Source: Blasia pusilla (Eukaryota). From it: 64,000 nucleotides of DNA. Position numbers and translations under genes: made by a program. The stretch spans positions 49,724,001 to 49,788,000 of the forward strand of contig CM114271.1 in the NCBI GenBank assembly GCA_050084515.1. The letters are read 5' to 3'. Each line of letters starts with the position of its first letter. Within the stretch, counting starts at the first letter, position 1. Shown here piece after piece: positions 1 through 64,000 of the stretch. Under the pieces are notes generated by a model. It was given only the letters and a program-made list of their open reading frames with translations, searched no databases and was not told the origin of the DNA.

Positions 1-10
1 CCCAGAGTAC

Positions 11-963
11 CTGATGTGGTTGAAAAAATAGGCGATTCATGTTGGCGAGCTCCACGGTGTCGTAGTCATATAGAAGCAGGCGACCAATACCACACCTTGT
101 CAGCATCTCTGCTGCCACACTGCCTACTCCACCAATACCCTGCGATTGATAATAAATTCAGGGCTCAAATTTCCGCTCCAGTAGAAACCAATACTTGACT
201 TGCGCCTTTCTCAAAAACAAGCGCGGCTTAAATTGGTTCTTTAAAAGCAGTTCGCATATCAATAGGCAAACTCTGGAAGAAAATTTTGAGCTTCAATTAC
301 CACGATGGCGACAGAGTAGTCACGAATTTTCTCGTAGTTATCCACGATGCCCATTCGCTTCAGAGCCATCAGTCTGCTGTAAGGATTGCTGTCCACCACT
401 TCTGCACTCATGACCTGTTCCAAGGACCAATCTTCAGAAAACTTCATCGCATCTCCGATCACACTCAAATGCAATCGACGAACGCGCTCTAAAGAACCAC
501 AGAGGCTCATGCGGCTATAATCACGTTCAAATATTCTTAATGGATGAACAGCCACACTGACCAGCATGCAGGTAAATGCACGATCTCCATTCCCATGGGT
601 TTTGACAGTCCCGCCTGCTCTCATAAACTAGGCAACAACCTTCCCCAATACTTTTCTACTTGCGGGCGAAGCGTTTCGGAATCAGCTAAGCACGGCATTG
701 CGATTGGTTTAAACATTCCGAGCTGGAGTCGATCGGGACACTAACCAGAAAAAGGCCCTACGAATTCCATGGAAGACTACCACAATCCGACTGCCGTCAA
801 ACCATCCCAACTGTCTACCCTGCAAACCGATTGAGTTGACTACACTCAGCAGCACACGCAAGTGAGCACGAAAAGCAAACGATCCAAGCACAAGGGAACC
901 CACCCTTTTCTCCGCCTTGGCCACAGGCTTTGCATCTTGGTCTGCAGGCTCCGCGCTTGCCAT
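11..963 (-). CDS. UBA5: Ubiquitin-like modifier-activating enzyme 5 (UFM1 E1), 5' exons only; the gene continues past the left edge. Exons approx. 963-904 (tentative), 414-301, 139-11
   Basis: Spliced translation [81 protein letters not shown] matches the conserved UBA5 N-terminus and GxGxxG motif. GT-AG boundaries at 415-417/300 and 140-142/10. The first exon (ATG at 963, donor GTGGGT at 903) is less certain. Confidence 0.92.
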
Positions 964-2568
964 CGCACTCACTGCTCCCAAATGCCTGTCCTCCAATTCC
1001 GAATCCTACGCAGACGCTCCGTCTGTCCGATCCCTACCAACTTCCCTCCGATGGCAGTGGACAGCTGATCAAAACACAGCAAAAGGACCCTCCTTCGGAT
1101 GGCGTGCACGAGGGCTAACGCTCTACCTCTCCCGATCGACGAGAACGAGAATGAGCACAGACGGAGATGGAGAGGAGGGATCGGAGCGCACGAGAAACAA
1201 TCGAAGGCCGGCTGCACCTGAAGAGGAGATAAACTTACTCACGAGCTGACTTATTTGGGCCCACGGATCTTTGATGATTCTCACGAGTTTATAATTGCAA
1301 TGATCGAGAGATCGGGGTTAGTAGTAATGGTATCCGGTTAAAATCAGAACTTTCCGTTTCATTTAAAAACTCAGAAACCCCCCTAGCTTTCCCGGCTATG
1401 ATATACCGGTAGTGTAGCGGTTTCTGAAAAACCTAGTATGATTTGTGTATGCGCACGACAAGGTTTAATTGGAGAGAGAAGCTCAATGCATCATTGTCTT
1501 CTATCTTCAATTTAAGAATTAGAGTAAGTACAACATATTTTCAATATATCTAATCACTCAAGTAAGCATGTGTATCATAGAATTGTTTGAACGATACCTC
1601 TCATCCAGATTCACATATATTTGTTCTTCTTATGTCAACTCTAGATTCTTGAAGTAAATGGAGAACTATGATAATCATTTCCTCATCCACAATGATGATA
1701 ACATGCGAAATGGGCTCTCCATGTAGAATTAAAAAAATATGCAAGACTCTGAATGTAAGAGTCACTTTAGATACATTTTCAAGTCGCATTGGACAATCTC
1801 TCATAGTTATCCATCTACCTTTTAAGTGGCCAACAACATTATTTATAGTTACTCTTGCCTTTGAAGTTTGTCGATTAAATATGTTATGCATCAGATCTCT
1901 TTGATGTGACTGTTGATGGAATTCCTTCAATAATCATTGATGGATTGGATTTTTTGTATCCCCAAATACTATAGGGGGTACAACTTGTAATTGACTTTGT
2001 AATTGTCAATTGAGAAAGAGCTTGTTGATTTTTGATACATTGAAAAATATAGATTTTCGTAAATATGTAGGATCATAAGTGGCCAACATGGTACAACATA
2101 AACTCCACTATTTAAAATTGGTGTCACAAAATTTTTGGAGAAGCATTAAATAGCCAAAATGGGGATTCCTATAGTCGCATCTCATGCGATTAGAGAAAAT
2201 CTTCATTGTAAGTCCATACCTTCTTGTAAATAAAGTCCCACCACGTGAATTTCCTTGTGATAACCCAAAAAATCATTTTGATCCTTCTCTCTTATCAATG
2301 ATTTGTTTTTCTACCGCTCAACAACCATAAAATAGAACATGAAGAGCCCATGATTATCATCAATGTCGTTCTCCACTACAATCATCAAAAGATAATGCAA
2401 TTTTTCTTCACCAAAAACTACTTCTTCTATAAAACAAGAAAAAAAATACCAAAGAAATTCATAATGATGAAGACGGTAATCATAATGATCACTTGATTAA
2501 GTCTCTTTTCCATATGTGCTTGAAAGCATAAAAAAATGCTGACCAAATATGAGAAGAGAAAGAGAAGA

Positions 2569-2946
2569 AATGAAAAAATGATGGACTATCATAAGCTTCA
2601 TATGAAAGATAAAAAATTTAGGACCTATTCTTTTAGCCTTTATCTAAAGGAAGGCTTACTCTTTTGTAAGGGCCTCTGTTTCATCACAATTCATAAGCTC
2701 ACGATGAAAAATACTTCTCATAATGATCACTCAAGAGATAATTATATTCTAAGAATCAATGAAAAAATGATGGAGTATCATAAGTTCCATATGAAAGATG
2801 CAAAATTTAGGACCTCTTTTTTTAGCCTTTATCTGAAGGAAGGCTTACTCTTTTGTAAGGGCCTTTGTTTCATCACGATTCATATGCTCACGAAGAAAAA
2901 TACTTATCATAATGATCACTCAAGAGGTAATTATATTCTATGAATC
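2569..2946 (+). repeat. Tandem duplication, 2 x 189 bp, inside a decayed Gypsy-like pol (RT-integrase linker) remnant
   Basis: Units start at 2569 and 2758. Each encodes NEKMM.YHK.HMKD.KFRT..FSLYLKEGLLFCKGLCFITIH...HNDHS, resembling the Gypsy 'GLLFYKGRLCVP...HD' pre-integrase segment. Confidence 0.75.
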
Positions 2947-4399
2947 AATGTATAGTAGCCGTATTATTTGCGTGAAAAATGTTCTCATGCAAAGTAGGAA
3001 GAGAGCTGACGGAATCTCACTCTTTCTAAAATAAAATTTATAGAATATAAAATGTGAATGGTCACTAGAAACACCTAATACAATCAAATCCTCTAGCATC
3101 CACAAATTTGGGAGTGAAGAGCCTACATGTGTGTATAGTCACAATCCATATGTGCGCGTGTAGGCTCGTCACTCCAAGAACACATATTGTCTTTCTATGG
3201 CTGCAAGGCTACTATCGATGAATATCACATGAAATTTGTTCATGTAGTGGGTTGCATATGAATTGCTCATGTTATTTTGCCTTGCGAAGGTTCCAAATAC
3301 CAAAAATTGTAGAAGTACGTCTATTTTGATGGGTCTTTTCTAACTAGACCATGGTTAACTAAAATATACCGAGATTGCAATTGATTGAAATGAGCTTTAT
3401 AAGTAGGTAATAAATTGACATTGTGCCACAATCTTGAGCCCAATGAAGTTTTCTATTACATCCTGAATCGTTCTCAACTCGTTCCACACGGAAGATGGAT
3501 CAATGGTGCACATTCTTGATTCTCCGGCATTTCAATTTCAACATTGAAATGATAAATTTAACCTACATCACGAGATTAGATTATTTCATATGAGTATGCC
3601 TTTGAAATTATGACATGGTGCCCGACATCTATTGTAGGATGACATGGTACTTTTTGAGATTGGGTTTTATGAGGTAAGGGTGTTAAAGGGCAAAAGAATG
3701 TAGCTAAGTGACCTCAAAAGTGACTCTAACACAAATAATGCATTAAAATTACATGAATTTCAATCACTCCTAATTTTCATTACCTAGTGCATGGTTTGAA
3801 AAAAATGGACAAGTCCATCCCTAAGACGCACATGGACGGGCAAGTCTTGATTTGTCCACGGACATGGATTATAAGAGGTGGGACCCACATTTATAGAGAT
3901 GGAAGGAAGATCAAGGGCAAGTTGGGCAATAAGGGGAGGGCGTAGAGATGGAGAGAGGAAGAAACATGAAAGTATGAAACACGAAGGCAAGTGAGGGGGA
4001 TGAGAACTAGTCGTGAGTCTAGGAAGGGCGACGGAACCAGCCCCCATGACTAATGCTAGGGGAGACGCGCAGATGTCTTGTGATTAGCCTTAGGTGAGAA
4101 GGGGTATAGCTACTTGTGAAAATAAAGGCAAGGCCAGTAAAGTTTGAGATCTTAGAGCCAAGTGAGAAGAAAGAAATATTGAGTATTCAAGATCAATGAG
4201 ATGTCACAAGACTAGTCACGAAACGCAAAGAGCGGGAAGACAACCATGAAACGCCAAACATGAAGTCAAGGTATGTGCTAGCCATGAGACACATAAAATG
4301 TGGGTCTAAGCTCCAAGATACATTTGGGGAGCTGAAAGTTGCATAAGTTGGAAGAAGCTTCCGCCAAGCCATCTTGGTGGATAACTAGTCAAACGGCGC

Positions 4400-4720
4400 T
4401 CCTCGATTTCCATCCATTACTGCTGCCATTAGACCTATTTGATATTCTAGTGAGATCCATATACTTTACCAAGATCGATCTAAGGCAAGGGTATAATCAA
4501 ATTCAAATCAGATAAGGGGGAAAACACAAGACTCGCTTCTATATTTGAAGCCAATTTACGAGTCCCTGAGAGTCACATTGTAGTTGGGCTACATTCACAA
4601 TACACCCACACTATAATCGTAGACAACTTGCATACTCTTGGGTATATAATTAGCAAAACTATATTTTTTCACTCGCAAAATGTGAGTCACACACTACGTC
4701 TCTTATAATCCTCAGAAAAA
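4400..4720 (+). pseudogene. Decayed Ty3/Gypsy reverse transcriptase fragment, unrelated to the DNMT family
   Basis: Translation DLFDILVRSIYFTKIDLRQGYNQIQIR*GGKHKT resembles the Gypsy RT motif DLFDQL..A.YFTKIDLRSGYHQIRI..GDE.KTAF. Confidence 0.7.
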
Positions 4721-5125
4721 TATACAAATAACTTGCAGGTTTACTTAGAATCCTTCTTATGCTTACATATGTTCATTCATCTATACCATTAAGAGAGGAT
4801 GAGTTTACAAAATCCCTCTTCCTTTTGTTGACACTTGTCCTTTGAGGACTCCTCTCATATTTACACATGTACTTTTAAAGGATGGAGTTATGTTAAGTAA
4901 GAAGAAAAGAACTAAGCTAAAGGGGAAACTACACTTGAGAGAAGGGAGGGAGGGGATGAGCGAGGAGAGAGGCGGAGGAAAGTGCATATTTTTTTCGTAT
5001 AAAAAAAATTCATGTGTAATCCTGTAGAGAGCATGGGAAACTCACTAGTAAAATGTCTTTCAAGATTGAAAAAAAACCATTCTATGGAAACTCATCAATA
5101 ATAGTTAACAATTTCAACCAATTTT

Positions 5126-5187
5126 ATCTCAACCAATTTTATTAGTACCAAATGACTCATTGTGGTACTAATAAAATTGGTTGAGAT
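5126..5187. repeat. Perfect 25-bp inverted repeat (hairpin)
   Basis: ATCTCAACCAATTTTATTAGTACCA (5126-5150) / TGGTACTAATAAAATTGGTTGAGAT (5163-5187), with a 12-nt loop that is itself partly palindromic (AATGACTCATT). Confidence 0.9.
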
Positions 5188-5341
5188 TTTTTTAAGTTAG
5201 AATTTGATGATTTTGAAAATGAAATATAAATGATGTATAATTTAACCCAATCCGTCTACACTATTTTTTTTGAAATGACTATCTTAAATTTTAATTGAAA
5301 CAAGAAATGAAAATGAAAACAAGTGAATTTAAATTTATACC

Positions 5342-5958
5342 TGTTGTGTATGCGCTGTCACCGAACACACATACAAACACGCACGAACCCATGCTTACTC
5401 ATGGCATCCAAACAACGAGACAAGAAGTACCAAAATATCTCCAATAAAATAAGATCCAATCTCTCCCTACTCCATCTCACACCATAGCTCTCAAAGGTGT
5501 GCACTCTCTCTCATGTCAAACCAAACCCACTCTCGTAATGAGAGGCTTGGGTTACACTCACAAGGCAAGCGACTATAGCTCCGCCGCCTTATGCCAAGAG
5601 GTTCAACAAAGAGAGAATGAGTTCTCAAGCTCTCTCTCCTTGAGGTATACCCCTCCCCTCTCCCAAGCTCTCTTCATGGTAACCTATGCTCCCAAGTCAC
5701 CTCCTTGGCACTTGACCTGATGTAGGAGGTCAAGGGCCACTTACCAAAAATAGAAAGTCGATCACATATTCAAAATGGTACTTACCTAAAATAGCAAGTT
5801 TCTCAATATGACTCTAAATGAGTCGAAACGAAGGGGAAACCTGCTCTCTCAGGTTTCCCGAGGCCTCAGCAGGTCATCCTCGACCTACTGAGCCTATCCT
5901 CCGCTACTCACGAAGGAGCTCTACTAGATCTCACCGATCTATCCTAAGAGACGTGACA
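5342..5958 (-). repeat. 3' LTR of copy A (subfamily 1)
   Basis: TG...CA termini. Colinear with the solo LTR at 57867-58522 and with the reverse complement of 36626-37156. Confidence 0.88.
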
Positions 5959-8900
5959 GTTGTCGTGCGCATATACATCACTACACAACATATATCGCTA
6001 TCACCGAACACACACACAAACACGCACGATCCCATGCCAACTCATGGCATCCAAACAACGAGACAAGAAGTACCAAAATATCTCCAATCGCCCCCCTAGT
6101 TGGTGGTTAGGTCCCTCTAACTCTAAATAGCCATCTATCCCTACCTACCATGACATACATCTCTCGAACGCTAAGAGCAAGAAGTTCGGGTGCTCATGTG
6201 GCCCCATCGTTAGTTGCCTTCTTGTCATCCATATCCCAGACACAAGTCAGAATGTAGAACTACCTACTCTATGTACATTTGGGACACATCCATCATCCCT
6301 GAGGAACGCTAGTGAGAGGTGGCGTCAAACATGCCATATGCCATCCTCTCGAACACCCATCACATACTAGCATAGTGGCTGTACCACGGGCGGAACCACA
6401 CAACATACACCGCAAGCTTGCAGGAACTATTGCTAAGCTCAGATAAACTGTACCTTCAATGTTCGGAAGATGACTTGGCGCACAGTTACGCACATGGTCC
6501 TTCCAAATCATACCATCGCGTCCCTCCAATAAGAGAACACCGGATGGCAAAACCTCACGCACTCTCAAGATGGTGCGCCCCGCAATCACATCCAACATCG
6601 TGGGAGCCGTCTGCTACAAGTAGACATAGTCTCCTTGATGAAACCTCCGGATAGTAGGTCGATAACCACCTCCCCGAATAGTCGCATACCTCAACGTATC
6701 CCGATGTTGCGCAATCGCCAAGTTTTCAAACGCCATGGGCATCACTCTCCTAAACAACTCAGCCCTCTGAGAACATGGTCGCATCCATACATCAAGATCA
6801 TCAAGGTTCAACACATCACCAGTATCTCGATGAATGGCGACAGGTAAATCTGGCTCACGGCCATAAAGCAACAAGTACGGTGAGAAAGACGCTAAGGATG
6901 CCTACCTACTGAATCTGTATCCCATCGCCAACCACAACAACTGAAGGTCCCAATCTCCTAGGTGACCTCTCTGCAAGCCATACTTACGTAGTCCTCTCTT
7001 CACCGTCTCGCACAACCCGCTCCGCTAGTCCATCCGCCTTAGGATGATCTCGCGAAGTAGTGCGGTGGCCGATCAGTGCCTGATCACACAAGGCCTGAAA
7101 CTCCCCGCGGAACTCTGTACCGTGGTCTGTCAACAACTCAGCTGGTGCGCCTTAATGACTTAGCATTCGATCTAGGAAGGCATACGCTTCTCCCTCACTC
7201 GCTTTATCATGAAATGCAACCAACTCTATCCACTTCGAGAAGTGCTCAACCATCACCAACACATAACGACTATGGCGCTCCGTCAAAGGCAAAGGTCTTG
7301 CAAAATCCAAACTCCATCTATAACCTAAACCCATGATCGGAAGTGGATGCAACTGTGTAGTCGGAGCATTGAACCATGCTTGGACTCGATCACACACCAT
7401 GCATCCTAAACTCTCTATCATCATCGTCATGTTGGGTGAGCACTGCTCTAAGCCCCAATATGCTCCAATCGGTATGCAATTGGAAAGGACGACCCCTGAT
7501 CGGTCTCCTCAATATGGGCGTGGACGTCAATCTGTCCTTGAGCATCTGAAATGCTCTCTCTTGCTCATCCCCCCAGTGTCACTCCTGATCCACCTTGGTC
7601 ATCAAGGTTAGCGGCTTCGCAATCGAACTGAAACCCTTGACGTATCGTCGATAGAAGTTCCCCAATCCCATGAATGCACGAACTCGACTCACATCTGTAG
7701 GGCGTGGAATGCGTGAAATAGCCTCAACCTTTGTCTGTTGCAAAGCAAGGCCCCGAGGGTATATCCTATGACCCTAGTTCTCAATCTGGTTGTAGAAGAG
7801 CTTGCACTTGCCTGGATGTAGCTTCAGCCCATGTAACTGCAATCGTCGAAATACCTCTTCTAGATGTCGCACATGCTCCTCAACCATGGCGCTAAGGACT
7901 ACGATGTCATCAATATAACACCTAGAAAAATCTAGGCCTGCCAAGATCCTATCCATGACCCTCCAAAACTCAGCCGGGGCGTTCTTTAACCCGAATGGTA
8001 AGAACCGCCATTGGTACAAACAATCCTTCCCGTGAGGATCAATGCCCCAAAATGCTGTCTTCTGCATGTCCTCCAATCTGACAGGCAACCGATGGTATCC
8101 GGCTCACAAATCCAATGAACTGAAGACCTTTGCATGCCCAATCGCATCAAAGATCTCCTCAGGGTTGGGCATGGCATACCTATCGGCCTTTGTTTGCCGA
8201 TTGATATGTCGGTAATCTCCACACATTCGCCTATCCGTCCAGTTGCCATGCACATCCTTCTTGGCAGGCATGATAGTGACAGATGCATATTCTCCATGCA
8301 ACATCTCCACTAGTCTTACTCCAACCAAGTCCTGGCTCCTACTCTGAATCAGAGCCCTCTCCATGTCACTATACATGTAGGGTTTTCAGAAGATCGACAT
8401 GTCACTCGACAACTCAATGCGGATCCCTTGACCCGTAAGCGTACCCAAATCATGCATACTAAATGTAAAATAACTCTTGGCGTACCTGCAAAACATCCCA
8501 AGAAGTCCAAGGGTGTCTCTCCCAATCATCCCTGGTATGTCGATCTCCTCGGGTCTCGCCCCCAACCACTGCCTCAACCGTCTCGGTACGCATGGGGCTC
8601 ACCAACGCAAAAATTGTGATCTGTCGTATCCTCAAACGACGCTCCTCAACTACTCATAAGCTGAAAATCCATATCAAGCACTTCAGATCCATTGCCTGAC
8701 CCAAGACATGACGTCGTGATGCCTCTTATAGTGACGGTACTGCCGTCACTCCTATGGGGAATCCCATCGCTCACTCTCGCTCATCGGCGTTGGGCTCCAC
8801 CAACCTCTGTACCTGGTCATCCCAAACCAAGCCAGGTACGGCCTCCTTGAATGCATAGGAAGCGGGAAAACTCATCAATGTGGGAAAGGCGGCTCGTGGC

Positions 8901-9751
8901 ATGCCAATCATGTTGACCACAGTCAACGGCGATCGATCATCGTGCCTCACTGCGTGTGATCTCCTCCTGTCAACTTAAGGCCCATATCTAGCTCCCAAAT
9001 CTCCATCGTGACTACGGTAGGACTCTCCGACGCGGGTCTAGGTGGTTCCTATGATGCAACCTTGTCTCGAACAACAAAACTCGACTGCTCCTCTACAGCC
9101 AATTACAAAATCGGATCTCCATGTTTAGTACCCATAACCACGCTTGATGTTGTGGCTACCATCTCCTGGCGTATCTGCAAAACATCTGAAAAAGTCCAAG
9201 GATGTCTCTCCTTATCACCCATGGTATGTCGATCTCCTCGGGTGTCGCCCCCAGCCACTCCCTCAACCGTCTTGGTAGGCATGGGGTTCACCAACGCAAT
9301 AGTTGTGATCTTTCGCATCCGAAAAAGACGTTTCTTAGCTACTCCTAAGCTGAAAATCCATGTCAAGCAGTTCAGGTCCATTGCTTGACCTAGGACATGA
9401 CGTCATGATGCCTTTGATAGTGATGGTACTACCATCACTCTTGTGGGGAATCCCATCGCTCGCTCTCGCTCATCAGCGTTGGGCTCCATCAACCTCTGTA
9501 CCTGGTCATCCCAAACCAAGCGAGGTCTGGCCTCCTTGAATGCATAGGAAGCAGGAAAACTCACCAATGTGGGAAAGACTGCCCGTGGCATGCCAATCCT
9601 GTTGACCACAGTCAACGGCGGTCGATCCTCGTGCCTCACTGCTTGTGACTGACGACCTTGATCCAGAATAGAATCCACTAACAAATCGGAGGGGCGCTCC
9701 ACTCTCGCATACGCCCTCCACAAAACCTCATGTGGCACCAATTTGGTCCAC

Positions 9752-9787
9752 CTAAGGTTTAGGGTTTAGGATTCAGGGTTTAGGGTT
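9752..9787 (+). repeat. Interstitial plant telomeric repeat tract (TTTAGGG-like, about 5 degenerate units)
   Basis: ctaaggTTTAGGGTTTAGGaTTcAGGGTTTAGGGtt, located at a deletion junction inside the copy A DNMT domain. Confidence 0.85.
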
Positions 9788-12044
9788 ACCCGCTCCAAGT
9801 CCTGCGTCCCCAACAATGAAATATCCCTCAGTAGGGAACTCTGGTATCCCTAGACAGCGGACGCAGACAATAAGTCGGGAAAACGGAGGGGTAATTGCGC
9901 CATATGGTGAAGAGAAACGTGCCTTGTAACATCATCAATCTCCACATATAGGTACTTCTGCATGCGTACTCCTACCTGCAAAACAACAGCTAACCGAGAG
10001 CTGATCCCTCCAAAGAGATCCAACATTTGAATACCCTCCTCTGGGATGTGCCACACAATGGGTGTGGTATCCAAGGGTGTCATCATAGCACTCTCGGCTA
10101 CCTTGGGTTCCTCTGACCCGTCATGCTCTGGTGCAGACGTCTTGCTCCACGCGGCATGCACATGCTTCATGGCTAAGCGTCGAAGCTCCTTAGTTGAGCC
10201 CAAAAGCGGCACCTCTCCTCCACGGACTGATGCGGCAACAATGACACTCCTCTCCATAGAAATGTCAGGAACGAGAGTATCCTCTGTATGGACATGTTCC
10301 TCAATCAAATCACTAGGCCAAGTGATGGTGTTGCTAAGGTCGCCATCTCTCCTGGCCGGCGCTCGATCACTGCACCTGTGAATCGAACGGATAATGAGCT
10401 AAGGCGCCCATCATCTGAATGCCATCCTTGTCTGTAGGACGATGAATCCTCCCAGTAATCCAGGGAAAACCCCATCGGTATAACACTGCTCCACCAACCA
10501 AGACGTCATAGGACTCTGCATCAATCACTATCGCTTTGGCTCGCACCACGGACTCATCTGTAGGATATCCCGGGCGAATCCTCATCACGACCTCCTAACG
10601 GTTAATATACTGTGTAGTACTTGCTCCACCTAAGGATATCTGTATCCGGAATGGACAACGCTCCACATCGGCCCTCGTCAGGCCCAAACCTTTGAATGCC
10701 GCTTTAATTTCCCCAACATCAGGGCTTGCGCTTCTGAATCCAACAAGACGCGCAACTGACTAAAAGCTCTACCTCCTGGACTCACCAACTGGAAGACCTC
10801 TCCCCGGTTATCCAGCAAAACAAACACCAGGAGAAACCATGGCACGCTCTATCGGGGGTCTAGCGGGCATCTCTGCCATCCTAGCAACCGCACCCTACCA
10901 TGAATCTGACATGGACAGCTCGAGCATCAACTCCAAGGGCAAGTCCATCACCTCCTCTGAATGTGATGCAGGAACTCCAACTCCATGCTCACATAGCGTA
11001 GTGGCCATCCGGAAAACCTCGGTGGGAGTACCTCTCAATGTCATAATATCGGAAGCAGAAAATAAAGGAGCGCGATACACAACAGTGGCCGCCCCCAACA
11101 ACGTGCTCGACACATGCTCTTCCTGAACATCAGCAATAGGAGTCGTCGCACTCGCTTCTTTGATCGCCCTCCGTGCCTCCACACCAACAACATCACCAAC
11201 TCTCTTGGAACTCTGATGAGGACCCATCGATGGGGTCCTCATCGCCTCGGACAACGTGAAAGACTGAGGAAGCGTGGTCTGTTTCCTGGCTTTACCTTGC
11301 TGTGGATCCAACTCTACGGCTTCTTCACGCGTAACAATTGCGGCGGCCTCCATCTGGGCAACCCCGCACATCCAACCAGGATCCTTCATATGTCTAGCCG
11401 CTCCATAAGAGGTCGATGCCACGGATCTGGAATCAGGTAATCTCAATGCCATAGCGGCAATTTCTGCTGTTGTAGCTGTTGTATCTAAGCAGCCATCCCA
11501 ACCTCACGCCCGGCGTCTCCCTCGACGCATCTAGGTGGTGGGACTCTATCTCCTTCACGAGAAACTTCACCATCCCCTCGGGCGAATCCAACTCCTTGTC
11601 CCCCAACGGGACCACTTGGTGCACGACCTCTAGGCCCACCCGAACCAACAAGATGTGGGGGATCTCACATGATGAGCTTGTGCTCATACTTAGGGTTAGT
11701 CTCACTTATGCACGTTTAAAGCAAGTGGGGATTTCACAAAGAGTTTTTATTTGTAGTTCTTGCGACCATAGGTGCAACTCTTGGGACTACTACTTGTGAG
11801 AACAGGAAAAAGCGTTTGAAGAGTGGTTATGTTCATAGCAAAGGTATAGTGCGAAGGCTACAAATTTGTTGGAGTTTGAGGTGACAATGGGTACTACTCT
11901 TTGTATCTTTGCCTCTTGTTAAAAAGCCAACCAAAAACGCGTTTGAAACGTGATTTTAGGGCTCATGATAGGCTCCAGATGACGATCATCAATGACGGCG
12001 TGGGTCATGTCGTCTTCGACAAACAAGATTAAGTCCAGCTCTAA

Positions 12045-12472
12045 TCTATATTATTAAGGGTTGAGAGCCTTTTTTGATTTGCAAACTCCTCTCTACTTGA
12101 CACGTGGCAATTGGGCAGCAAGAAAATATTTCACATGTTACGGACAACAAGAAGTAAATTTGAATTCATGTGTAACATCATTAATCTCTTCCCTTCATGG
12201 GCTATACGCTAGCTCTTCAAATACTTTTTTATTTCCCTTGCATCGCAAGTGCATCTTATCTATATTATTATGGGAGAATGCCTTCTTGAGTTGCAAAGAC
12301 CTCTTTGCTTGACCTGTGACAATTGGGCAATGATAAAATATTTCACATGCTACGGGAAACCAAAAAAAAAAAAATTTATGTGCAACATCATTAATCTCTT
12401 CCTTTCATGGATTATATACTAACTCTTCATACACTTTTTCATTTCTCGTGCATCGCACGGACACTTTACTAG
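12045..12472 (+). mobile_element. Non-autonomous Helitron, two tandem ~214-bp units
   Basis: A|TCTATATTATTA starts at 12045 and 12259. Subterminal hairpin CGTGC-ATC-GCACG at 12447-12459. Ends CTAG|T at 12469-12473. Confidence 0.8.
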
Positions 12473-12875
12473 TCGTATCTCATATACAATTGGTCTTGAC
12501 GTATCAACTGAAGAATTTGTGAATTCTCCATATGTGCAGACCCGCCATAACTGTATTTCCTAGTACTAGTAGTTATCCTCACATAATGTTCAATCTAGAA
12601 GAACAAAGAAGGAGCCTTTGAACACTTGTAGGAAGAGGAGAAGTTGTGTGCACTCGAGATTTGGATCGAAGATTTGGACTCGCTTCATAGTATGGAGCAC
12701 TCCTCACATGCGCACATAGCATCTCCCATACTTCAAGAACAGGAGCTTTTTCTATTCTATTTTCTTGAGTTAAAGTCATGCAATGTTGTAAAACCTTGGG
12801 AACCCAAGCAGAAACGAAGGGGTGACCAACAGTTCTCGATCTCCTGAAATACTCGACAATCGGCGAGACGGCTGC

Positions 12876-15800
12876 TTAAGGTGGGCTCCTGGTTATGTCT
12901 AGATTTGACTTGGATCTGATGAAACTTATACCAGGACGTTGATTTTGAACTAGCTCAACACTCCCGGAGGTGCTGCTTCTTTGGAAAACTCTCCTTTGAG
13001 GAAGCAGGGCCATGGATATGGAATCGTCTTCAAAAGAATGAGAATCGTCCAAAATGTGACACGAGTAGTTACCGTCCTCACTGGTGACGGGATCGGCAGA
13101 GCTATCGGCACTCGGAAGAAGCGACTGCAGTTCCTTGAATACTTCGTCCATACTCGGTCTGTCTTTGGACCGATCCCTCAAACATCTTGCCGCCAGTTTT
13201 GCTACGCTAGTAATTTCCTCCATTTCGCTCGCAAAATCGAGTCCTTGGGATAGAACGGGATCGACAAGTTTCCGTAACTGACCTGAACGTATGAGCGGAA
13301 GGGCATAGGCGCTGAGACCGTACTCCTCACGCGTGCCAGATCGGTCGATCACAGCTTGAGCAGAAATGAGCTCCAGAAGAATCACGCCAAAGCTGTAGAC
13401 GTCGCTCTTGGGTGTCGGCATGCCGCTTCCGAAATACTCCGGATCCATATACCCATAGGTTCCCGCCACGTGAAGTGTCTGCGTATTATCCCGAGGAGCT
13501 AGCTTGGAGATTCCGAAATCTGCAACCTTGGCTTTGAGGCTCTCGGTGAGAAGAATGTTGGCAGATTTCACATCCAAGTGGTAGATGACAGGGTCCGCGG
13601 AGTCGTGGAGGTATGCCAAAGCACCGGCTGTTTGCACGCCGATTGTAAGGCGCGATCTCCAAGTCAAGGGCGCTTCGCCGTGGGCTCTCCGCAGGTGATC
13701 GAGCAAGGTGCCATTGGGAACGTATTCGAAGACGAGAGCAGCGACCCTGTTTTCTAAGCAGCACCCGTACAGCTTCACGAGGTTCACGTGATTCACCCGG
13801 GACAGGATCTTGACTTCGTTGAGGAACTGGGTTTTATTCAGATCCGGACCGTCATGGTTGCTTTTCTTCACAGCCACCACGGAACCATCACTCAGAATGC
13901 CGCGGTACACAGTCCCGAAGCCACCGGCCCCGATCTTGCGGCTCTCGGTAAAATTATTGGTGGCCTTTCTGAGGTCCTTCAGAGGCATAGTCAAAGTCGC
14001 ACTCTCTCGCAAAACTGCTATAAGATCTGCGTCTTGGCGGTGTTTCCGTCTGTAGACTCTCGAGCGCCATACCAGCAACGCACAGCTGCCCACGGCGATA
14101 GCAATGGACACGCTTAGTACGACCACAAGTGCTCCGGGTCCTGATTTCTCGGAACACTCTTTGAGAGGGGGGCCACAGAGTCCTGGATTTCCAAAGAAAC
14201 TCGTCGCATTGCGAAGTCGGCAACCACCATATGGGAGCTGTCCCGAAAGGGAGTTCTCGGATAGATTGAGATATGCCAAACCTTCCATATCACACACGCT
14301 GTTGGGAACCCCGCCGGTCAATCTATTGTTCGACAAATCTATGTAGCGAAGGACCGGAAGGGTCCCATTGCTCCACTCCGTTGAAAGACTCCCCAACAAG
14401 GTGCTGCTGCTGAGGTCCAAGACTGTAAGAGACGTCAGTTCTCCCAAAATTTGGGGCAATCCTCCAGTGGAATTGATCCTGCTCAGATTCAGGTATTGCA
14501 AATCGAGAGAACTCAGGAACAGTATCTGCAGAAATCCCCTGAACAAGCTGACCATGGGATTGAGGCTGACATCCAACACCTGCAGATTCCTTCCACCCCC
14601 GGCTCTAATTTCCAAAGTTCCAATCAGGTTATTCCCTGCCAGTTGCAAGTCTTGAAGTCGCCAGCCTACATCGAGTTGGAATTGGTCTACGCGAATTGCC
14701 AGGTGGTTGTGCTGCATCCGCACCACCAGGAGATTTCGGAGGGAAAGTCTGGGGGGAAACGTCGTGAGCCGATTATGACTGAGGTCCAGATATGTCATCG
14801 ACAATTCTGAAGAATTCATAAGCGCCGCTTCGTCTTCTACACCCTCCAAGGAATTGAATGACACATTCAGGCTGTCCTGAACGCCGAGCAGCAACGCTAC
14901 AGTTAGGCTGCCGTTGAGCTGGTTTGCTGACAGGTCGAGACTGTCCCGTGTGCCCTGCCCGAATTCGCGAGGGATGACACCGGTCAAATTGTTGGAAGAC
15001 AGATCCAAATCGGAAATCCCACCAAACGCAGGTGGTATTGGTCCCTCCACTTGATTATGTGAGAGATTCATTTTTGTCACCCCCTGAAGACCATCCAGAC
15101 TAGCCAGTGTGCCATTCAGCTTATTGTCGGACAAGACGATTGTGCGGATCTGCGGCATGTTGGCGATCCCTGAGGGGATCGGTCCTTCAAGCTGGTTGTT
15201 TGACAAATCAAGTGTCTCGAGATTGACGAGGGCATCCAGACTCGGGATGATGCCGGTCAACTTATTGTGAGAAACATCGAAGAGGCTGAGATTCACCATT
15301 TTGGCGATCCCTGATGGCAGCGGTCCCTCCAAGTAATTGTTGGAAAGAATCAGAGTCACGAGGTGTATGACATTGTCGAGGACAGGGATCGTGCCAATCA
15401 AATCATTGTACGAGAGGTCCAAGATCTTGAGATTCCGCAAGTTCGCAATCCCTGATGGCATCGAGCCCTCTAACCGATTGCGAGAAAAATCGAGTTCCTC
15501 GAGATTTTCCAGACTATTCAGATTAGGTAGTGTGCCATTCAAATTGTTCTCCGACATGGTCAAACTCTTCAATGCCCGGAGTCCCCCGATGCTGCCGGGT
15601 ATGGTGCCCTCCAATTGATTATTCGAAATATCAAGCGTTATCAATCCCGTCAAGTTGCCAATCTCCGTTGATATCGAGCCCCCTAGTTTCTTCGTAGAAT
15701 CTTCTCCCAAATTGCTTAAACTGAGGTCCTCAACAGTAACGCTAGCGTTTCCTCTTCCACATCTCACCCCAGTCCATTGACAGACTGAGAACGTACTCGA

Positions 15801-16007
15801 CTCATCCCAATCCGCCAGCAAACCACCTGCATCTATAAAATCTCTTTTGATTGCAAGGAGTACTTGCTTTTGCGCTTCTTCTTGCGCAAGCACAGTGGGA
15901 CTGTGCACTACGGCGCAGTACGTAAAGAATAGAAACAACAACTTGGAGATTCGATGTTGTGACGGATGGAGAGGAGCGTCCGTAGAACACGGACACACAA
16001 GACCCAT
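12876..16007 (-). CDS. Leucine-rich repeat receptor-like kinase, 1043 aa, single exon, non-RD
   Basis: Signal peptide; LRRNT cap (LLADW...CQWTGVRC); about 20 plant LRRs (LxxLDLSxNxLxGxIP); GNPGLCG cap; TM (ALVVVLSVSIAIAVGSCALLVW); kinase motifs GAGGFG, VAVKK, HLDVKSAN, DFG, GTYGYMDPEY, SDVYSFG. Confidence 0.96.
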   Translation of the reverse strand: MGLVCPCSTDAPLHPSQHRISKLLFLFFTYCAVVHSPTVLAQEEAQKQVLLAIKRDFIDAGGLLADWDESSTFSVCQWTGVRCGRGNASVTVEDLSLSNLGEDSTKKLGGSISTEIGNLTGLITLDISNNQLEGTIPGSIGGLRALKSLTMSENNLNGTLPNLNSLENLEELDFSRNRLEGSMPSGIANLRNLKILDLSYNDLIGTIPVLDNVIHLVTLILSNNYLEGPLPSGIAKMVNLSLFDVSHNKLTGIIPSLDALVNLETLDLSNNQLEGPIPSGIANMPQIRTIVLSDNKLNGTLASLDGLQGVTKMNLSHNQVEGPIPPAFGGISDLDLSSNNLTGVIPREFGQGTRDSLDLSANQLNGSLTVALLLGVQDSLNVSFNSLEGVEDEAALMNSSELSMTYLDLSHNRLTTFPPRLSLRNLLVVRMQHNHLAIRVDQFQLDVGWRLQDLQLAGNNLIGTLEIRAGGGRNLQVLDVSLNPMVSLFRGFLQILFLSSLDLQYLNLSRINSTGGLPQILGELTSLTVLDLSSSTLLGSLSTEWSNGTLPVLRYIDLSNNRLTGGVPNSVCDMEGLAYLNLSENSLSGQLPYGGCRLRNATSFFGNPGLCGPPLKECSEKSGPGALVVVLSVSIAIAVGSCALLVWRSRVYRRKHRQDADLIAVLRESATLTMPLKDLRKATNNFTESRKIGAGGFGTVYRGILSDGSVVAVKKSNHDGPDLNKTQFLNEVKILSRVNHVNLVKLYGCCLENRVAALVFEYVPNGTLLDHLRRAHGEAPLTWRSRLTIGVQTAGALAYLHDSADPVIYHLDVKSANILLTESLKAKVADFGISKLAPRDNTQTLHVAGTYGYMDPEYFGSGMPTPKSDVYSFGVILLELISAQAVIDRSGTREEYGLSAYALPLIRSGQLRKLVDPVLSQGLDFASEMEEITSVAKLAARCLRDRSKDRPSMDEVFKELQSLLPSADSSADPVTSEDGNYSCHILDDSHSFEDDSISMALLPQRRVFQRSSTSGSVELVQNQRPGISFIRSKSNLDITRSPP

Positions 16008-19000
16008 TTGACGACTACTCCCAGCAAGCTCTGTCCCACATGTGCATATGCAACCTTGGCGCGTTACATAAGCGATCGCTTTTTCTGTTTTACGGATGTA
16101 ACAATCAACCTGTCAAGCAACGATAATTCGTCAAATTGATTCCCGAAATTTAACATTTCAGGGTATGCATAGGCTCCAGCTTAACCATCTCCAATTGCTT
16201 GAGAACCCATGAATCCAGCGCTGCCCAGCTTTCCTTCCGGTTCCCAAAGACTGAAGTGACCAATAACAAATGGGCGTCATGATCACAAGGTACTACCTGG
16301 CCAACAACAGCTGGTTACGGGAAGCTACATTTTCATGTTACTGCCAGGCTCCTGAAAGTTAAGTATAGTAGATTGCGCTCAGCGTCGCACTTTTGGTGAG
16401 TAGCAGCTGATATTCAAATCGTGTGTTGAATACATGATCATCATATACGTGTGCCACTCCACAGTAAGCTATCACTTCACATGCAGTATCCCTTCGAACT
16501 GGGTGTGATGCCCCTCCCACATCGAGCCCTAGACCTGACAGCCCAACCATCTACATTCTGGATCCAAGAAATAGTACCTTCTCCATGGGGAGTTGCCTCA
16601 CCAAGATGACCAAGTGACGTAGAAGAAAGTGATCTAAACAAGGTCCAGAAGCTAGTGAATCAATGATCCTTATCAAGCACATACCTTTCTGGTCTCATTC
16701 TTCTCGAGCACCGACAACTGATCTTCGAGCTCCAATATTTCCGCTCCAAATAAAAAACGACTTCCTCCATGGGACTGCCGACTTCACAGGAGCTCAACGG
16801 TATGTCTATTCCTCGGGAGCTTCGTCTGGATGCTGGTGATAAAGCAGGGAAAAGAGCTTACAACGTCTGAGTTTCGTATTCACGAATCTGAGCAAGACCT
16901 GTGGGGATTCCCCTTCGATTGGAATACAAAATCGTGAGGTCGTTCTAACGATTTTGTGCTCGCACTTAAATTCAGCAGCCAACACTTAAGATCTGGAAAC
17001 ATATCTTGCCTATGGATACGGCCCGCACGCTGCAGTCTACAGAACATCCCGTTCGTGGAAACGAAAACAAGGGTCACGCATAGCTCGGGGTTCAAATGAA
17101 GGGATCCATAAATAGAGCGTATAGCAAGTCAAATCATGAAGGTCAAACTGTGGAAAGAGCTTCAGGCAGAGCGTGTAGGGTACTAGAATGATGAAATCCC
17201 AACACTCTGCAAACGGCAGACATTCGGATTCGTCCACAAGTCAAGCAAATGCGAGGATTGAACTGGAAGTCGACTTCAGATTGCAAGCTCCATCTTGACC
17301 ACAGGATTCGACGCACTGGATGCAGGGTCGCTACTACAACTAGTAGGCTCCAGACTCTAGCCTTTCATTTCCGAGCTTCTGCGAACGCAAACTGGTCCAG
17401 GTCTACGCGTACGAAACTCGTCCGCAACGAACTACAAAAAAGGATTCCCGAAAAAAACTCTCACACCATCCATTTACCGCTCTTCTTCATATACCTGTCC
17501 ATTCCGAAGCGCGTGGCAGCTAAATGTAGACTCCAAGACTACCAGAGGTCTTTCATTCCGAAGGCGCTGCAATCACACATTCGTGGAAGGTGGTCTTTTC
17601 AACTTTTTTTGTGCACGTGTGTCATTCCGACCTTGTCACTTCCAATGAGCTGCATTTTAGAACAATTTCCGGAAAGATCCTCGTGCTCTAGCGACGCACC
17701 GTCAACAACCGCGAAAGACAGAAAACCCAAGAGAAAGTGCTTCGAGTTGCGCTGAATACCCACCATAGTCGCCTCGGGACCTCAAGCCATAGCATGGCCA
17801 CTAGCTTCGAATCCTGGCATCTCGTTGTGTACATACGGATCAACGGAACAAGTCCGTAGAACGACGCGAGTCATGATGCTCCAGAATCCCGCGCACTTCG
17901 CTCCGCCGTTCCAATGACCCACCAACACACCATCCCATCCATCGCCCGGGTACCCCGCATGTTTCCGTTTTTAGCTTGAGAACAAGAAAACCGAAATGCC
18001 TCCAAATTTCAAGTTCAGTTGACTTAGAACGAGTGCTTCGGTGGTCACTAACAAATTGTAGACTACTGATACGCAAGCCCGTTGTGGTACTTGCAAACTG
18101 CAAAGTATGCGCAAAACACTTACACAGCTGGAACATTGCACGTAGAATGAAAGCGGGATCCGAGACTAAACATTGTTGTGTCAAAGCGAGTCACTGATTC
18201 ACAACAGATTCTTCGACGACATTACCTAAGGGACGTTACCAGAACTGTGTCTCCAAACTCCTCTTAACCCTCGAGAGCGTTGCTTTGATCTTCATCCGGA
18301 GTTGAGATCAGGTCGCGGCCGTGGTGGAGTAGCTTCGAGAGGCCGAGGTGGTATGGGTGGTAGAGGTGGACCAGTGGTTGGAGAGCTTACAGTGGCCACC
18401 CCTACCACTACAACAGAGTCAGCTATGGCTGCCAAGATTGAGCAGTTGGACCAGAAGTTGGCTACTAGGGCTGGTATCCAGCATAGATCAAGTTCGGGAG
18501 CAGGGGCTTCCACCTCTTATGGAGGGGATGATCTCTCTTATATGGCGAAAAGACAAAAGTTGAGGTTGAAGATTCAAACGTTACGCCAAGAGGAGCCAAT
18601 TCTGAGAGGAGCCACTCGGCGTCGAGCCACGTGGTGCTCTCTGTGGAGTTGGGCCCCTGAGGGGTGAGGCCGGAGAGGAGCAGGCTTCCCAATTGGCCAG
18701 AGACTTTTTTGGGTCATTCTTGTTGTCTCGAGGTGCTTAGGACTCCATCCATGGTTCTTACGCAAGGAAGACCTATTGAGCCGGCAGTGGGGATTGGGGC
18801 ATCTACATCGCGTGTAGTAGACACGGATGCACTAAGACATCGATCTTGATTACGGATGGCAACCGGTGTTGGGATCCCCATTGTTTTTCGCCCGCCACGG
18901 AGCTAATGGCTTTAGGAGTTGCCTTAGCTCATGTATTTTGGACTAAGTCTTGTACCACGTTGTGTAAACATGGGGTATTATTCTTGCACGTCTTTGAGGT

Positions 19001-20024
19001 GGATGAGGATGTTGCGGTGGAGCGACCCTCTATGTTGTTGGTGTAGCATTGAGTACCAGTGCTACTTGGCGGTGGCGGCGGCGAAGATGGATGCACTACC
19101 GGCCCGGGCAGGTGGTGAGCCATTGATCGTGAGAGGCTTACACCTGGTGTAGGTATGTTGGACAACCGGAGTGGGATATTTCGATTGGTGAGTCCTACAG
19201 GACATGTGTATAGACCATATAGAGTCTTGTTAGACTCGGGTGCCCAACCTTTGATGTTGGGAAAGGCGGCATGTATTGGTTTGGGTATTCGGAGGTCAGA
19301 GCTTGAGCCTTGCCCATTCCAGATTCAAACATCACTTGGAGGCGCCAATGATAGGTCTCAATTCATGACACGAGAGAAGTTATGTACAGTTGAGACCAGA
19401 TCATGCGACTAATAGCTCTTGGTTGGGAGTACCTACAGTGGTCACATCAGGCGAGTCGTATGATGTACTAGTTGGAGGAGCAGTATTGTACCCAATGGGT
19501 TTTCATATGGACTACTGGACTGAGACATCGTCTTATAGACCTGGTTGGCAGTCCGGGGATGGACGTATGAACCAGGTTCCTGTGAGATTTATTTATGGGG
19601 CTCGACCAAGAGGGTCTTCCCCAACGGTGTTAGCATCTGTGGTTGGTTTTAGTGGAGTAGTCACTTGGCCAGGAGACTTTTTGGAGGGTAATCTTTTGCT
19701 ATGAACATCCAGCCAGGTTCACACAGTGAATCTAGGAGGTTGGAATCAAAAGTGTGGCGTGCAAAGCTGGATTCTCCTGTGAATGAGGAGGTAGAGGAGG
19801 TCCCTAGTTTTGCAGCAATGGCATCCTCATCGTTGGATGTGCCACTTTGGAGTTCAGGCGGTGCACTACGGCAAGAGGCTGATCGCCTAGTGCAGGAGGC
19901 TTGGTGTGAGGCTGGTATACCTTACAAGGAAGAGGAGGCCCCATGGCGGACTCCTACTTCTGGTCTAGTTGGGTTATCCCCTTTGGATACTACACCCATT
20001 GTATCGCAGTATCCGCTAGAGGGC

Positions 20025-20975
20025 ATTTGTGTGTTAGATCTCTTTGGTGGGATTAGCACTAGTTTGGCTGCAATGTTGTAGGCCGGTATTCCTCTGCGGA
20101 GATACCTGTATGTGGAGCGAGATGAGACGGCCCAGAGAGTCTCATCCCAACATATCGGTCACTTGATGTGGAGATATCCTGAGTTGTTGCCGCCATCAGC
20201 TATTCGTGGCTACCAGCGTGCTTTGCCGTCACACATTGCATTGTTGGGGGCGCAGGACCTTGAGAGGGTTGCTCCTGTGGATTTGGTGATTGCTGGATGG
20301 CCATGTCAGGGTCATACACGTGCTGGTCGTGGTGAGGGATTACACGACCCTAGGTCTCGATTGTTTTGGGAGATGTTACAGGTGTTACGACATCTTCAGG
20401 TTCATGAGGCACGTACTTCACCTTACATTTTGGAGAATGTTCCATTGTTGGGTGACACTCGGACCCGGATGATGGCGAGTGTTGATGAGGTGGGGTCTTG
20501 GATTGGACCAACGGTGTTGTTGGATGCAGCGCGAGTCGGCTCGCGTGCACATCGTCCACGCTTGTGGTGGACAAACTTGTTGCGTAGGGAGGTTCTACGT
20601 CGAGCATATGATGCAGTGCAGCGGGATCCTTGCCTTACACTGGATAGTATCTTGGATACTGGGCGACTTTCTCAGGTGGTGAGGGTTATTGATCGGTCAC
20701 CCATGGTAGTGGTGAATCGTGTGGGCCAGCCTAGGATGGCACTACCCACATTTGTGAGTTTTCCCTCGTCACATGCCTACAGGGAAGGTGGTCTCGGGCT
20801 TGTATGGGATTCTCATGTGCCAGAGTTGGTGAAGCCTAACGCTGATGAGAGAGAGCGTGCGATGGGATTTGCCACTGGTATGATAGTGGTTGCTTCCATT
20901 TATGAGGCTTCACGACGTCATGTGTTGGGTCAGGCCATGGACCTGAATTTTTTGACTTGGATTTTGAGTCTTGGT
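20025..20975 (+). pseudogene. DNMT3-like C5 cytosine DNA methyltransferase domain within pol of copy B, in frame with RT; one premature TAG at 20079-20081
   Basis: Motif I ICVLDLFGGISTSL; II YLYVERDE; IV DLVIAGWPCQG; V GLHDPRSRLFWEML; VI YILENV; VIII SRAHRPRLWWTNL; IX NADERERAMGF; X RRHVLGQAMD. Canonical (non-permuted) order. ORF 20112-21806 runs directly into RT. Confidence 0.93.
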
Positions 20976-21399
20976 ATGGCCGAGCAGCGTCGACTTCGGA
21001 CTATGTCTGTGGGTCTTCCACCCCTTGTGATGAGCTCGATGGCTACCAGGACGGTAGAGGCATCGGTTAGGGGCAAGGAGAGTAGTATTTTGCATCCTTG
21101 GAGTAAATGGGATGTAATGGATGGGCATGTGGAGTTGGTTGCTCATGCTGGTGGAGGAGTTATTTGCTCATATGATGGTGTAGCTAAGGGTGTACCATCT
21201 TGTGAGGGGTTCGTGAGCAGACCAATGGCGTCGTCCTCTCCCTCTAGTGTGCCAGTGGAGGAGACTTGGGAGCCATTACTTGGGCCCAAGCTTACGGGAG
21301 GTGAGAAACGATGCTTGACACAGTTCCTACGTGCTTATAGGAGTTGTTTTGCCTTTATCATGAAGGAGTTGGATGCTTTGGTTGGACCCGGTATACGGA

Positions 21400-23950
21400 T
21401 TGATTTGGCTAGTGATATGCCAATCTTTCGTCGTCCCTACCGATATAGTGATATGGAGAGGGACCTGATTCAAAGTAGGACGTTGGAACTTTTGGAGGCT
21501 GGATTAGTGGAGTTATCGCATGGAGAGTATGCATCAGCCACTGTCATTCCTGCTAGAAAGGATGTGCATGGCAACTACACGGATAGGCGGATGTGTGGAG
21601 ATTATCGTCCTATCAATTGGCACACCAAGGTTGATAGGTATGTCAGGCCTACACCTAAGGAGATCTTTGATGTGGTGGGACAGGAAAAGATTTTCAGTAC
21701 TTTGGATCTTCGGGCAGGATACCATCAGTTGCCGATTCGAGAGAATGACAAGGCCAAGACAACATTTTGGGGTGTCAACTCTCATGGCAAGGATTGTTTG
21801 TACTAGTGGAAATTCTTACCCTTTGGGTTGAAGAATGCACCTGCCGAGTTTCAGAGAGTGATGGACAGGATCCTAGCAGGGTTGGATTTTGTTCGGTGTT
21901 ACATTGATTATATCTTGGTGTTGAGTAACACGGTGGAGGAGAATCAGATACATTTACATATTTTGTTTGAGCGGTTGAAAGCTCATGGTCTACTTTTGCA
22001 TCGAGGAAAGTGTAAGTTCTTCCATGAGGATGTTGAGTACTTGGGTCATGTGATCTATCCAGGTGGTTTGGGAGTTCAACAAGCAAAGATGGAGGCAATT
22101 GCACTTATTCCTCATCCGGTAGATGTGAGTAGAGTTCGGGCATTCATGGGATTGGCGAACTACTATCGGAGGTATGTGAAGGGATTTTGTGCTATGGCAA
22201 AGCCTTTGAACCAATTGTTGAAATCTCTTATCTTACAGGAGTATGACTTCCAGGTGGTACATAGACCTGGAGTTGCCAACCTTGATGCTGATGGGTTGAG
22301 TAAGAACCCATGTACTAGCCAAGAGGATGCAATTGGGGCTAGATGGCATGGCGAGGTTGATGAGGAGATGGTGCCAGGTTGGCATGCATTCGCCTTTTTA
22401 TGTTGGTTAGGGATGGACTCTAGTATGGAGGACCACACGACATCTTACTCTAGTCAGAGGGTAGATGGCCAGCCTTCAGATCCTAAGGTTGGAGATGGTG
22501 GTACGGATCAACATGATATTCATGATGATGCGTTGGTGTTGGAGTTCCTACGGACCAGTAGGGTGCCAGGCATAGTGAGTGCCAAGGAGCGAGACTATGT
22601 TCTTCAACGTGCTAAGAGGTATCGATTGGAGGGAACACATATTCTCCGTGTGTGGGAGGATCGTAGAGTACGAGTAGTGCCGCATTTGGCTCAAAGAGAG
22701 CGCATTGTGCGACATGCCCATGAGGAGTTGGGACATTTTGGGGTAAAGCGTACGTATAGCTTACTCGTTGGTCAATATTGGTGGCATGGCATGCATACTC
22801 AGGTGCAGCAGTTGGTGTCACGTTGTATGGTTTGTGACTGGGTGAGGGCATCATTCAATACCCCTATACCACAGTTACATCTCTTGCCTATTATGGGGTT
22901 GGGTTACCGTTGGAGTGTGGACTTTGCGGGACCGTTACCGTTGATTGTACGACATCATCGATATGTGTTGGTGATGGTGGAGCACTTCTCCAAGTGGATT
23001 AAGTTGGTGGCATTACCTGACAAGGCAAGTAAGGGAACCGCGTATGCGTTTCTTGATAGAGTGCTTAGTCATTTTGGTGCACCAGCTGAAGTGCTGACCG
23101 ACCAGGGTACAGAGTTGCAGGGTGAGTTTCAAGTCTTGTGTGACAAGGCGTTGATTGAACACGTCTCGAGATCATCCAGAGGCAGATGGTTTGGCTGAGC
23201 CTGTGGTTCAGACGGTGAAGAGGGCATTACGCAAGTATGGCCTACAGAAGGGGCATCTTGGAGACTGGGATATTCAGTTGCCATGGTTAGCCATGGGGTA
23301 TAGGTTTAGTCGCCAAGCATCTTTGGCTTCCTTCTCAGCTTATTTTCTGTTATACGGCCGAGATCCAGACTTGCCAGCAGCAATTCGTTCGGGAATCTAG
23401 TGAGGTGGTGAACCTTGATAACCCAGAGATGTGGATGAGAGTGTGTTCTCAGCGGGCAGAGCTCTTTCGGAGAGTTATGCCAATAGCCTTTGAGAACCTC
23501 GCCATTCCTCAACACAGGGATACGTTGCGGTATGCAACCATTCGGGGTGGAAGTTATCGACCATCAATTCGTAGGTTCCATATGGGGGACTATGTCTATT
23601 TGCAGCACATCGCATCGACAACGTTGGATGTGACGGCAGGCCGCACTATTTTACGAGTGCACGAGGTGTTAGCTTCTGGATTTCTCATGTTGGAGGGTTG
23701 TGATGGAGTTGTTTGGAAGGACCATGTGCGTAATTGTGCGCCATATCATCTTCCAAATGTGGATGGTACTGTTGACCCAAGCTTAGCCATGATATGTGCT
23801 AGCTTAAGGTGCATGTTGTGTGGGTATGCCAGTAACGCAGCCCGTATGTTGGTGTGTGATCGGTGTTCTATGGGTTGGCACATGATGTGTTTGACTCCAC
23901 GTATGGATTTTATTCCTACTGGAAGGTGGGTTTGTCCTCGATGTACTTAG
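21400..23950 (+). pseudogene. RT - partial RNase H - integrase - PHD finger of copy B
   Basis: RRMCGDYRPIN, FSTLDLRAGYHQ, PFGLKNAPAEFQRVMD, YIDY (mutated YxDD), LQEYDFQVVHRPG..N..ADGLS, HAHEELGH...CMVC, WSVDFAGP, VLTDQGTE, HPEADGLAE, then a C4HC3 PHD CMLC...CDRC...HMMC...CPRC before the stop at 23950. Confidence 0.93.
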
Positions 23951-24224
23951 GAGAGGTAGATGACTTGATCTTTGCATGATATGGATTACACATAGGCGAC
24001 TAACAATGGGGCAACCTAGCACCTGGCATTCTGATTCGTGCACCCAAGAAGGTGTATAGCATGTAGTAGATGTATAGGGCTACAGGAGTTAGGGACCTAA
24101 CCTTGATTAGGGGCGAGTTATAGTACACTTGTGTTTGTGGATGCTCTCGTCTATGTTATGTATGTATGTGAGTATGGTATGTCAAGGATGTATGTTGTAT
24201 GACGATGTGGATTCGCATGACAGC

Positions 24225-24685
24225 TGTCATGACCATACGGATTATGTTGTAGAGTATAGTGTGCTAGTAGAGGCCATACCTTATGTAGGGCCGTAGTGTC
24301 TAGGTAGAGATGCAGGGTTGGGGGTTACTCAGTTGAGGATGACTTTTCCAGTAGGGCCCGCTCTTAGGTTGGAGGATATAGTGTGGAATGCACTCAAAGA
24401 ATAGTTAGTTCTTTGAGTTGAGCCTGTTGCGTTGGAAGTTAGCCTTGGTAGTGAGTAGAGCTCTTGGCTATGGTGGTTCCCGCAAGCTTCGACCTGGATT
24501 CTCCCATTGTCGAGTGGGTTTGGCTTGATTATATGTGATTCTATATGTGTTTTATGACAGTAGGTCTTCACGGATTTCAGTTATGGTACGCTTGTGTTTG
24601 TGGATGCTCTCATCTATGTTATGTATGTATGTGAGTATGGTATGTTAGCGATGTATGTTGTATGACGATGTGGATTCGCACAACA
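24225..24685 (+). repeat. 3' LTR of copy B (subfamily 2, 461 bp)
   Basis: Begins TGTCATG and ends CACAACA. Its last 107 bp (24579-24685) are duplicated at 24116-24222. Confidence 0.8.
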
Positions 24686-27600
24686 CATTTTGTTGAATGA
24701 GTAAAGGTCCGATGTTACTTGAGCTTTCAAATGAGACCTGATGTTACTTGAGCAGAGGTTGAAGTGCACACAGTGAGTTTGGAGGTTTCACATTGGTTTG
24801 TAACACATAAATACTTATACTCTGTAAGGTCCTGTAAGCCATGACGCCTCTTCGAATAGCAAGAGGCCATGAAATCGAAAGATCTTCCTCATGGAGCGGA
24901 TCTAAGTATCTTTAGAGACAAAAAAAATCGAATGATTAAAAAAAAACCGTTTTCATGGCGGAAGTACCAAAACCCTAAGGGCCCCCGTCCAACGGCTAAA
25001 AAAATCCCCTCCAACGATTTAGAATTGTGGAATTCACATATCAGACCATCTGAAAAGGTTGCATTTTACTTGGGCAAAAATGCCATGTGTCAAATGCTCG
25101 GGTGTATGCGTTACGAAAAGGCACTCTCCCATAATATTATAGATGAGCAACCTTATCATATTATCCACTTCTATCATAGTATCCACTTTAGTGTAAATAC
25201 AAGTATGCGGCCTAGTCTGAATAGTTGGGGTGAAAATGATAGTATGAGTAGTTGAGTTGAAAATGTTTATCATATTGTGGTGCAAAACTTTGAAGTGGAG
25301 ATTATTATGGCAACCATTATTATGAGTGGAGTGATACAAAATGTTACTATAGTAAAAAAATGTAACTAGTGGCATGCTTTGTTTGTCGAGGGGTAGTGTA
25401 AAGCGGAGGTGAATATATTTTAATATTGTTTAGCAAGTAGGTAAAGGATCACAGTTCATACATGTTGTAAACTCTCTGTTCACGACAAGTGACAGAGAGT
25501 ATTTGAGGAGTTAACTTTTTATTGAATATTGGATAATTGTGTGTGGATATTGGCTTCATTTATAATGAAAATGGTGAGGTTAATGTATTTCTCAAGAAAT
25601 GAGATGCATATTAAGACAAAGTATATGAAAAAGGCTTGTGAGTATACAAGAGGCAACAAGGACAAGCCAGAACACGATTTGTTGATAGAAAATGTAAGCA
25701 ATAAGCTTGAAAGTAGGAAAGAATAAGTTGTCACATACAGAACTTGAATGCATAGATGAAGAAAAATAGAAAGTCCAAAAAACATGCATGCATCATGGAA
25801 TCTAATCATGGGAGTCATAGTAGAGGATGCCAAATAGAAATGGAGTGAATCTGGTCGATAGAATTAATGAACCAGAAGGAGAAGATGCATGAAACAACTT
25901 GCAAAAGCTGATTATACTTATCAGACAATAAAGTCATGCGTAAGTGTCAGAGTTGATAGTGGATTAACCTTAGTAAGCAAGTGATGATGCAATTAAAGCT
26001 CACATGTTCAATGCTTGCAGAAAAAGAAACACCAAACACAATGACAAACAACGCTTGTGTTTGTTGTAAGCCTAGAGAGTAAGCTAAGAACTAGCCGCTA
26101 TACTCTCTCAACATCGACTAGATAATGGCAAGCTTAAGAGCAAGTGTTGGATTATCATGAATGAGAGGACAAACATTCTTGGCAAGACCAACAACCTAGT
26201 CCTTTGCATCACGCAATTGATTTTTCAAAGTATGAATCTCATTAATGCAAAGCAGGTTGCTACGAAGAGACAAATTGAGAAAATCATTCAATTATGCAAT
26301 TTTGTTAGACATAGCAAGAAGCCTATCTTGCGTAGCTCGGACTGAATCTATGTCGTGGCCTTGAGCAGATGGGAGGTGTTGCTCGTCAGCACTGTTGTCT
26401 TCGTTGTAGTGAATATGAATGTTGAAATCGTGATTGTTATTGTTGTTGTGATGAGATGCATGTGAGGAATTGTTTGCTTGATGGAATGGTCCAGGACGAA
26501 TAGGACAGCCCATTCGTAGTCCCGATCTCTGCACAGAGCAAACATGAGGTAGAGTTAAATTTACAAGTCGCCAAGACGGCAAAGTGTAATAGGAAAATAG
26601 TATTCAAAAATATGATTTGAAATTAAGAGTAATTAAGTGGTAAATGCATGAAACAAGAATACTTGAATGGATCATGAGGACATTTCTTACTAGATATATG
26701 TAAATCATGATTGCATCTAGCTGAATAGACAAAAACATAAACAACATGAATGGAAAATGGAAATCAAATATCAACAATGAAAATTAGAAGGGAAAACTAT
26801 AAAAGAAAAAACACAAGAAGACAAACCATTCGAATATAAATATGGCTTGATGAAAGTTATGCTCTAAAATAGAATATGAAATGTACTTAGAGTTGACACA
26901 CAACTTAAGCAAAGCCTCGATGAATTGAGAAGTGATGCAAAATTTATGCCAAGTCTCAATGTAAAATTGTTGTGGAAAATGAAGGTTGTGTGTTATGTGG
27001 AATGTTCAAAACTCTAGCACTGAAAAGACAAAACTTTGGAAGATAGAAAACTATCAATGCCAAGAAAGTACAACACTGAAAAATCTAGAGCTAAACATCA
27101 TAATAGCTATCTTAAAAACTTGTTGATGATCCTTGACTGCATTTTGAAATTGAACCTCAACCATACATGAAGGTGACACCAGAATCAATGACAACTTTAT
27201 CTCGGCTTGATAGTATCGGAGCCCTGGGACAACCAATGGGAAGATTTACAGGCGCGGCGTGTGGTCCTACCCGCAGTCGACCCTACACGAATTAGCGTGT
27301 TTTGTTTACTTTTCCGCTCTTTGTTCAATTCTCTGTGGCTTGATAATGATGAATAGAACTGAATTCAAGTCTTACCTAAAATGAAACTTAGTTTGCAACC
27401 ACGCATATTTGTGCTTGTTTGGAGAAGTGACAAGGAGGTTTGGATCATAAGAGGCATTCACTTGTGAAGGGAGTGGCGTATTGGTGGCATGGAGTGGATT
27501 GCTTTGTGGCAAAATAGATATAGAAGTTTGTGATGGTTCAACATGAGGAGTAGATAAAACAACGATGACATCATCAAAGTCTATAAATAACTAGAGTTGC

Positions 27601-28559
27601 AGAGGGTTATTAAGATCGATAGGCAAAGGAATGAATTTAGGAAATTGACCGTCGTCCGCTGCAACCTTCATTTATTCAATCAGCTCAGTTGCTTTGACAA
27701 AAGATAGACCAAGCAACATATTGAGTGGTAAGTGCATTTCATGCCTAAGTGTCCTTAGCTAATCTAAAAAAATTCCATCGCCAACGAGGTTGAATAAAAA
27801 AGTTGCATGCTTCCTGGTTTGAGATGCCTCTTTGAAGTCTACATTCCTAAACTTCAAGGCTTCCTTATGTATTCCTGAAGAAGTAGTGGATAAAAGCAAT
27901 CAAATCTCTTGAATAATGATGAGTAGAAAAAGACCAAGGCAATAATCGTTTGTTGAGGACAATAGGCTTTTTACCTGAAGCTAGTCTATCTTTGTGGATT
28001 TGGCAGAACTTTGAGTCCCACATCTGTCCTTGGTTTATGTAGCTTTGTATTTGCCTGCCAGTAACCCTATGTTCCCATAAACATGGGATTATACCTGGAT
28101 TATCTAAGTACTTCATCTAATTCTCTGTAGTAGTTGTGCAACGAGGTCTGGCTTCTTCTTGTTGAGTGTTTATGCCATTAAGGATCATGTTGGAAAATCC
28201 CAGATAGTTCACAAGAACCAAGCAATTTCACGTTAGTGGGTATGAGTAGAAAATAGTGGTTGATTAAGAAGAAGCAATATGACTAGCAACAAAAATCATG
28301 TGAAGCTTGGTGGTATTGAACTCCTGTTGTAGAGTGATAATACAACACATACTCAGGGGTACCTGCAACATTGTTATGTTGTTGTCGAGGGAGCCCAATT
28401 TGAGGGAGCTTAACGGAAGGATGAGCTTGGCCTGAAGATCTGGCTGAATAGTCGCGCATGGAGTTGGCTTGAGAAGCCATGTTTCTTAAGACTAAACAAT
28501 GTAAATCTTGGACTTCATGAATTTATTAATTTTTCCAAAGACGTTGAATTTTGTTGGTT

Positions 28560-30400
28560 CTAGTTGATCAAATATTCTAAGTTGTTTCCTAGTCTTTACA
28601 TGGGATAGCATAACATAAGCTAGTTCTATTGCAAAAATTGATCTAATGACTAATGACTCTCAGGTATGGAGTGAGCCATACTTGAGAGTTGCAAATTTGG
28701 ACCTTCCTATAAGTATAGATGCATTCCTTGACAATATAGTGACCATAATACCTACTAGCTCCTCATCATCATAAATTAGATCTACTACTTTTGCCAAGGA
28801 CTCATTGGCAGTATGCATCTTTAAATTAGTGTTTGAAGTAAGCATGACAGTGCAGTGAAGTGCAACATATTGTAGTTGGTGGAAGGTTTCATCTCTAATA
28901 CAAGAACTGAACTCATTAGTAAGTGGAGCATCTGTCTTCACAACTACCTTTAATTATAGAAGTATCCCCAAATAAGCGTATGAGAGAAAGAACATTAAAT
29001 ATAGTGACATCCTCACAATGAGTACATACTATTGTAGTGTCATTGTGAATGAAATCAATAGCCTCATTTTCAGAAACAAATTTATGAGATAAAAAGATGG
29101 TCAAGCTGAATTTGGCTTGGTTTTTTGCATCTCATAGAGTTTAGGAATTGGACATATTTTGGGTCTTCAGAATGTCTCATGAGAGTAGACAACTCATAAG
29201 TCATAATTTTTTCAAAAAATGTTGATGAAGTTAAATGATAGCTAGTGCAGAAACTAGTATTGCTATGGTTGCAAACTAGAGGTAATCGACATATATCACC
29301 AACTTAAAATACCAATTTTCCACCAAATGGACTCATGTGACCATAACATGAAACTTCATTCAAGCACATGGCAACTATTTGGAGAAGCTTAGGAGTCAGC
29401 ATGGAACATTCATCTATGACAACAACTTGTGTAGATTTTAGCGTTAATAATTATCAGACGTAGCATGCATATGTGGTAGAACACATCTAACTAGAATATT
29501 AATGCTAAACGCTAAATGGACAATAGTGGCCTTGATAGTGGCTTGATTATGAAGTCTAGTTGCCGCAATACATGTAGTGGCTGTTAGCAATGGACACAGT
29601 CCTACATGTGTCCAAACTTTGTGCATAAAATTTATGAAGTACATTTTCCCACAACCAAGAGGGTCTTCAAAAGAACTAGGCCTTTTAGAATTTCCAAAAT
29701 CTTGAAAAGAGCATGTTGCTTATTGTTCAAAGTAGAAATATCAGGTTCTGAATTTGTGTCTTGAGATAAAATACATGAGATGGTGGTGTCACTTATACAT
29801 GTAAGAAGCATCTCATTGATGCTCTTATCTAATTCAGGTTGGAGAATGTCAGTTATCTTAGCAAGCATTTCAGATAGATGAACCTATGCCCACAAGTTCT
29901 TGATGGCATGGGCCTTGACCAGAGTGTAAACATTCTCAATAATACTAATAATATTACGATGCATGCATTCATGTAAGTAAGTCCATGATGGTAAGTGACA
30001 TGATAGCATACAGGTTTCAGATCTGAAGGCAATATTGCTATGTAGAGCACTATAGAAGAACTCGTTCCGTTGGTGGAGAGGATGAAATTCTATAAAATGG
30101 ACAACCATGTTTGTGGCAAAAACTATAGTACCAAGATTGTCTAAGGCCAAGAATTTATTCATTTGCGCAGGGTAGGTTTTGAGTAATTCATATGGGGACC
30201 AATATTGAACAAATGTCAGGCTTTCAAGTTGTGGAGGCATGTTAGAGTATAGGACATTGGGATGAATACAAGGGATAGAGGCATTTCCGTATCAGGAGTT
30301 GCGCCTATGTGGTGGGTTAGAATTAATGTAGTGAACGGCCTGTGAACGAAAGATGATAGGGATCTACATGAAAGTCAATAAAAATTCTATAGACGACATA
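28560..30400 (-). pseudogene. Heavily decayed PIF1-family helicase, probably from a Helitron-like element
   Basis: Fragments CPLLTATTCIAATRL..TIVHLAF, VVVIDECSML, PFGGKLVF*VGDICRLPLVC and FAIELAYVMLSHVKT correspond to PIF1 motifs Ia, II, III and VI. Confidence 0.65.
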
Positions 30401-30454
30401 AATTATTCAAAACCATACTATAAATTAATTTCAATTTCATCTCATCTATTCCTC

Positions 30455-32375
30455 CTAGGCCTAGGCATTATTTAGCTTGTGAGGTCATTTGATTTGATGC
30501 ACCAGAGTCAATCTACCAATCTATTGTCAAGTCTTTCTTGACCATTGCTCCCATATAATGAGTCATGACCAAGAGATGCTCCGTTTATGAATGTTGTTGT
30601 TCTTGGTATTGCTCTCGGTGTTGTTGCTCGACATAGTTTTGTTGTTGTAAGGGTCTTGTTCTCATATCTGCCTTCTTCTTGAAGCAAAACTTTGCATAGT
30701 GACCCTTTATCCCACAGTAATTGCAAGATCCAGGGACCCTCTACTGCTGACCTCGATCCCAACGGTCTCCACCATCATCACCTTGTGATTATGTTTCGTA
30801 CTGGTTCGTAGTTGATTGAGTGACGTTATATTCAGTGCCTCTTCCTCCATATGCTTGATATCCACCACGACCACAGAGGTTTCTTCCACGGGCCCTACCT
30901 CTGTTTGATCCATAACCTACAAATAGCGCACTTTCTTGCAGACTAGACAAGCTACCGCTGCCTACTAGGCGTATCTCTTCACTAATCAACAGAGGAACTA
31001 ACTCTTGAAAAGTTGGATATTTCTCTCTCACAAAGATAGAGGTCTCAAAGGACTTGTAATCATTTGGAAGGCCTTGAAGAGTGAATAAAATCAGATCATC
31101 ATATTCTACTGTCACTCCAATGCTATTCAACTGATCAACAATATGTTTGATACTCAAAATATAATCATTGATGCTCTGCGATCCTTTTCTCACTTCACTC
31201 AATTGTTGTTTCAATTGAAGCTTTCTGACCTTTTTAGATGTCTAGAACAGCTTTTCCAATGCATCCCAGGCCTCCTTCGGACTATCAATATCTTGGATGT
31301 GACTTATCATTGGCGAAATGATCATTATTGAAATGTAGTGGATTACTTGCCTTGCGCGTTTGTTCCAAGCGCGAATATTCAAGTCTGTTGAGTCACCTTC
31401 TAGCTTGGCCTCATCACCTGCGACAAGCTCTCATAGTTCTTGACCCATGAGAAATTATTTCATACGAAACTTCCACACATTATAATTATGCTTATCTAGC
31501 TTTTTGCTTGTGATTGTTGTTGAGGAATACTCCATGATAAACGATTTCACTCACAAAAACGTAATTTCAGACTTTCTACTGCTCCAATTGAAGGATAGAC
31601 CAATCCTACACAGAAATCGACTTGAAATTTGCCAAAATTGATCAACTGTATGAAAGAACTAGTCAAAATTGGCTTGTAGAGAGCAAATTGCACAACTTTT
31701 CTTCACTAATTGCACTTTCCTACACTGAAAATTGCTACTGCATGAGCTCAGAGTGTCAGAATCGAGAAATTTTGGGTGCGTTGGAAAGCTCTCAACTAGT
31801 TCTACAAGACGGCTAGAATTAGCCTTTGGAATTTTTATAGCCAAAGCATACCCAGACGGCTGAATCGACCAGGAAAGCCAAAAAAATGCCTCCAAAGTTT
31901 TATCACCGTTAAAGCTCCACCTGAAATCTGCACCCACTGAGCTATGAATAAAATTTCCTTCTCCCAAATTGAAATTGTGCCTTCTCTTGCCTCTCTTCTC
32001 TCTTCAAACACCAAGAATTTCAAGTGATGTTCTCCTCTCGCTCTGATACCATGTGGAAAACTACTAAACAAGCATAATTGGTGGAAAATGGCTCTCACAC
32101 ACACACACCACCATGGAGGAAAAAATTTGCAATGAGAGAATGAGTGGAGGCTGGTCCTCTTCTCAATTATATAGGATATGTACAGACAATCATAACCCTA
32201 CCCTTAACGATAGTCTCGAGTTAGACTAATTGTGATTAACTAACCCTAGTTAAGATAATCGTGCTTAACTAACTAACCAAGATTAAGCTTCCCTACTTCA
32301 TGTGAGTACCAAATGTAGCAGCTCAGGTGTCTCATGAGCTTGACTGTAACTCAATCTTCAATACGTCCTACAACA
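30455..32375 (-). mobile_element. Ty1/Copia retrotransposon 5' part: LTR 32375-32052, PBS, gag, start of protease; truncated
   Basis: LTR TGTTG...CCACA followed by the tRNA-Met PBS TGGTATCAGAGC (32051-32040). Gag KLDKHNYNVWKFRMK...SINDYILSIKHIVDQLNSIG...LQGLPNDYKSF; zinc knuckle CNYCGIKGHYAKFC (~30730-30690); protease W*IDSGASNQMT (~30520-30480). Confidence 0.9.
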
Positions 32376-35300
32376 GTCAAGTGATGGGCGCCTTAGCTAT
32401 TTACCCGTTCGATTCATAGGTATAGTGATCGAGTGACGACCGGAAGAGATGGCGACCTTAGCAGCATTTAGCAGTGCCATCACTTGGCCTAGTGATTTGA
32501 TTGAGGGATATGTCCATGCAGAGGTTACTCCCGTTCGTGACATTTCTATGGAGAGGAGTTTCATGGTAGCCGCATCAGTTCGTAGAGGAGAGGTGCCTCC
32601 TGGGGGCTTGACTGAGGAGCTTCGACGCTTAGCCACTAAGCATGTGTAGATCGCGTAGAGCGAGACGTTTGCACTAGAGTGTGATGGGGTCAGAGGAACC
32701 CCAGGTAGGCAGGAGTGTTGCTATGACCCCTTTGGACACCGCTCCGATTTTGTGGTGCATCCCAGAGGAGGATATTCGGGTGTTGGATCTCTTTGGAGGG
32801 ATCAGCACTGGGTTAGTTGTTGTTTTGCACGTTGGAGTGCGCGTGCATTAATACTTGTATGTGGAGATTGATGATGTCGCCCGGCGCGCTTCACTTCACC
32901 ATGTGGCGCTGTTACGCCTCCGATTTCCCGACTTGTTGTCTACGTACGCCATTCAAGGTTACAAGAGTTCCCTACCGAGGGACATTTCATTGTTGGGGGC
33001 GTAGGACTTGAAGCGGGTAGGGACCATAGACTTGGTCATTTCTGGTTGGCCGTGTTAGGGCCAATCGAGTGCTGGATGAGGTAGTGGGTTAGCTGATACT
33101 CCGTCGAGGTTGTTTTGGGAGATGATGCAGATCTTGCGATATTTACATGAGCATCAGCCTCGTTCTCGAGCATACATTTTGGAGAATGTGCCAATTTTGG
33201 GCGATTCGAGGTCCCGCGTTGTGACGAGTGCACATCAGGTGCGCGCATGGATCGGCCCGACAATGTTGTTAAATGCGGTTGGTATAGGTTCTAGAGCAGA
33301 CCGCCCGCGTCTTTGGTGGACCAACTTGGTACTACATGAGATGTTGCGGAGGGCTTATGCGACAGTGGAGCGTCCCTCCGATTTTTTGGTGGATTCTATA
33401 TTGGATCCGGGCCGTCGATCACAGGCAGTGAGGCATGATGATCGACCGCCGTTGACTATGGTCAACATGATTCGCATGCCACGAGCAACCTTTCCCACAT
33501 TGGTGAGTTTTCCCGCTTCCTATGCATTCAAGGAGGCTAGACCTCGCTTGGTTTTGGATGACCAGACACAGAGGTTGGTGGAGCCCAACGCCGATGAGTG
33601 AGAGCAAGCGATGGGATTCCCCACATGAGGGACGGCAAGACTATCACTATCGGAGGCATCACGACGTCATGTCTTGGGTCAGGCGATGGACCTGAACAAC
33701 TTGACATGGATTTTCAGCTTAGGAGTAGCTGAGCAATGTCGTTTGAGGATACAAAAAATCATAAAAGTTGCGTTGGTGAGGCCCATGCCTACCGAGACGG
33801 TTGAGGTAGTGGCTGGGGGCGAGACCCGAGGAGATCGGCACACCAAGGGTGATCGAGAGAGACATCCTGGACTTCTTGGGATATTTTGCAGGTACGCAAG
33901 GAGATGATAGTCACAACATTGAGCGTGGTTGCGGGTCCTGCACGTAAAGATGAGAGTTTTATTATCCGAGACGAGGTTGCACCATAGCAACCACCGACAT
34001 CCGCGCTGGAGAGTCCTACCTTAGTCACGATGGAGACTTGGGAGCTAGATATGGACCCTAAGTTGACAAGAGGAGAGCGGCGTTGGATACACCACTTCCT
34101 TAGGAGCTATAGGAGTTGTTTTGAATTTAGTATGCATGATTCAGGTACGCTGAAGGGTCTAGGGATCCGCATTAAGTTATCGAGTGACAAGCCAATCTTT
34201 TGACGACCCTACAGGTACAGTGACCTGAAGAGGGCTCTGATTCAGAGTAGGATCCATGACTTGGTTGGAGCGAGACTAGTGGAGATGTTGCATGGAGAGT
34301 ATGCATCTGCCACTCTCATGCCCGCCAAGAAGGATGTGCATGGAAACTGTACGGATAGGCGGATGTGTGGAGATTACTGACCTATGAATCGGAAAACCAA
34401 GTCCAATAGGTATGCCATGCCCATCCCTGAGGAGATCTTTGATGCGATTGGGCATGCAAAGGTCTTCAATTCATTGGATTTGCGAGCCGGATACCATCAA
34501 CTACGTATCAGATTGGAGGACAGGCAGAAGACGGCATTTTGGGGCATCGATCCTCACGAGAAGGATTGTTTGTACCAGTGGCGGTTCATACCATTCAGGT
34601 TAAAGAAAGCCCTGGATGAGTTTCATAGGGTCATGGATAGGATCTTGGCAGGTGTGGATTTTGCTAGGTGTTATATTGATGACATTGTAGTCTTTAGCGC
34701 CACAGTTGAGGAGCATGAGCGACATCTAGAGGAGGTGTTTTGACGATTGCAGTTACATGGGCTAAAGCTACATCAAGGCAAGTGCAAGTTCTTCTACGAC
34801 CAGATTGAGTACTTGGGTCATACAATATACCTAGGGGGCTTTGGTTTGCAACAGACGAAGATAGAGGCTATTTCACACATTCCACGCCCTACAGATGTGA
34901 GTCGAGTTCGTGCATTCATGGGATTGGAAAACTTCTATCGACGGTACGTCAAGGGTTTCAATTCAATTAAAAAAGCCGCTAACCTTGATGACGAAGATGG
35001 ATCAAGAGTGGCACTGGGGGGATGAGCAAGAGAGAGCATGTCAGAAGCTCAAGGATAGATCGATATCCGTGCCCATATTGAGGAGATCGATCAAGGGCAT
35101 CCTTTCTAGTTGCATACCGATTAGAGCATGTTGGGGCTTGGAGCCGTGCTCACCCAGCATGACGATGATGGTAGAGAGTTTAGGATGCATGGTGTGTGAT
35201 CGAGTCCGAGCATGGTTCAATGCTCTGACTACACAGTGGCATCCACTTCCGATCATGGGTTTAGGTTATAGATGGAGTTTGGATTTTGCAAGACCTTTGC

Positions 35301-37156
35301 CTTTGACGGAGCGCCATAGTCGTTATGTGTTGGTGATGGTCGAGCACTTCTCGAAGTGGATAGAGTTGGTTGCATTTCGTGACAAAGCGAGTGAGGGAGT
35401 ACCGTATGCCTTCCTAGATCGAGTGTTGAGTCATTACGGTGCACCATCTGAGGTGCTTACAGACCAGGGTACAGAGTTCCGCGGGGAGTTTCAGGCCTTG
35501 TGTGATCACACACTGATCGACCACCGCACTACTTTGCGAGATTATCCTAAGGCGGATGGACTAGCGGAGCGGGTTGTGGAGACGGTGAAGAGAGAACTAC
35601 GCAAGTATGGCTTGCAGAGAGGTCACCTAGGAGATTGGGACCTTCAGTTGCCTTGGTTAGTGATGGGATACAGATTCACTAGGCAGGCATCCTTAGCGTC
35701 TTTCTCACCGTACTTGTTGCTTTATGCCGAGAGCCAGATTTACCTGCGGCCAATTGTCGAGATGTTGGTGAGGTGTTGAACCTTGATGACCTTGATGTAT
35801 GGATGCGAGCATGTTCTCAGAGGGCTGAGTTGTTTCGGAGAGTGATGCCCATAGCGTTTGAGAACTTGACGATTGGGCAACATCCGGATACGTTGAGGTA
35901 TGCGACTATTCGGGGAGGTGGTTATCGATCTATTATCCGGAGGTTTCATCAAGGAGACTATATTTACTTGCAGCAGACGGCACCCAAGACGTTGGATGTG
36001 ATTGCAGGGCGCACCATCTTGAGAGTGCGTGAGGTTTTGCTATCCAATGTTCTCTCATTGGAGGGATGCGATAATATGGTTTGGAAGGACCATATGAGTA
36101 ACTGTGCGCCAAGTCATCTTCCAAACATTGACGGTACATATGATCCGAGCAATAGTAATTCCTGCAGGAGTGCGGTGTATGTTGTGTGGTTCCGCCTGTG
36201 GTGCAGCCACTATGCTAGTCTGTGATGGGTGTTCGAGAGGATGGCATATGGCATGTGTGACGCCACCTCTCACTAGGGTTCTTCAGGGACAATGGATGTG
36301 TCCCAGATGTACATAGAGTAGGTAGTTCGATATTCTGACTTGTGTTTGTGACATGGATGACAAGAAGGTGACTAACGATGGGGCCACATGAGCACACGAT
36401 CTTCTTGCTCTTAGCGTCGAGAGATGTATGTCATGGTAGGTAGGGATATATGGCTATCTTGAGTTAGAGGGACCTAACTACCAACTAGGGGGGCGATTGG
36501 AGATATTTTGGTACTTCTTGTCTCGTTGTTTGGATGCCATGAGTTAGCATGGGATCGTGCGTGTTTGTGTGTGTGTTCGGTGACAGCGATGTATGTTGTG
36601 TAGCGATGTGTATGCGCACGACAACTGTTACGTCTTTTAGGATAGATCGGTGAGATCTAATATAGCGCCTTCGTTAGTAGTGGATGACAGGCTCAGTAGG
36701 TCGAGGATGACATGTTGAGGCCCCGAGAAACTTGAGAGAGCAGGTTTCCCCTTCATTTCGGCTCATTTGGAGCCTTATTGAGTAACTTACTATTTTAGGT
36801 AAATACCATTTTGAGCATATGATCAATTTCTATTTTTGGTAAGTGTTCCTTGACCTTCTACATCAGTCAAGAGCCAAGGAGGTGACTTGGGAGCATATGT
36901 TACCATAGAAAGAGCTTGGGAGAGGGAAGGGGTATACCTCAAGGAGAGAGATCTTGAGAGCTCATTCTCTCTTTGTTGAACCTCTTGGCATGAGGCGACA
37001 AAGCTATGGTCTTGCTTGCCTTGTGTGTGTGTAACCCAAGCCTCTCATTTGGAGAGTGAGTTTGGTTTGAAATTTAGAGAGACATGTGAGAGTGCACATA
37101 TGTGAGAACTATGGTGTTGTGAGAGAGATTGGATCTTATTTTATTGGAGATATTTT
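32376..37156 (+). mobile_element. Ty3/Gypsy LTR retrotransposon carrying DNMT and PHD domains, copy C (subfamily 1); 5' part lost at the Copia junction, 3' LTR truncated
   Basis: DNMT RVLDLFGGISTGL (~32775), ISGWPC*G (33040-33060), YILENVP, RADRPRLWWTNL, LGQAMD; RT with YIDD (34384-34743); integrase (ORF 34910-35779); PHD (36176-36316); LTR from 36626. Confidence 0.93.
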
Positions 37157-37159
37157 CAC

Positions 37160-40100
37160 AATGAGGTCTTTTATGATACTTTTGTTAGATATCCATATTG
37201 ATTCTAACCTAATGTTCTAACCCAATTCTTGGTCAGACTTCCCATTCCATCAAATCCTAAGGATTGGCCTGACTTCCGAAAATTGATGCGTATGAATGCA
37301 CAATAAAAAAGGCGTGCGTGTCGGAAGGAAATTTTAGCGCAACAAGCAACCATGGAAGTTGAACTCCTCTCTGAGACATCTCCAACGTAAGTTGACTCCA
37401 TTTATTCACCTTACTAGCAAGTCCAATTTTCCATTCCCCATAGTCCCAAATGCTAATGTTATTTGCTATATTTCTGAAATTTTTGTGGTATTTCACACTT
37501 CCCATTCCATTAAATCCTATCGATATACGTGATTTCCAAAAGGTTCTACGTGGGGAAGCCCTAAAAAGAAAACGCGCCATTCGCGCAAATAAAATTGAAG
37601 TTCTCAAAGAAAAAAAGGGGGCCTACTATTATGAGTATAGGAAAATAAGGAAAGTGCTTCATGTTCAAGTTGAGCCTCCTTTGGTAGTTGACACTACATC
37701 AACTATTCCAAATATGGAGGTCTTGACTACTCAAAATCAAATCATAAGGTATCCATCATATTTTTTATATTCTTACTCAAAAGAAATCATTGCTCATATA
37801 TTATTTGTGTGTATTCTTATGATAATATATGTTTTTTCAGGCCTCCCAATCCAAATGGAGTCTTGGTAAGAGAAAATCACGAAGCTCATCTTCCATCCAT
37901 TGACAACATTTTCATATCGCCAAGACCAAGACTTGACTTACTTCATAATGCACTCCATGAAATTATTCTTAAGAATGCTTCTACGATCGACACGAGTACT
38001 TATGTAACACCAAGAGTTGAGTTTTCTACTGCCGTCCCTATTCCCAGTGAAGTATGCGAAGGTGTACATGAAGTCATTGATACTTCTTTGACTCTTCCCC
38101 ATCTTGGGACTGAAGTTATGTCAACAGTAGGTTGTGTTTCTTTCGCCATCAATGGAGTCCTGCTACCTAGAGAAAGAGTAAATGTACCAAATGCTTATGT
38201 AGTTCCTCAGATGTCTACTATTGATAGAATATTAAGAATTAACAAATAATTCAATCTTGCAAGGAGACCGAATTTCCAAGAAAGTGATATATATTAGGAA
38301 GTTGCGATTACAAAGAGGTTTGAGGCATATTAGCGGTCGTCATATGTTGGGTCTTATGACAGAAATATGTCCATCATATTCTGCCTTGCATTGGAAATGT
38401 GAAATGGTCAAAGGTAGAAAGTTTAGTGAGTCACCATATGGAATGTGTTGTGGCCATGGGATAATATATTTTCCCCTCTTAAAATCATCTCCTCTATTTT
38501 TGAAATGGTTGATTTTGGGTAATGGTCCTAGAAGCCTTCGTTTCCTTGCACATGCCCGTGCTTACAATTCAACGCTTCAACTTGCATATACTGGTGTGCA
38601 CGTAAATGGAAAAGTTAGTGGCATTGGACACTTTAGGATCCAAGGAGGAATATATCATTCTATTGGACCCTTACATCCTGATACTGGGGAGCATCCCCAA
38701 TTAGCTCAACTTTATATTCATGATATTGCAAATGAATTGGAGAGTCGTGGAAGGGTTATGAATAGATCTTGTGATCTAGACATAGACATCTTGAAAGGGC
38801 TACAAGACATGTTGCATGAGTGCAATCCATATGTGAAGACCTTTCGTCATATGGAATATGAAGCAAGTGATCTTAATATGCGGATCATTCTGAAGGCAAG
38901 TAAGAGAGATCTCAATGCAAAGCGTTATAACTTACCAACTACTTCCGAGGTTGCAACTATGTTACCAGGTGATGGAAGTGAACACGTTGACTATCGCGAT
39001 ATAATTGTACGACTACATGGAGGAGGAGTGAGGCGCATATCTGACCTTAATGAAGCATATATTCCATTACACTTTGTTTTACTATTTATCTATGGTGAAG
39101 CACGTTGGCATCTCGGAATACCCTTTGAGACACTTGAAGGGACTCGAAGACCCACATGACCAAACCATGTTATTCATGGAGAGGAGGGACACATTGAACC
39201 TTGAGACGATTGTATGGATGAGGACATATTTGCTAGTGAGAATATTGTGGAAAGAAGGTCAAAAAGTGTTACGGCCTTGCAATTTGCATGTTTTTTACTT
39301 CAAACACGAAAGGTGAAGATGAAAATCGCTTATTGAGATTTGGTCGACTTACTTGAGAATATATGGTTGACCTTTATGCCACAATAGAGATGCAAAGATT
39401 ATTATGGGTCCGCTTAAATTAGAAGGAGTTGAGGGCTAAATTATATCAAGGTTTAAAGGATGCCATGCATCAACATGATGCGGATAGTAGAAGGTTTGGC
39501 AGACGCATAGTATTACCCTCTTCTTTTACTAGAGGGCCCCGTCATATATATGCATCAATTGTATCAAGATGCAATGGCAATTGTGAGACAATTGGGGAAG
39601 CATGACTACTTTTTGACCATGACATGCAATCCTAAGTGGGAGGAGATTACATCATTCTTATTACCAGGTCATTCAGTTGCAGACCGACTTGACTTGGTCG
39701 TGCGGGTTTTTGAGAAGAAAAAAGGAAGTTATTACCACTTATTATCCACAAGCAAATATTGGGTCGAGTTGTTGGATGCATCAATGTGGTAGAATTCAAA
39801 AAAAGAGGTTTGCCACGTGTGCACGTTCAAATTATTTTAGGTCATGAGGATAAACCACATACTACCTCTGATTATGGTCGTTTCATTTCAACAATTCCGG
39901 ATCAAGCTACCCACCCAAGGTTGTATTCTACTGTCGCTAATTGCATGCTTCACAAGCCATGTGGACTATTAAATCCAAATGCACCATGTATGGATAAGGA
40001 AACAAAAAAGTGTACCAAAGGTTATCCTAAAGCTTTTGCTGCCAACACTACAGAGACACAAGATGGTTACCCCGTCTATCGTAGGTAAGAATATTTTATT

Positions 40101-43100
40101 CTTTTCGTTCCTTTTCTTTATTATCATTATAAGTGATATAAGCGATATGTCGTGAATGTATTCATGATTTTTTATTGTATTTTGTAGATTGGATAATGGG
40201 AGGGAAATAACCAAGCACGAGCATTCATTGGATAATCATTGGGTTGTACCCTACAATCCTATGTTGTGCGCCTTCTTTGATTGTCACATTAATTTAGAGA
40301 TCACAAGTAGTATTTCTGCCGTGAAGTATTTATATAAATATGTGTATAAGGGGTCGGATGCGGTGATATTTAAGTTGACAAAAAATATGGATACATCCAC
40401 TGTAGTGGAAGTCATTGATGAGACATCGTCATATATTGATGCGAGGTATAATTATATTGATTGAACATTTTTATTGTTCAATTATAATTTCTTTTAAAAA
40501 ATTACACTATGAAAATTTTCTTTCTCCTTACTTTAATACTTGGAATTATTCTTCCAGATATATATCTTCTGCGGAGGCATGTTGGCCACTCTTCAAGTTT
40601 AGTCTACATGCTGAACTTCCAATTATTGTGCGATTGGTTGTTCATCTTCCAGAGCAACAAATGGTATACTTCAATGATGGTGACGCCCCGGGAGATGTTT
40701 TGTAACTAAATAGAGAGACAACTCTGACACAATGGTTTGCAACGAATTTATGTGACTCCAACGCCCTACAATATTTGTATATAGATTTTCCTTCATATTA
40801 TCGTTGGACTAAAAAGAGATGGATTCATAGGGTACAAAAAATAAATTGTTGTGGCCATCGCATTGGCCGGTTATACCTTACTTATCCAAGTGAATACTTT
40901 AAAGTTGATGATATGTTTTTGTGTGTACATTGGATTTTGGTTTTATATTCCATCCTCTAAAGTGAGTGAATTATTATGGAAAGGGATGAGCTAATTTATT
41001 CCACTCATCCACATGTGAAGGAGAAGATCATTGGTTGAGATTGCTCCGACACAATGTTCGAGGAGCCACTACATACGAATTTTTTAGAACTGTTGATGGA
41101 GTATTATGTCCAACATTCAAGGAAGCCGCTATCCAATTGGGACTTCTTGAGGATGCTAGAGAAGTGTTCTCTTGCCTTGAAGAAGCTACTATGATCCGTA
41201 CAGGTTCTTCACTTCGCCGCCTATTTGCAATTATTCTAGCTTACAACACACCGGCTCAACCAGCTACACTATCGAGTAAATATTTGGTTCCATTGGTAGA
41301 AGATCTCTTATACGAATGATGTGAGGTAAAAAATCATCACTATCACTCCTTAAATCTTTTGTGTCTTTCCTAATAGTATCTTCTATTGAGTATTAAAGGA
41401 ACTAACCATGATTTGGACATTTTTCAAAACTGGGCCATTGCAAAAGATAGAAATTCCTAATCTTCCCGTTGACAATGCTATGATTAATATTGCATTGTTG
41501 GAAGTACATTATTACTTACAAGATCAAGCTAATTTCCAAAGCTTTTGTTCACATTCATATTTGGAGAAACAAGAACTATTATATGACACTGAGGAATTAT
41601 TTGAGGAGGTACAATTTGGAGAATCGTGTTTAAATGAAGAAGAATGTGTTGTTTGGGATGCTATATATGATGAGCTTGAAAAAATATGCTTCAATGCTCT
41701 ACCATCTCCAAAAGTCTTTTTCATCGATGGTTATGGTGGAACGGGAAAGACATATTTATATAATCTTCTCATTGCAAGTGCAAGGAGTGCAAGAGGTATA
41801 GCTTTGGCAGTAGCATCATCCAGAATTGTTGCTCTATTGTTGGATGGAGGACGTACTCCCCATTCACGCTTCAAGATCCCTATCAATGTTAATGAGAGCT
41901 CTATTTGCAAGTAAGTGTCATTACCTCTATACGTCCAATTCTATTAGCACTAAAATTTCAGAAGTATTGCGTACACTAATTTACTTCCCTATGTCGTTTG
42001 TAATTCATCAATTAATAGTGACGAAGTGCGTTTAATTTGTGATGAAATCCTCATTATTTGGGATGAAGCACCTATGACTCATCATCATGCATTCGAGGTC
42101 GTGAATCACACTTTACAAGATATTATGGGAGCGGTCTCTGATGATCTACGAAAATTACCATTTGGTGGAAAACTTATGATCTTTGGTGGTGACTTTCGTC
42201 AAGTTTTGCCTATTGTTCGACACGGGGATCGGCCGAAAATTGTCCAAGCCAGTATAAAGAGATCATCTCTTTGGTCTATTGTAAAGGTCATGAAGTTGAC
42301 AACAAACATGCGAGTTCAAAGGTTGGAAGGTCATTTGCGTATTGAACAACAAGCTTTTGCGAATTGGTTATTGGAAGTGGGAGAGGGAGAGGGTCATGTA
42401 CCTTTGCATACTCATTTGGGAGAAGACTTTATACAATTACTATTTGGAATTGTCACTAAAAGTAACAAGATCTGCGATCTTATCGATTTGATCTATGGTA
42501 ACTCTCTTAGATGATTCCATGACATCGAATTCCTAAGAGATATGGCTATTTTGACACTCAAAAATAGGAATGTTGACGAAATAAATGGAGATGTCATGTC
42601 TTGGTTTCCTGAATAGGTAATCCTTTTAACAGTTTCATATATATTCTCTGATTAGAACTTTAATTTTTGTGAAATTTGGATAATAATATTATTCACCAAT
42701 TCACCATATATTGTGTACATGAGCATATTTACCTCAACGTTGATTCTATTCCGGATGAGGGGACGAGTCATATCTATCCAACTGAATTTTTGAACACATT
42801 CTTGCCTTTTGGACTACCTCCGCGTCGTTTGTAATTGAAGATTGGTGCACCGATCATGATCTTACGAAACATGAATGGCTCACATGGATAAGCAAATGAG
42901 ACTATATTGGTGATTTCTGTATTTATGCAACATTGCATTGATGTTGAAATCATAATTGGGAAGAATATTGGAGATCGAATTTTTATTTCACGCATCCCAT
43001 TGATTACACATGACTCCGGTTTACCATTTGATTTACGTAGGTTTCAATTTCCTATTCGACCAACTTTTGTTATGATTACTAATAAATCTCAAGATGAAAT

Positions 43101-43344
43101 TTTGTAAAAGATTGGCATTTACTTGCCTAATCCTGTTTTTTCTCATGGCCAATTGTATATATCATTATCTAGAGTAGGAAAAAGAAATTCCAACCACATT
43201 ACCATCGGAAGTGACGAACATTCAAATAAAGAAGATGATTAAACATGAAATATGACATAAGAAAATACTTGGATAAAATAAAATTTCTAAATATCTCATC
43301 ACAAAGACCCTACATGATCCGAAAACAAATCCTTACGTTACTAG
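37160..43344 (+). mobile_element. Autonomous-type Helitron with decayed, intron-containing Rep-helicase; 5' boundary approximate
   Basis: CCGHG..., ARAYNS, RIQGGIYH, AQLYIHD, NPYVKTF, YNLPTTSEVA; Rep motifs YFLTMTCNPKW, VVEFKKRGLPRVH, KYLYKYVYKG; PIF1 motifs DGYGGTGKT, IIWDEAPM, FGGKLMIFGGDFRQVLP, QFPIRPTFVMITNKSQ, FSHGQLY; CTAG|T at 43341-43345. Confidence 0.9.
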
Positions 43345-44501
43345 TATAGATTAGTAATCTGAAATCTCACGTTTTAACTAGGGTCATTCTCTTCCCTCCC
43401 CATCTAACCTATCCCCCATGTCCTCTAGGTTACCAAACCTCCCGCCACTTCGAGTGGAAAGGGTTCGGGTCCAGGCCTAGCAGTCTACCATTCGCGCGTC
43501 TTCTCAAGTTGAATCTTTCCTCCTCTCCTCTCGTCCTCTACGAAACTCGTTTCCCCGGGCTAAAGCACAGGAGGTCCGACGCATGACGAACCTCGGTTCG
43601 AAGCGGAATGACCGCTACGGTTGCCGATCCTAGCAAGTACAGTAGCAGCGTTATCCGGTTGAGAGGTTCGCGAGTGCCCGAGGCTCGAGTGGGAGGGTTC
43701 GGGTTTTGGAAGCCTCCCACCGTCTCACATTGAATGCGAGACGACGGTGGGCGGTGATGGAGGGAGCGCAATTGCTTGTGGGAGTCTGGGAAGGGGTGGC
43801 GGACTGCAAGAATCTGGAATTTCCCCTGGTGAGAAAGTGATGCGCATGTGAAAAGTCAATCGGGGGGTTACGAAATCAAACCAACTAGGATCGCATGTGC
43901 GGGACGGACGCAACTTGCTGAAGCGGAGCGATTGGAATTGGTCCCTGTGAAATGCGAGCGGACGGGAATGGTTGAGGGCAGTGGGGGATATCATGGCTGC
44001 AAGTTGTGATGGATTGCGGTAGTCTGGTAGGGGAATAGGACACACGGAGACAGACAATGCTCTCGAGAGGGTTTCGGTCCTCGGAATTGAGTTAGGGTGG
44101 TACTTGTTGGCGCGGATCGAATTCGGGGGTTGAATGAGCGGTTTGCGCAGCTCACAGGGCGTGCTGGAAGTGTGAACGGCAGACGTCGGAATTGAAACAG
44201 CCGTGGTCGTGGTCGGCTTGGGAGAATCTCGCAGTAGCAAGAGGTTACGACGTCTAGAGAAGAGCTGGGCTGGGGCTTTCGGAGAGTTTTAAACAGTGGC
44301 TTTCGAGGAGGAGGCGTGGTTTGTCGTCGGTTGAGAGGTTGGGGGAAGGTTACGAGCACAAGAGCCCTGCAGTTGCTGACGAATGCGGTTTATAAGGGTC
44401 TTTCTTTGAGAAGAGTGTTGGGGTTGAGGACCTTTCAAATGTGTTGAGGCGTAGGGAAGCTAGGAGAGCTTAATTGTTGTCGAAAGGGAGAATTTGAGGA
44501 C

Positions 44502-47500
44502 ATGGCCATCCAAACAGCAGCCTTAGGCCAGGGAGGCCTTGCATCGAGGGCGGCGACTTGTCTGCAAATTGTTCGACCTATGTCTTCTCAAAATGCTAGC
44601 CACCTTTCTGGGTCCTTTGCACCCCCGGCGCTCGTTAGAAGTTCTCAGTCTCGGCATGCGAGAATCAGTTGTTCAGCCACAGAAGACTTTCCAGTTGTAG
44701 AGCAAAAGGTAAAGTCGACCCTCCCCAGAGATTTGAATCTCTCCCTCGAACAGCCGTCGGCTGCGGATAAATCGAGAAGTAGTACCTCTGCATTCGATGC
44801 CGTGGAAATCCAAGATGATTCAGGACAGGTGCACAGTGGGACTATCCGTGAAGTCTTCCAAGCTGCAGTGAAGGCTGTGGAAGATGCATCCGTGATGAGT
44901 GTGGGTCAAACAGTGCTGTTCGGGGGAACGGCGACATTGGGTCTGCTTGTCTCGGCCTCGGTCATGAAATCGTTGGAGTTTTTCCCTTTGGCTCCAGAGG
45001 CTCTTCAAACTGTGGGCGTCGCGTACTCTATTCTCACTGCGAGGTGAACCCATTCTGCTTGACCTGGAGAAAGGACCCTGCTTTCATGTGTAGATCTACT
45101 GATTCCCACTTAAGCCAAATGCCTACATGAGCTTTCTGTCCCTGGATTTGCTTTAGATGCTTTGCTTCCACCAACAGCAGGCTGGGTTAGTGGTTCATGA
45201 GCTTTGGCATCGCACTGATCACCAGGGTTCAAGTTCTTCTGCCTGCATCCCTGGGAAGTGGGTGCGCAGAAGCTAGCTCTAAAACTGAGGCAAATTCAAC
45301 ATAAGAGGTGAAAATTATTGCAACTAGTGTACAAACCGTGGAATGGATGGAGCAATATCATCTCTCATGCCTAATTCTGAAATAGAAATCTCTCTATGAC
45401 AGTCAATTAGTTCCGACTGGACTTCATTACGGGATTACACACCGCTTGCCCAATTGAAATTTTGCTACCTACTCGGATGACACATGTTGAGTATCGAAGA
45501 TGTTGTACAAATGAAAATGTTATCCTTTGATAGTACTGTTGGTGATACTCACTCTCAAATTGTGTGCCCTGATGAGAGACGTGAAGGATCTGATAGAAAG
45601 TGTATGAATCCAATTGCGGAAATCTCATTATTCAGCATGTCCATCAAGGATGAAGATCATAATCAATTTCTGCAGGGCCGTCCTATCTCATAACACCCTT
45701 CCTACGTTCTCACACGGGACTGGGATTCCATTAGATGCCTCCCCCATCTTTTGAATCCTGTAGACACTGAAAGAGTAGGTTTAGTACTTTTGCTTCTTTG
45801 AGGTAAGTAAATTTCTGGATATCTCCTCTCCATTTTGTGTCCATAGATGAAAGTTTCCTGATAAATCGGCTTGTGATCTGCAGCCAGTTGCTACAAGGGA
45901 TACCTGTAACCTTCCCCCCTAAGTCTCCTTTCAAGGCAGTAATTGAGCTGGTGGACAATGGACAAACCTCAACTGTCAACACCCGTGAAACTGTGCAACA
46001 GGTTTGACAACAATCTTTTCACCTTTCCAGTTTGTAGAACATATGCTAGGTTTTATATCAAGTGAAGTTCTGTGCTGAATGTGTCATAATTAAGCTGCTG
46101 TGCTACAGGATGTGGATGAGAAAGTAGCTGCTAACTTAAAGAGCCTTGTTAAAGAACGAGATGCTGCCGTGAGTCAGGTATTTTTCTGAACTTGGGCTCA
46201 GAGCTCGTGGCTTTTGACCAGCCACAACCGCCATGTCAGAGTTGAGAATGAGTTGTAGGCAACGTTTGAGTAACTTTTGAAAGGTAGATTCTGCATGCCT
46301 GCAGAAATTTAGGAATAGCAATTTTTTCTCGCATCACTGCAAACCCCCAGACTCAATAGATCTTGCTTGATAGTCATGGAATGCATGATTTAGTATTCTC
46401 ACAGCCCCCATGAGGTTGTCTTAATTTGTTGGCTGTGCATCCTCTGGGTCTGTATGTGGTTTCAAGATGGAGGACATGAGGAAAGCTACTGCAAATTATG
46501 CACGAGTTGTGGCAGAAAAAGAAGCTTTAGAGGCTGTGTCATTGCAGCTGGCAGATGAACGTGATGGTGCTTTGTCTGAGGTAGTGTCCTATGGATCTTT
46601 TTGAGATTTGTGATGGTGAATCTTGTGCCTGTGTGATGGGAAAAGTCAGCTTCAATTGCGATAGGAATTATAAACTGAATACTGGCAGCCCTTGCCATTG
46701 GTGCTTTCTGCAGGTTTCAGCTCTGAAAGATGCAGTCATGGCTATGACCAGTCGAATGAAAGCAATTGAAGAGATGTTGGAACAAGAAGTGTCACAGCTT
46801 AAGCAACAAAATCAAGCCTTGGAAACTGTTGCTTTGCAGTTGGCTGATGAAAGGGACTCTGCTGTCCAAGAGGTGAGCTTTTGCCCGCCAGATGTACTAA
46901 TGCATCTTCACCACCTCATTAGTCGTATTCGTTTTCCTTGTTCCACGATGATGAGCTGAAACAATTTGCTTTCTCTTTCTATCCCTACATATTGTAGACT
47001 GAGGAATGTATCTAATTCACATTTACAGTTGAAAGAGTCGTATGTTTTTGAGTTAGGTGAGTCTAAATGCACACGATTATCTTACTTGTGCGGGACTGTT
47101 ACTTGATCAACCACACAAACAAATAGATGGAAGATTTACGGAGTTCGACATTGTCTAAGTCACTTTTGGAAGAGGAGAAGCAAAGTCTGGAAGAAGTTGC
47201 AATTCAGCTGGCCCAGGAAAGGGACACTGCACTCGCAGAGATTGAGGATCTTAAGAAGGTTTACTTTCTGTTCCTACCTGTGCTTCCTTCTCCTCAGATG
47301 ACTGCAAACCTCTCAAATTACTGAGACCATCCAGATCATTGTTGAAGAAGCTCAAAAAGTGTAAACCAAATTTTAATTTCACCACAAGATGCTGGCTTCT
47401 ACATATTCATCAAGAATGCCAGTCAGCCGTTTTTCAATTTGAAGAGATGTATAAAATCCTGGTTCAATGACTGCCGTTTCTGGTCTAAATGTTATAGGTG

Positions 47501-48153
47501 GTTGCAAGCATTCGGGAATCAACAACATCATCATCTGGGCTGACATCAGAGCAAGAGGCCTTTATCAAAGCAAGAGTTCGCGCAATTCGATCTCAGTTTA
47601 TTAAAGTGGACAAAGCATACGAGGATCAGGTGCGGTTTGGGAACCTAAATAAGACTGCATTGGTGGGTCGGGAAGTAGAATCCTAGTATTCAATATTGTT
47701 GACATGCCTTCACAACACTTACCAGGAGGGTCCGGCCCAAAATTTCAGTAGTGATGGTCTCATTGTTTAGCTTTGACAGGCACTGTTTGCAGTGGCTTTG
47801 GCTTGCCCTTGGAAAGAAACTGTGGCTGGTCTTTGTTCTCTCATCAACGAGTTGGCACAAAGTTTCCTAAATTAGCAATAGATTCATGTGGTTGTAAATA
47901 ACTAGGAGGTGGGAGGTGATGTTCTGTTCAAACGAAATTGATACTGAAAACTTGGAAGTGGGCATCTGTGCAGAAAGACGAAGTGGATAGATTCATCGGA
48001 CACTTGGTTAAGAAGTATGGGGCGCCACCAGTTTGGACAGAGAATTACATACACCAATTCCTGGCCTCATCAGCCACAAAACTGAAACCTGCCACTGATG
48101 CGGGGAACTCAAGCCACCTGGAGAATCGCCCAGCTCAATCACGGAGCTCCTGA
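44502..48153 (+). CDS. Plastid-targeted CURT1/CAAD-domain-like membrane protein with a long C-terminal coiled coil (~480 aa). Exons 44502-45043, 45884-46001, 46109-46177, 46467-46580, 46714-46872, 47127-47258, 47498-47629, 47974-48153
   Basis: Ser/Ala/Arg-rich transit-peptide-like N-terminus (..RISCSATED). TVLFGGTATLGLLVSASVMKSLEFFPLAPEALQTVGVAYS resembles the CURT1 TM hairpin. All eight exons join in frame with GT-AG sites. Repeated ALE.V..QLA.ERD.A..E motif. Confidence 0.8.
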
Positions 48154-50349
48154 ACAATTCCGGACCCTGTGTCTTGTTGTATTATATATGGTTTAAGCTT
48201 GAAAATGAAGGTTACCCAAATTGTGTCCGGCTACCCCATACGTGTGAGTTACTCTTTGCAGCTTTGCCCCTATCTGCAGGGGAACAATGATTGACTGTTG
48301 CAAGCAAGCAAGCGGTTGCAGTAGTGGTGGTGGAAAAGGACTTCCATGAGGCTGCTCCTTTGGTGTACTACATTGGCAAATCCTAGATTAAATTTTATGG
48401 ACATTGACCATGTCCGTTTGTATGATTATTTATTGATGAGGAAATAAAATGCCAGGAAGTGGTGGCAGATCACTGACCATTGGCACTTTCCCATATTGGA
48501 TCTTTGAAGGTGTACCGCTAGTCTATCATGAAATTGGTCTGCCCCTTCCTCTTTAGGCATAGGTTAATCTCACAAGTCTTGTTCATTCAATTCGTGGAGG
48601 TGAGGAGAATGTGAAAGAGAGACTTGGAATGTGAGGAGAAAGTGAGGATAAAGTGAGTCATAGACTTGGGATATACATTTGGGATATATCTTCCTTCTTG
48701 GCATTTTCAGTTGCATGAATAAATTTCTCATGGAGTATTGGTTCATGAGGTGCTGAGGCTTGTTATGATTGTTTTGGCAAGCTCATTCGATTTGTACCAA
48801 GTGGGGTTCTTAATTTTTTCTTCATTCTTCATTGACGATTATTTTTGTGTAAGGCCTCCTAACTCTCCGAACACTTTATCTTACTATTTTGCTGTTCTTT
48901 ACATTTGCTTCCGCATCAAGGGCATTATAGAATTGGATAGCCTCTTTTTTTTATACCAGGTAGGCCACATCTTGTTTGCAATTGTTTCTTATGTGATTTT
49001 AGGTGACTTTCAATCATAAATTCGACCTTGTCTAATCTTATGTTCTCCATCTAAATGTGTTGTGAATGGATTTTATTATTATTTTTTATGGTCGTTATCT
49101 TAATTTTTTTCACTACAATACGGCTGTTAGGGTCCTTATGTCTTGAATGAGAGATCTCTACTTTTGGTTCTATGGATATAGAGTTGGACAATCTTCACTT
49201 CTCACCTCCTCTCCTTCTAACCTTTCTCCTATATTTGTGATGACGGTTTGTATAATACATTGTGGTAAGGAGTCTGTTCTTACTAGGATCAAAAGGTACT
49301 AGTGATAGTGTCGATGGATGTGTGGGCCTTCAATCTCTAGTCCGATACCACTTCTTATTGTGCTTTCCTCAACAATTGTTTGGACTTGGTTATATTAAAT
49401 TCATCTACTTTGCTCTTTCCAACCAGATCTCCCTTGTCTTAGATTCTATATTCGTATTCTTATTGCTTTTTGTTCAATCATCCTACAAGCATTGTTTTTC
49501 AATTAGAAAGGTGAGGGAGTGATCCCACATGTCAATGCTTGGTATATTCTCTAACTCTTCCCCCAATGGTTAGTTCTCCCTTCATGGGGTGCTATAATGG
49601 GTCATACCAAAACCCCCTAACGAATTCGGCGCTTTCTGTGTTCGGATTACGTGAATCTTCACAATGAGCATTTGCTTCGAGCAAAGGTCTTAGCAGCAGA
49701 TCATCTTACTGAACATGCCAATTATAGGAGCCTTGAATACAGAAAGGTTTTCGATGTAGCCTAGTTTTGGGGCAAGTTGATAAGTTTTCATATGTGGCTT
49801 GAACATTTGACATTTCTCTCTAACGGTTCCAAATGTGGACATATTAGATTTCTTAGAAGTTCTTCACTCTCCTTCTAATGGTGATTGTCATCTTTTAAGA
49901 AAGATCTTACAACGGATCTTGAATTGGAGGTTTTCACAAGGGAATTTTTTTCTTACCCCTTGCTTATCAACAAACAAACTACGTGACATGGTTTTCTTAA
50001 ATCTCCGCGGTTCAAAAGAGAAATTAAATGATAAACATCAAGGACTTTTTGATGATCCATTCCAGTACAACAAATGAGATTACTAAGCAAGCCTCCCAAC
50101 GAAGCCATAATGAACCCTATCCAAATACAGAAAATAAAAGGGAGCTTAATTACTATCGTATTCCAGCCTGTTTCAACACAGGAGGGAAAACACAGTCCCG
50201 TAGGGCAGTGCCTGCTTGCTTTCTCCAATAGATTTTGCAAGTGGCTTTATCTCTATATATAGGATGTATGCACATATTGCGAAAGGTTGTCTTTTGTATT
50301 CTATTTCTAGGCTTTTGGGGTTTTATCATTGATAAGCTATGGCTAAGCC

Positions 50350-51250
50350 TCCTTTGTATTCGCGCTTTGGGTATTGGAGAGGTTTTATACCGCTTGTTTA
50401 GTCGATCACACTGATTGTAGCTTCGTCTCCTTTCAACATCCACTTATTTCCTCATTAATGTGGAATGGCGAACCTTGGTGATTGTGAGATTGCGGTTTAT
50501 GGGATAGATTCCAATCTTGAAATTTATCTAGAGTGGGAAGTAATTCAGATGAATATGGCTAACACATCTACTCTAGTTTCTCGTACAACCATATTGAAGA
50601 AATTACATTATGGATGAGGATAACTTGCAAGTCTTATTCTATTTGTGTGCTACTTCTATGCTTATGATATATCTATTATCTATTCTTATTATGCTACTTT
50701 TGGAGAATATAGTATTCTCCAATCAGCTTGTGACATACGTCGAGATGATCTCATGGGCTGCTCACTCTTTGCCATTGCACATTTTCGTGCCCTTCAAGCA
50801 TCAATCCAAGGATTTTCATCTTGTCTCTTCTCTTCTATCATTGATGATATCGATATTATAGGTCCTCCTTCTAAAATAGTTCTTACTTAGACCCATTTGT
50901 TGGAGCAACTCTTTATCTTAAAGTTTAAAGTCCAACCTGGTAGATGTCAGGTATAGTCTCATATATGCATTCCTTCAATATTCATCCCATCTACTAGCTC
51001 TTGAGTTTACTATATGCATCGGAGGGATTTCAATTCTTTAGATCTTCATTGACTATGTCTCCAAGTTTTTGGATGAGGCTCTTCTGAAAGATGTAAAATA
51101 CATTTGAGGATGACGATGATGTCTTGGCTTTATGACAAGCTATCTTGTATGGTTCTTCTGGAGGTGTTGGCCTTTCCTCCATAATTGCATCTATACCAAC
51201 AACTATTTTAAGGAGTTGGGATTTAGTTGCCTCGATAGTTGCCTCAATTT
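50350..51250 (+). pseudogene. Decayed non-LTR retrotransposon RT (CRE-like)
   Basis: LGIGEVLYRLFSR, CGMANLGDCEIAVYGI, QMNMANTSTLVSR, IRRDDLMGCSLFAIAH and FSSIIDDIDIIGPP match degenerate RT motifs (RPIAVGEVLRRL; GGCE; DxxNAFNSVSR; GTRQGDPLG..LFAL; xADD). Confidence 0.65.
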
Positions 51251-53291
51251 CTCTAAGGAGATATACCTATCTTAATGGATCATGTGGCCCACCGCATAAC
51301 TTGACTCCTTGATTTTTTTGGTTGTTTCAACTGCAGAACCTTTAGTGTGTGCAACGGTGCAACCTGACGCCCCAAGTTATTGACCTTTATAAAATACATG
51401 TGATCATTTTAATTAATGGCCCCAAGAAGAAAGACGATCTTTAATTGCTCTTAGTGTTATGAAGAACCCTATATGCCTATTTTTATTGTTATTTGAGCGA
51501 GTTCTTATGAAAAAGACATGCCATAAATAAAAATAGATAGGAAAAAAAATCTAAAACAAATTATGTTAGAACTTGATATTATTTTTTCACCCAATGTTTG
51601 ACTATTTCTCCTCATTCAATTTTCCAAAATTAGGTTTGTTCGGGGAATTATTCTTTCCTGCTCTCTTTCCACCACTCAAAAGTTTCCCTTCGACTTTTGT
51701 ATTGTTGAATTTCTTCTAATTTTAAATATTTGCGATATATGTACCACATGAACGATTCTAGTAAACTAAGAAGTTGCGAACTTTATGTACCTTCTAATAA
51801 ACGTATATTCGAAAGGCATTTTTGTGTTTTGGAAAGCTTCACGTCCCTATGTGAACTAATGGAATTGGATAAGTATCTTTTAAAAATCAAGGCCAATTGG
51901 ATAGGTATCCTTTTTGAATGAATAATTGTTCATCTTATGAAAATTATGCATATCCCATTTTATTTTAAATTTTGTTAGAGAATCTATATAAGGTAAATTT
52001 ATTTTTTCATGAGCTTTTGTATCTTCTATGGAAACTAATGCTTATCCACATGTTGTATCTTTGTATCTCGAACTTTTACTATCGATCAACAAAAGTAAGG
52101 TCCCCTTGTTATGCTATATATGATACATTTAAATTAATACATTTAATTCTTGAGCATTTTTTGTGAGATTTTTCCATACTCGTAAAATATTAAAATATTT
52201 GAGTTTGTATCCCCTTTGAAAAAAATGAGTTTTTTCTTAAAATTTTGTATGTGATTCAATTTCCACTATTCATCGATATTTCGATAATACATATGTCATC
52301 CAAAATGATTTCTTTAAGCAAAACCGTTCTCTCACGGGTTGAACTCGCCATTTCCATTCACGAAATGCGTTGTTACAATTTTTTATTGTAATCAATTGGT
52401 CTCCATAACTCTACAAGTGTCGGACTTAATGAGCATTTGAGGCAGGCTCTGGCCATCGAAGATACCATCGGTAGAGGCTCTTAATGGTAGTCATGTTTCT
52501 CTAAGCTCGACCCATCTTGTCCACGATGTTAGCAAATTGGACCCCTTTTTTCTTTCACCCAAGCCATGAGACCTTGGCATCTGTTTTTTTTTTCAATGAC
52601 TTTGGTTTCCCTAGAGAAGAAATAAAAACTCAAAGTGCTTTTTCATTCTCACACGTTATTTGGTTCCAAGATATTACACGTGGCGTTACGTATTAAGAGA
52701 ATCAGTTAAATCATTTCTATAAACAGCATGTAATAAATATTTCAGGTCGTATGTCCGCCGAAAAAGAAAAAGAAAAAACCATTTTGTTTCAATGCTCCAA
52801 TACGTGTCTGCACACCGTTGGCCGGAAATCGGACATGAAGTAACCGCTGCTGATGACTTGGGCACGTGATAGGATCATTCTCCACTATAGAAACGGACGT
52901 CCTTATCTTCACCAGTAAAAGAGACGGAATCAAGCACCGGTAACGGAGATGGATAGAGTACAGGATGTGTGGATCTCCAGAGTTTGGGTTGAAAATAACC
53001 CGAACTTGCATGGCTTGGGATGTGGTGATTTTGGCATCTAAAGCGCTGAAATACCAGGTAAAATAAACCTAACTTGTACTTCTAGGCGCTCTAAGGGCCG
53101 CGTCCCATACAACCACTATAGCATGCCAAAGTCCCTGCATGGTGTCCGAGTTGCGACTTTGTCCGACCCTACGGACGGACAGGTAGAGAAAAAGTGCATG
53201 TAATAGTAATTTTGGCAGGTTGATCAATTTTGGTCACACCGTTTAGGTATGCACTAATTCCACAACCTATTTGCAGCAAGAAAATTTGTGT

Positions 53292-53640
53292 GAAGTAATA
53301 GGGGGTGTCAAAGATTGTGTAAGAGGGGGGTCTTGACCTCTGGCACTCTGGAACTGTTCCTGCGGGATTTTCACTAGCTAAGGAATTGGATAGTTCTTCA
53401 ACTTCCCGTTTTGGTATTTCCCCGGAGACCCCAAATTCCCCGATCCTCCTTTGTCGTGCTCATTTCTGTTCTTACATTCGAGGAGTATTTAGAAGTATTC
53501 GTCGGACCACTCAATTTATTTGATTGTGAAATTGCCACCCCCTCTTCTTCCGGAAGCAAATCATGTCGAGTCCCAAGTCTCACACCTTCTCTCGAGTGGT
53601 TCTATTTGGGGTGATCTTTGACACCCCCCCAAATACTTCC
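53292..53640. mobile_element. Possible MITE with ~24-bp imperfect terminal inverted repeats
   Basis: GAAGTAATAGGGGGTGTCAAAGAT (~53292) versus ATCTTTGACACCCCCCCAAATACTTC (~53613-53639); no coding capacity between them. Confidence 0.4.
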
Positions 53641-54714
53641 AGACGGATTATCAATTTCAGTCACTATGTAAGAACCGATCGGGTGACCTTTATGTGAGAA
53701 GTAAAAGTGCATGGAATGCATATTTGGCACCTTTATCAATGGTGGTTGCACCATAAGTTGTGCTAATCCTATTAAAATTGCGTATACAAATTTAACATGA
53801 TTTTTAAAATATCCATACAAAATTGGGTGACTAGGTTCACAAATGTTGTTTGAAGTAGACTCGTGTCATCCATAAAATTTCATCTCCTATTTGGGGGGTT
53901 AGGGAATGTAATTATTTTAATGAATTTCATGCTTTTTATCTAAATTTAATCTTGTATTTTTTGCTAAAATTTATATTACTTATATCTCCATGAAAATTTA
54001 GGTGTTTTAAGAAATTTATATCATTAAAGATCGTTGAGCGTAATATTTTTCTTTGCATCCCATAGGCTATTAAACTAGTTCCGTAAGTAACATGTCACAT
54101 GCCCCAAATAAGTGCTTTAGCCTTGGAGAGTGAAAATTTTCTAAGACAATCTCATTTTTGCATTGCAGAACTTTTGGACTTTTAGATTCCCCCATAATGG
54201 GGCGTTCTTGGAGGTCACCAAAACCACCAATCGCTCATGAATGGGTCCTTAGGGCAGGTCCCCATGGGGCAAGTTTTGGGTCGTCGGGACCCCGATCACC
54301 AAGATCAACAGCTGAAGTTTAATGGACCAAAATTTGGTCTTTGGTCCGTGCAAGCCGCAAAATTTACAGCATGGAAACTTCAAGGACAATGCTTGGGTCG
54401 CATCACGCTATAACTCATTTCTGATTTACCGGAAAGCAAAAAATCTTGCCTGATCATGGGTGAAATGGCATGTAAATATCATCAGACTTGCCAGAATATA
54501 TACAAGGCCAAGGGGCACAAGACTTCTACGACCCATCGTCACGGTTTCTATGGGGGTAGCCCCTTACAGGCCTTTTCAAGGATTTGGTCATTAATTAGTG
54601 GAAAGTTGTTGCAAGACTAGGAAACCATGTAAAATAGCCGCCAATTTTGAATGTACTCTAAGCTTAGCGGACTTTTATGGCTCTTTTCATTACACAATCG
54701 AAAAAAGTAATTCT

Positions 54715-55720
54715 ATGACCAGAAAGAAGCGGTTAAAATACCCTAAACTTGCATGTCCTCTTACTCGCCATTTAGAGGCATGGTCATTAGACATTGGGAA
54801 GTCGTGGCAATACTAGAAAACGACTTAAAGTAACCCTATCTTGCATGTCTTCTTAGTCACCTCTTACGGGCCACGTCCTTGTATAATAGAAAGTAATAAC
54901 TAGACCAGAAAACCAGTTATAATAACCCAATTTTGCATGCCATAATAGTGCCCTTCAAGGATTCGGAAAACATGGCAAGACAAAGAGGACGGGTTGGATC
55001 CAAGTTAGATGTCCTCTAAGTGGCATTCTAAATATCTTGTCATTAAACGCTCGAAAGTCATAGGAAGCCCATAAAAAGTGTTTTAAATAATAACCTCAAC
55101 TAGTCCGTCCTCATGGTTTCCTTGGTGGGTTTTTGTTCATTGTATAATGGATAGTCACGGCAAGGCCTAGAAAACAGCTTAAAATAACCTAAACTTGCTT
55201 GTCCTCTTAGTTGTCAATTAAGGATTCGATCACTATGGTCGTAGGGAGACCATAAATCCGTTGGAAATAACTTAAGCTTCCATGTCCTTTTCCGTGGCCT
55301 TTCAAGGATATCCTCCGAGTTGCATTTTTTTTATGATCATGCCATATATTCCACAATCGAAAGTCATAACGAGACCATTAAACCGGTTAAAATGACTCAA
55401 ACGTGTACGTCATCTCCCGTGGCCTCTCAAGGATCTCGTTCTTGTGTAATTGAAGAAAACCAGTTGGAAATAACCCAAACTTGCATGCCCTTCCAAAAGC
55501 GTAAGTATGGTCATTACATAATAATCGAGAGTCGCGAGAGCAAGACCAAAAAATCGGTGGGAAGTAACCTAAACTTGCATGTAGTTTTAAAAACCCCTTT
55601 CAAAGTTCCAGCCGTTGGAGAGATAATCCAAATAAAAGTAAGACCACAAAACCAGTTAAAAAAAACCATAGTTGCATGTCCTTTCAGTGGCCTATAATGA
55701 CCTAGTCGTTAAACAATCCA
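54715..55720 (+). repeat. Degenerate tandem array, ~80-95 bp period, core AAAATAACCTAAACTTGCATGTCC
   Basis: Core motif recurs about 11-12 times (e.g. 54736, 54826, 54918, 55181, 55265, 55468, 55563); related copies at ~52990-53080. Confidence 0.7.
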
Positions 55721-57866
55721 AAGTGGCACGTAAGAAAGCCATTTTTAAGAAAGTTTGTCAACTTCTTCTTATTTTATGATTTCATTGGGATGCCAAAATG
55801 CAAGGATCGCTTTGCATAGGTGGCGTTATGGGAATGTCAGTATTTTCGTATACGAAGATTATGGATCGAATCCATCCCAAGCAAGATTTGGATGGCGTTG
55901 CATGTTTTTGTTGTTAAAAGGGGTGGGGCTCCTTAAAGAGGACTAGGGGTTTGAGCTATGGTGAGGAACTCGAGAGTACTTTCTTTTTGGGCAGATTTGC
56001 GCGTCTCCAAGAGAGTTTCAAAAAAGGGGCCGTGAGGTTTGGGCCGGGAATGGAAAAGGGTGAGGATGGGGAAAAAGTGCACAAAGGCATAACTATTTTA
56101 TGATGTTTTAGGAAGTAAAGAAAATGATACTTCAACGGAAGAGATTTGTAAGGAGACTAAATCTACTAATCAGTTTAATGGATTTGATCTCTTTACAAAT
56201 ATAGAGTGTCATAAGCTCATGTCATATATCCACTTTAGTATAAAATAAAATAAGACTTATCCATTGAGTGAGTAGGTGGATAACATACCCATTCGGAAAG
56301 CCTTTAGGACTCCCTATAATTGTCCAAAAGTTGGAAGCATAAAGCCCAGGCTTCCATGGAGAAAGTGTCTTAGTTACCACCTAATGAAAATAGTCATAAG
56401 AAACCTTGCTTGAGCTACAATTAACATGCCAATCTCTCTTGGGAGTTGGGTTATGAACCTTTGTGTCGTGTAAGGAAGTTAGAGTAAGTATTTGGGTATA
56501 ACATCTATATATTATTAAAAACTTGGTATATGTGAGGGTTAAAAGTCTTGGTGTTCCATTTTAAGGATGGTTGGACAAAGGGGAATCCACAAAATGGAGA
56601 ATCTAAAAAAGGAATGAATAGTCGATTTCAAATAGGCGCATGGCCAACTAATATTTTACATGACAAAGTAGTGGCATATGGTTGAGCCCTTGGTTTACTT
56701 GTATAGATTTTCATATATTACACCATATAGTTGTGTTGGAGATTGGTTAGAATTTCTTGAACGTTCTTCCATATGGACCTACCTCCGTATACATTGAAAC
56801 ACTCCTTTGGTACATTTCTTGGTACCTTCCCTTATGTAGTTTGCTTGGGTTTGATGAATGTTAAGTGTTGAATTAATCAATGAAAATGATCCATATCAAC
56901 CAACAATGGATTTTGTATGGATAATTGAAGTTTACCCATGTAGTGATCTTGGTAGATGTTAAGACTTTATCCTTTTTCCTAATTGTTGATATTCTTTTGA
57001 TTAAAATTTTTTCAAGAGTGAACTTTTCTTTTCTCTTTTCTGAAGCGTGTTTATGAAAAAGAGTATCTCTTGAGAAGCCACATATTGCCCACAACTTATT
57101 AGGAAAAATCAAGAATTTTAAGGGTAAAATTACCCTCTTCCAACCTGGTCTTTGCCTGTAGAGTAGGTTGGGATGGCCAATGTCATTGCCGACACCTTAA
57201 AATCTTGAGGCTGGATGAACATTTTTTAAGATGAAAAGTGGCATAAAATATAAAAAAATTAGTTGATCTTATATTTTCTCATGTTAATCTTGTTTAGGGT
57301 TCGTTTCCTCATTGTACTTGGAACAATGTACCTCACTCTTGAACTTCTTACTTCACTATTTGAATTTCAGAAGCCCAAATATTAGGAAACATGAGACGTG
57401 TTAAAGTAAAATAGACTTTCTTAAACGGTGTGTGTGCATGAGCAACTCAAAGCAATCCCCTTGAAGAAATGACTGGTTGTTAAGTTTTTTTTGTTGTAAA
57501 GGCTCTTATGTAGGAATCAACTAAGATTAGAACTATAAAAATTTTACATATTTTAAAAAATATGACTATCCCATTTCTATAACAACCATGGTGGAAAATG
57601 TAATGAGACAAACAACCACCTAAGATGGTGCTCCACTTGCCATACAGGGGCTTGCCTTAAGGCCATTGGATAGCCCTTCTAGTATCCCTAATTTTTAAGG
57701 CAATGGTATCCTTCCCAAATTCAATAGGGTGCAAGAGGATAATCGCTCACGATGTTGTGCAAGATATTACATTTTGTATTAATCACAAGAACGACTCCCA
57801 CGTGGAGGGAGAGCGTCACTACTCCATGAAAGATTTTGTCATTCACGTAGATCTATACATGGCACA

Positions 57867-58522
57867 TGTCAAGCGCATACACATCGCTACACAACATACA
57901 TCGCTGTCACCGAACACACACACACACATACACAAACACGCACGATCCCATGTTAACTCATGACATCCAAACAACGAGACAAGAAGTATCAAAATATCTC
58001 CAATCAAAATAAGATCCAATCTCTCTCACAACACCATAGTTCTCACATATGTGCACTCTCACATGTCTCTCTCAATATCAAACCAAATCCACTCTCCTAA
58101 TGAGAGGCTTGGGTTACACACACAAGGCAAGCAAGACCATAGCTTCGCCGCTTCATGCCAAGAGGTTCAACAAAGAGAGAATGAGCTCTCAAGCTCTCTC
58201 TCCTTGAGGTATACCCCTCTCCTCTCCCAAGCTCTCTCCATGATAACCTATGCTCCCAAGTCACCTCCTTGGCTCTTGACTTGATGTAGGAGGTCAAGGG
58301 CTACTTTCCAAAAATAGAAAGGTGATCACATATTCACAACGACACTTACCTAAAATAGTAAATTCCTCAATATGGCTCCAAATGAGCCGAAACAAAGGGG
58401 AAACCTGTTCTCTCAAGTTTTCCGGGGCCTTAGCAGGTCATCCTCGACCTACTGAGCATCTCCTCCACTACTCACGAAGGCGCTCTACTAGATCTCACCG
58501 ATCTATCCTAAAAGACGTAACA
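57867..58522 (-). mobile_element. Solo LTR (656 bp) of DNMT/PHD Gypsy subfamily 1 with a 4-bp target-site duplication
   Basis: TG...CA ends flanked by CACA (57863-57866) and CACA (58523-58526). Colinear with 5342-5958 and with the reverse complement of 36626-37156. Confidence 0.9.
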
Positions 58523-60215
58523 CACAAGAGGCTAATGTGGTAGGGCCGATGTAGTTATAGATCCCACACACGAGCTGGTGGGGGCATATGTGAAAGCACA
58601 AGGGACATTGCTTCAAGGAGCGGCAGTAGTAGTAGTGGATGGGGGAGTAAGACTCATCTTTGCAATCATTTTCTCTAAGGATATCGCTTTGTCCTATTAA
58701 CTATTGAAATGTATGGGGCATGAGAGAAAGGTTTGATGCTTTTGCTACTAAGTGAGCCCATCTCCTCCACTCAAGGAATGGTTTGTCTTTAATTAGTGAG
58801 CTCCTATATAGTAGACAACTAATCTCCATTCTTTTGTAGCATGGCCTGACCCTAAACATGCTTATGAGGGGTGCCTAACTAGTCAATTTTTGATAGCTAT
58901 ACATGGATGAGAATGTTCCCGTTATCATGAAGGTAGATTTCATGGGGCTTCCACCTCTTCTCCTCTTGCTTAAGAGCTTTTGTGGCTGAAGTTAAATAGA
59001 TGCAAGGGCAGTAAAGAAGATACCGGTGCATAGCACGGGTGTTCTTATAACGTACTTCCGCTATGCGTTTGTGACTACTAGCGTGGACGGACTTCCAATC
59101 CCGGCGGACAAACGGAAAGAAGGGAGGCCCGACGCAACGTGGACCTGGAAATGCGTGCGTCCCGCGGTCCTTCCGAGAGCACGCTCGCGAGAGCCACCTC
59201 GGCAGACGGTACCCCACCCGGGAAAGGAGTGCGGTGCGGGCCGGCCACTTTGGGGGCAGAGGGTCCTGGCGCGGAGAGAGAAATAACGGGCGCCGTGCGC
59301 ATCTGAGGCAGGCGGCACGGGTGAGAAAGAGAGCAAGCCCGGCTAGTGACGGGGTGCAGGCGGTCACCGCGTGGGTCCGGGCAGGTGCGTCCCGTCTCCT
59401 CCTCCTCTCTTCGCTTCGGTGTGGGAGGGGACTTGGGGTTAATCTTTCTGCCGATGGAGAGAGAAAAGGGAAGGGAAGAAGCAAACCAAGGAACAGCGAA
59501 CGAATCGAGGGGTGGGAGACGGGAGAGAGGAATGAATGAATGAATGAGCGATGGCTGGAGGTGTTGAGGTGGTGGAACAGCAGCAAATCTCGAGGTGGAA
59601 GGAAGTGGTATTCGAAGGAGTAAGCGGAGAGCAGCAGCAGAGAGGGAGAGGAAGAGGAGGAAGAAGAAATCGCGGTGGCCAGGAGGAGGAGGAAGAGGAG
59701 GAGGAGGAGGGGAGAGACGGGGTTGTGTGAAGGTTGATTTGGAGGTCAGTGCAGGGGATTGGATCGAGAAGTCGCGAGGATTCGTCGCACCAGGGAGAGC
59801 GGAGTGCGCGGAAGGAGCGGAGTGTGCTGGATTGAGGTCACTCCAGGATCTGTCGAGATTATTGAAGGGACTAGGAGGAACATTTCAAGGCGTGTCATCG
59901 TCGGGTAGAATTCGGTCGGAAGAAGAAAGGACTGGTGATTTTGAGAGGCTTAGGTCAGAGAGAGAGAGAGAGAGAGAGAATTTGGCGGATTGGCGAGGAG
60001 CGAAATGCCTGGGAACGGCACAGTGGGTCCATTGAGGGGAAATTGAGTGATATAGGCGAGGGGACGGAAGGAGTTTCAGGGTTGGAAAGTGGATTAGACA
60101 CGGAGGAGGTAGTAGGTTTGGGTGGGGGTTTTGGGGTCCCATCCCCTAGGGGTGGTGGTGGTGGAGGGAAGGAAGGAGGAATACCACGCGAAGTGAGCGA
60201 GCGAGGCCAGCCAAT

Positions 60216-63200
60216 ATGAAGGGTTTATTCAAGAACAAACCGAGGTCACCTGCGGAGCTGGTGCGGGCCACTCGGGATTTATTGATGATCATCGACTCTC
60301 TTACGGCTGTTCGACCGGACCCAAAGAAGGAGGAAAAGGTATTTGAGCTGGTCAATGTTTGAATTTCCCCGTCGGTCGTTGCCAAATTCGTGTAGACGAT
60401 CACGAGTCTCATTTTCTGATCGAATATTTACACCTACTCTGTCCTGTCACATCACGTACATCACGACCTGTCGCTTGGCAGACGTCTACATATGTCGATT
60501 CGTGTATACAACGTCGATGGCTTACTTTTACGACAATCTATGTGGTCTGGATTCTTCGGAAGAGGACTCATTCGTATTGCGCAAAATCTGCAACTTGGAT
60601 CGAGAATGCATAAATGAAGCGATGAATTGCATGCATGGATCGTCAGCATCGATTCTGGGCATAGCAGGGCGTTGCTAACGAATGCGGCAGTGCAACGGCC
60701 AAGAGTTTTTGTCCAGTGGGTCGTTGACCCAAAAAAAGACCCTATTGTTTACCTATTTCAGTTCAGGGTTTGGTATGTCTTCCTACATCTTGGGCCAATC
60801 ACCATACATTTAAAACGAAAAGTAAGTTGAACGTGGTCATACAACCTGCGGACGACATGAATTGCATCAGGTGGATTTCCTAGTCTGGACTGTCCTTGGA
60901 AGATGAGCTATGTTTAATCTGAGATCCAGCCCGCTGTGGTCTCTAACGGAATCTATACTCTGGCCCGGAAGTAACATCAAAGTTCTTTCCCACCTGTGTC
61001 CAACTTCTCCTGTCATAATCATACCTATTTCTTGGCACTGGTGTGTGCTTTACACTCCCGCTCATAGTTCATAATTTGGGACAAAAATTGTCCTCCTATT
61101 TAATAAATTCTGTATGACTGCCAGACCTCCAGTGGAATGAGGATGCAATTATCACCAGTCTAGTCTCTCCTGATTTTTAGAAACCTGAACTTGCTAAACG
61201 GCTGGGTGAAGCATGGTCTGTTACCAATGTTCTCTGCTTCAATGAAAGCGACTTAGTCAAACCGTCCCGTAATGGGATTTAAGTTTTGTCAATCGGTAGG
61301 CATGCATGATTGTGTGGCACCCTGCTATCCAAACCAAGGGATTCTTTTCTGTACCTTCTTTTTATGTATGTCTAATACGCTTCTTCGTGATGTTACAGTT
61401 GGCTGACTTGTCTCGAAATCTCCGAGAAATGAAGATGATATTGTATGGAAACAGTGAGTCTGAGCCAGTTCCAGAGATCTGTGCACAGCTGACTTGTGAA
61501 ATATTCAAGGACAATACTTTCAGACTAATGATTCAGTCTTTGCCCAAGTTTGACTTAGAGGTAAGTTATGCCTACTGTTTTGCCTCATGCCAGGATCTTC
61601 AATAGAATAGACAAAACTTTGGGCTGCTGTTCATGCTAAATCCAATTTGTTTAACTGAAGTTTTCATGAGATATTTTAAATATTGGATTCTCTTTCCTTC
61701 CCTGAAGAAAGTGATGTGCACTATATGGGTGTGAGGTCTAGATTCTCAGACCTATCACCTCAATTTTGGTTTGGGTGGATATTCTAGTCAACATCACGTT
61801 TCTCTGAAAGAGTCATTGCTTGCATGCTGTGGCTTATGATGATGCCATTTCGACAAGGTCTATTCCATGCAGTTAAGCGGTTGTGATTAATCCTATGTTA
61901 CAATATGATCACTCAGAGCTTGCTTTAGAGATGGCTGATTAGCTGATCCTCTATAATGTATTGCATACTCTAGATCAAGGATTTACTGAGGATAATTTGT
62001 GGTCATGGTAGAGCTGTACATTATTGTGATAAATGTTTGAATGGCAGGCACGAAAAGACACCACACAGGTGGTGGCAAATTTGCAAAGGCAACAGGTGCA
62101 GTCACGTCTCATTGCATGTGACTATCTGGAAACAAACAAGGATCTACTAAATCTGCTTGTGTCTGGGTAAGGCATACATTTGTTGTCTATTACTGGGAAT
62201 CTGCTCGGAAGGAAGATATTCTTTTCAAGTTTGCCTAGAAAAAAAAATCGAGGACAAAGAGTTCTGAGTTGCACTTATTAATTATGACAGCTCCTCCTAG
62301 ATGCAAACTGAGAAGCCGTGAGAATTCCTGCAATGCCCTGAATATCTTTCTAATGTGTGGTGAGGCATTAGTCAGGGCTAGTTGTTGTGACTGGCTGCAT
62401 TAAGCTAGTGACATCCCTTGGGACTGGTGGGTATCTCAGGACTTGAAAATGGGATCTCGTATCTTAACTGACTAAATCCGGTTCGCAACCTCAGATATGA
62501 GAATCCGGAGATCGCGCTACACTATGGAACAATGCTGCGTGAGTGTATTCGTCATCAAAGCATAGCCCGGTATGAGTTTTTTTTTGTGTCAGCGTGGGAG
62601 GTCATAGATACTGTTTGTGTAGATAGGAAAGGACACTGCACTCACTCCAAGTTCAAAGCAGGTTGCACAGTTGCATTGAAGCTGTTCTTTGGACTAAAAG
62701 CTTTGGTAGTCATCATTCTATTGTGCCGTGGGAGGGGAAGAGGCTTTCATTATTTTCCAAAGGATTGTTATGTGATTGAAGATTGATTTATGAATAGAAA
62801 GTATAGCTTGGGCATAACATGCTGTTTCTTGACAGAGCCTGATGACTCGCTCCTCAGGTCTGTCTTGGAATCTGGTTGCGTGTCGAAATTCTTCAAATAT
62901 GTAGAACTTCCAAATTTTGATGTTGCATCCGATGCAGCTGCAACATTTAAGGTGGACCGCTGATCTGACATTACTCCTTCGTGAATTGATCCTGATAATT
63001 TACTGGATTCTTGGAGCTATTAGATGCCAGTGCAGTGGTGTGTTCTGAGCTATGCAGTTTCTGACAACAGGGTGGTTTAGGGTTTTGTAAGAGGAAGTTG
63101 TTCCATCTTTAGCAATCAAATCCATTCTCGTTTGGGTCTGTTTGATGCAGGAGCTGTTGACAAGACACAAATCAACAGTTGCTGAGTATTTTTCCAAGAA

Positions 63201-63781
63201 TTATGATTGGGTAATTATGTCTATCTTGCATTTTACTCATGCAGAAGTGAGGAGTGACAGGGATGTGGAACTACATTGGGTGACTCCAATGGATGTGCCT
63301 TTGATTATTGACTACGATTTTGGCCCCTTTTTTTTGTATGAGACAGATACGGTATGGATCTGTCTGACACTATCTAGGATAGTGTTGAAGGTTGGTGCAA
63401 CAATCAAAGGCAATAAGTTTCTTTATACCACATGATGCTGCAATCTCAAGGCTCTGTTCTAGTCTGAATACTTCTGAAGATTCGTAATGGAAGGAATTCA
63501 GACGAGCCTTACTTGGTTGCTTCTCCTTACTTTTTGGCAGCTGTTGTGAATGCCAAGATGATTTTTTTAACCTAATTTTCTTTTCAGTGCAGAGTATCAT
63601 CTACTGCCTAGAGAGAAGTTGATGAGAAACCTTTTCTATTGATGTAAAATTTCCAACTTTGTGTGGTAGGAGTCTGTTGCTCACAGCAGTTCCTTTTCTC
63701 GGTGTTGGGCAGTTCTTTTCTGAGTACAACAGCAAACTCTTGGAGTCTCCTAATTATATCACCAAGCGACAAGCTGTGAAG
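60216..63781 (+). CDS. MO25: MO25/CAB39-family scaffold protein, 5' exons; the gene continues past the right edge. Exons 60216-60338, 61399-61560, 62048-62166, 62495-62569, 62858-62951, 63151-63210, 63713-63781
   Basis: Spliced translation [23 protein letters not shown]...[16 protein letters not shown]...[28 protein letters not shown]...[15 protein letters not shown]...[64 protein letters not shown]; all junctions are GT-AG and in phase. Confidence 0.96.
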
Positions 63782-64000
63782 GTTTGGATGTCTCTTTCTG
63801 TTAGAATAGTCTCTTATGGTATATGAAGTACAGTCCTCATTCAGAATCGTCTTGCACTGTCTTTCTGTCTTGGGTGTTACAGCGCGCACTGCAGGAGGCG
63901 TGTCTGAACTAGCTCCAAGTCTAATGAACTTTATTTTTTGGGGAACAGCTCTGAAGTGAATTATATCTACAATATATGACCTTATGGTTGCAAGATACTG

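Follow-up and report, generated by a model that had tools for sequence, protein, structure and literature searches.

A decayed gypsy-type retrotransposon copy with a predicted DNMT3-like methyltransferase domain between protease and reverse transcriptase in a land-plant genome

Organization and decay of the element at 18272-24685

The analyzed window, a stretch of 64,000 nucleotides, holds three decayed copies (A, B, and C) of a retroelement with a DNA methyltransferase (DNMT) domain, together with one solo terminal repeat. Copy B (18272-24685, forward strand) was delimited by tblastn, Pfam, and its 3' terminus. It is a decayed and 5'-truncated gypsy-type element containing a gag remnant, protease (PR), DNMT, reverse transcriptase (RT), integrase (IN), a PHD finger, and 3' repeats. 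When Marchantia and metagenome relatives were used as tblastn queries, copy B was alignable from residue 344 of relative P0001 onward. Its 3' terminus coincides exactly with the end, 24685, given by the first-pass annotation.

A single forward frame (19692-23198) holds DNMT motifs I-X, followed in-frame by RT. Besides PF00145, the models passing in copy B by Pfam were RVT_1 (RT, 21261-22224), Integrase_H2C2, rve, and PHD. The DDE integrase, consisting of an H2C2 zinc finger and the rve core, was placed at 22674-23400 by Pfam, reading frames, and tblastn, and it switches frame after 23155. The C-terminal PHD finger (23810-23947; PF00628, 38.1 bits) had CHD4, KMT2C/D, ATXR5, KDM5A/B, PHF21A, and UHRF1 as its closest solved PHDs. 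The protease proposed ahead of the DNMT was recovered as the active-site motif LLDSGA (19227-19244), in a region that aligns by tblastn to the PR of relatives, but Pfam gave no protease call in copy B at E ≤ 0.01; the Pfam PR models match relatives P0018 and P0034. The region is a member of a gypsy-type family (RT, RNase H, DDE integrase) in which the DNMT lies between PR and RT. The order PR-DNMT-RT-RH-IN-PHD, as originally proposed, holds in copy B for DNMT, RT, IN, and PHD, but RNase H (RH) is missing: none was detected by Pfam, and residues 1262-1390 of P0034 have no counterpart by tblastn. The deletion point is 22224/22225.

Copy B carries an in-frame TAG between DNMT motifs I and IV (20079-20081) and a second one within RT (21804-21806), where copy C has Q. 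The full motif set reported in frame with RT is therefore present in one frame, but that frame is interrupted. Furthermore, the catalytic YIDD of RT is altered to YIDY (21900-21920), and two frame changes are needed across IN-PHD. Copy B is dead. It is unable to work because of the two stops, YIDY, the deleted RNase H, the frameshifts, and the missing 5' end.

An intronless LRR receptor kinase gene adjoins the element, with its best identities (38-42%) to liverworts. This agrees with the earlier impression of a land-plant genome.

Other copies in the window

Copy A (5353-11416, reverse strand) represents a second subfamily and is 5'-truncated; its 3' end has the PPT-B1-A2-B2 arrangement described below, with B2 cut short. 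It contains a tandem duplication of 689 bp (8474-8959 and 9163-9648). Copy C (32374-37156, forward strand) belongs to the subfamily of copy A (82-92% nucleotide identity), and both lack the RNase H end and the IN zinc finger through a shared deletion. The same domain had been noted at the same position in these two copies. This was confirmed for copy C, whose DNMT (32729-33739) has every motif and shares its position with that of copy B, with six in-frame stops in the domain. It was confirmed only in part for copy A, in which motifs IV-VI are gone via a deletion of approximately 290 nt. The solo terminal repeat, an A-B unit of the A/C subfamily (57871-58516, reverse strand), has a 4-bp duplication, TGTG, on both sides.

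The CpG observed/expected ratio was 0.60-0.76 in the copies and 0.42-0.52 in the non-TE flanks. The CpG depletion of the copies is no stronger than that of the flanks, and therefore there is no sign of special self-methylation.

The methyltransferase domain

The DNMT domain of copy B (20019-20990, forward strand), broken by the first TAG, was assigned by Pfam, PDB searches, and AF2/Foldseek as a putative DNMT3-type C5 cytosine methyltransferase. Its motifs are unpermuted: I, LDLFGG (20034-20051); IV, GWPCQG (20295-20312); VI, ILENV (20427-20441); VIII, RAHRPRLWWTN (20544-20576); IX, ERERAMGF (20847-20870); and X, RHVLGQAMD (20916-20942), all on the forward strand. The match to PF00145 was significant (36.5 bits, cut-off 22, E 4.9e-9), and a phmmer search against PDB gave DNMT3A at 5.3e-11. 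When a DNMT profile was searched against PDB, DNMT3A (8.7e-16) and DNMT3B/C (about 1e-14) ranked above the weaker matches M.HhaI (5e-10), DNMT2 (4e-7), and DRM (5e-6), and no DNMT1-named chain was present among the 57 profile matches at ≤ 0.01. The AF2 model (pLDDT 89, pTM 0.90) retrieved only DNMT3A/B/C among the Foldseek matches listed (best E 5e-19, TMt 0.81-0.83), to which the domain is about 20% identical by structural alignment. As judged by motifs and modeled fold, the domain is predicted to be a bona fide DNMT3-like methyltransferase, where "DNMT3-type" denotes a ranking against solved structures and the trees reported below were built without host DNMT3, DRM, and DNMT1. The motif order and both rankings thus uphold the first-pass description of an unpermuted, DNMT3-like cytosine methyltransferase.

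Among 29 aligned family members, 28 had the motif IV cysteine, all had the motif VI E-N, and seven had E-C in motif IV in place of P-C. Across 12 sequences at 29-42% identity, 28 columns were invariant, including C109, Q110, E152, N153, R192, R194, W197, and N199. The DNMT motifs were still conserved at identities as low as about 33%.

A different role for the retained domain was considered, namely RNA methylation, DNA or chromatin binding, or service as a spacer within Pol; the domain would then be a pseudo-enzyme or a repurposed fold. The E-C replacement in motif IV and the CpG depletion not above background would fit such a role, as would the account in PMC5890265 that the domain of Klebsormidium nitens gave no DNA methylation in yeast, an outcome its authors did not regard as decisive. 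However, that negative result is uninformative because active human DNMT3B was likewise negative in the same account (PMC5890265). In the B lineage and most relatives, motif I (AdoMet-binding), the motif IV Cys, ENV, RxR, and motifs IX and X are kept over 29-70% identity, and such conservation is unusual for a mere scaffold. We therefore regard a non-methylation role as unlikely, and a methyltransferase as the better reading.

Terminal repeats and target duplications

At the 3' end of copy B, a polypurine-like tract (PPT; 24105-24121, forward strand, as are the repeats that follow) lies immediately 5' of the split direct repeat B1 (24122-24222), which terminates in ...CATGACA. Repeat A2 (24225-24579) begins with TGTCATGACC 2 bases past the end of B1 and is homologous to repeat A of loci L040 and L080. 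Repeat B2 (24580-24685), terminating in ...CACAACA, forms the 3' terminus of the copy. The same G-run precedes B1 in all six full-length relatives and also in copy A. The layout A1..B1-A2-B2 was found at 6 of 80 metagenome loci. The family termini have the form TG...CA, and at the B1|A2 junction the spacing between ...ACA and TGT... is exactly 2 nt. Among seven insertions, the 4-bp target duplication was exact in five, off by one in one, and absent in one. At six loci, the sequence after A1 is the reverse complement of A positions 162-170. The complementarity extends over at least 14 nt in three of these loci and over 11, 10, and 8 nt in the remaining three, and the complementary sequences differ between the two subfamilies.

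No LTR pair was found in any copy in the window, and all three copies are 5'-truncated. The family termini are split direct repeats (A1...PPT-B1-A2-B2), and the element is not a canonical LTR retrotransposon, contrary to the initial designation.

Since A1...B1-A2-B2 is the layout of the DIRS order (PMC5890265), a tyrosine-recombinase (DIRS/PAT-like) retrotransposon was weighed against the gypsy type. This is very improbable: Pfam gives a DDE integrase (Integrase_H2C2 plus rve) in copy B and the intact relatives but neither a phage-integrase nor a tyrosine recombinase domain in any of them, and TG...CA termini with 4-bp target duplications are the mark of DDE integration.

Selection, distribution, and expression

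Between copies B and C, dN/dS (NG86) was 0.19 for the DNMT (330 codons) and 0.17 for RT (305 codons), compared to 0.73-2.1 for off-frame controls; these ratios are rough because dS is saturated (1.3-1.7). Selection on the DNMT was purifying rather than neutral. In the DNMT and RT trees (69 rows each), the two architectures, PR-DNMT-RT and RT-RH-DNMT-IN, were separated by one change, with SH-aLRT values of 99 and 95 for the split. Divergence of the DNMT has paralleled that of RT, under purifying selection.

Of 250 related database proteins, 23 had the PR-DNMT-RT order; a further 82 proteins had RT-RH-DNMT-IN, and in chlorophyte relatives the DNMT sits between RNase H and integrase. Intact polyproteins outside the window were 1946-2358 aa long. 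P0034, intact at 1946 aa, has the order PR-DNMT-RT-RH-IN-PHD, and P0347 has the same order in the precomputed Pfam list, so the DNMT is present in intact family members. The 42 homologue matches included Marchantia polymorpha (16), Calypogeia fissa (1), and Sphagnum fallax (1), and further relatives were found in Closterium, Scenedesmus, Chromochloris, and Hariotina. The Marchantia homologues are already deposited in databases as hypothetical proteins. In a representative library, 184 clusters were obtained at E ≤ 1e-30. Mosses, liverworts, and green algae commonly carry DNMT-bearing elements of this kind.

As the first-pass annotation had argued, the DNMT is an integral component of a diversified family; it is also under selection. 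That the stretch instead derives from part of a host DNMT3 gene, hit or captured once and in-frame by local chance, is scarcely credible: its closest solved relatives are cellular DNMT3 enzymes and all three window copies are broken, but a one-off capture is contradicted by the PR-DNMT-RT position common to B, C, A, and the 23 database proteins, the 82 more proteins with RT-RH-DNMT-IN, the co-divergence with RT at the above dN/dS between subfamilies, the intact single-ORF polyproteins that include the DNMT, and the target-site duplications flanking elements that contain it.

In three stranded RNA runs, the sense depth over the element was 5-70 and the antisense depth at most 4.3, and the depth over the neighboring kinase gene was 2-12. 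Approximately 90% of the reads (1374 of 1526 in run X21) showed only 95-99% identity to the window; these derive from sibling copies. In addition, at 22225, 62-103 reads per run continue from either side into RNase H sequence that is unmatched. In the host species, sibling copies are numerous and are transcribed in the sense direction.

Comparison with known systems

KnitGypsy-Dnmt3 of the freshwater alga K. nitens is a Gypsy-type element whose Pol ORF includes an unpermuted DNMT3-type domain; it has DIRS-like repeats, no introns, a streptophyte host, and purifying selection on the domain (Ka/Ks < 0.2; here 0.19) (PMC5890265). By these common features, rather than by sequence alignment, the element appears to be of the same kind. 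KnitGypsy-Dnmt3 has an algal host, whereas the present element is in a land plant that its kinase gene marks as liverwort-like. A PHD finger is present here but is not mentioned in the main text on KnitGypsy-Dnmt3, and the passages compared make no mention of target duplications, TG...CA termini, or a self-priming signal (PMC5890265). A 2026 preprint names "streptophytes (Gypsy-DNMT3)" (bioRxiv 10.64898/2026.05.21.726589).

SymbioDIRS-Dnmt3 of Symbiodinium likewise has a DNMT3-type domain in Pol and A-coding-B-A-B repeats, and its enzyme methylates CG de novo in yeast (PMC5890265). However, it is a tyrosine-recombinase element of another retrotransposon order (PMC5890265), whereas the present family has a DDE integrase and 4-bp duplications. 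EpiLTRs and DAM-carrying retrotransposons also combine a DNA methyltransferase with chromatin-reader modules (bioRxiv 10.64898/2026.05.21.726589). The enzymes involved, in Euglena and Collodictyon, are a 5mC enzyme related to DNMT4 and an adenine methyltransferase, described as separate acquisitions (bioRxiv 10.64898/2026.05.21.726589).

Mammalian DNMT3A/B/C gave the best sequence and fold matches and have the identical motif order. Unlike cellular DNMT3 (e.g., MpDNMT3b), the element DNMT has no adjoining PWWP/ADD and is embedded in a retroelement polyprotein. The PHD finger resembles the histone reader at the integrase C-terminus of chromoviruses, which presumably chooses the insertion chromatin; the chromovirus reader is a chromodomain, and relatives P0332 and P0339 have a chromodomain and PHD together (precomputed Pfam). 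In Tf1 of Schizosaccharomyces pombe, a self-priming Ty3/gypsy element, the primer-binding position is complementary to its own leader and not to a tRNA end. The complementarity after A1 suggests a similar signal here. Tf1 has ordinary LTRs and neither DNMT nor PHD, in contrast to the split direct repeats, DNMT, and PHD of the present element.

Proposed mechanism and significance

We consider it highly probable that copy B is a dead gypsy-type copy with a DNMT3-type domain in Pol, of the KnitGypsy-Dnmt3 kind, whose family would have replicated as follows. Reverse transcription would be self-primed as in Tf1, with the bases after A1 pairing with the mid-A segment. B-A would serve as the LTR for reverse transcription, and the integrase would join ends located within B-A. 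A cDNA circle opened at one B|A junction, as we infer, would give exactly the A1...B1-A2-B2 layout. The DNMT, produced within Pol, may methylate newly made cDNA or the copy that has just integrated. The family PHD finger presumably falls into a class for which the nearest solved relatives are readers of unmodified H3K4, and it may anchor the integrase in silent chromatin, so that the element would arrive already bearing, or placed within, the host repressive mark. The KnitGypsy-Dnmt3 kind is already in print; what is added here is its extension into land plants.

Identity of the methyltransferase domain

In copy B (18272-24685, forward strand), a single reading frame spanning 19692-23198 carries the DNA methyltransferase (DNMT) motifs, followed by the reverse transcriptase (RT) and the integrase (IN). 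The motifs, all on the forward strand, were I (LDLFGG, 20034-20051), IV (GWPCQG, 20295-20312), VI (ILENV, 20427-20441), VIII (RAHRPRLWWTN, 20544-20576), IX (ERERAMGF, 20847-20870), and X (RHVLGQAMD, 20916-20942). The first-pass annotation had placed a methyltransferase in frame with RT, and this was confirmed for all six motifs (20034-20942), with one TAG stop at 20079-20081 interrupting the series. A second TAG was located at 21804-21806. The motif order was unpermuted, with PC in motif IV, ENV in VI, and RxR in VIII, and the motifs aligned one by one with those of DNMT3A.

The Pfam search proposed for this domain returned a significant match to DNA_methylase (PF00145), whose score of 36.5 bits exceeds the cut-off of 22. 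Among solved structures, the copy B domain matched DNMT3A (5.3e-11), DNMT3B (2.4e-10), and DNMT3C (3.8e-8) ahead of DRM (0.003) and M.HhaI (0.005). A profile of 12 DNMT sequences searched against the PDB gave the same leading group, with DNMT3A at 8.7e-16 and DNMT3C/B at about 1e-14, followed at lower ranks by HhaI (5e-10), DNMT2 (4e-7), and DRM (5e-6); no chain named DNMT1 was found at 0.01 or below in this profile search. The AlphaFold2 model of the domain had a mean pLDDT of 89 and a pTM of 0.90. Among the Foldseek matches listed against the PDB, all were DNMT3A, 3B, or 3C (E 5e-19 to 6e-16), with TM values of 0.81-0.83 on catalytic-domain chains. The ESM Atlas search with the DNMT returned generic DNA_methylase clusters only. 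Judged from rankings against solved structures, and not from a tree with cellular DNMTs, the domain is of the DNMT3 type, and the early reading of an unpermuted, DNMT3-like enzyme was borne out by motif order, profile, and predicted fold. No Pfam match to the reader domains PWWP or ADD adjoined the DNMT in copy B or in P0034, an intact relative; the PHD finger lies far off, at the integrase C-terminus.

Conservation was assessed in copy B together with the 28 of 42 database matches that aligned in one stretch. The motif IV cysteine was present in 28 of these 29 rows and the E-N of motif VI in all 29. In seven rows (P0031-P0035, P0037, and P0038), E-C replaced the catalytic P-C of motif IV, and the cysteine and the other motifs were kept.

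State of the copies in the window

By self-comparison of the window, copy B is accompanied by copy A (~5353-11416, reverse strand), copy C (32374-37156, forward strand), and a 650-bp fragment D (57871-58516, reverse strand). Copies A and C were 82-92% identical at the DNA level, and copy B was 64-73% identical to either.

Copy B is a fossil. Pfam detected RVT_1 (60.6 bits), Integrase_H2C2 (55.4 bits), and rve (45.0 bits) in it, and a PHD finger (38.1 bits) in an ORF next to the main frame, preceded by two frame changes. The RT carries YIDY in place of YIDD, and the gag and protease (PR) ORFs matched no Pfam family. The order PR-DNMT-RT-RH-IN-PHD initially assigned to this copy did not hold for RNase H (RH): no Pfam match to this domain was found in copy B, and residues 1262-1390 of P0034 have no counterpart at the 22224/22225 junction. 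Similarity to the Marchantia protein P0001 starts only at its residue 344, and thus the gag start and the 5' repeat of copy B have been lost.

The other copies are also decayed. The claim that the DNMT occurs in two further copies was upheld in part: copy C retains every motif and has six stops within the domain, and copy A lacks motifs IV-VI. An internal tandem duplication in copy A with a 689-bp period (8474-8959 and 9163-9648) duplicates the final part of the DNMT domain. Copies A and C have in common a deletion that removes the end of RNase H and the zinc finger of the integrase.

Distribution and selection of the DNMT

A word-indexed search with the DNMT part as query recovered 42 proteins, including 16 Marchantia polymorpha gene models (60-73% identity), one protein of Calypogeia fissa (73%), and one of Sphagnum fallax (50%); the remainder were metagenome proteins. 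No seed plants appeared in the protein listings, an absence that carries little weight, since only 8000 candidates are scored in word-indexed searches. With an E-value limit of 0.001, an exhaustive search of cluster representatives yielded 2684 proteins, of which 639 reached 1e-10 and 184 reached 1e-30; lengths of 1000-3456 aa were frequent.

The DNMT was found in intact family members. P0034 (1946 aa) encodes in a single open frame the PR (252-349), DNMT (517-733), RT (1058-1203), RNase H (1268-1397), integrase (1518-1686), and PHD finger (1898-1940).

Nei-Gojobori dN/dS between copies B and C was 0.19 across 330 DNMT codons and 0.17 across 305 RT codons, both rough values as dS was saturated (1.3-1.7); off-frame controls gave 0.73-2.1. 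Neutral evolution of the DNMT relative to RT across subfamilies had been named as a possible objection; the DNMT ratio was as low as that of RT. The RT value between copies A and C was 0.48, as expected if much of their divergence postdates their death. Within the element family, the DNMT is an ancient component that has been kept under selection. That it is integral to the family and not a one-off capture agrees with the low dN/dS, the intact P0034, and the recurrence of the PR-DNMT-RT order in 23 of 250 related proteins (370 matches minus 120 kinase matches).

Two architectures

The DNMT occupies two positions among these 250 proteins. It lies before RT in the 23 proteins just mentioned and after RT and RNase H in 82. 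Another 35 are fragments with the DNMT immediately before the integrase, and in two the DNMT and integrase are farther apart. The larger sister group, with the DNMT between RNase H and IN, was noted in P0030-P0035, P0244, P0270, P0328, and the metagenome locus L076:4314-10355, in which an intact frame of 2014 aa reads RT-RH-(DNMT)-IN-PHD.

The two architectures were split by a single change on both the DNMT tree (SH-aLRT 99) and the RT tree (95), which were unrooted quick-search trees without bootstraps. Once nine near-identical cluster members had been removed, each tree comprised 69 rows, namely copy B and 68 proteins in which both domains gave long matches. The named members of the PR-DNMT-RT form were streptophytes (Marchantia, Sphagnum, and Closterium NIES-53, -54, and -65), and those of the RH-DNMT-IN form were chlorophytes (Scenedesmus sp. 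PABB004, Chromochloris zofingiensis, and Hariotina reticulata). Chromoviruses carry a chromodomain at the integrase C-terminus, whereas copy B has a PHD finger there. Two related proteins, P0332 and P0339, combine a chromodomain (PF00385), a PHD finger, and a DNMT by precomputed Pfam.

Terminal repeats and integration

Copy B had been called an LTR retrotransposon. A canonical LTR pair was rejected, as sensitive BLAST of 23900-25200 against 16200-19200 was blank and only a 107-nt pair, the repeats B1/B2, was found. No pair of flanking LTRs was present for any copy within the window, and full-length relatives start with repeat A alone and finish with B-A-B, so the label does not stand in its usual sense.

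The 3' end of copy B is organized on the forward strand as follows. A G-rich purine tract (~24105-24121) precedes repeat B1 (24122-24222, ending CATGACA). Repeat A2 (24225-24579, starting TGTCATGACC) begins two bases past B1, and repeat B2 (24580-24685, ending CACAACA) is followed by unrelated DNA. The 3' end of copy A has the same repeat order; both copies keep the B1-A2-B2 half, and their 5' ends are missing.

Metagenome contigs were scanned with the DNMT profile, and among the 80 loci found, six held whole elements (L040, L054, L055, L062, L077, and L080); the remaining loci were too short or too decayed to judge the layout. All six read A1 - internal - B1-A2-B2, with a G-run before B1 and exactly two bases between B1 and A2. 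Repeat A begins TGTCATG (TATCATG in some A2 copies) and repeat B ends ACGACA or similar, giving element termini of TGTCATG...CACGACA. Target duplications of 4 bp were exact in five of seven insertions (the six loci plus fragment D): GGTC in L054, CCAA in L055 (after an extra 15-nt repeat), AAGG in L040, AATC in L080, and TGTG on both sides of fragment D. The duplication was imperfect in L077 (ATTA/ACTA) and absent in L062. Fragment D belongs to the A/C subfamily and consists of a solo A-B unit, the product expected of A1 x A2 recombination in a split-repeat element.

An element of the DIRS order, which uses a tyrosine recombinase, was rejected, since the family has a DDE integrase, no recombinase domain by Pfam, and 4-bp duplications.

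A TGG start after A1, the criterion for a tRNA primer site, was absent in all six whole loci. The bases directly after A1 are instead the reverse complement of A positions 162-170 (8-17 nt across the six loci). L040, L054, and L062 show a complementarity of 14 nt or more, compared with 11 nt in L077, 10 nt in L080, and 8 nt in L055, and the complementary sequences differ between the two subfamilies. By a rough estimate, chance would give about 5e-5 such 14-nt matches per locus. At the sequence level, this complementarity suggests self-primed reverse transcription.

Proposed replication model

In the model that we propose, the purine tract would be the start of plus-strand synthesis and the site after A1 the start of minus-strand synthesis. 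With the tract before B1 and the priming site after A1, the LTR in the reverse-transcription sense would be B then A. Self-priming by the 5' end of the transcript, starting in the central part of repeat A, would yield a cDNA with B-A repeats. The yeast element Tf1 is likewise primed by the 5' end of its own transcript. Integrated copies start with A and end with B, with TG...CA termini and target duplications, and thus the DDE integrase would act on ends inside the B-A LTR. The cDNA ends may join as A-end|B-start; the observed A2|B2 joint is exactly what joining both ends of a B-A...B-A cDNA would give. The integrase would then open one of the two ...CA-NN-TG... sites of the circle, leaving A-internal-B-A-B with a 4-bp duplication.

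A wider reading, which we offer tentatively and consider rather unlikely in its entirety, is of a gypsy-type class spanning the green lineage, as opposed to ordinary LTR elements carrying an extra gene; its circularly permuted LTR would arise by self-primed reverse transcription and the opening of a circle. Its DNMT3 and PHD kit would predate the chlorophyte/streptophyte split and have moved once, between the PR|RT and RH|IN positions, and the class would be abundant and transcribed in bryophytes. If this is true, DNA methylation encoded by a transposable element would be testable in Marchantia genetics. The combination of split repeats, DDE integration, and a self-priming signal bears on how DIRS-like layouts may come about in elements that lack a tyrosine recombinase.

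Transcription and abundance of the family

Stranded RNA from three runs with the same species label, together with one DNA run, was mapped on 12000-25000. RNA depth over copy B was 5-70 in the sense orientation and at most 4.3 in antisense. In one RNA run (X21), 1374 of 1526 mapped reads were only 95-99% alike to the window, with dense fixed differences; the RNA therefore comes from sibling copies and not from the copy B locus. At 22225, 62-103 reads per run extend into sequence missing from copy B that encodes the RNase H start, as in copy C, so the transcribed siblings retain RNase H. Coverage fell below 1 past ~24585, near the A2/B2 boundary, a drop that is only suggestive because reads from B could equally map to B1. 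Summed word depth in the DNA run was ~6e3 to 1e5 for the element versus ~6 for the neighbouring kinase gene, values that are not a copy number and that point to a very abundant family in the host.

Three RNA joints were observed, and they probably represent rearranged sibling copies rather than splicing. The joint 24254-24525 jumps backwards by 272 bases inside A2 (1-5 reads per run), 22476-23478 skips 1001 bases without GT..AG ends (9-22 reads), and 19696-19768 skips 71 bases.

Neighbouring features in the window

The stretch that separates copies A and B contains an intronless LRR receptor-like kinase gene (12876-16112, reverse strand) of 1078 aa with LRRNT_2, LRRs, and Pkinase. Its best identities were 41% in Riccia, 41% in Marchantia paleacea, and 39% in Calypogeia, with flowering plants at ~30%; the best in the protein database search was 42%. 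These identities mark the host as a land plant, probably a liverwort not represented in that database. The gene had an RNA depth of 2-12 on its own strand in the three runs, and the reads carry fixed differences from the window, indicating RNA from another strain. Two adjacent forward-strand ORFs at 41390-42514 match positions 2-89 and 87-216 of the PIF1-like helicase family (PF05970) and are probably the remains of a Helitron interrupted by a stop or frameshift. No Pfam family was matched by the ORFs at 58.9-59.7 kb, 37.7-39.2 kb, and 17.2-17.8 kb, and short tandem duplications occur at 2563-2950 and 12040-12457.

On the sense strand of the subfamily of copy B (18272-24685), L040:1676-10805, and L080:1328-12353, G strongly exceeds C (skew 0.22-0.26) and T strongly exceeds A; the L054-type subfamily is without such a bias (skew -0.05).

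Comparison with known elements

The closest described element is KnitGypsy-Dnmt3 of Klebsormidium nitens (de Mendoza et al. 2018, PMC5890265), with a DNMT3-type domain in the Pol ORF and gypsy-type RT, RH, and DDE IN. The same set occurs here in P0034 and, with RH lost, in copy B. Its DIRS-like A-coding-B-A-B layout is matched whole in the six of 80 relatives, and its purifying selection by the B versus C ratio over 330 codons, where dS is saturated. No K. nitens protein occurred by name in four protein listings, and the kinship rests on shared features and not on alignment. The Fig. 4c legend of PMC5890265 gives KnitGypsy-Dnmt3 a DIRS repeat structure with Gypsy domains, so the split-repeat layout was already known. 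The words 'Marchantia', 'Physcomitrella', 'liverwort', 'moss', and 'PHD' are absent from the main text of that paper; its supplements may list more species or terminal details. In their available text, PMC12344493 and a 2026 preprint mention such elements only as 'streptophytes (Gypsy-DNMT3)', and in the literature found, including portions of a Marchantia 4mC preprint, no bryophyte was reported to have a transposon-borne DNMT. For Chlamydomonas transposons, PHD fingers are described as a common accessory domain (PMC8557442). The finding is a real feature, and it extends the host range of the kind described in 2018 into land plants. Further work would be most rewarding on the anatomy of the terminal repeats and on the two architectures.

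Possible function and significance

The nearest solved relatives of the PHD finger were CHD4, KMT2C/D, ATXR5, DPF2/3, KDM5A/B, PHF21A, and UHRF1. Most of these PHD fingers read H3 tails unmethylated at K4. In the most likely role, the Pol-borne DNMT would methylate freshly made cDNA or the newly inserted copy, and the PHD finger would steer the integrase to silent chromatin. Two observations count against a simple form of this role, one on CpG in the copies and one on the K. nitens enzyme. Observed/expected CpG was 0.60-0.76 in the copies versus 0.42-0.52 in the flanks; the copies were not lower than the flanks, and CpG depletion as a sign of self-methylation gave no discrimination. The proposed role follows that put forward in the main text of de Mendoza et al. 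(PMC5890265), where yeast tests of the K. nitens domain showed no activity, an inconclusive result since human DNMT3B was inactive too.

Retrotransposons that encode a host silencing enzyme are a standing puzzle. For K. nitens, the original report could not demonstrate enzyme activity, and this host does not lend itself easily to manipulation. Elements of this kind are now found in land plants, in the 16 gene models of Marchantia polymorpha as well as in Calypogeia and Sphagnum, and selection has maintained their DNMT together with RT across chlorophytes and streptophytes. The question of what use a transposon makes of a DNMT3 thereby moves to organisms with mutants of all host methyltransferases and good methylome methods.

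What the first reader, a model, noticed from the sequence alone, without database searches (positions are those of the whole stretch)
23810..23950. Integrase ends in a PHD finger instead of a chromodomain: histone reader plus DNA methylation writer in one polyprotein
Seen: a C4HC3 PHD (CMLCGYASNAARMLVCDRCSMGWHMMCLTPRMDFIPTGRWVCPRC) terminates pol in all three copies (also 36176-36316 and ~6270-6410). Known: PHD fingers read the H3 tail (H3K4 state), chromovirus integrases use a C-terminal chromodomain for targeting, and animal DNMT3 uses a PHD-like ADD domain to read H3K4me0. PHD-bearing Gypsy integrases have some precedent in non-seed plants. Inference: the PHD steers integration and/or the co-encoded DNMT to a defined chromatin state.
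Basis: partly seen in the sequence, partly recalled or inferred. Interest (0 to 1): 0.7.

Follow-up and report, generated by a model that had tools for sequence, protein, structure and literature searches.

The report
PHD-tipped integrase in methyltransferase-carrying retrotransposon
Three decayed copies of a liverwort-type Gypsy jumping gene really do end their integrase in a histone-reading PHD finger and also carry a DNA methyltransferase, a conserved design that extends an already described family and remains untested at the bench.

Summary
A 45-residue C4HC3 PHD finger ends pol, two codons before the stop, in all three copies (B + 23810-23944; C + 36176-36310; A - 6409-6275, with an internal TGA). 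Pfam PHD E = 1.6e-9; 0 of 100 shuffles give such a motif.

All three copies are defective members of a Ty3/Gypsy lineage. Its order is gag-PR-DNMT3-like-RT-RH-IN-PHD, with split direct repeats (A1-coding-B1-A2-B2), TGT..ACA ends and 4-bp target duplications. De Mendoza 2018 reports this repeat layout for KnitGypsy-Dnmt3 of Klebsormidium. The closest relatives are in Marchantia polymorpha and Calypogeia.

The PHD follows the SH3-like integrase C-terminal domain, where chromoviruses carry a chromodomain. It is under purifying selection (dN/dS 0.04-0.12 among intact relatives). It co-occurs with the DNMT in 19 of 23 loci that could be assessed. Its nearest solved structures are readers of the unmodified H3 tail (ATXR5, BAZ2A/B, KDM5 PHD1, BHC80, UHRF1).

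Sense transcripts of close paralogs cover the PHD region in three RNA-seq runs.

Tethering of integration to H3K4-unmethylated chromatin is the best reading, but it is inferred. Steering of the DNMT by the PHD is not supported for this domain order. I rate it a new member of a known kind, of moderate interest.

The parts
23810..23944 (+). Copy B: PHD finger (C4HC3, 45 aa), intact. Followed by a Thr codon and a TAG stop at 23948-23950.
23390..23809 (+). Copy B: integrase C-terminal region (long helix, SH3-like barrel, about 20-aa linker) leading into the PHD.
   Evidence: AF2 model (helix 12-52, strands 68-118). Alignment A1.
22224..23198 (+). Copy B: integrase H2C2 zinc domain (about 22689-22835) and rve core (about 22905-23162). 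A frameshift lies between 23158 and 23291.
21264..22223 (+). Copy B: reverse transcriptase, with an in-frame stop at 21804-21806. The RNase H segment is deleted at the junction 22223/22224.
20037..20951 (+). Copy B: DNMT3-like C5 methyltransferase domain. Motif I 20037-20060, IV 20292-20312, VI 20427-20444, VIII 20541-20576, IX 20847-20870. In-frame stop at 20079-20081.
18272..19692 (+). Copy B: gag C-terminal part and protease region. It is recognised only through Marchantia relatives and is interrupted by frame changes.
24109..24685 (+). Copy B 3' repeats: purine-rich tract 24109-24117, B1 24118-24222, 2-nt spacer, A2 24225-24579, B2 24581-24685. No A1 copy is found upstream.
36176..36310 (+). 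Copy C: PHD finger. Stop at 36314-36316.
32374..37156 (+). Copy C as a whole: protease end, DNMT (32723-33844), RT (34024-35181), integrase core (35186-35728), CTD, PHD, B1 36495-36623, A2 36626-37142, then the first 14 nt of B2. It lacks RNase H C-terminus to the integrase zinc domain.
6275..6409 (-). Copy A: PHD finger with an internal TGA at 6293-6295.
5349..11416 (-). Copy A as a whole: gag/PR (11416-10400), DNMT (10338-8492, with a 486-bp tandem duplication), RT (8547-7408), integrase core, CTD, PHD, B1 6089-5961, A2 5958-5449, truncated B2 5445-5349. It has the same internal deletion as copy C.
57867..58522 (-). Solo A-B unit of the A/C family, flanked by TGTG on both sides. This is the product expected from A1 x A2 recombination.

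Best explanation
The finger is the genuine C-terminal domain of the integrase of a liverwort Ty3/Gypsy retrotransposon. The element belongs to the DNMT3-carrying, split-direct-repeat lineage first described in Klebsormidium. The PHD sits directly after the SH3-like integrase C-terminal domain, which is the position of the chromodomain in chromoviruses. It most likely tethers the integrase-cDNA complex to nucleosomes by binding the free N-terminus of histone H3 when Lys4 is unmethylated. That would bias new insertions away from H3K4-methylated promoters. The co-encoded DNMT3-like domain is a separate module of the polyprotein that acts on DNA, and it is not shown to be guided by the PHD.

Shown: the domain, its position, its conservation and selection, its structural class, its co-occurrence with the DNMT, and transcription of the family. 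Inferred: histone binding, preference for unmethylated K4, and an effect on target choice.
For: (1) The domain is real: Pfam E = 1.6e-9, 3 regex matches against 0 in 100 shuffles, and AF2 pLDDT 84-90 over the finger.
(2) Position: the order is helix, SH3-like barrel, linker, PHD, stop. No chromodomain is found.
(3) Conservation: 15 of 18 hits to the CTD-PHD query carry PF00628. 50 of 80 metagenome loci keep the C4HC3 pattern, always 45 residues long; 4 of these have an internal stop. All 8 zinc ligands and the Pro-x-Gly-x-Trp loop are invariant or at least 90% conserved in alignments A1 (31 sequences) and A2 (24 sequences). HMMER finds 195 representatives at E <= 1e-30.
(4) Selection: PHD dN/dS is 0.04-0.12 among elements with open ORFs.
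(5) Class: none of the 60 best of 92 PDB sequence matches is a named K4me3 reader. They are CHD4, KMT2C/D, ATXR5, DPF2/3, KDM5A/B, PHF21A, BAZ2A/B, UHRF1 and the like. The same set comes up for two other subfamilies. The best single-domain Foldseek match is ATXR5 PHD bound to H3 (5VAB: TM 0.84, rmsd 0.9 A, 39% identity). BAZ2A and UHRF1 entries titled as complexes with unmodified H3 follow.
(6) Contact residues: I mapped the ATXR5 contacts (PMC5499861, section 14) through the ungapped alignment. The A1-anchoring Pro60 and Gly62 and the R2-binding Asp41 are conserved, and loop 1 has the same length.
(7) Integrase-type insertion: TGT..ACA termini and 4-bp duplications.
(8) Sense transcripts cover the PHD bin at depth 38-43 in 3 RNA-seq runs.
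Against: No binding or insertion-site data exist here. The second R2-binding acid of ATXR5 (Asp44) is Ser in this finger. K4 selectivity in ATXR5 comes from main-chain atoms of a loop whose side chains differ here, so specificity cannot be read from sequence. In ATXR5 itself the PHD adds little to nucleosome affinity and instead tunes cofactor binding (PMC5499861), so a PHD of this class need not be a tether. Copies A and B lie within about 1.1-1.5 kb of an expressed LRR receptor kinase gene, which is not obviously silent chromatin. In distant relatives the PHD is followed by a tail of 36-507 residues, so a terminal position is not essential. The three window copies are themselves dead. Most RNA reads are only 95-99% alike and come from paralogs.
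Confidence: 0.5

Rival explanations
1. Reader-writer coupling. The PHD works with the element's own DNMT3-like domain as a stand-in for the ADD domain of animal DNMT3. It would do so by recruiting the DNMT to H3K4-unmethylated nucleosomes or by regulating it allosterically, so that the new copy or its surroundings are methylated.
For: DNMT and PHD co-occur in 19 of 23 assessable loci and in 8 single ORFs. At least one DNMT motif is present in 19 of 24 long polyproteins that were retrieved with a PHD-only query. In those distant relatives the order is RT-RH-DNMT-IN-PHD, so DNMT, integrase and PHD are contiguous. No ADD or PWWP is found beside the DNMT. The ATXR5 PHD regulates cofactor binding of its own methyltransferase.
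Against: In the window's lineage the DNMT lies upstream of RT, about 1000 residues from the PHD. Intact relatives have an in-frame stop between the two (L045, L047, L072). Protease processing would normally separate them. PHD-bearing relatives without a detectable DNMT exist: 5 of 24 show none of the three DNMT motifs, and P0052, P0055 and P0062 lack PF00145.
Confidence: 0.2
2. The PHD binds a non-histone partner. This could be a host protein with an H3-like N-terminus, or another part of the polyprotein. It would then serve nuclear import, particle assembly or integrase regulation rather than target choice.
For: UHRF1 PHD entries among the matches include complexes with PAF15 and Stella peptides. 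The ATXR5 PHD binds its own SET domain.
Against: The A1-anchoring loop and one R2-binding Asp are conserved across the family, which fits H3-type N-terminal peptides. The domain occupies the position of the chromodomain, a proven targeting module. That proof is recalled from Gao et al. 2008, as cited in the passages read.
Confidence: 0.15
3. The PHD reads methylated H3K4 and directs insertion to active promoters or gene starts.
For: Copies A and B flank an expressed gene closely. A Trp precedes the zinc-binding His.
Against: None of the 60 best PDB sequence matches in three searches is a protein that I recall as a K4me3 cage reader, such as ING, BPTF or TAF3. The residue before the first Cys is Arg, not aromatic; that this is a cage position is recalled, not tested. 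ATXR5 has Tyr at the position of the Trp.
Confidence: 0.07
4. Artefact: the finger is a captured or adjacent host exon, or a chance Cys-rich frame, and is not part of the element.
For: Fragments of the family are annotated in Marchantia polymorpha as stand-alone 'PHD-type domain-containing' genes.
Against: The finger stands at the same place in three copies of two subfamilies that are about 74% identical. It is continuous with the integrase CTD in open 1039-1083-aa ORFs. It is under purifying selection.
Confidence: 0.01

Closest known systems
KnitGypsy-Dnmt3 of Klebsormidium nitens (de Mendoza et al. 2018, PMC5890265; cited as 'streptophytes (Gypsy-DNMT3)' in preprint 10.64898/2026.05.21.726589)
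   Same: A Gypsy-type pol carries an unrearranged DNMT3-like domain with the catalytic motifs kept. The repeat layout is the DIRS-like A-coding-B-A-B that the legend of their Fig. 4c describes. I see this layout in L022 and L074, and the B1-A2-B2 part of it in window copy B.
   Different: The host is a liverwort-like land plant, not a charophyte alga. The paper infers an acquisition 'in the K. nitens lineage'. Its main text and legends never mention a PHD (0 occurrences). I could not see Fig. 4c or the supplements, so the PHD may be drawn there. No K. nitens sequence was compared here.
Chromoviruses (Ty3/Gypsy with a chromodomain at the integrase C-terminus; Gao et al. 2008, as cited in passages)
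   Same: A small histone-tail reader is fused directly after the SH3-like integrase C-terminal domain, which is the presumed tether for target choice.
   Different: No chromodomain is detected. Placement on an RT tree relative to chromovirus clades was not tested.
ATXR5/6 PHD finger (5VAB; Bergamin et al. 2017, PMC5499861)
   Same: It is the best single-domain match by sequence (48.8 bits, ungapped) and by fold (TM 0.84, rmsd 0.9 A). Loop lengths are equal, and the Pro-x-Gly A1 anchor and one R2-binding Asp are conserved. The gamma subfamily shares the stretch GYHLFCL with it.
   Different: ATXR5 is a host H3K27 methyltransferase. Its second R2-binding Asp is Ser here. Binding by the element's finger is untested.
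Chlamydomonas Gypsy-7a_cRei and other PHD-bearing transposons (Craig et al. 2022 preprint 10.1101/2022.06.16.496473; Perez-Alegre 2005 and Kapitonov & Jurka 2003, as cited there and in PMC6673714)
   Same: A green-lineage Gypsy Gag-Pol carries a PHD finger. [quoted passage not shown]
   Different: No DNMT is reported there. The legend lists the PHD between RH and INT, so its position may differ. The host is a chlorophyte.
Catalogue of chromatin domains fused to transposons (Grau-Bove et al. 2022 preprint 10.1101/2021.11.30.470311)
   Same: It reports PHD and Chromo as the chromatin domains most often found with retrotransposon RT and integrase domains (passages read).
   Different: It is a survey at the level of gene models. 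The passages I read do not describe this lineage or a PHD-DNMT pairing.

Membership tests
PHD finger (Pfam PF00628) | Cys4-His-Cys3 ligand pattern with canonical spacing | tested here: met
   C-x2-C-x11-C-x2-C-x4-H-x2-C-x14-C-x2-C in all three copies. 0 of 100 shuffles give a match.
PHD finger (Pfam PF00628) | Profile score above the curated cut-off | tested here: met
   38.1 bits against 24, E = 1.6e-9, full profile 1-47.
PHD finger (Pfam PF00628) | Cross-braced fold | tested here: met
   AF2 pLDDT 84-90 over the finger. Foldseek match to 5VAB: TM 0.84, rmsd 0.9 A over 49 columns. This rests on a prediction only.
PHD finger (Pfam PF00628) | Binding of two zinc ions | not testable with these tools
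   Needs metal analysis of purified protein.
Unmodified-H3-tail (H3K4me0) reader subclass of PHD fingers | Nearest solved relatives belong to the subclass | tested here: met
   Searches (sequence; fold): ATXR5, BAZ2A/B, KDM5A/B PHD1, PHF21A, UHRF1, DPF3, CHD4. Several entry titles name unmodified H3.
Unmodified-H3-tail (H3K4me0) reader subclass of PHD fingers | Residues that hold H3 Ala1 and Arg2 (ATXR5 Pro60, Gly62; Asp41, Asp44) | tested here: inconclusive
   Pro, Gly and the first Asp are conserved. The second Asp is Ser.
Unmodified-H3-tail (H3K4me0) reader subclass of PHD fingers | Preference for K4me0 over K4me3 in binding assays | not testable with these tools
   Needs a peptide array or ITC. 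A complex prediction was not possible because no H3 sequence could be supplied.
Chromovirus | Chromodomain at the integrase C-terminus | tested here: not met
   Only PHD families hit the C-terminal frame.
Chromovirus | Placement inside the chromovirus branch of an RT/IN tree | not tested
   No named reference sequences were at hand.
Ty3/Gypsy LTR retrotransposon | Order PR-RT-RH-IN with a DDE (rve) integrase and H2C2 zinc domain | tested here: met
   The DNMT is inserted between PR and RT.
Ty3/Gypsy LTR retrotransposon | Two identical long terminal repeats | tested here: not met
   No LTR pair is found around any copy. Relatives show split direct repeats A1-coding-B1-A2-B2 instead.
Ty3/Gypsy LTR retrotransposon | TG..CA termini and short target-site duplication | tested here: met
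   Termini read TGTCATG...CATGACA. 4-bp duplications: AAGG in L022 and TGTG around the solo unit. L074 matches at only 3 of 4 positions.
Gypsy-DNMT3 (KnitGypsy-Dnmt3 type) | Unrearranged DNMT3-like catalytic domain inside pol | tested here: met
   Motifs I, IV, VI, VIII and IX are in order. 27 of 37 PDB matches are DNMT3A/B/C, best E = 1.6e-8; bacterial M.HaeIII/HhaI score E >= 1e-3.
Gypsy-DNMT3 (KnitGypsy-Dnmt3 type) | DIRS-like repeat layout with Gypsy domains | tested here: met
   Seen in full in L022 and L074, and in part in L040. B1-A2-B2 is present in window copies A, B and C; A1 is not found in the window.
Gypsy-DNMT3 (KnitGypsy-Dnmt3 type) | Sequence relationship to the Klebsormidium elements | not tested
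   No named K. nitens protein appeared, and no K. nitens sequence was available.
Gypsy-DNMT3 (KnitGypsy-Dnmt3 type) | De novo CG methylation activity | not testable with these tools
   It was shown for the alga's enzyme in yeast by de Mendoza 2018 (abstract).

The most novel reading that the evidence does not exclude
A lineage of integrase-bearing retrotransposons spread across streptophytes, and perhaps wider in the green lineage, carries its own small epigenetic kit. The kit is a DNMT3-type writer plus an H3K4me0-type PHD reader, which together rebuild in trans the ADD-DNMT3 logic of animals. In relatives with the order DNMT-IN-PHD they could even act as one protein. On this reading the element chooses H3K4-unmethylated chromatin and methylates itself on arrival, as a self-silencing or camouflage strategy. 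Such a strategy would let it persist next to genes in compact bryophyte genomes.
Probability: 0.2. Interest if true: 0.72.

Novelty: new member of a known kind. Interest (0 to 1): 0.42.

Why it matters
If the PHD does tether integration, this is a second, independent solution to the problem that chromoviruses solve with a chromodomain: a reader of a different histone state on the same integrase scaffold. It also travels with a DNA methyltransferase. The family is abundant and transcribed in liverworts, including the model Marchantia polymorpha, where I recall that chromatin maps and transformation exist. So the question of what a transposon gains by carrying its own chromatin reader and DNA methylation writer becomes testable in a land plant. 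Two practical points follow. First, fragments of the family are annotated as host 'PHD-type domain-containing' genes and should be masked. Second, the DNMT3-Gypsy lineage is not confined to Klebsormidium, which bears on the published inference of an acquisition within that lineage.

Tried and rejected
Whole genome: none is held for this window.

Classical LTR search: blastn with word size 7 between the up- and downstream flanks of each copy found nothing. This was later explained by the split-repeat layout. A search for the A-start motif upstream of copy B also found nothing.

Literature:
- One search failed on a term with a slash. I replaced it with the single term 'chlamyvir'.
- My recollection that Chlamyvir elements carry a PHD was wrong. 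Neumann 2019 (PMC6317226) and Novikova 2012 (PMC3350952) have 0 mentions of PHD in their main texts.
- Searches found no text describing a PHD at the integrase end of a DNMT-bearing Gypsy.

Protein Atlas with P0041 gave only unnamed RT/RNase H clusters without taxa.

Host identity through the receptor kinase failed. The search was crowded by angiosperm LRR kinases, and the best identities were 39% (Calypogeia) and 38% (Marchantia paleacea).

Sequencing-run index: no RNA holder is listed. Expression evidence comes only from the laid raw reads.

dN/dS of the 120 codons upstream of the PHD was computed without gaps. At 59-83% amino-acid identity it is unreliable, so I do not use it as a comparator. 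dN/dS values that involve the decayed window copies (0.09-0.67) mix neutral decay with selection.

Whole-model Foldseek matches to Tudor-PHD proteins (PHF1, MTF2, UHRF1) have rmsd 11-15 A. I read them as two separate domain matches, not as a shared architecture.

Earlier findings of this scan: none for this genome or this sequence.
Full report
OBSERVATION. It is followed by a Thr codon and a TAG stop at 23948-23950. A C4HC3 regex run over all six frames of the window finds three matches and no others: + 23810-23944, + 36176-36310 and - 6275-6409. None of 100 block-wise shuffles of the window gives a match. All three copies end Cys-Pro-(Arg/Lys)-Cys-Thr-stop. The minus-strand copy has a TGA inside the finger at 6293-6295. 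Pfam PHD (PF00628) scores 38.1 bits (cut-off 24, E = 1.6e-9) over the full profile. No chromodomain family is hit.

WHAT THE THREE COPIES ARE. Self-comparison shows three related retroelement copies. Copy A (minus strand, about 5349-11416) and copy C (plus strand, 32374-37156) are about 90% identical to each other. Copy B (plus strand, about 18272-24685) is about 74% identical to both.

Pfam, together with tblastn using relatives, gives the order gag/protease, C5 DNA methyltransferase, RT, (RNase H), integrase H2C2 plus rve core, integrase C-terminal domain, PHD.

None of the copies is intact:
- Copy B has in-frame stops at 20079 and 21804 and a frameshift between 23158 and 23291. It also has a clean deletion of the RNase H segment at 22223/22224.
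- Copies A and C share a deletion that runs from the RNase H C-terminus to the integrase zinc domain.
- Copy A also carries a 486-bp tandem duplication.

The window further holds an LRR receptor-kinase ORF (12876-16112, minus strand) between A and B, a Helitron-type PIF1 helicase remnant and a Copia gag fragment.

THE FAMILY. A search with the integrase C-terminal frame found 18 proteins at E <= 0.001 among 444 candidates, and 15 of the 18 carry PF00628. The best hits are Marchantia polymorpha (76-82% identity) and Calypogeia fissa. Open 1033-1083-aa RT-RH-IN-PHD proteins are among them, including one from a transcriptome.

A search with the DNMT-RT frame found 51 proteins. Among them are many M. 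polymorpha models, one from Sphagnum fallax, and 8 single ORFs that hold both PF00145 and PF00628. Integrase-PHD proteins of the chlorophytes Chromochloris and Haematococcus also appeared.

Two architectures exist:
- The window's type is gag-PR-DNMT followed by RT-RH-IN-PHD (for example P0036 plus P0012).
- A more distant type is RT-RH-DNMT-IN-PHD followed by a tail.

HMMER against 1.84 billion representatives, queried with the 186-residue CTD-PHD segment alone, gives 4038 proteins at E <= 0.001, 791 at E <= 1e-10 and 195 at E <= 1e-30. I examined 24 of the 28 proteins of at least 1400 residues among the best 150; the limit was set by a residue cap. All 24 have PHD, rve and H2C2. PF00145 is detected in 9. 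DNMT motifs IV and VIII together are found in 12, and at least one of motifs IV, VIII and IX in 19. All 24 have 36-507 residues after the PHD.

A scan of JGI metagenome contigs found 414 stretches that encode relatives, out of 575 pattern matches. 80 loci were kept. Most are decayed. L045 and L047 have open gag-PR-DNMT and RT-RH-IN-PHD frames separated by a single in-frame stop. Among the 23 loci with at least 4.5 kb upstream of the CTD match, 19 have a DNMT match upstream on the same strand.

REPEATS AND ENDS. No classical LTR pair flanks any copy. Relatives with enough flank show A1-coding-B1-A2-B2 (L022 and L074 in full, L040 in part). Window copy B has B1 at 24118-24222, A2 at 24225-24579 and B2 at 24581-24685, preceded by a purine-rich tract. 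It has no A1. The unit starts TGTCATG and ends CATGACA, and the B1|A2 junction reads CATGACA-GC-TGTCATGAC. Four-base target duplications flank L022 (AAGG) and a solo A-B unit at 57867-58522 (TGTG). L074 matches at only 3 of 4 positions.

The legend of Fig. 4c in de Mendoza et al. 2018 states that KnitGypsy-Dnmt3 has the repeat structure of a DIRS element with Gypsy domains. The layout seen here fits that description. On this basis I file the element with that family. I did not compare sequence with K. nitens.

THE PHD ITSELF. An AlphaFold2 model of window residues 23390-23947, built on 31 aligned sequences, has a mean pLDDT of 78.7. It shows a long helix, an SH3-like barrel (strands 68-118), a linker and the finger at pLDDT 84-90.

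In alignment A1 the eight ligands, the Asp after the third Cys, Gly-Trp before the His, and the Pro-x-Gly-x-Trp loop are invariant or at least 90% conserved. In A2 all eight ligands are invariant.

50 of 80 loci keep the pattern, always 45 residues long and 2-14 residues from the stop. 4 of the 50 have an internal stop.

Among elements with open frames the PHD has these values:
- L045/L047: dN/dS 0.04 (dS 1.58, near saturation).
- L045/L046: 0.05.
- L045/L048: 0.08.
- L047/L046: 0.12.

Against PDB sequences, 92 chains match at E <= 0.01. The 60 listed are CHD4/5, KMT2C/D, ATXR5, DPF2/3, PHF12, KDM5A/B/D, PHF21A, WSTF, BAZ2A/B, UHRF1/2, KAT6A/B, PHF10, ORC1b, MTF2 and RCO1. Fingers of two other subfamilies give the same set.

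By fold, the best single-domain match is ATXR5 PHD bound to H3 (5VAB: TM 0.84, rmsd 0.9 A). BAZ2A/B, DPF3b, BHC80 and UHRF1 follow, and several of those entries are titled as complexes with unmodified H3.

Bergamin et al. 2017 (section 14 read) give the ATXR5 contacts: Ala1 amine to the carbonyls of Pro60 and Gly62; Arg2 to Asp41 and Asp44; Lys4 to main-chain carbonyls in a narrow pocket. Through the ungapped alignment, Pro60, Gly62 and Asp41 are conserved here, Asp44 is Ser, and loop 1 has the same length. From memory, K4me3 readers use an aromatic cage. I did not test cage positions directly.

THE DNMT. Motifs I, IV (Pro-Cys-Gln), VI (Glu-Asn-Val), VIII and IX are present in order in copy B. 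27 of 37 PDB matches are DNMT3A/B/C, with best E = 1.6e-8. Bacterial enzymes score E >= 1e-3. No ADD or PWWP is detected.

EXPRESSION. I laid three stranded RNA-seq runs on 5000-24900. These runs carry the same species label as the best DNA holder. They show reads whose orientation matches the sense strand of each feature:
- The kinase gene, at depth 2-9, serves as a control.
- Copy B has depth 7-60 over 18944-24255, and 38-43 in the bin that holds the PHD.
- Copy A has depth 5-12 over its 3' part.

Most reads are 95-99% alike. 62-100 reads per run diverge on each side of position 22225. They therefore come from paralogs that keep the RNase H piece missing in copy B. The family is transcribed. 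This does not show that the window's copies are transcribed.

HOW IT MOST LIKELY WORKS. The finger stands where chromoviruses have their chromodomain. It is selected, and it belongs to the class that holds the free H3 N-terminus with unmethylated Lys4. The elements insert in the manner of an integrase. The best-supported mechanism is therefore a tether of the integration complex to H3K4-unmethylated nucleosomes (confidence about 0.5).

Coupling of the PHD to the DNMT is possible, and more so in relatives where DNMT, IN and PHD are contiguous. It is not supported for the window's domain order. The points against the tether reading are the Ser at the second Arg2 site, the accessory role of the ATXR5 PHD on nucleosomes, the closeness of two copies to an expressed gene, and the lack of any binding or site data.

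WHAT IS KNOWN.
- DNMT3 in a Gypsy pol is published for Klebsormidium (PMC5890265; sections and passages read). That text has 0 mentions of PHD. Its figures and supplements were not visible to me and may show one.
- PHD fingers in transposons are known: CR1, REM1 and Chlamydomonas Gypsy-7a_cRei (passages).
- A survey lists PHD and Chromo as the chromatin domains most often fused to transposon genes.
- A 2026 preprint describes retrotransposons with two methyltransferases plus a chromodomain.
- Plant LTR classification papers do not mention PHD, Marchantia or a methyltransferase.
- My searches found no text on an integrase-terminal PHD in DNMT-bearing Gypsy elements, or on this family in liverworts.
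This is the same position as in the distant relatives seen here. I did not test that note.

VERDICT. The element is a new (liverwort) member of the known Gypsy-DNMT3 kind. Its conserved integrase-terminal PHD of the unmodified-H3 class has not, to my searches, been discussed in print. Interest is moderate.

Noticed in passing
window 24109-24685; L022 1676-2017 and 10238-10805; L074 1085-1391 and 10625-11285: The family has split direct repeats (A1-coding-B1-A2-B2) instead of two LTRs. The unit starts TGTCATG and ends CATGACA. The B1|A2 junction looks like an LTR-LTR circle junction with 2 nt between, and a purine-rich tract precedes B1. How an integrase-bearing element replicates with this layout is unexplained.
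   Followed up: partly
window 57867-58522 (minus): A solo A-B unit of the A/C family is flanked by TGTG on both sides. This is the product expected from recombination between A1 and A2, and so the counterpart of a solo LTR.
   Followed up: partly
L045 5083-5085; L047 4661-4663; L072 1023-1025: In relatives with open frames, a single in-frame stop separates gag-PR-DNMT from RT-RH-IN-PHD. This suggests expression of pol by stop-codon read-through. In window copy B the DNMT-RT boundary is continuous.
   Followed up: no
window 22223/22224: Copy B has a clean in-frame loss of the RNase H segment. RNA reads (62-100 per run on each side) diverge exactly there, showing transcribed paralogs that keep the segment.
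   Followed up: partly
window 7403-7408 and 35181-35186: Copies A and C share the same deletion, from the RNase H C-terminus to the integrase zinc domain. They are either members of a non-autonomous subfamily moved in trans or an old inverted duplication.
   Followed up: no
proteins P0135-P0253, C-terminal tails: In the distant RT-RH-DNMT-IN-PHD relatives the PHD is followed by 36-507 residues with a conserved but unnamed block. Pfam finds nothing there. It could be a further reader domain.
   Followed up: no
proteins P0114-P0119 and P0003, P0006: Several Marchantia polymorpha gene models named 'PHD-type domain-containing protein' or 'hypothetical protein' are fragments of this retrotransposon family.
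   Followed up: partly
window 12876-16112 (minus): An uninterrupted 1078-aa LRR receptor-kinase frame lies between copies A and B and is transcribed. The RNA reads carry fixed differences from the window, so they come from another accession or a close relative.
   Followed up: partly
window 41390-42514 (+) and 30789-31241 (-): A Helitron-type PIF1 helicase remnant and a Copia-type gag fragment are present, so the window is rich in transposons.
   Followed up: no
window 8474-8959 / 9163-9648, and 2563-2940: There is a 486-bp tandem duplication (88% identical) inside the DNMT region of copy A. Separately, a 189-bp tandem repeat (two copies, 92% identical) lies at 2563-2940.
   Followed up: no
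window 24254-24525: A few RNA reads (1-5 per run) join 24525 back to 24254 inside the A2 block. This is unexplained. It may reflect a tandem variant of A in a paralog.
   Followed up: no

Follow-up and report, generated by a model that had tools for sequence, protein, structure and literature searches.

Retrotransposons of the kind represented by three copies (A, B and C) and one solo unit in a 64,000-nucleotide stretch of Blasia pusilla DNA (the window, i.e. the whole stretch that was analyzed) have the integrated form Y, leader/gag/pol, PPT, X, NN, Y and X', which is an A1-body-B1-A2-B2 arrangement. By their coding content the elements are assigned to the Gypsy-DNMT3 group, Ty3/gypsy-type retrotransposons that carry a DNMT domain. 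They belong to an integrase-bearing family that, judged from its proteins, is widespread in green plants and algae, and the integrated copies are permuted relative to the order expected from the positions of PPT and PBS. From the arrangement of these copies we consider it rather probable that each is a circular permutation, which would arise when an end-joined (2-LTR-circle-like) cDNA is opened by integrase at an internal palindrome.

A sequence-only reading of the window had described an extra copy of the LTR end lying between a G-run and the LTR, and direct reading of copies A, B and C confirmed this observation. The 3' part of copy B (+ strand) consists of a G-run, X, a palindrome, Y and X'. 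The PPT-like G-run TAGGGGCG (24108-24115) is located directly before block X (= B1; 24116-24222), which ends in CATGACA and is 93% identical to 24579-24685. The perfect 16-bp palindrome CATGACA-GC-TGTCATG (24216-24231) spans the joint with Y, and it appears to be a right-end-type and a left-end-type integrase site joined through a 2-bp spacer. Body Y (= A2; 24225-24578), recognized by direct reading and by a homologous motif in related loci, carries a TATA at 24377-24380 and a hairpin whose arms lie at 24392-24401 and 24408-24418. The RNA is predicted to begin with the 3' arm, GTTCTTTGAGT, which would also act as self-primer and which matches the PBS of related loci. The terminal block X' (= B2; 24579-24685), defined by its similarity to X, ends in CACAACA. 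X and X' are 93% identical over 107 nt in one alignment and 94% over 102 nt in another, and at the Y|X' joint the base preceding the PBS is joined to the base following the PPT. The G-run, the 107-bp repeat block and the palindrome of copy B stand as first described, but the LTR had been started two bases early and Y is now read from 24225.

The other window copies are consistent with the same A1-body-B1-A2-B2 layout, as is the solo unit. The 3' end of copy C (36485-37156, + strand) comprises the G-run CTAGGGGGGCG, X (36496-36623), the spacer AC, Y (36626-37142) and a remnant of X'. The block, the junction CACGACA-AC-TGTTACG and the LTR start at 36626 were correctly located in the sequence-only reading, to which we add that X' is reduced to 14 nt (37143-37156) with unrelated sequence beyond. 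Copy A (3' end at 5342-6110, - strand) had been said to mirror this arrangement, and it does so: its G-run (6089-6099) is followed on that strand by X (5961-6088), the spacer AC (5959-5960), Y (5446-5958) and X' (5342-5445); its X' is 94-95% like X and lacks ~24 nt near its end. The X blocks of the three copies measure 107-128 bp. The solo LTR reported to carry a target site duplication and to exclude the extra block is a Y-X' unit at 57867-58522 on the - strand (57863-58526 with its duplications), which runs from TGTTACG to CTTGACA with TGTG on each side. Copies A and C represent one subfamily and copy B another.

The 5' end is absent from all three window copies. Searches of the window by self-blastn, sensitive LTR blastn and tblastx recovered no 5' Y belonging to any of the three copies, and none was found by alignment of the 5' regions of copies A and B. 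The Y-only 5' end described below had been missed in the sequence-only reading because no window copy keeps a 5' end. Copy C is 5'-truncated and starts at ~32374, and the body of copy A extends to ~11660, where it is cut off in gag. Copy B is without the 5' Y, the leader and most of gag; it retains a gag remnant, beginning inside the second CCHC knuckle, together with a weak protease match (18250-20081, + strand). Its truncation was also evident independently of homology, with mRNA contigs of the neighboring RLK gene reaching to 17831 and single-copy DNA word depth to 17673. A candidate left end of copy B, ACAT near 18171 compared with the flank CATT, was dropped as being one base off. All three copies are degenerate; stops or frameshifts occur in every copy examined. 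The gene adjoining the elements encodes an LRR receptor kinase (RLK) with a plant-type N-terminal cap.

The coding capacity of copy B (all + strand) is distributed over three pieces. A Pol ORF piece at 20082-21806 contains a C-5 cytosine DNA methylase domain (PF00145, E 4.9e-9) and continues into RT. The piece at 21807-23198 holds the C-terminal part of RT, the RNase H region and the zinc-binding and catalytic core domains of the integrase, so that RVT_1, Integrase_H2C2 and rve occur in one ORF and the order of Pol is RT, RNase H and DDE integrase. The integrase C-terminal region at 23291-23950 ends in a PHD finger (PF00628, E 1.6e-9), and both are conserved in copies A and C. The presence of the C-5 cytosine methyltransferase domain within the Pol polyprotein is a feature of Gypsy-DNMT3 elements. 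Among solved structures, Ty3 Gag-Pol (7q5b) and PFV integrase are the best relatives of the RT-integrase piece of copy B. Of named proteins, hypothetical ones from Marchantia polymorpha (60-72% identity) and Sphagnum fallax come closest, and in them PF00145 occurs together with PF00078 and PF17917/PF17919; the same domain set is also found in more distant green-algal proteins. Taken with the adjoining RLK gene, these matches place the window in a land plant, probably a bryophyte. A scan of viral_contigs with the RT-integrase ORF gave no relative. The 5' ORFs of full-length copies matched no Pfam family, and two CCHC knuckles in their gag were recognized by eye only.

Related loci were retrieved from metagenome contigs with an alignment of the integrase C-terminal ends of the three window copies. 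This yielded 75 loci, none belonging to the A/C subfamily. X was present downstream of the integrase match in 57 of the 75, and in the remaining 18 the contig ends too early or the subfamily does not align. The sequence directly preceding X was CTAGGGGGG(C/T)G in 55 of the 57 X-bearing loci. The complete series X-NN-Y-X' was found in 22 loci, comprising 13 that are distinct in their flanks and the divergent L036, for a total of 14 flank-distinct loci. X-NN-Y without X' occurred in five loci, one running off the contig end (L049), one a deletion form (L042) and the other three snap-back fossils (L002, L010 and L012) that are considered below. X alone was found in 30 loci, which represent ~20 flank-distinct X|flank ends after removal of contig-end and disrupted cases. 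The 5' end was reached in 12 loci corresponding to 10 independent ends, every one of which reads flank|TGTCATG...Y...CATTTTC|ACTCAAAGAAC-leader; X was found neither before nor after the 5' Y in any of the 10. The integrated ends are therefore not two equal complete LTRs but Y alone at 5' and X-NN-Y-X' at 3', which gives the A1-body-B1-A2-B2 order (the A-coding-B-A-B repeat layout of Gypsy-DNMT3 elements) in copies that measure ~9.2 kb when full length.

At least four subfamilies with mutually unalignable Y (the window B, A/C, L051 and L036 types) share this layout, and its recurrence there and in 14 flank-distinct metagenome loci excludes chance. The sequence-only reading had proposed a trait conserved in two subfamilies, and a trait of the family is what the survey bears out. 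The competing explanation, that the block arose by local tandem duplication or by nested insertion in a handful of ordinary LTR copies, draws on nothing beyond the age and damage of the window copies. It is scarcely credible, and is refuted by the family-wide locus survey, given the block after the PPT in 55 of 57 X-bearing loci, the four or more subfamilies with unalignable Y and the absence of X from all 10 independent 5' ends. Two loci, L045 and L055, have flanks that are 99% identical and element parts only 91% alike, with different 3' forms, so that the metagenome contigs are partly mosaic. An 8-nt flank apparently shared by L007, L071 and L074 was disregarded, since no real homology of the flanks was found beyond it.

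Complete copies terminate in TG..CA and are bordered by target duplications of 4 bp. The duplication is perfect in five of nine complete copies, and at least three of the four bases match in eight of nine; perfect cases rise to six of nine if the start of L055 is set by homology (terminal TG read as mutated TC). A control with shifted positions gave three perfect matches in 180. The combination of TG..CA termini with a duplication of 4-5 bp is that of Ty3/gypsy elements, and the window solo unit with its TGTG repeats is included in it. Every X-Y locus has a spacer of 2 bp in the CA-NN-TG palindrome, namely GC, AC, AT, GT or TC; the spacer of the retroviral 2-LTR junction is 4 bp. All observed spacers except TC can be reached from GC by transitions. 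Locus L001 has its left end at an additional TGTCAT that precedes the PBS by 10 nt, with a perfect ATGT/ATGT duplication, and it shows that the integrase is able to act at a site deep within the DNA and remote from the cDNA ends.

The likeness to the split direct repeats of PAT, TOC and Ngaro elements, which the sequence-only reading had pointed out, is real, as A1-body-B1-A2-B2 is the order found. It is shared with PAT-like, TOC, kangaroo and Ngaro elements, in which, according to the portions available of two descriptions (PMC3266345, PMC7192593), the B1-A2 joint corresponds to the joined termini of the element. This raises the possibility that the present elements are themselves DIRS-order elements of PAT, Ngaro or TOC type whose circles are integrated by a tyrosine recombinase, and the same split-repeat layout in these partially available sources (PMC3266345, PMC7192593) is what speaks for it. 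The PAT, TOC, kangaroo and Ngaro elements are described in the same portions as having a tyrosine recombinase, circle integration and no target duplication (PMC3266345, PMC7192593), whereas the present elements have a DDE integrase (rve and H2C2) located after RT, TG..CA ends and 4-bp duplications, and no tyrosine recombinase family was matched among the 40 ORFs scanned. Integration without target duplication, as DIRS elements are described in the text available from PMC3266345, was not what we found. A DIRS identity is contradicted by both the domain content and the duplications, and we regard it as very improbable.

The boundaries of X and Y provide insight into the unit on which reverse transcription would operate. 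X starts with the base immediately following the G-run and X' starts with the same base; the base just ahead of ACTCAAAGAAC is the last of the 5' Y, and the 3' Y stops at that base as well. The Y|X' joint reads ...CATTTTC|AGTTGTGG in ~10 independent loci, and an equivalent exact joint is present in window copy B as well as in the A/C subfamily; a 19-nt insert interrupts the joint in one locus (L015, = L018). X-NN-Y is flanked by the PPT on its X side and, at the 5' Y, by the 11-nt PBS ACTCAAAGAAC on its Y side. Adjacency to PPT and PBS holds for X-NN-Y, whereas it fails for Y-X', the terminal unit of the integrated copy. Since it is bordered by PPT and PBS, X-NN-Y would be the reverse-transcription LTR, as which it appears to behave and for which we use the term LTR*; the Y|X' joint would then be the end of U5 joined to the start of U3. 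The sequence-only reading had taken the PPT to be displaced from the LTR and had proposed a non-canonical mechanism of priming, strand transfer or integrase end processing. The PPT is not displaced: it abuts X-NN-Y and the PBS abuts the other end of this unit at the 5' side, and because the PPT abuts LTR*, plus-strand priming looks canonical.

The PBS does not resemble that of tRNA-primed elements. The proposed check for a tRNA PBS after the 5' LTR did find a PBS directly after the 5' Y, but one that is self-complementary and of no tRNA type: the 11 nt ACTCAAAGAAC are complementary to GTTCTTTGAGT within Y, which sits ~31 nt after the TATA box in a small hairpin, of which it is the 3' arm. Pairing between the PBS and the Y motif extends over 9-11 of 11 positions in all eight testable 5' ends, the motif being deleted in two further 5' ends, and L055 has two compensatory double changes between the two. 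In minimum-free-energy folds of the predicted 168-181 nt R-U5-PBS RNA, the first 11 nt all lie on the PBS in four of five copies, and 9 of the 11 do so in the fifth. Additional information is provided by the fossils L002 and L010 (= L012), which have different flanks and read X-NN-Y-ACTCAAAGAAC-TAT-GTTCTTTGAG-reverse complement of Y. The reverse complement runs back to the first base of Y and ends CATGACA|flank, and on the opposite strand the complement of the U5 (Y) end follows the primer motif in unbroken covalent linkage. This is the trace that a self-primed strand, or snapped-back plus-strand strong-stop DNA, would leave, and the fossils appear to record priming at the self-complementary PBS. 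Minus-strand priming therefore looks Tf1-like, i.e. self-primed, from the predicted RNA start, and the fossils provide evidence for it, at the level of sequence, in an element from a plant.

These boundaries and fossils also bear on the proposal, which corresponds to the non-canonical priming of the sequence-only reading, that priming of such a kind at the X/Y joint yields linear cDNA already in the form Y...X-NN-Y-X', with a plus-strand primer ending at NN, a minus-strand primer on the start of Y and an integrase that acts on true ends. Such a route would make the TG..CA termini and 4-bp duplications ordinary integrase products of linear ends, and the palindrome could fold. However, no purine-rich stretch precedes the second Y, and it is X to which the conserved G-run is adjacent, in 55 of 57 loci; the self-complementary PBS adjoins the first Y and not X; the Y|X' joint matches the boundaries of PPT and PBS; and the snap-back fossils place the start of synthesis at the end of Y. 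Direct synthesis in this form, including the arrangement of primers that it would require, is in our assessment quite improbable.

Under the favored circular-permutation reading, the RNA would begin at the GTTCTTTGAGT motif and prime its own minus strand as in Tf1, and cDNA would be made as LTR*-body-LTR*. The ends of this cDNA (the end of Y and the start of X) would be joined as in a 2-LTR circle, either by ligation into a circle of that type or by joining after a cut. The DDE integrase would then cut the CA-NN-TG palindrome inside the PBS-proximal LTR*, the staggered cuts across the 2-bp spacer would yield two CA-3'OH ends, and insertion with a 4-bp duplication would produce the observed circular permutation. 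Only this permutation keeps both a promoter-bearing 5' Y and an R-bearing 3' Y, so that only it can replicate again. If each strand of the palindrome is cut after its CA dinucleotide, both CA-3'OH ends would be left recessed, with 2-nt 5' overhangs, which is the standard form of a processed end. Joining and palindrome cleavage are steps that we infer from the integrated copies. Two suggestions of the sequence-only reading fit this route, namely the resemblance of the X/Y joint, with its CA-NN-TG palindrome, to an LTR-LTR circle junction and the choice of ends by the integrase as the unusual step, which would agree with a palindrome inside LTR*.

Evidence against the route comes from the form Y-X-NN-Y-body-X, which is expected if a symmetric circle is cut at either palindrome and which was seen at none of the 10 independent 5' ends. 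Every form seen is an integrated one, and further points against the route are the partly mosaic contigs, the stops or frameshifts in all copies examined, the lack of a 5' end in the window and the absence of begin or end peaks of RNA reads in the LTRs. The ~20 X-only ends could mean that linear cDNA is usually cut at both LTR* palindromes, with circles as a side route; such ends may derive from primary insertion of Y-body-X, from deletion between X and X' or from assembly collapse. In the first case, integrase would usually excise the element from an ordinary linear cDNA in the manner of a transposase, by cutting at both LTR* palindromes, Y-body-X would be the primary insertion, and the A-body-B-A-B form would be a minority arising from tandem or end-joined LTR* and the only replicating lineage. 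The ~20 flank-distinct contigs that end X|flank are in line with this, as are full-length Y...X contigs with duplications (L008, TGTT; L046, ATTA; L055, TGTG; L048, three of four bases) and L001, in which the integrase has paired sites far from the cDNA ends. On the other side, X-only ends can also result from post-insertion recombination between X and X' or from collapse of two 115-bp repeats, one locus is represented in both forms (L045 and L055), none of the three window copies ends in X only, and end-joined LTR* would still be required for the replicating form. We judge cutting at both palindromes of a linear cDNA to be unlikely as the general route. The circular-permutation reading can be extended to the statement that end-joined or circular cDNA is an obligatory precursor of every replication-competent insertion and that the integration site is an LTR-LTR-junction-type palindrome inside LTR*; this extension is tentative, and we would give it somewhat less than even credence.

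In the textbook scheme, LTR retrotransposons and retroviruses integrate linear cDNA by its physical ends and circles are dead ends. If the proposed route is correct, the present elements would constitute a natural system in which integrase acts on an internal palindrome, and the split-repeat layout would be explained without a tyrosine recombinase. Should the obligatory-circle reading also hold, they would be a natural case of the old idea of the circle junction as integration substrate, and an integrase-based counterpart of, or evolutionary bridge to, the split-repeat elements with tyrosine recombinase. The sequence evidence makes the mechanism directly testable. As a practical matter, LTR-finding software that assumes two equal LTRs will miss this family or place its boundaries incorrectly.

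The nearest enzymatic precedent would appear to be cleavage of the palindromic 2-LTR-circle junction by retroviral integrase, described for PFV (PMC1180852) and HIV-1 (PMC1905944, PMC4372172) in the portions available of these papers. As in that junction, a CA...TG palindrome of both ends would here serve as integrase substrate; unlike in retroviruses, where the junction exists in circles only, the palindrome with its 2-bp spacer belongs permanently to the repeat and is inherited with it. Tf1/sushi elements are known to prime themselves, and the same is predicted of the plant Tcn1 clade in mosses, according to the sections available of Neumann et al. 2019 (PMC6317226). The present elements resemble Tf1/sushi in that they have no tRNA-type PBS and that the 11 nt beside U5 are complementary to the predicted RNA start. 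This likeness concerns priming only, as Tf1/sushi/Tcn1 elements are described in the same sections as having ordinary LTRs and a chromodomain (PMC6317226), whereas split repeats and a PHD finger are found here.

Among integrase-type elements, our literature search found split repeats only in a figure legend of de Mendoza et al. 2018. In the portion of that paper available, the legend to Fig. 4c describes KnitGypsy-Dnmt3 as having DIRS-type repeats and Gypsy domains, and the DIRS arrangement is written A-coding-B-A-B (PMC5890265). KnitGypsy-Dnmt3, from Klebsormidium nitens, is accordingly like the present elements in its Gypsy-type Pol, the Dnmt domain in the polyprotein and the DIRS-like repeats (PMC5890265), and it differs in that the closest proteins of the present elements are from liverwort and moss, the comparison being one of descriptions only, within that portion of the paper. 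The same portion is silent on the boundaries, PBS, PPT, duplications and mechanism of KnitGypsy-Dnmt3 (PMC5890265). A 2026 preprint mentions "streptophytes (Gypsy-DNMT3)" and does not discuss termini. No work in which the termini, priming or integration of such elements were worked out was found in a search that covered neither subscription journals nor supplements. This kind of layout is already in print once and so is not categorically new, and its mechanism is unexplored; what is new here is the assignment of X-NN-Y as the probable reverse-transcription LTR, the reading of Y|X' as U5-end|U3-start and the fossils of priming at the PBS.

Transcription was considered by means of RNA reads. The raw RNA run gave no peaks of read begins or ends in the LTRs, and a depth-based estimate of the RNA 3' end was discarded as too crude. 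Stranded reads, for which the RLK gene served as strand control, are in sense orientation on both window families, with X and Y included. Most of these reads are only 90-95% alike to the window copies and thus derive from other copies.

Three of the related loci on metagenome contigs (L002, L010 and L012) share a snap-back structure, located in L002 at +560 to +830 from the match end. In each, the 3' end of the repeat body Y is followed by the primer-binding sequence (PBS), the 11-nt motif that otherwise abuts the 5' Y, and then by the initial ~198 nt of Y in reverse-complemented form, with the terminus CATGACA lying at the flank. Judged from their sequence order, these fossils record annealing of the PBS to the primer motif inside Y, and also cleavage by integrase at a left end present in inverted orientation.

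Another metagenome copy, in L001 (5183-10833), begins with the 3'-terminal 10 nt of Y (TGTCATTTTC) and the PBS, ends in X, the block that follows the polypurine-type G-run (PPT), and is flanked by a perfect 4-bp target duplication, ATGT; here integrase apparently used a second TGTCAT site, of the left-end type. L004 and L059 represent a single locus, an internally deleted derivative in which the RT/IN half (from position 6119 of the L051 element) is fused to Y and the PBS; it also terminates in X, and its duplication matches at three of four bases.

Metagenome contigs of this split-repeat gypsy family are partly mosaic, and ends carrying X alone should therefore be treated with caution. L045 and L055 have a common 3' flank (99% over 7.5 kb) but are only 91% alike in their element parts, and their 3' forms differ, X-NN-Y-X' (NN, 2-bp spacer; X', terminal repeat of X) versus X only. 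A junction between window positions 6123 and 24083, on opposite strands, links a 3' UTR like that of copy B to a PPT and X like those of copy A and is supported by 22+22 RNA reads and 11 DNA contigs; intermediate or recombinant subfamilies are therefore present in the genome.

Within the window, copies A and B face each other and are truncated at nearly the same element position within gag (~11660 and ~18250, respectively); copy B still includes the final part of the second CCHC knuckle. The metagenome copies L028 and L041 are also truncated, at most ~300 nt from this point. Between copies A and B lies an expressed LRR receptor-kinase gene (12876-17831, minus strand) encoding LRRNT_2, LRR and Pkinase domains; its mRNA contigs reach an upper limit of ~17831 and its 5' UTR is interrupted by a 575-bp intron (16108-16682).

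Other repeats in the window comprise a tandem pair of 189-bp units (2563-2950), another tandem pair, with units of ~210 bp, lying downstream of the kinase gene (12040-12460), and a 486-bp duplication at 689-bp spacing inside copy A (8474-9648). PIF1-like helicase ORF pieces (41390-42514, plus strand) and a copia-type gag fragment (30789-31241, minus strand) are further mobile-element remnants.
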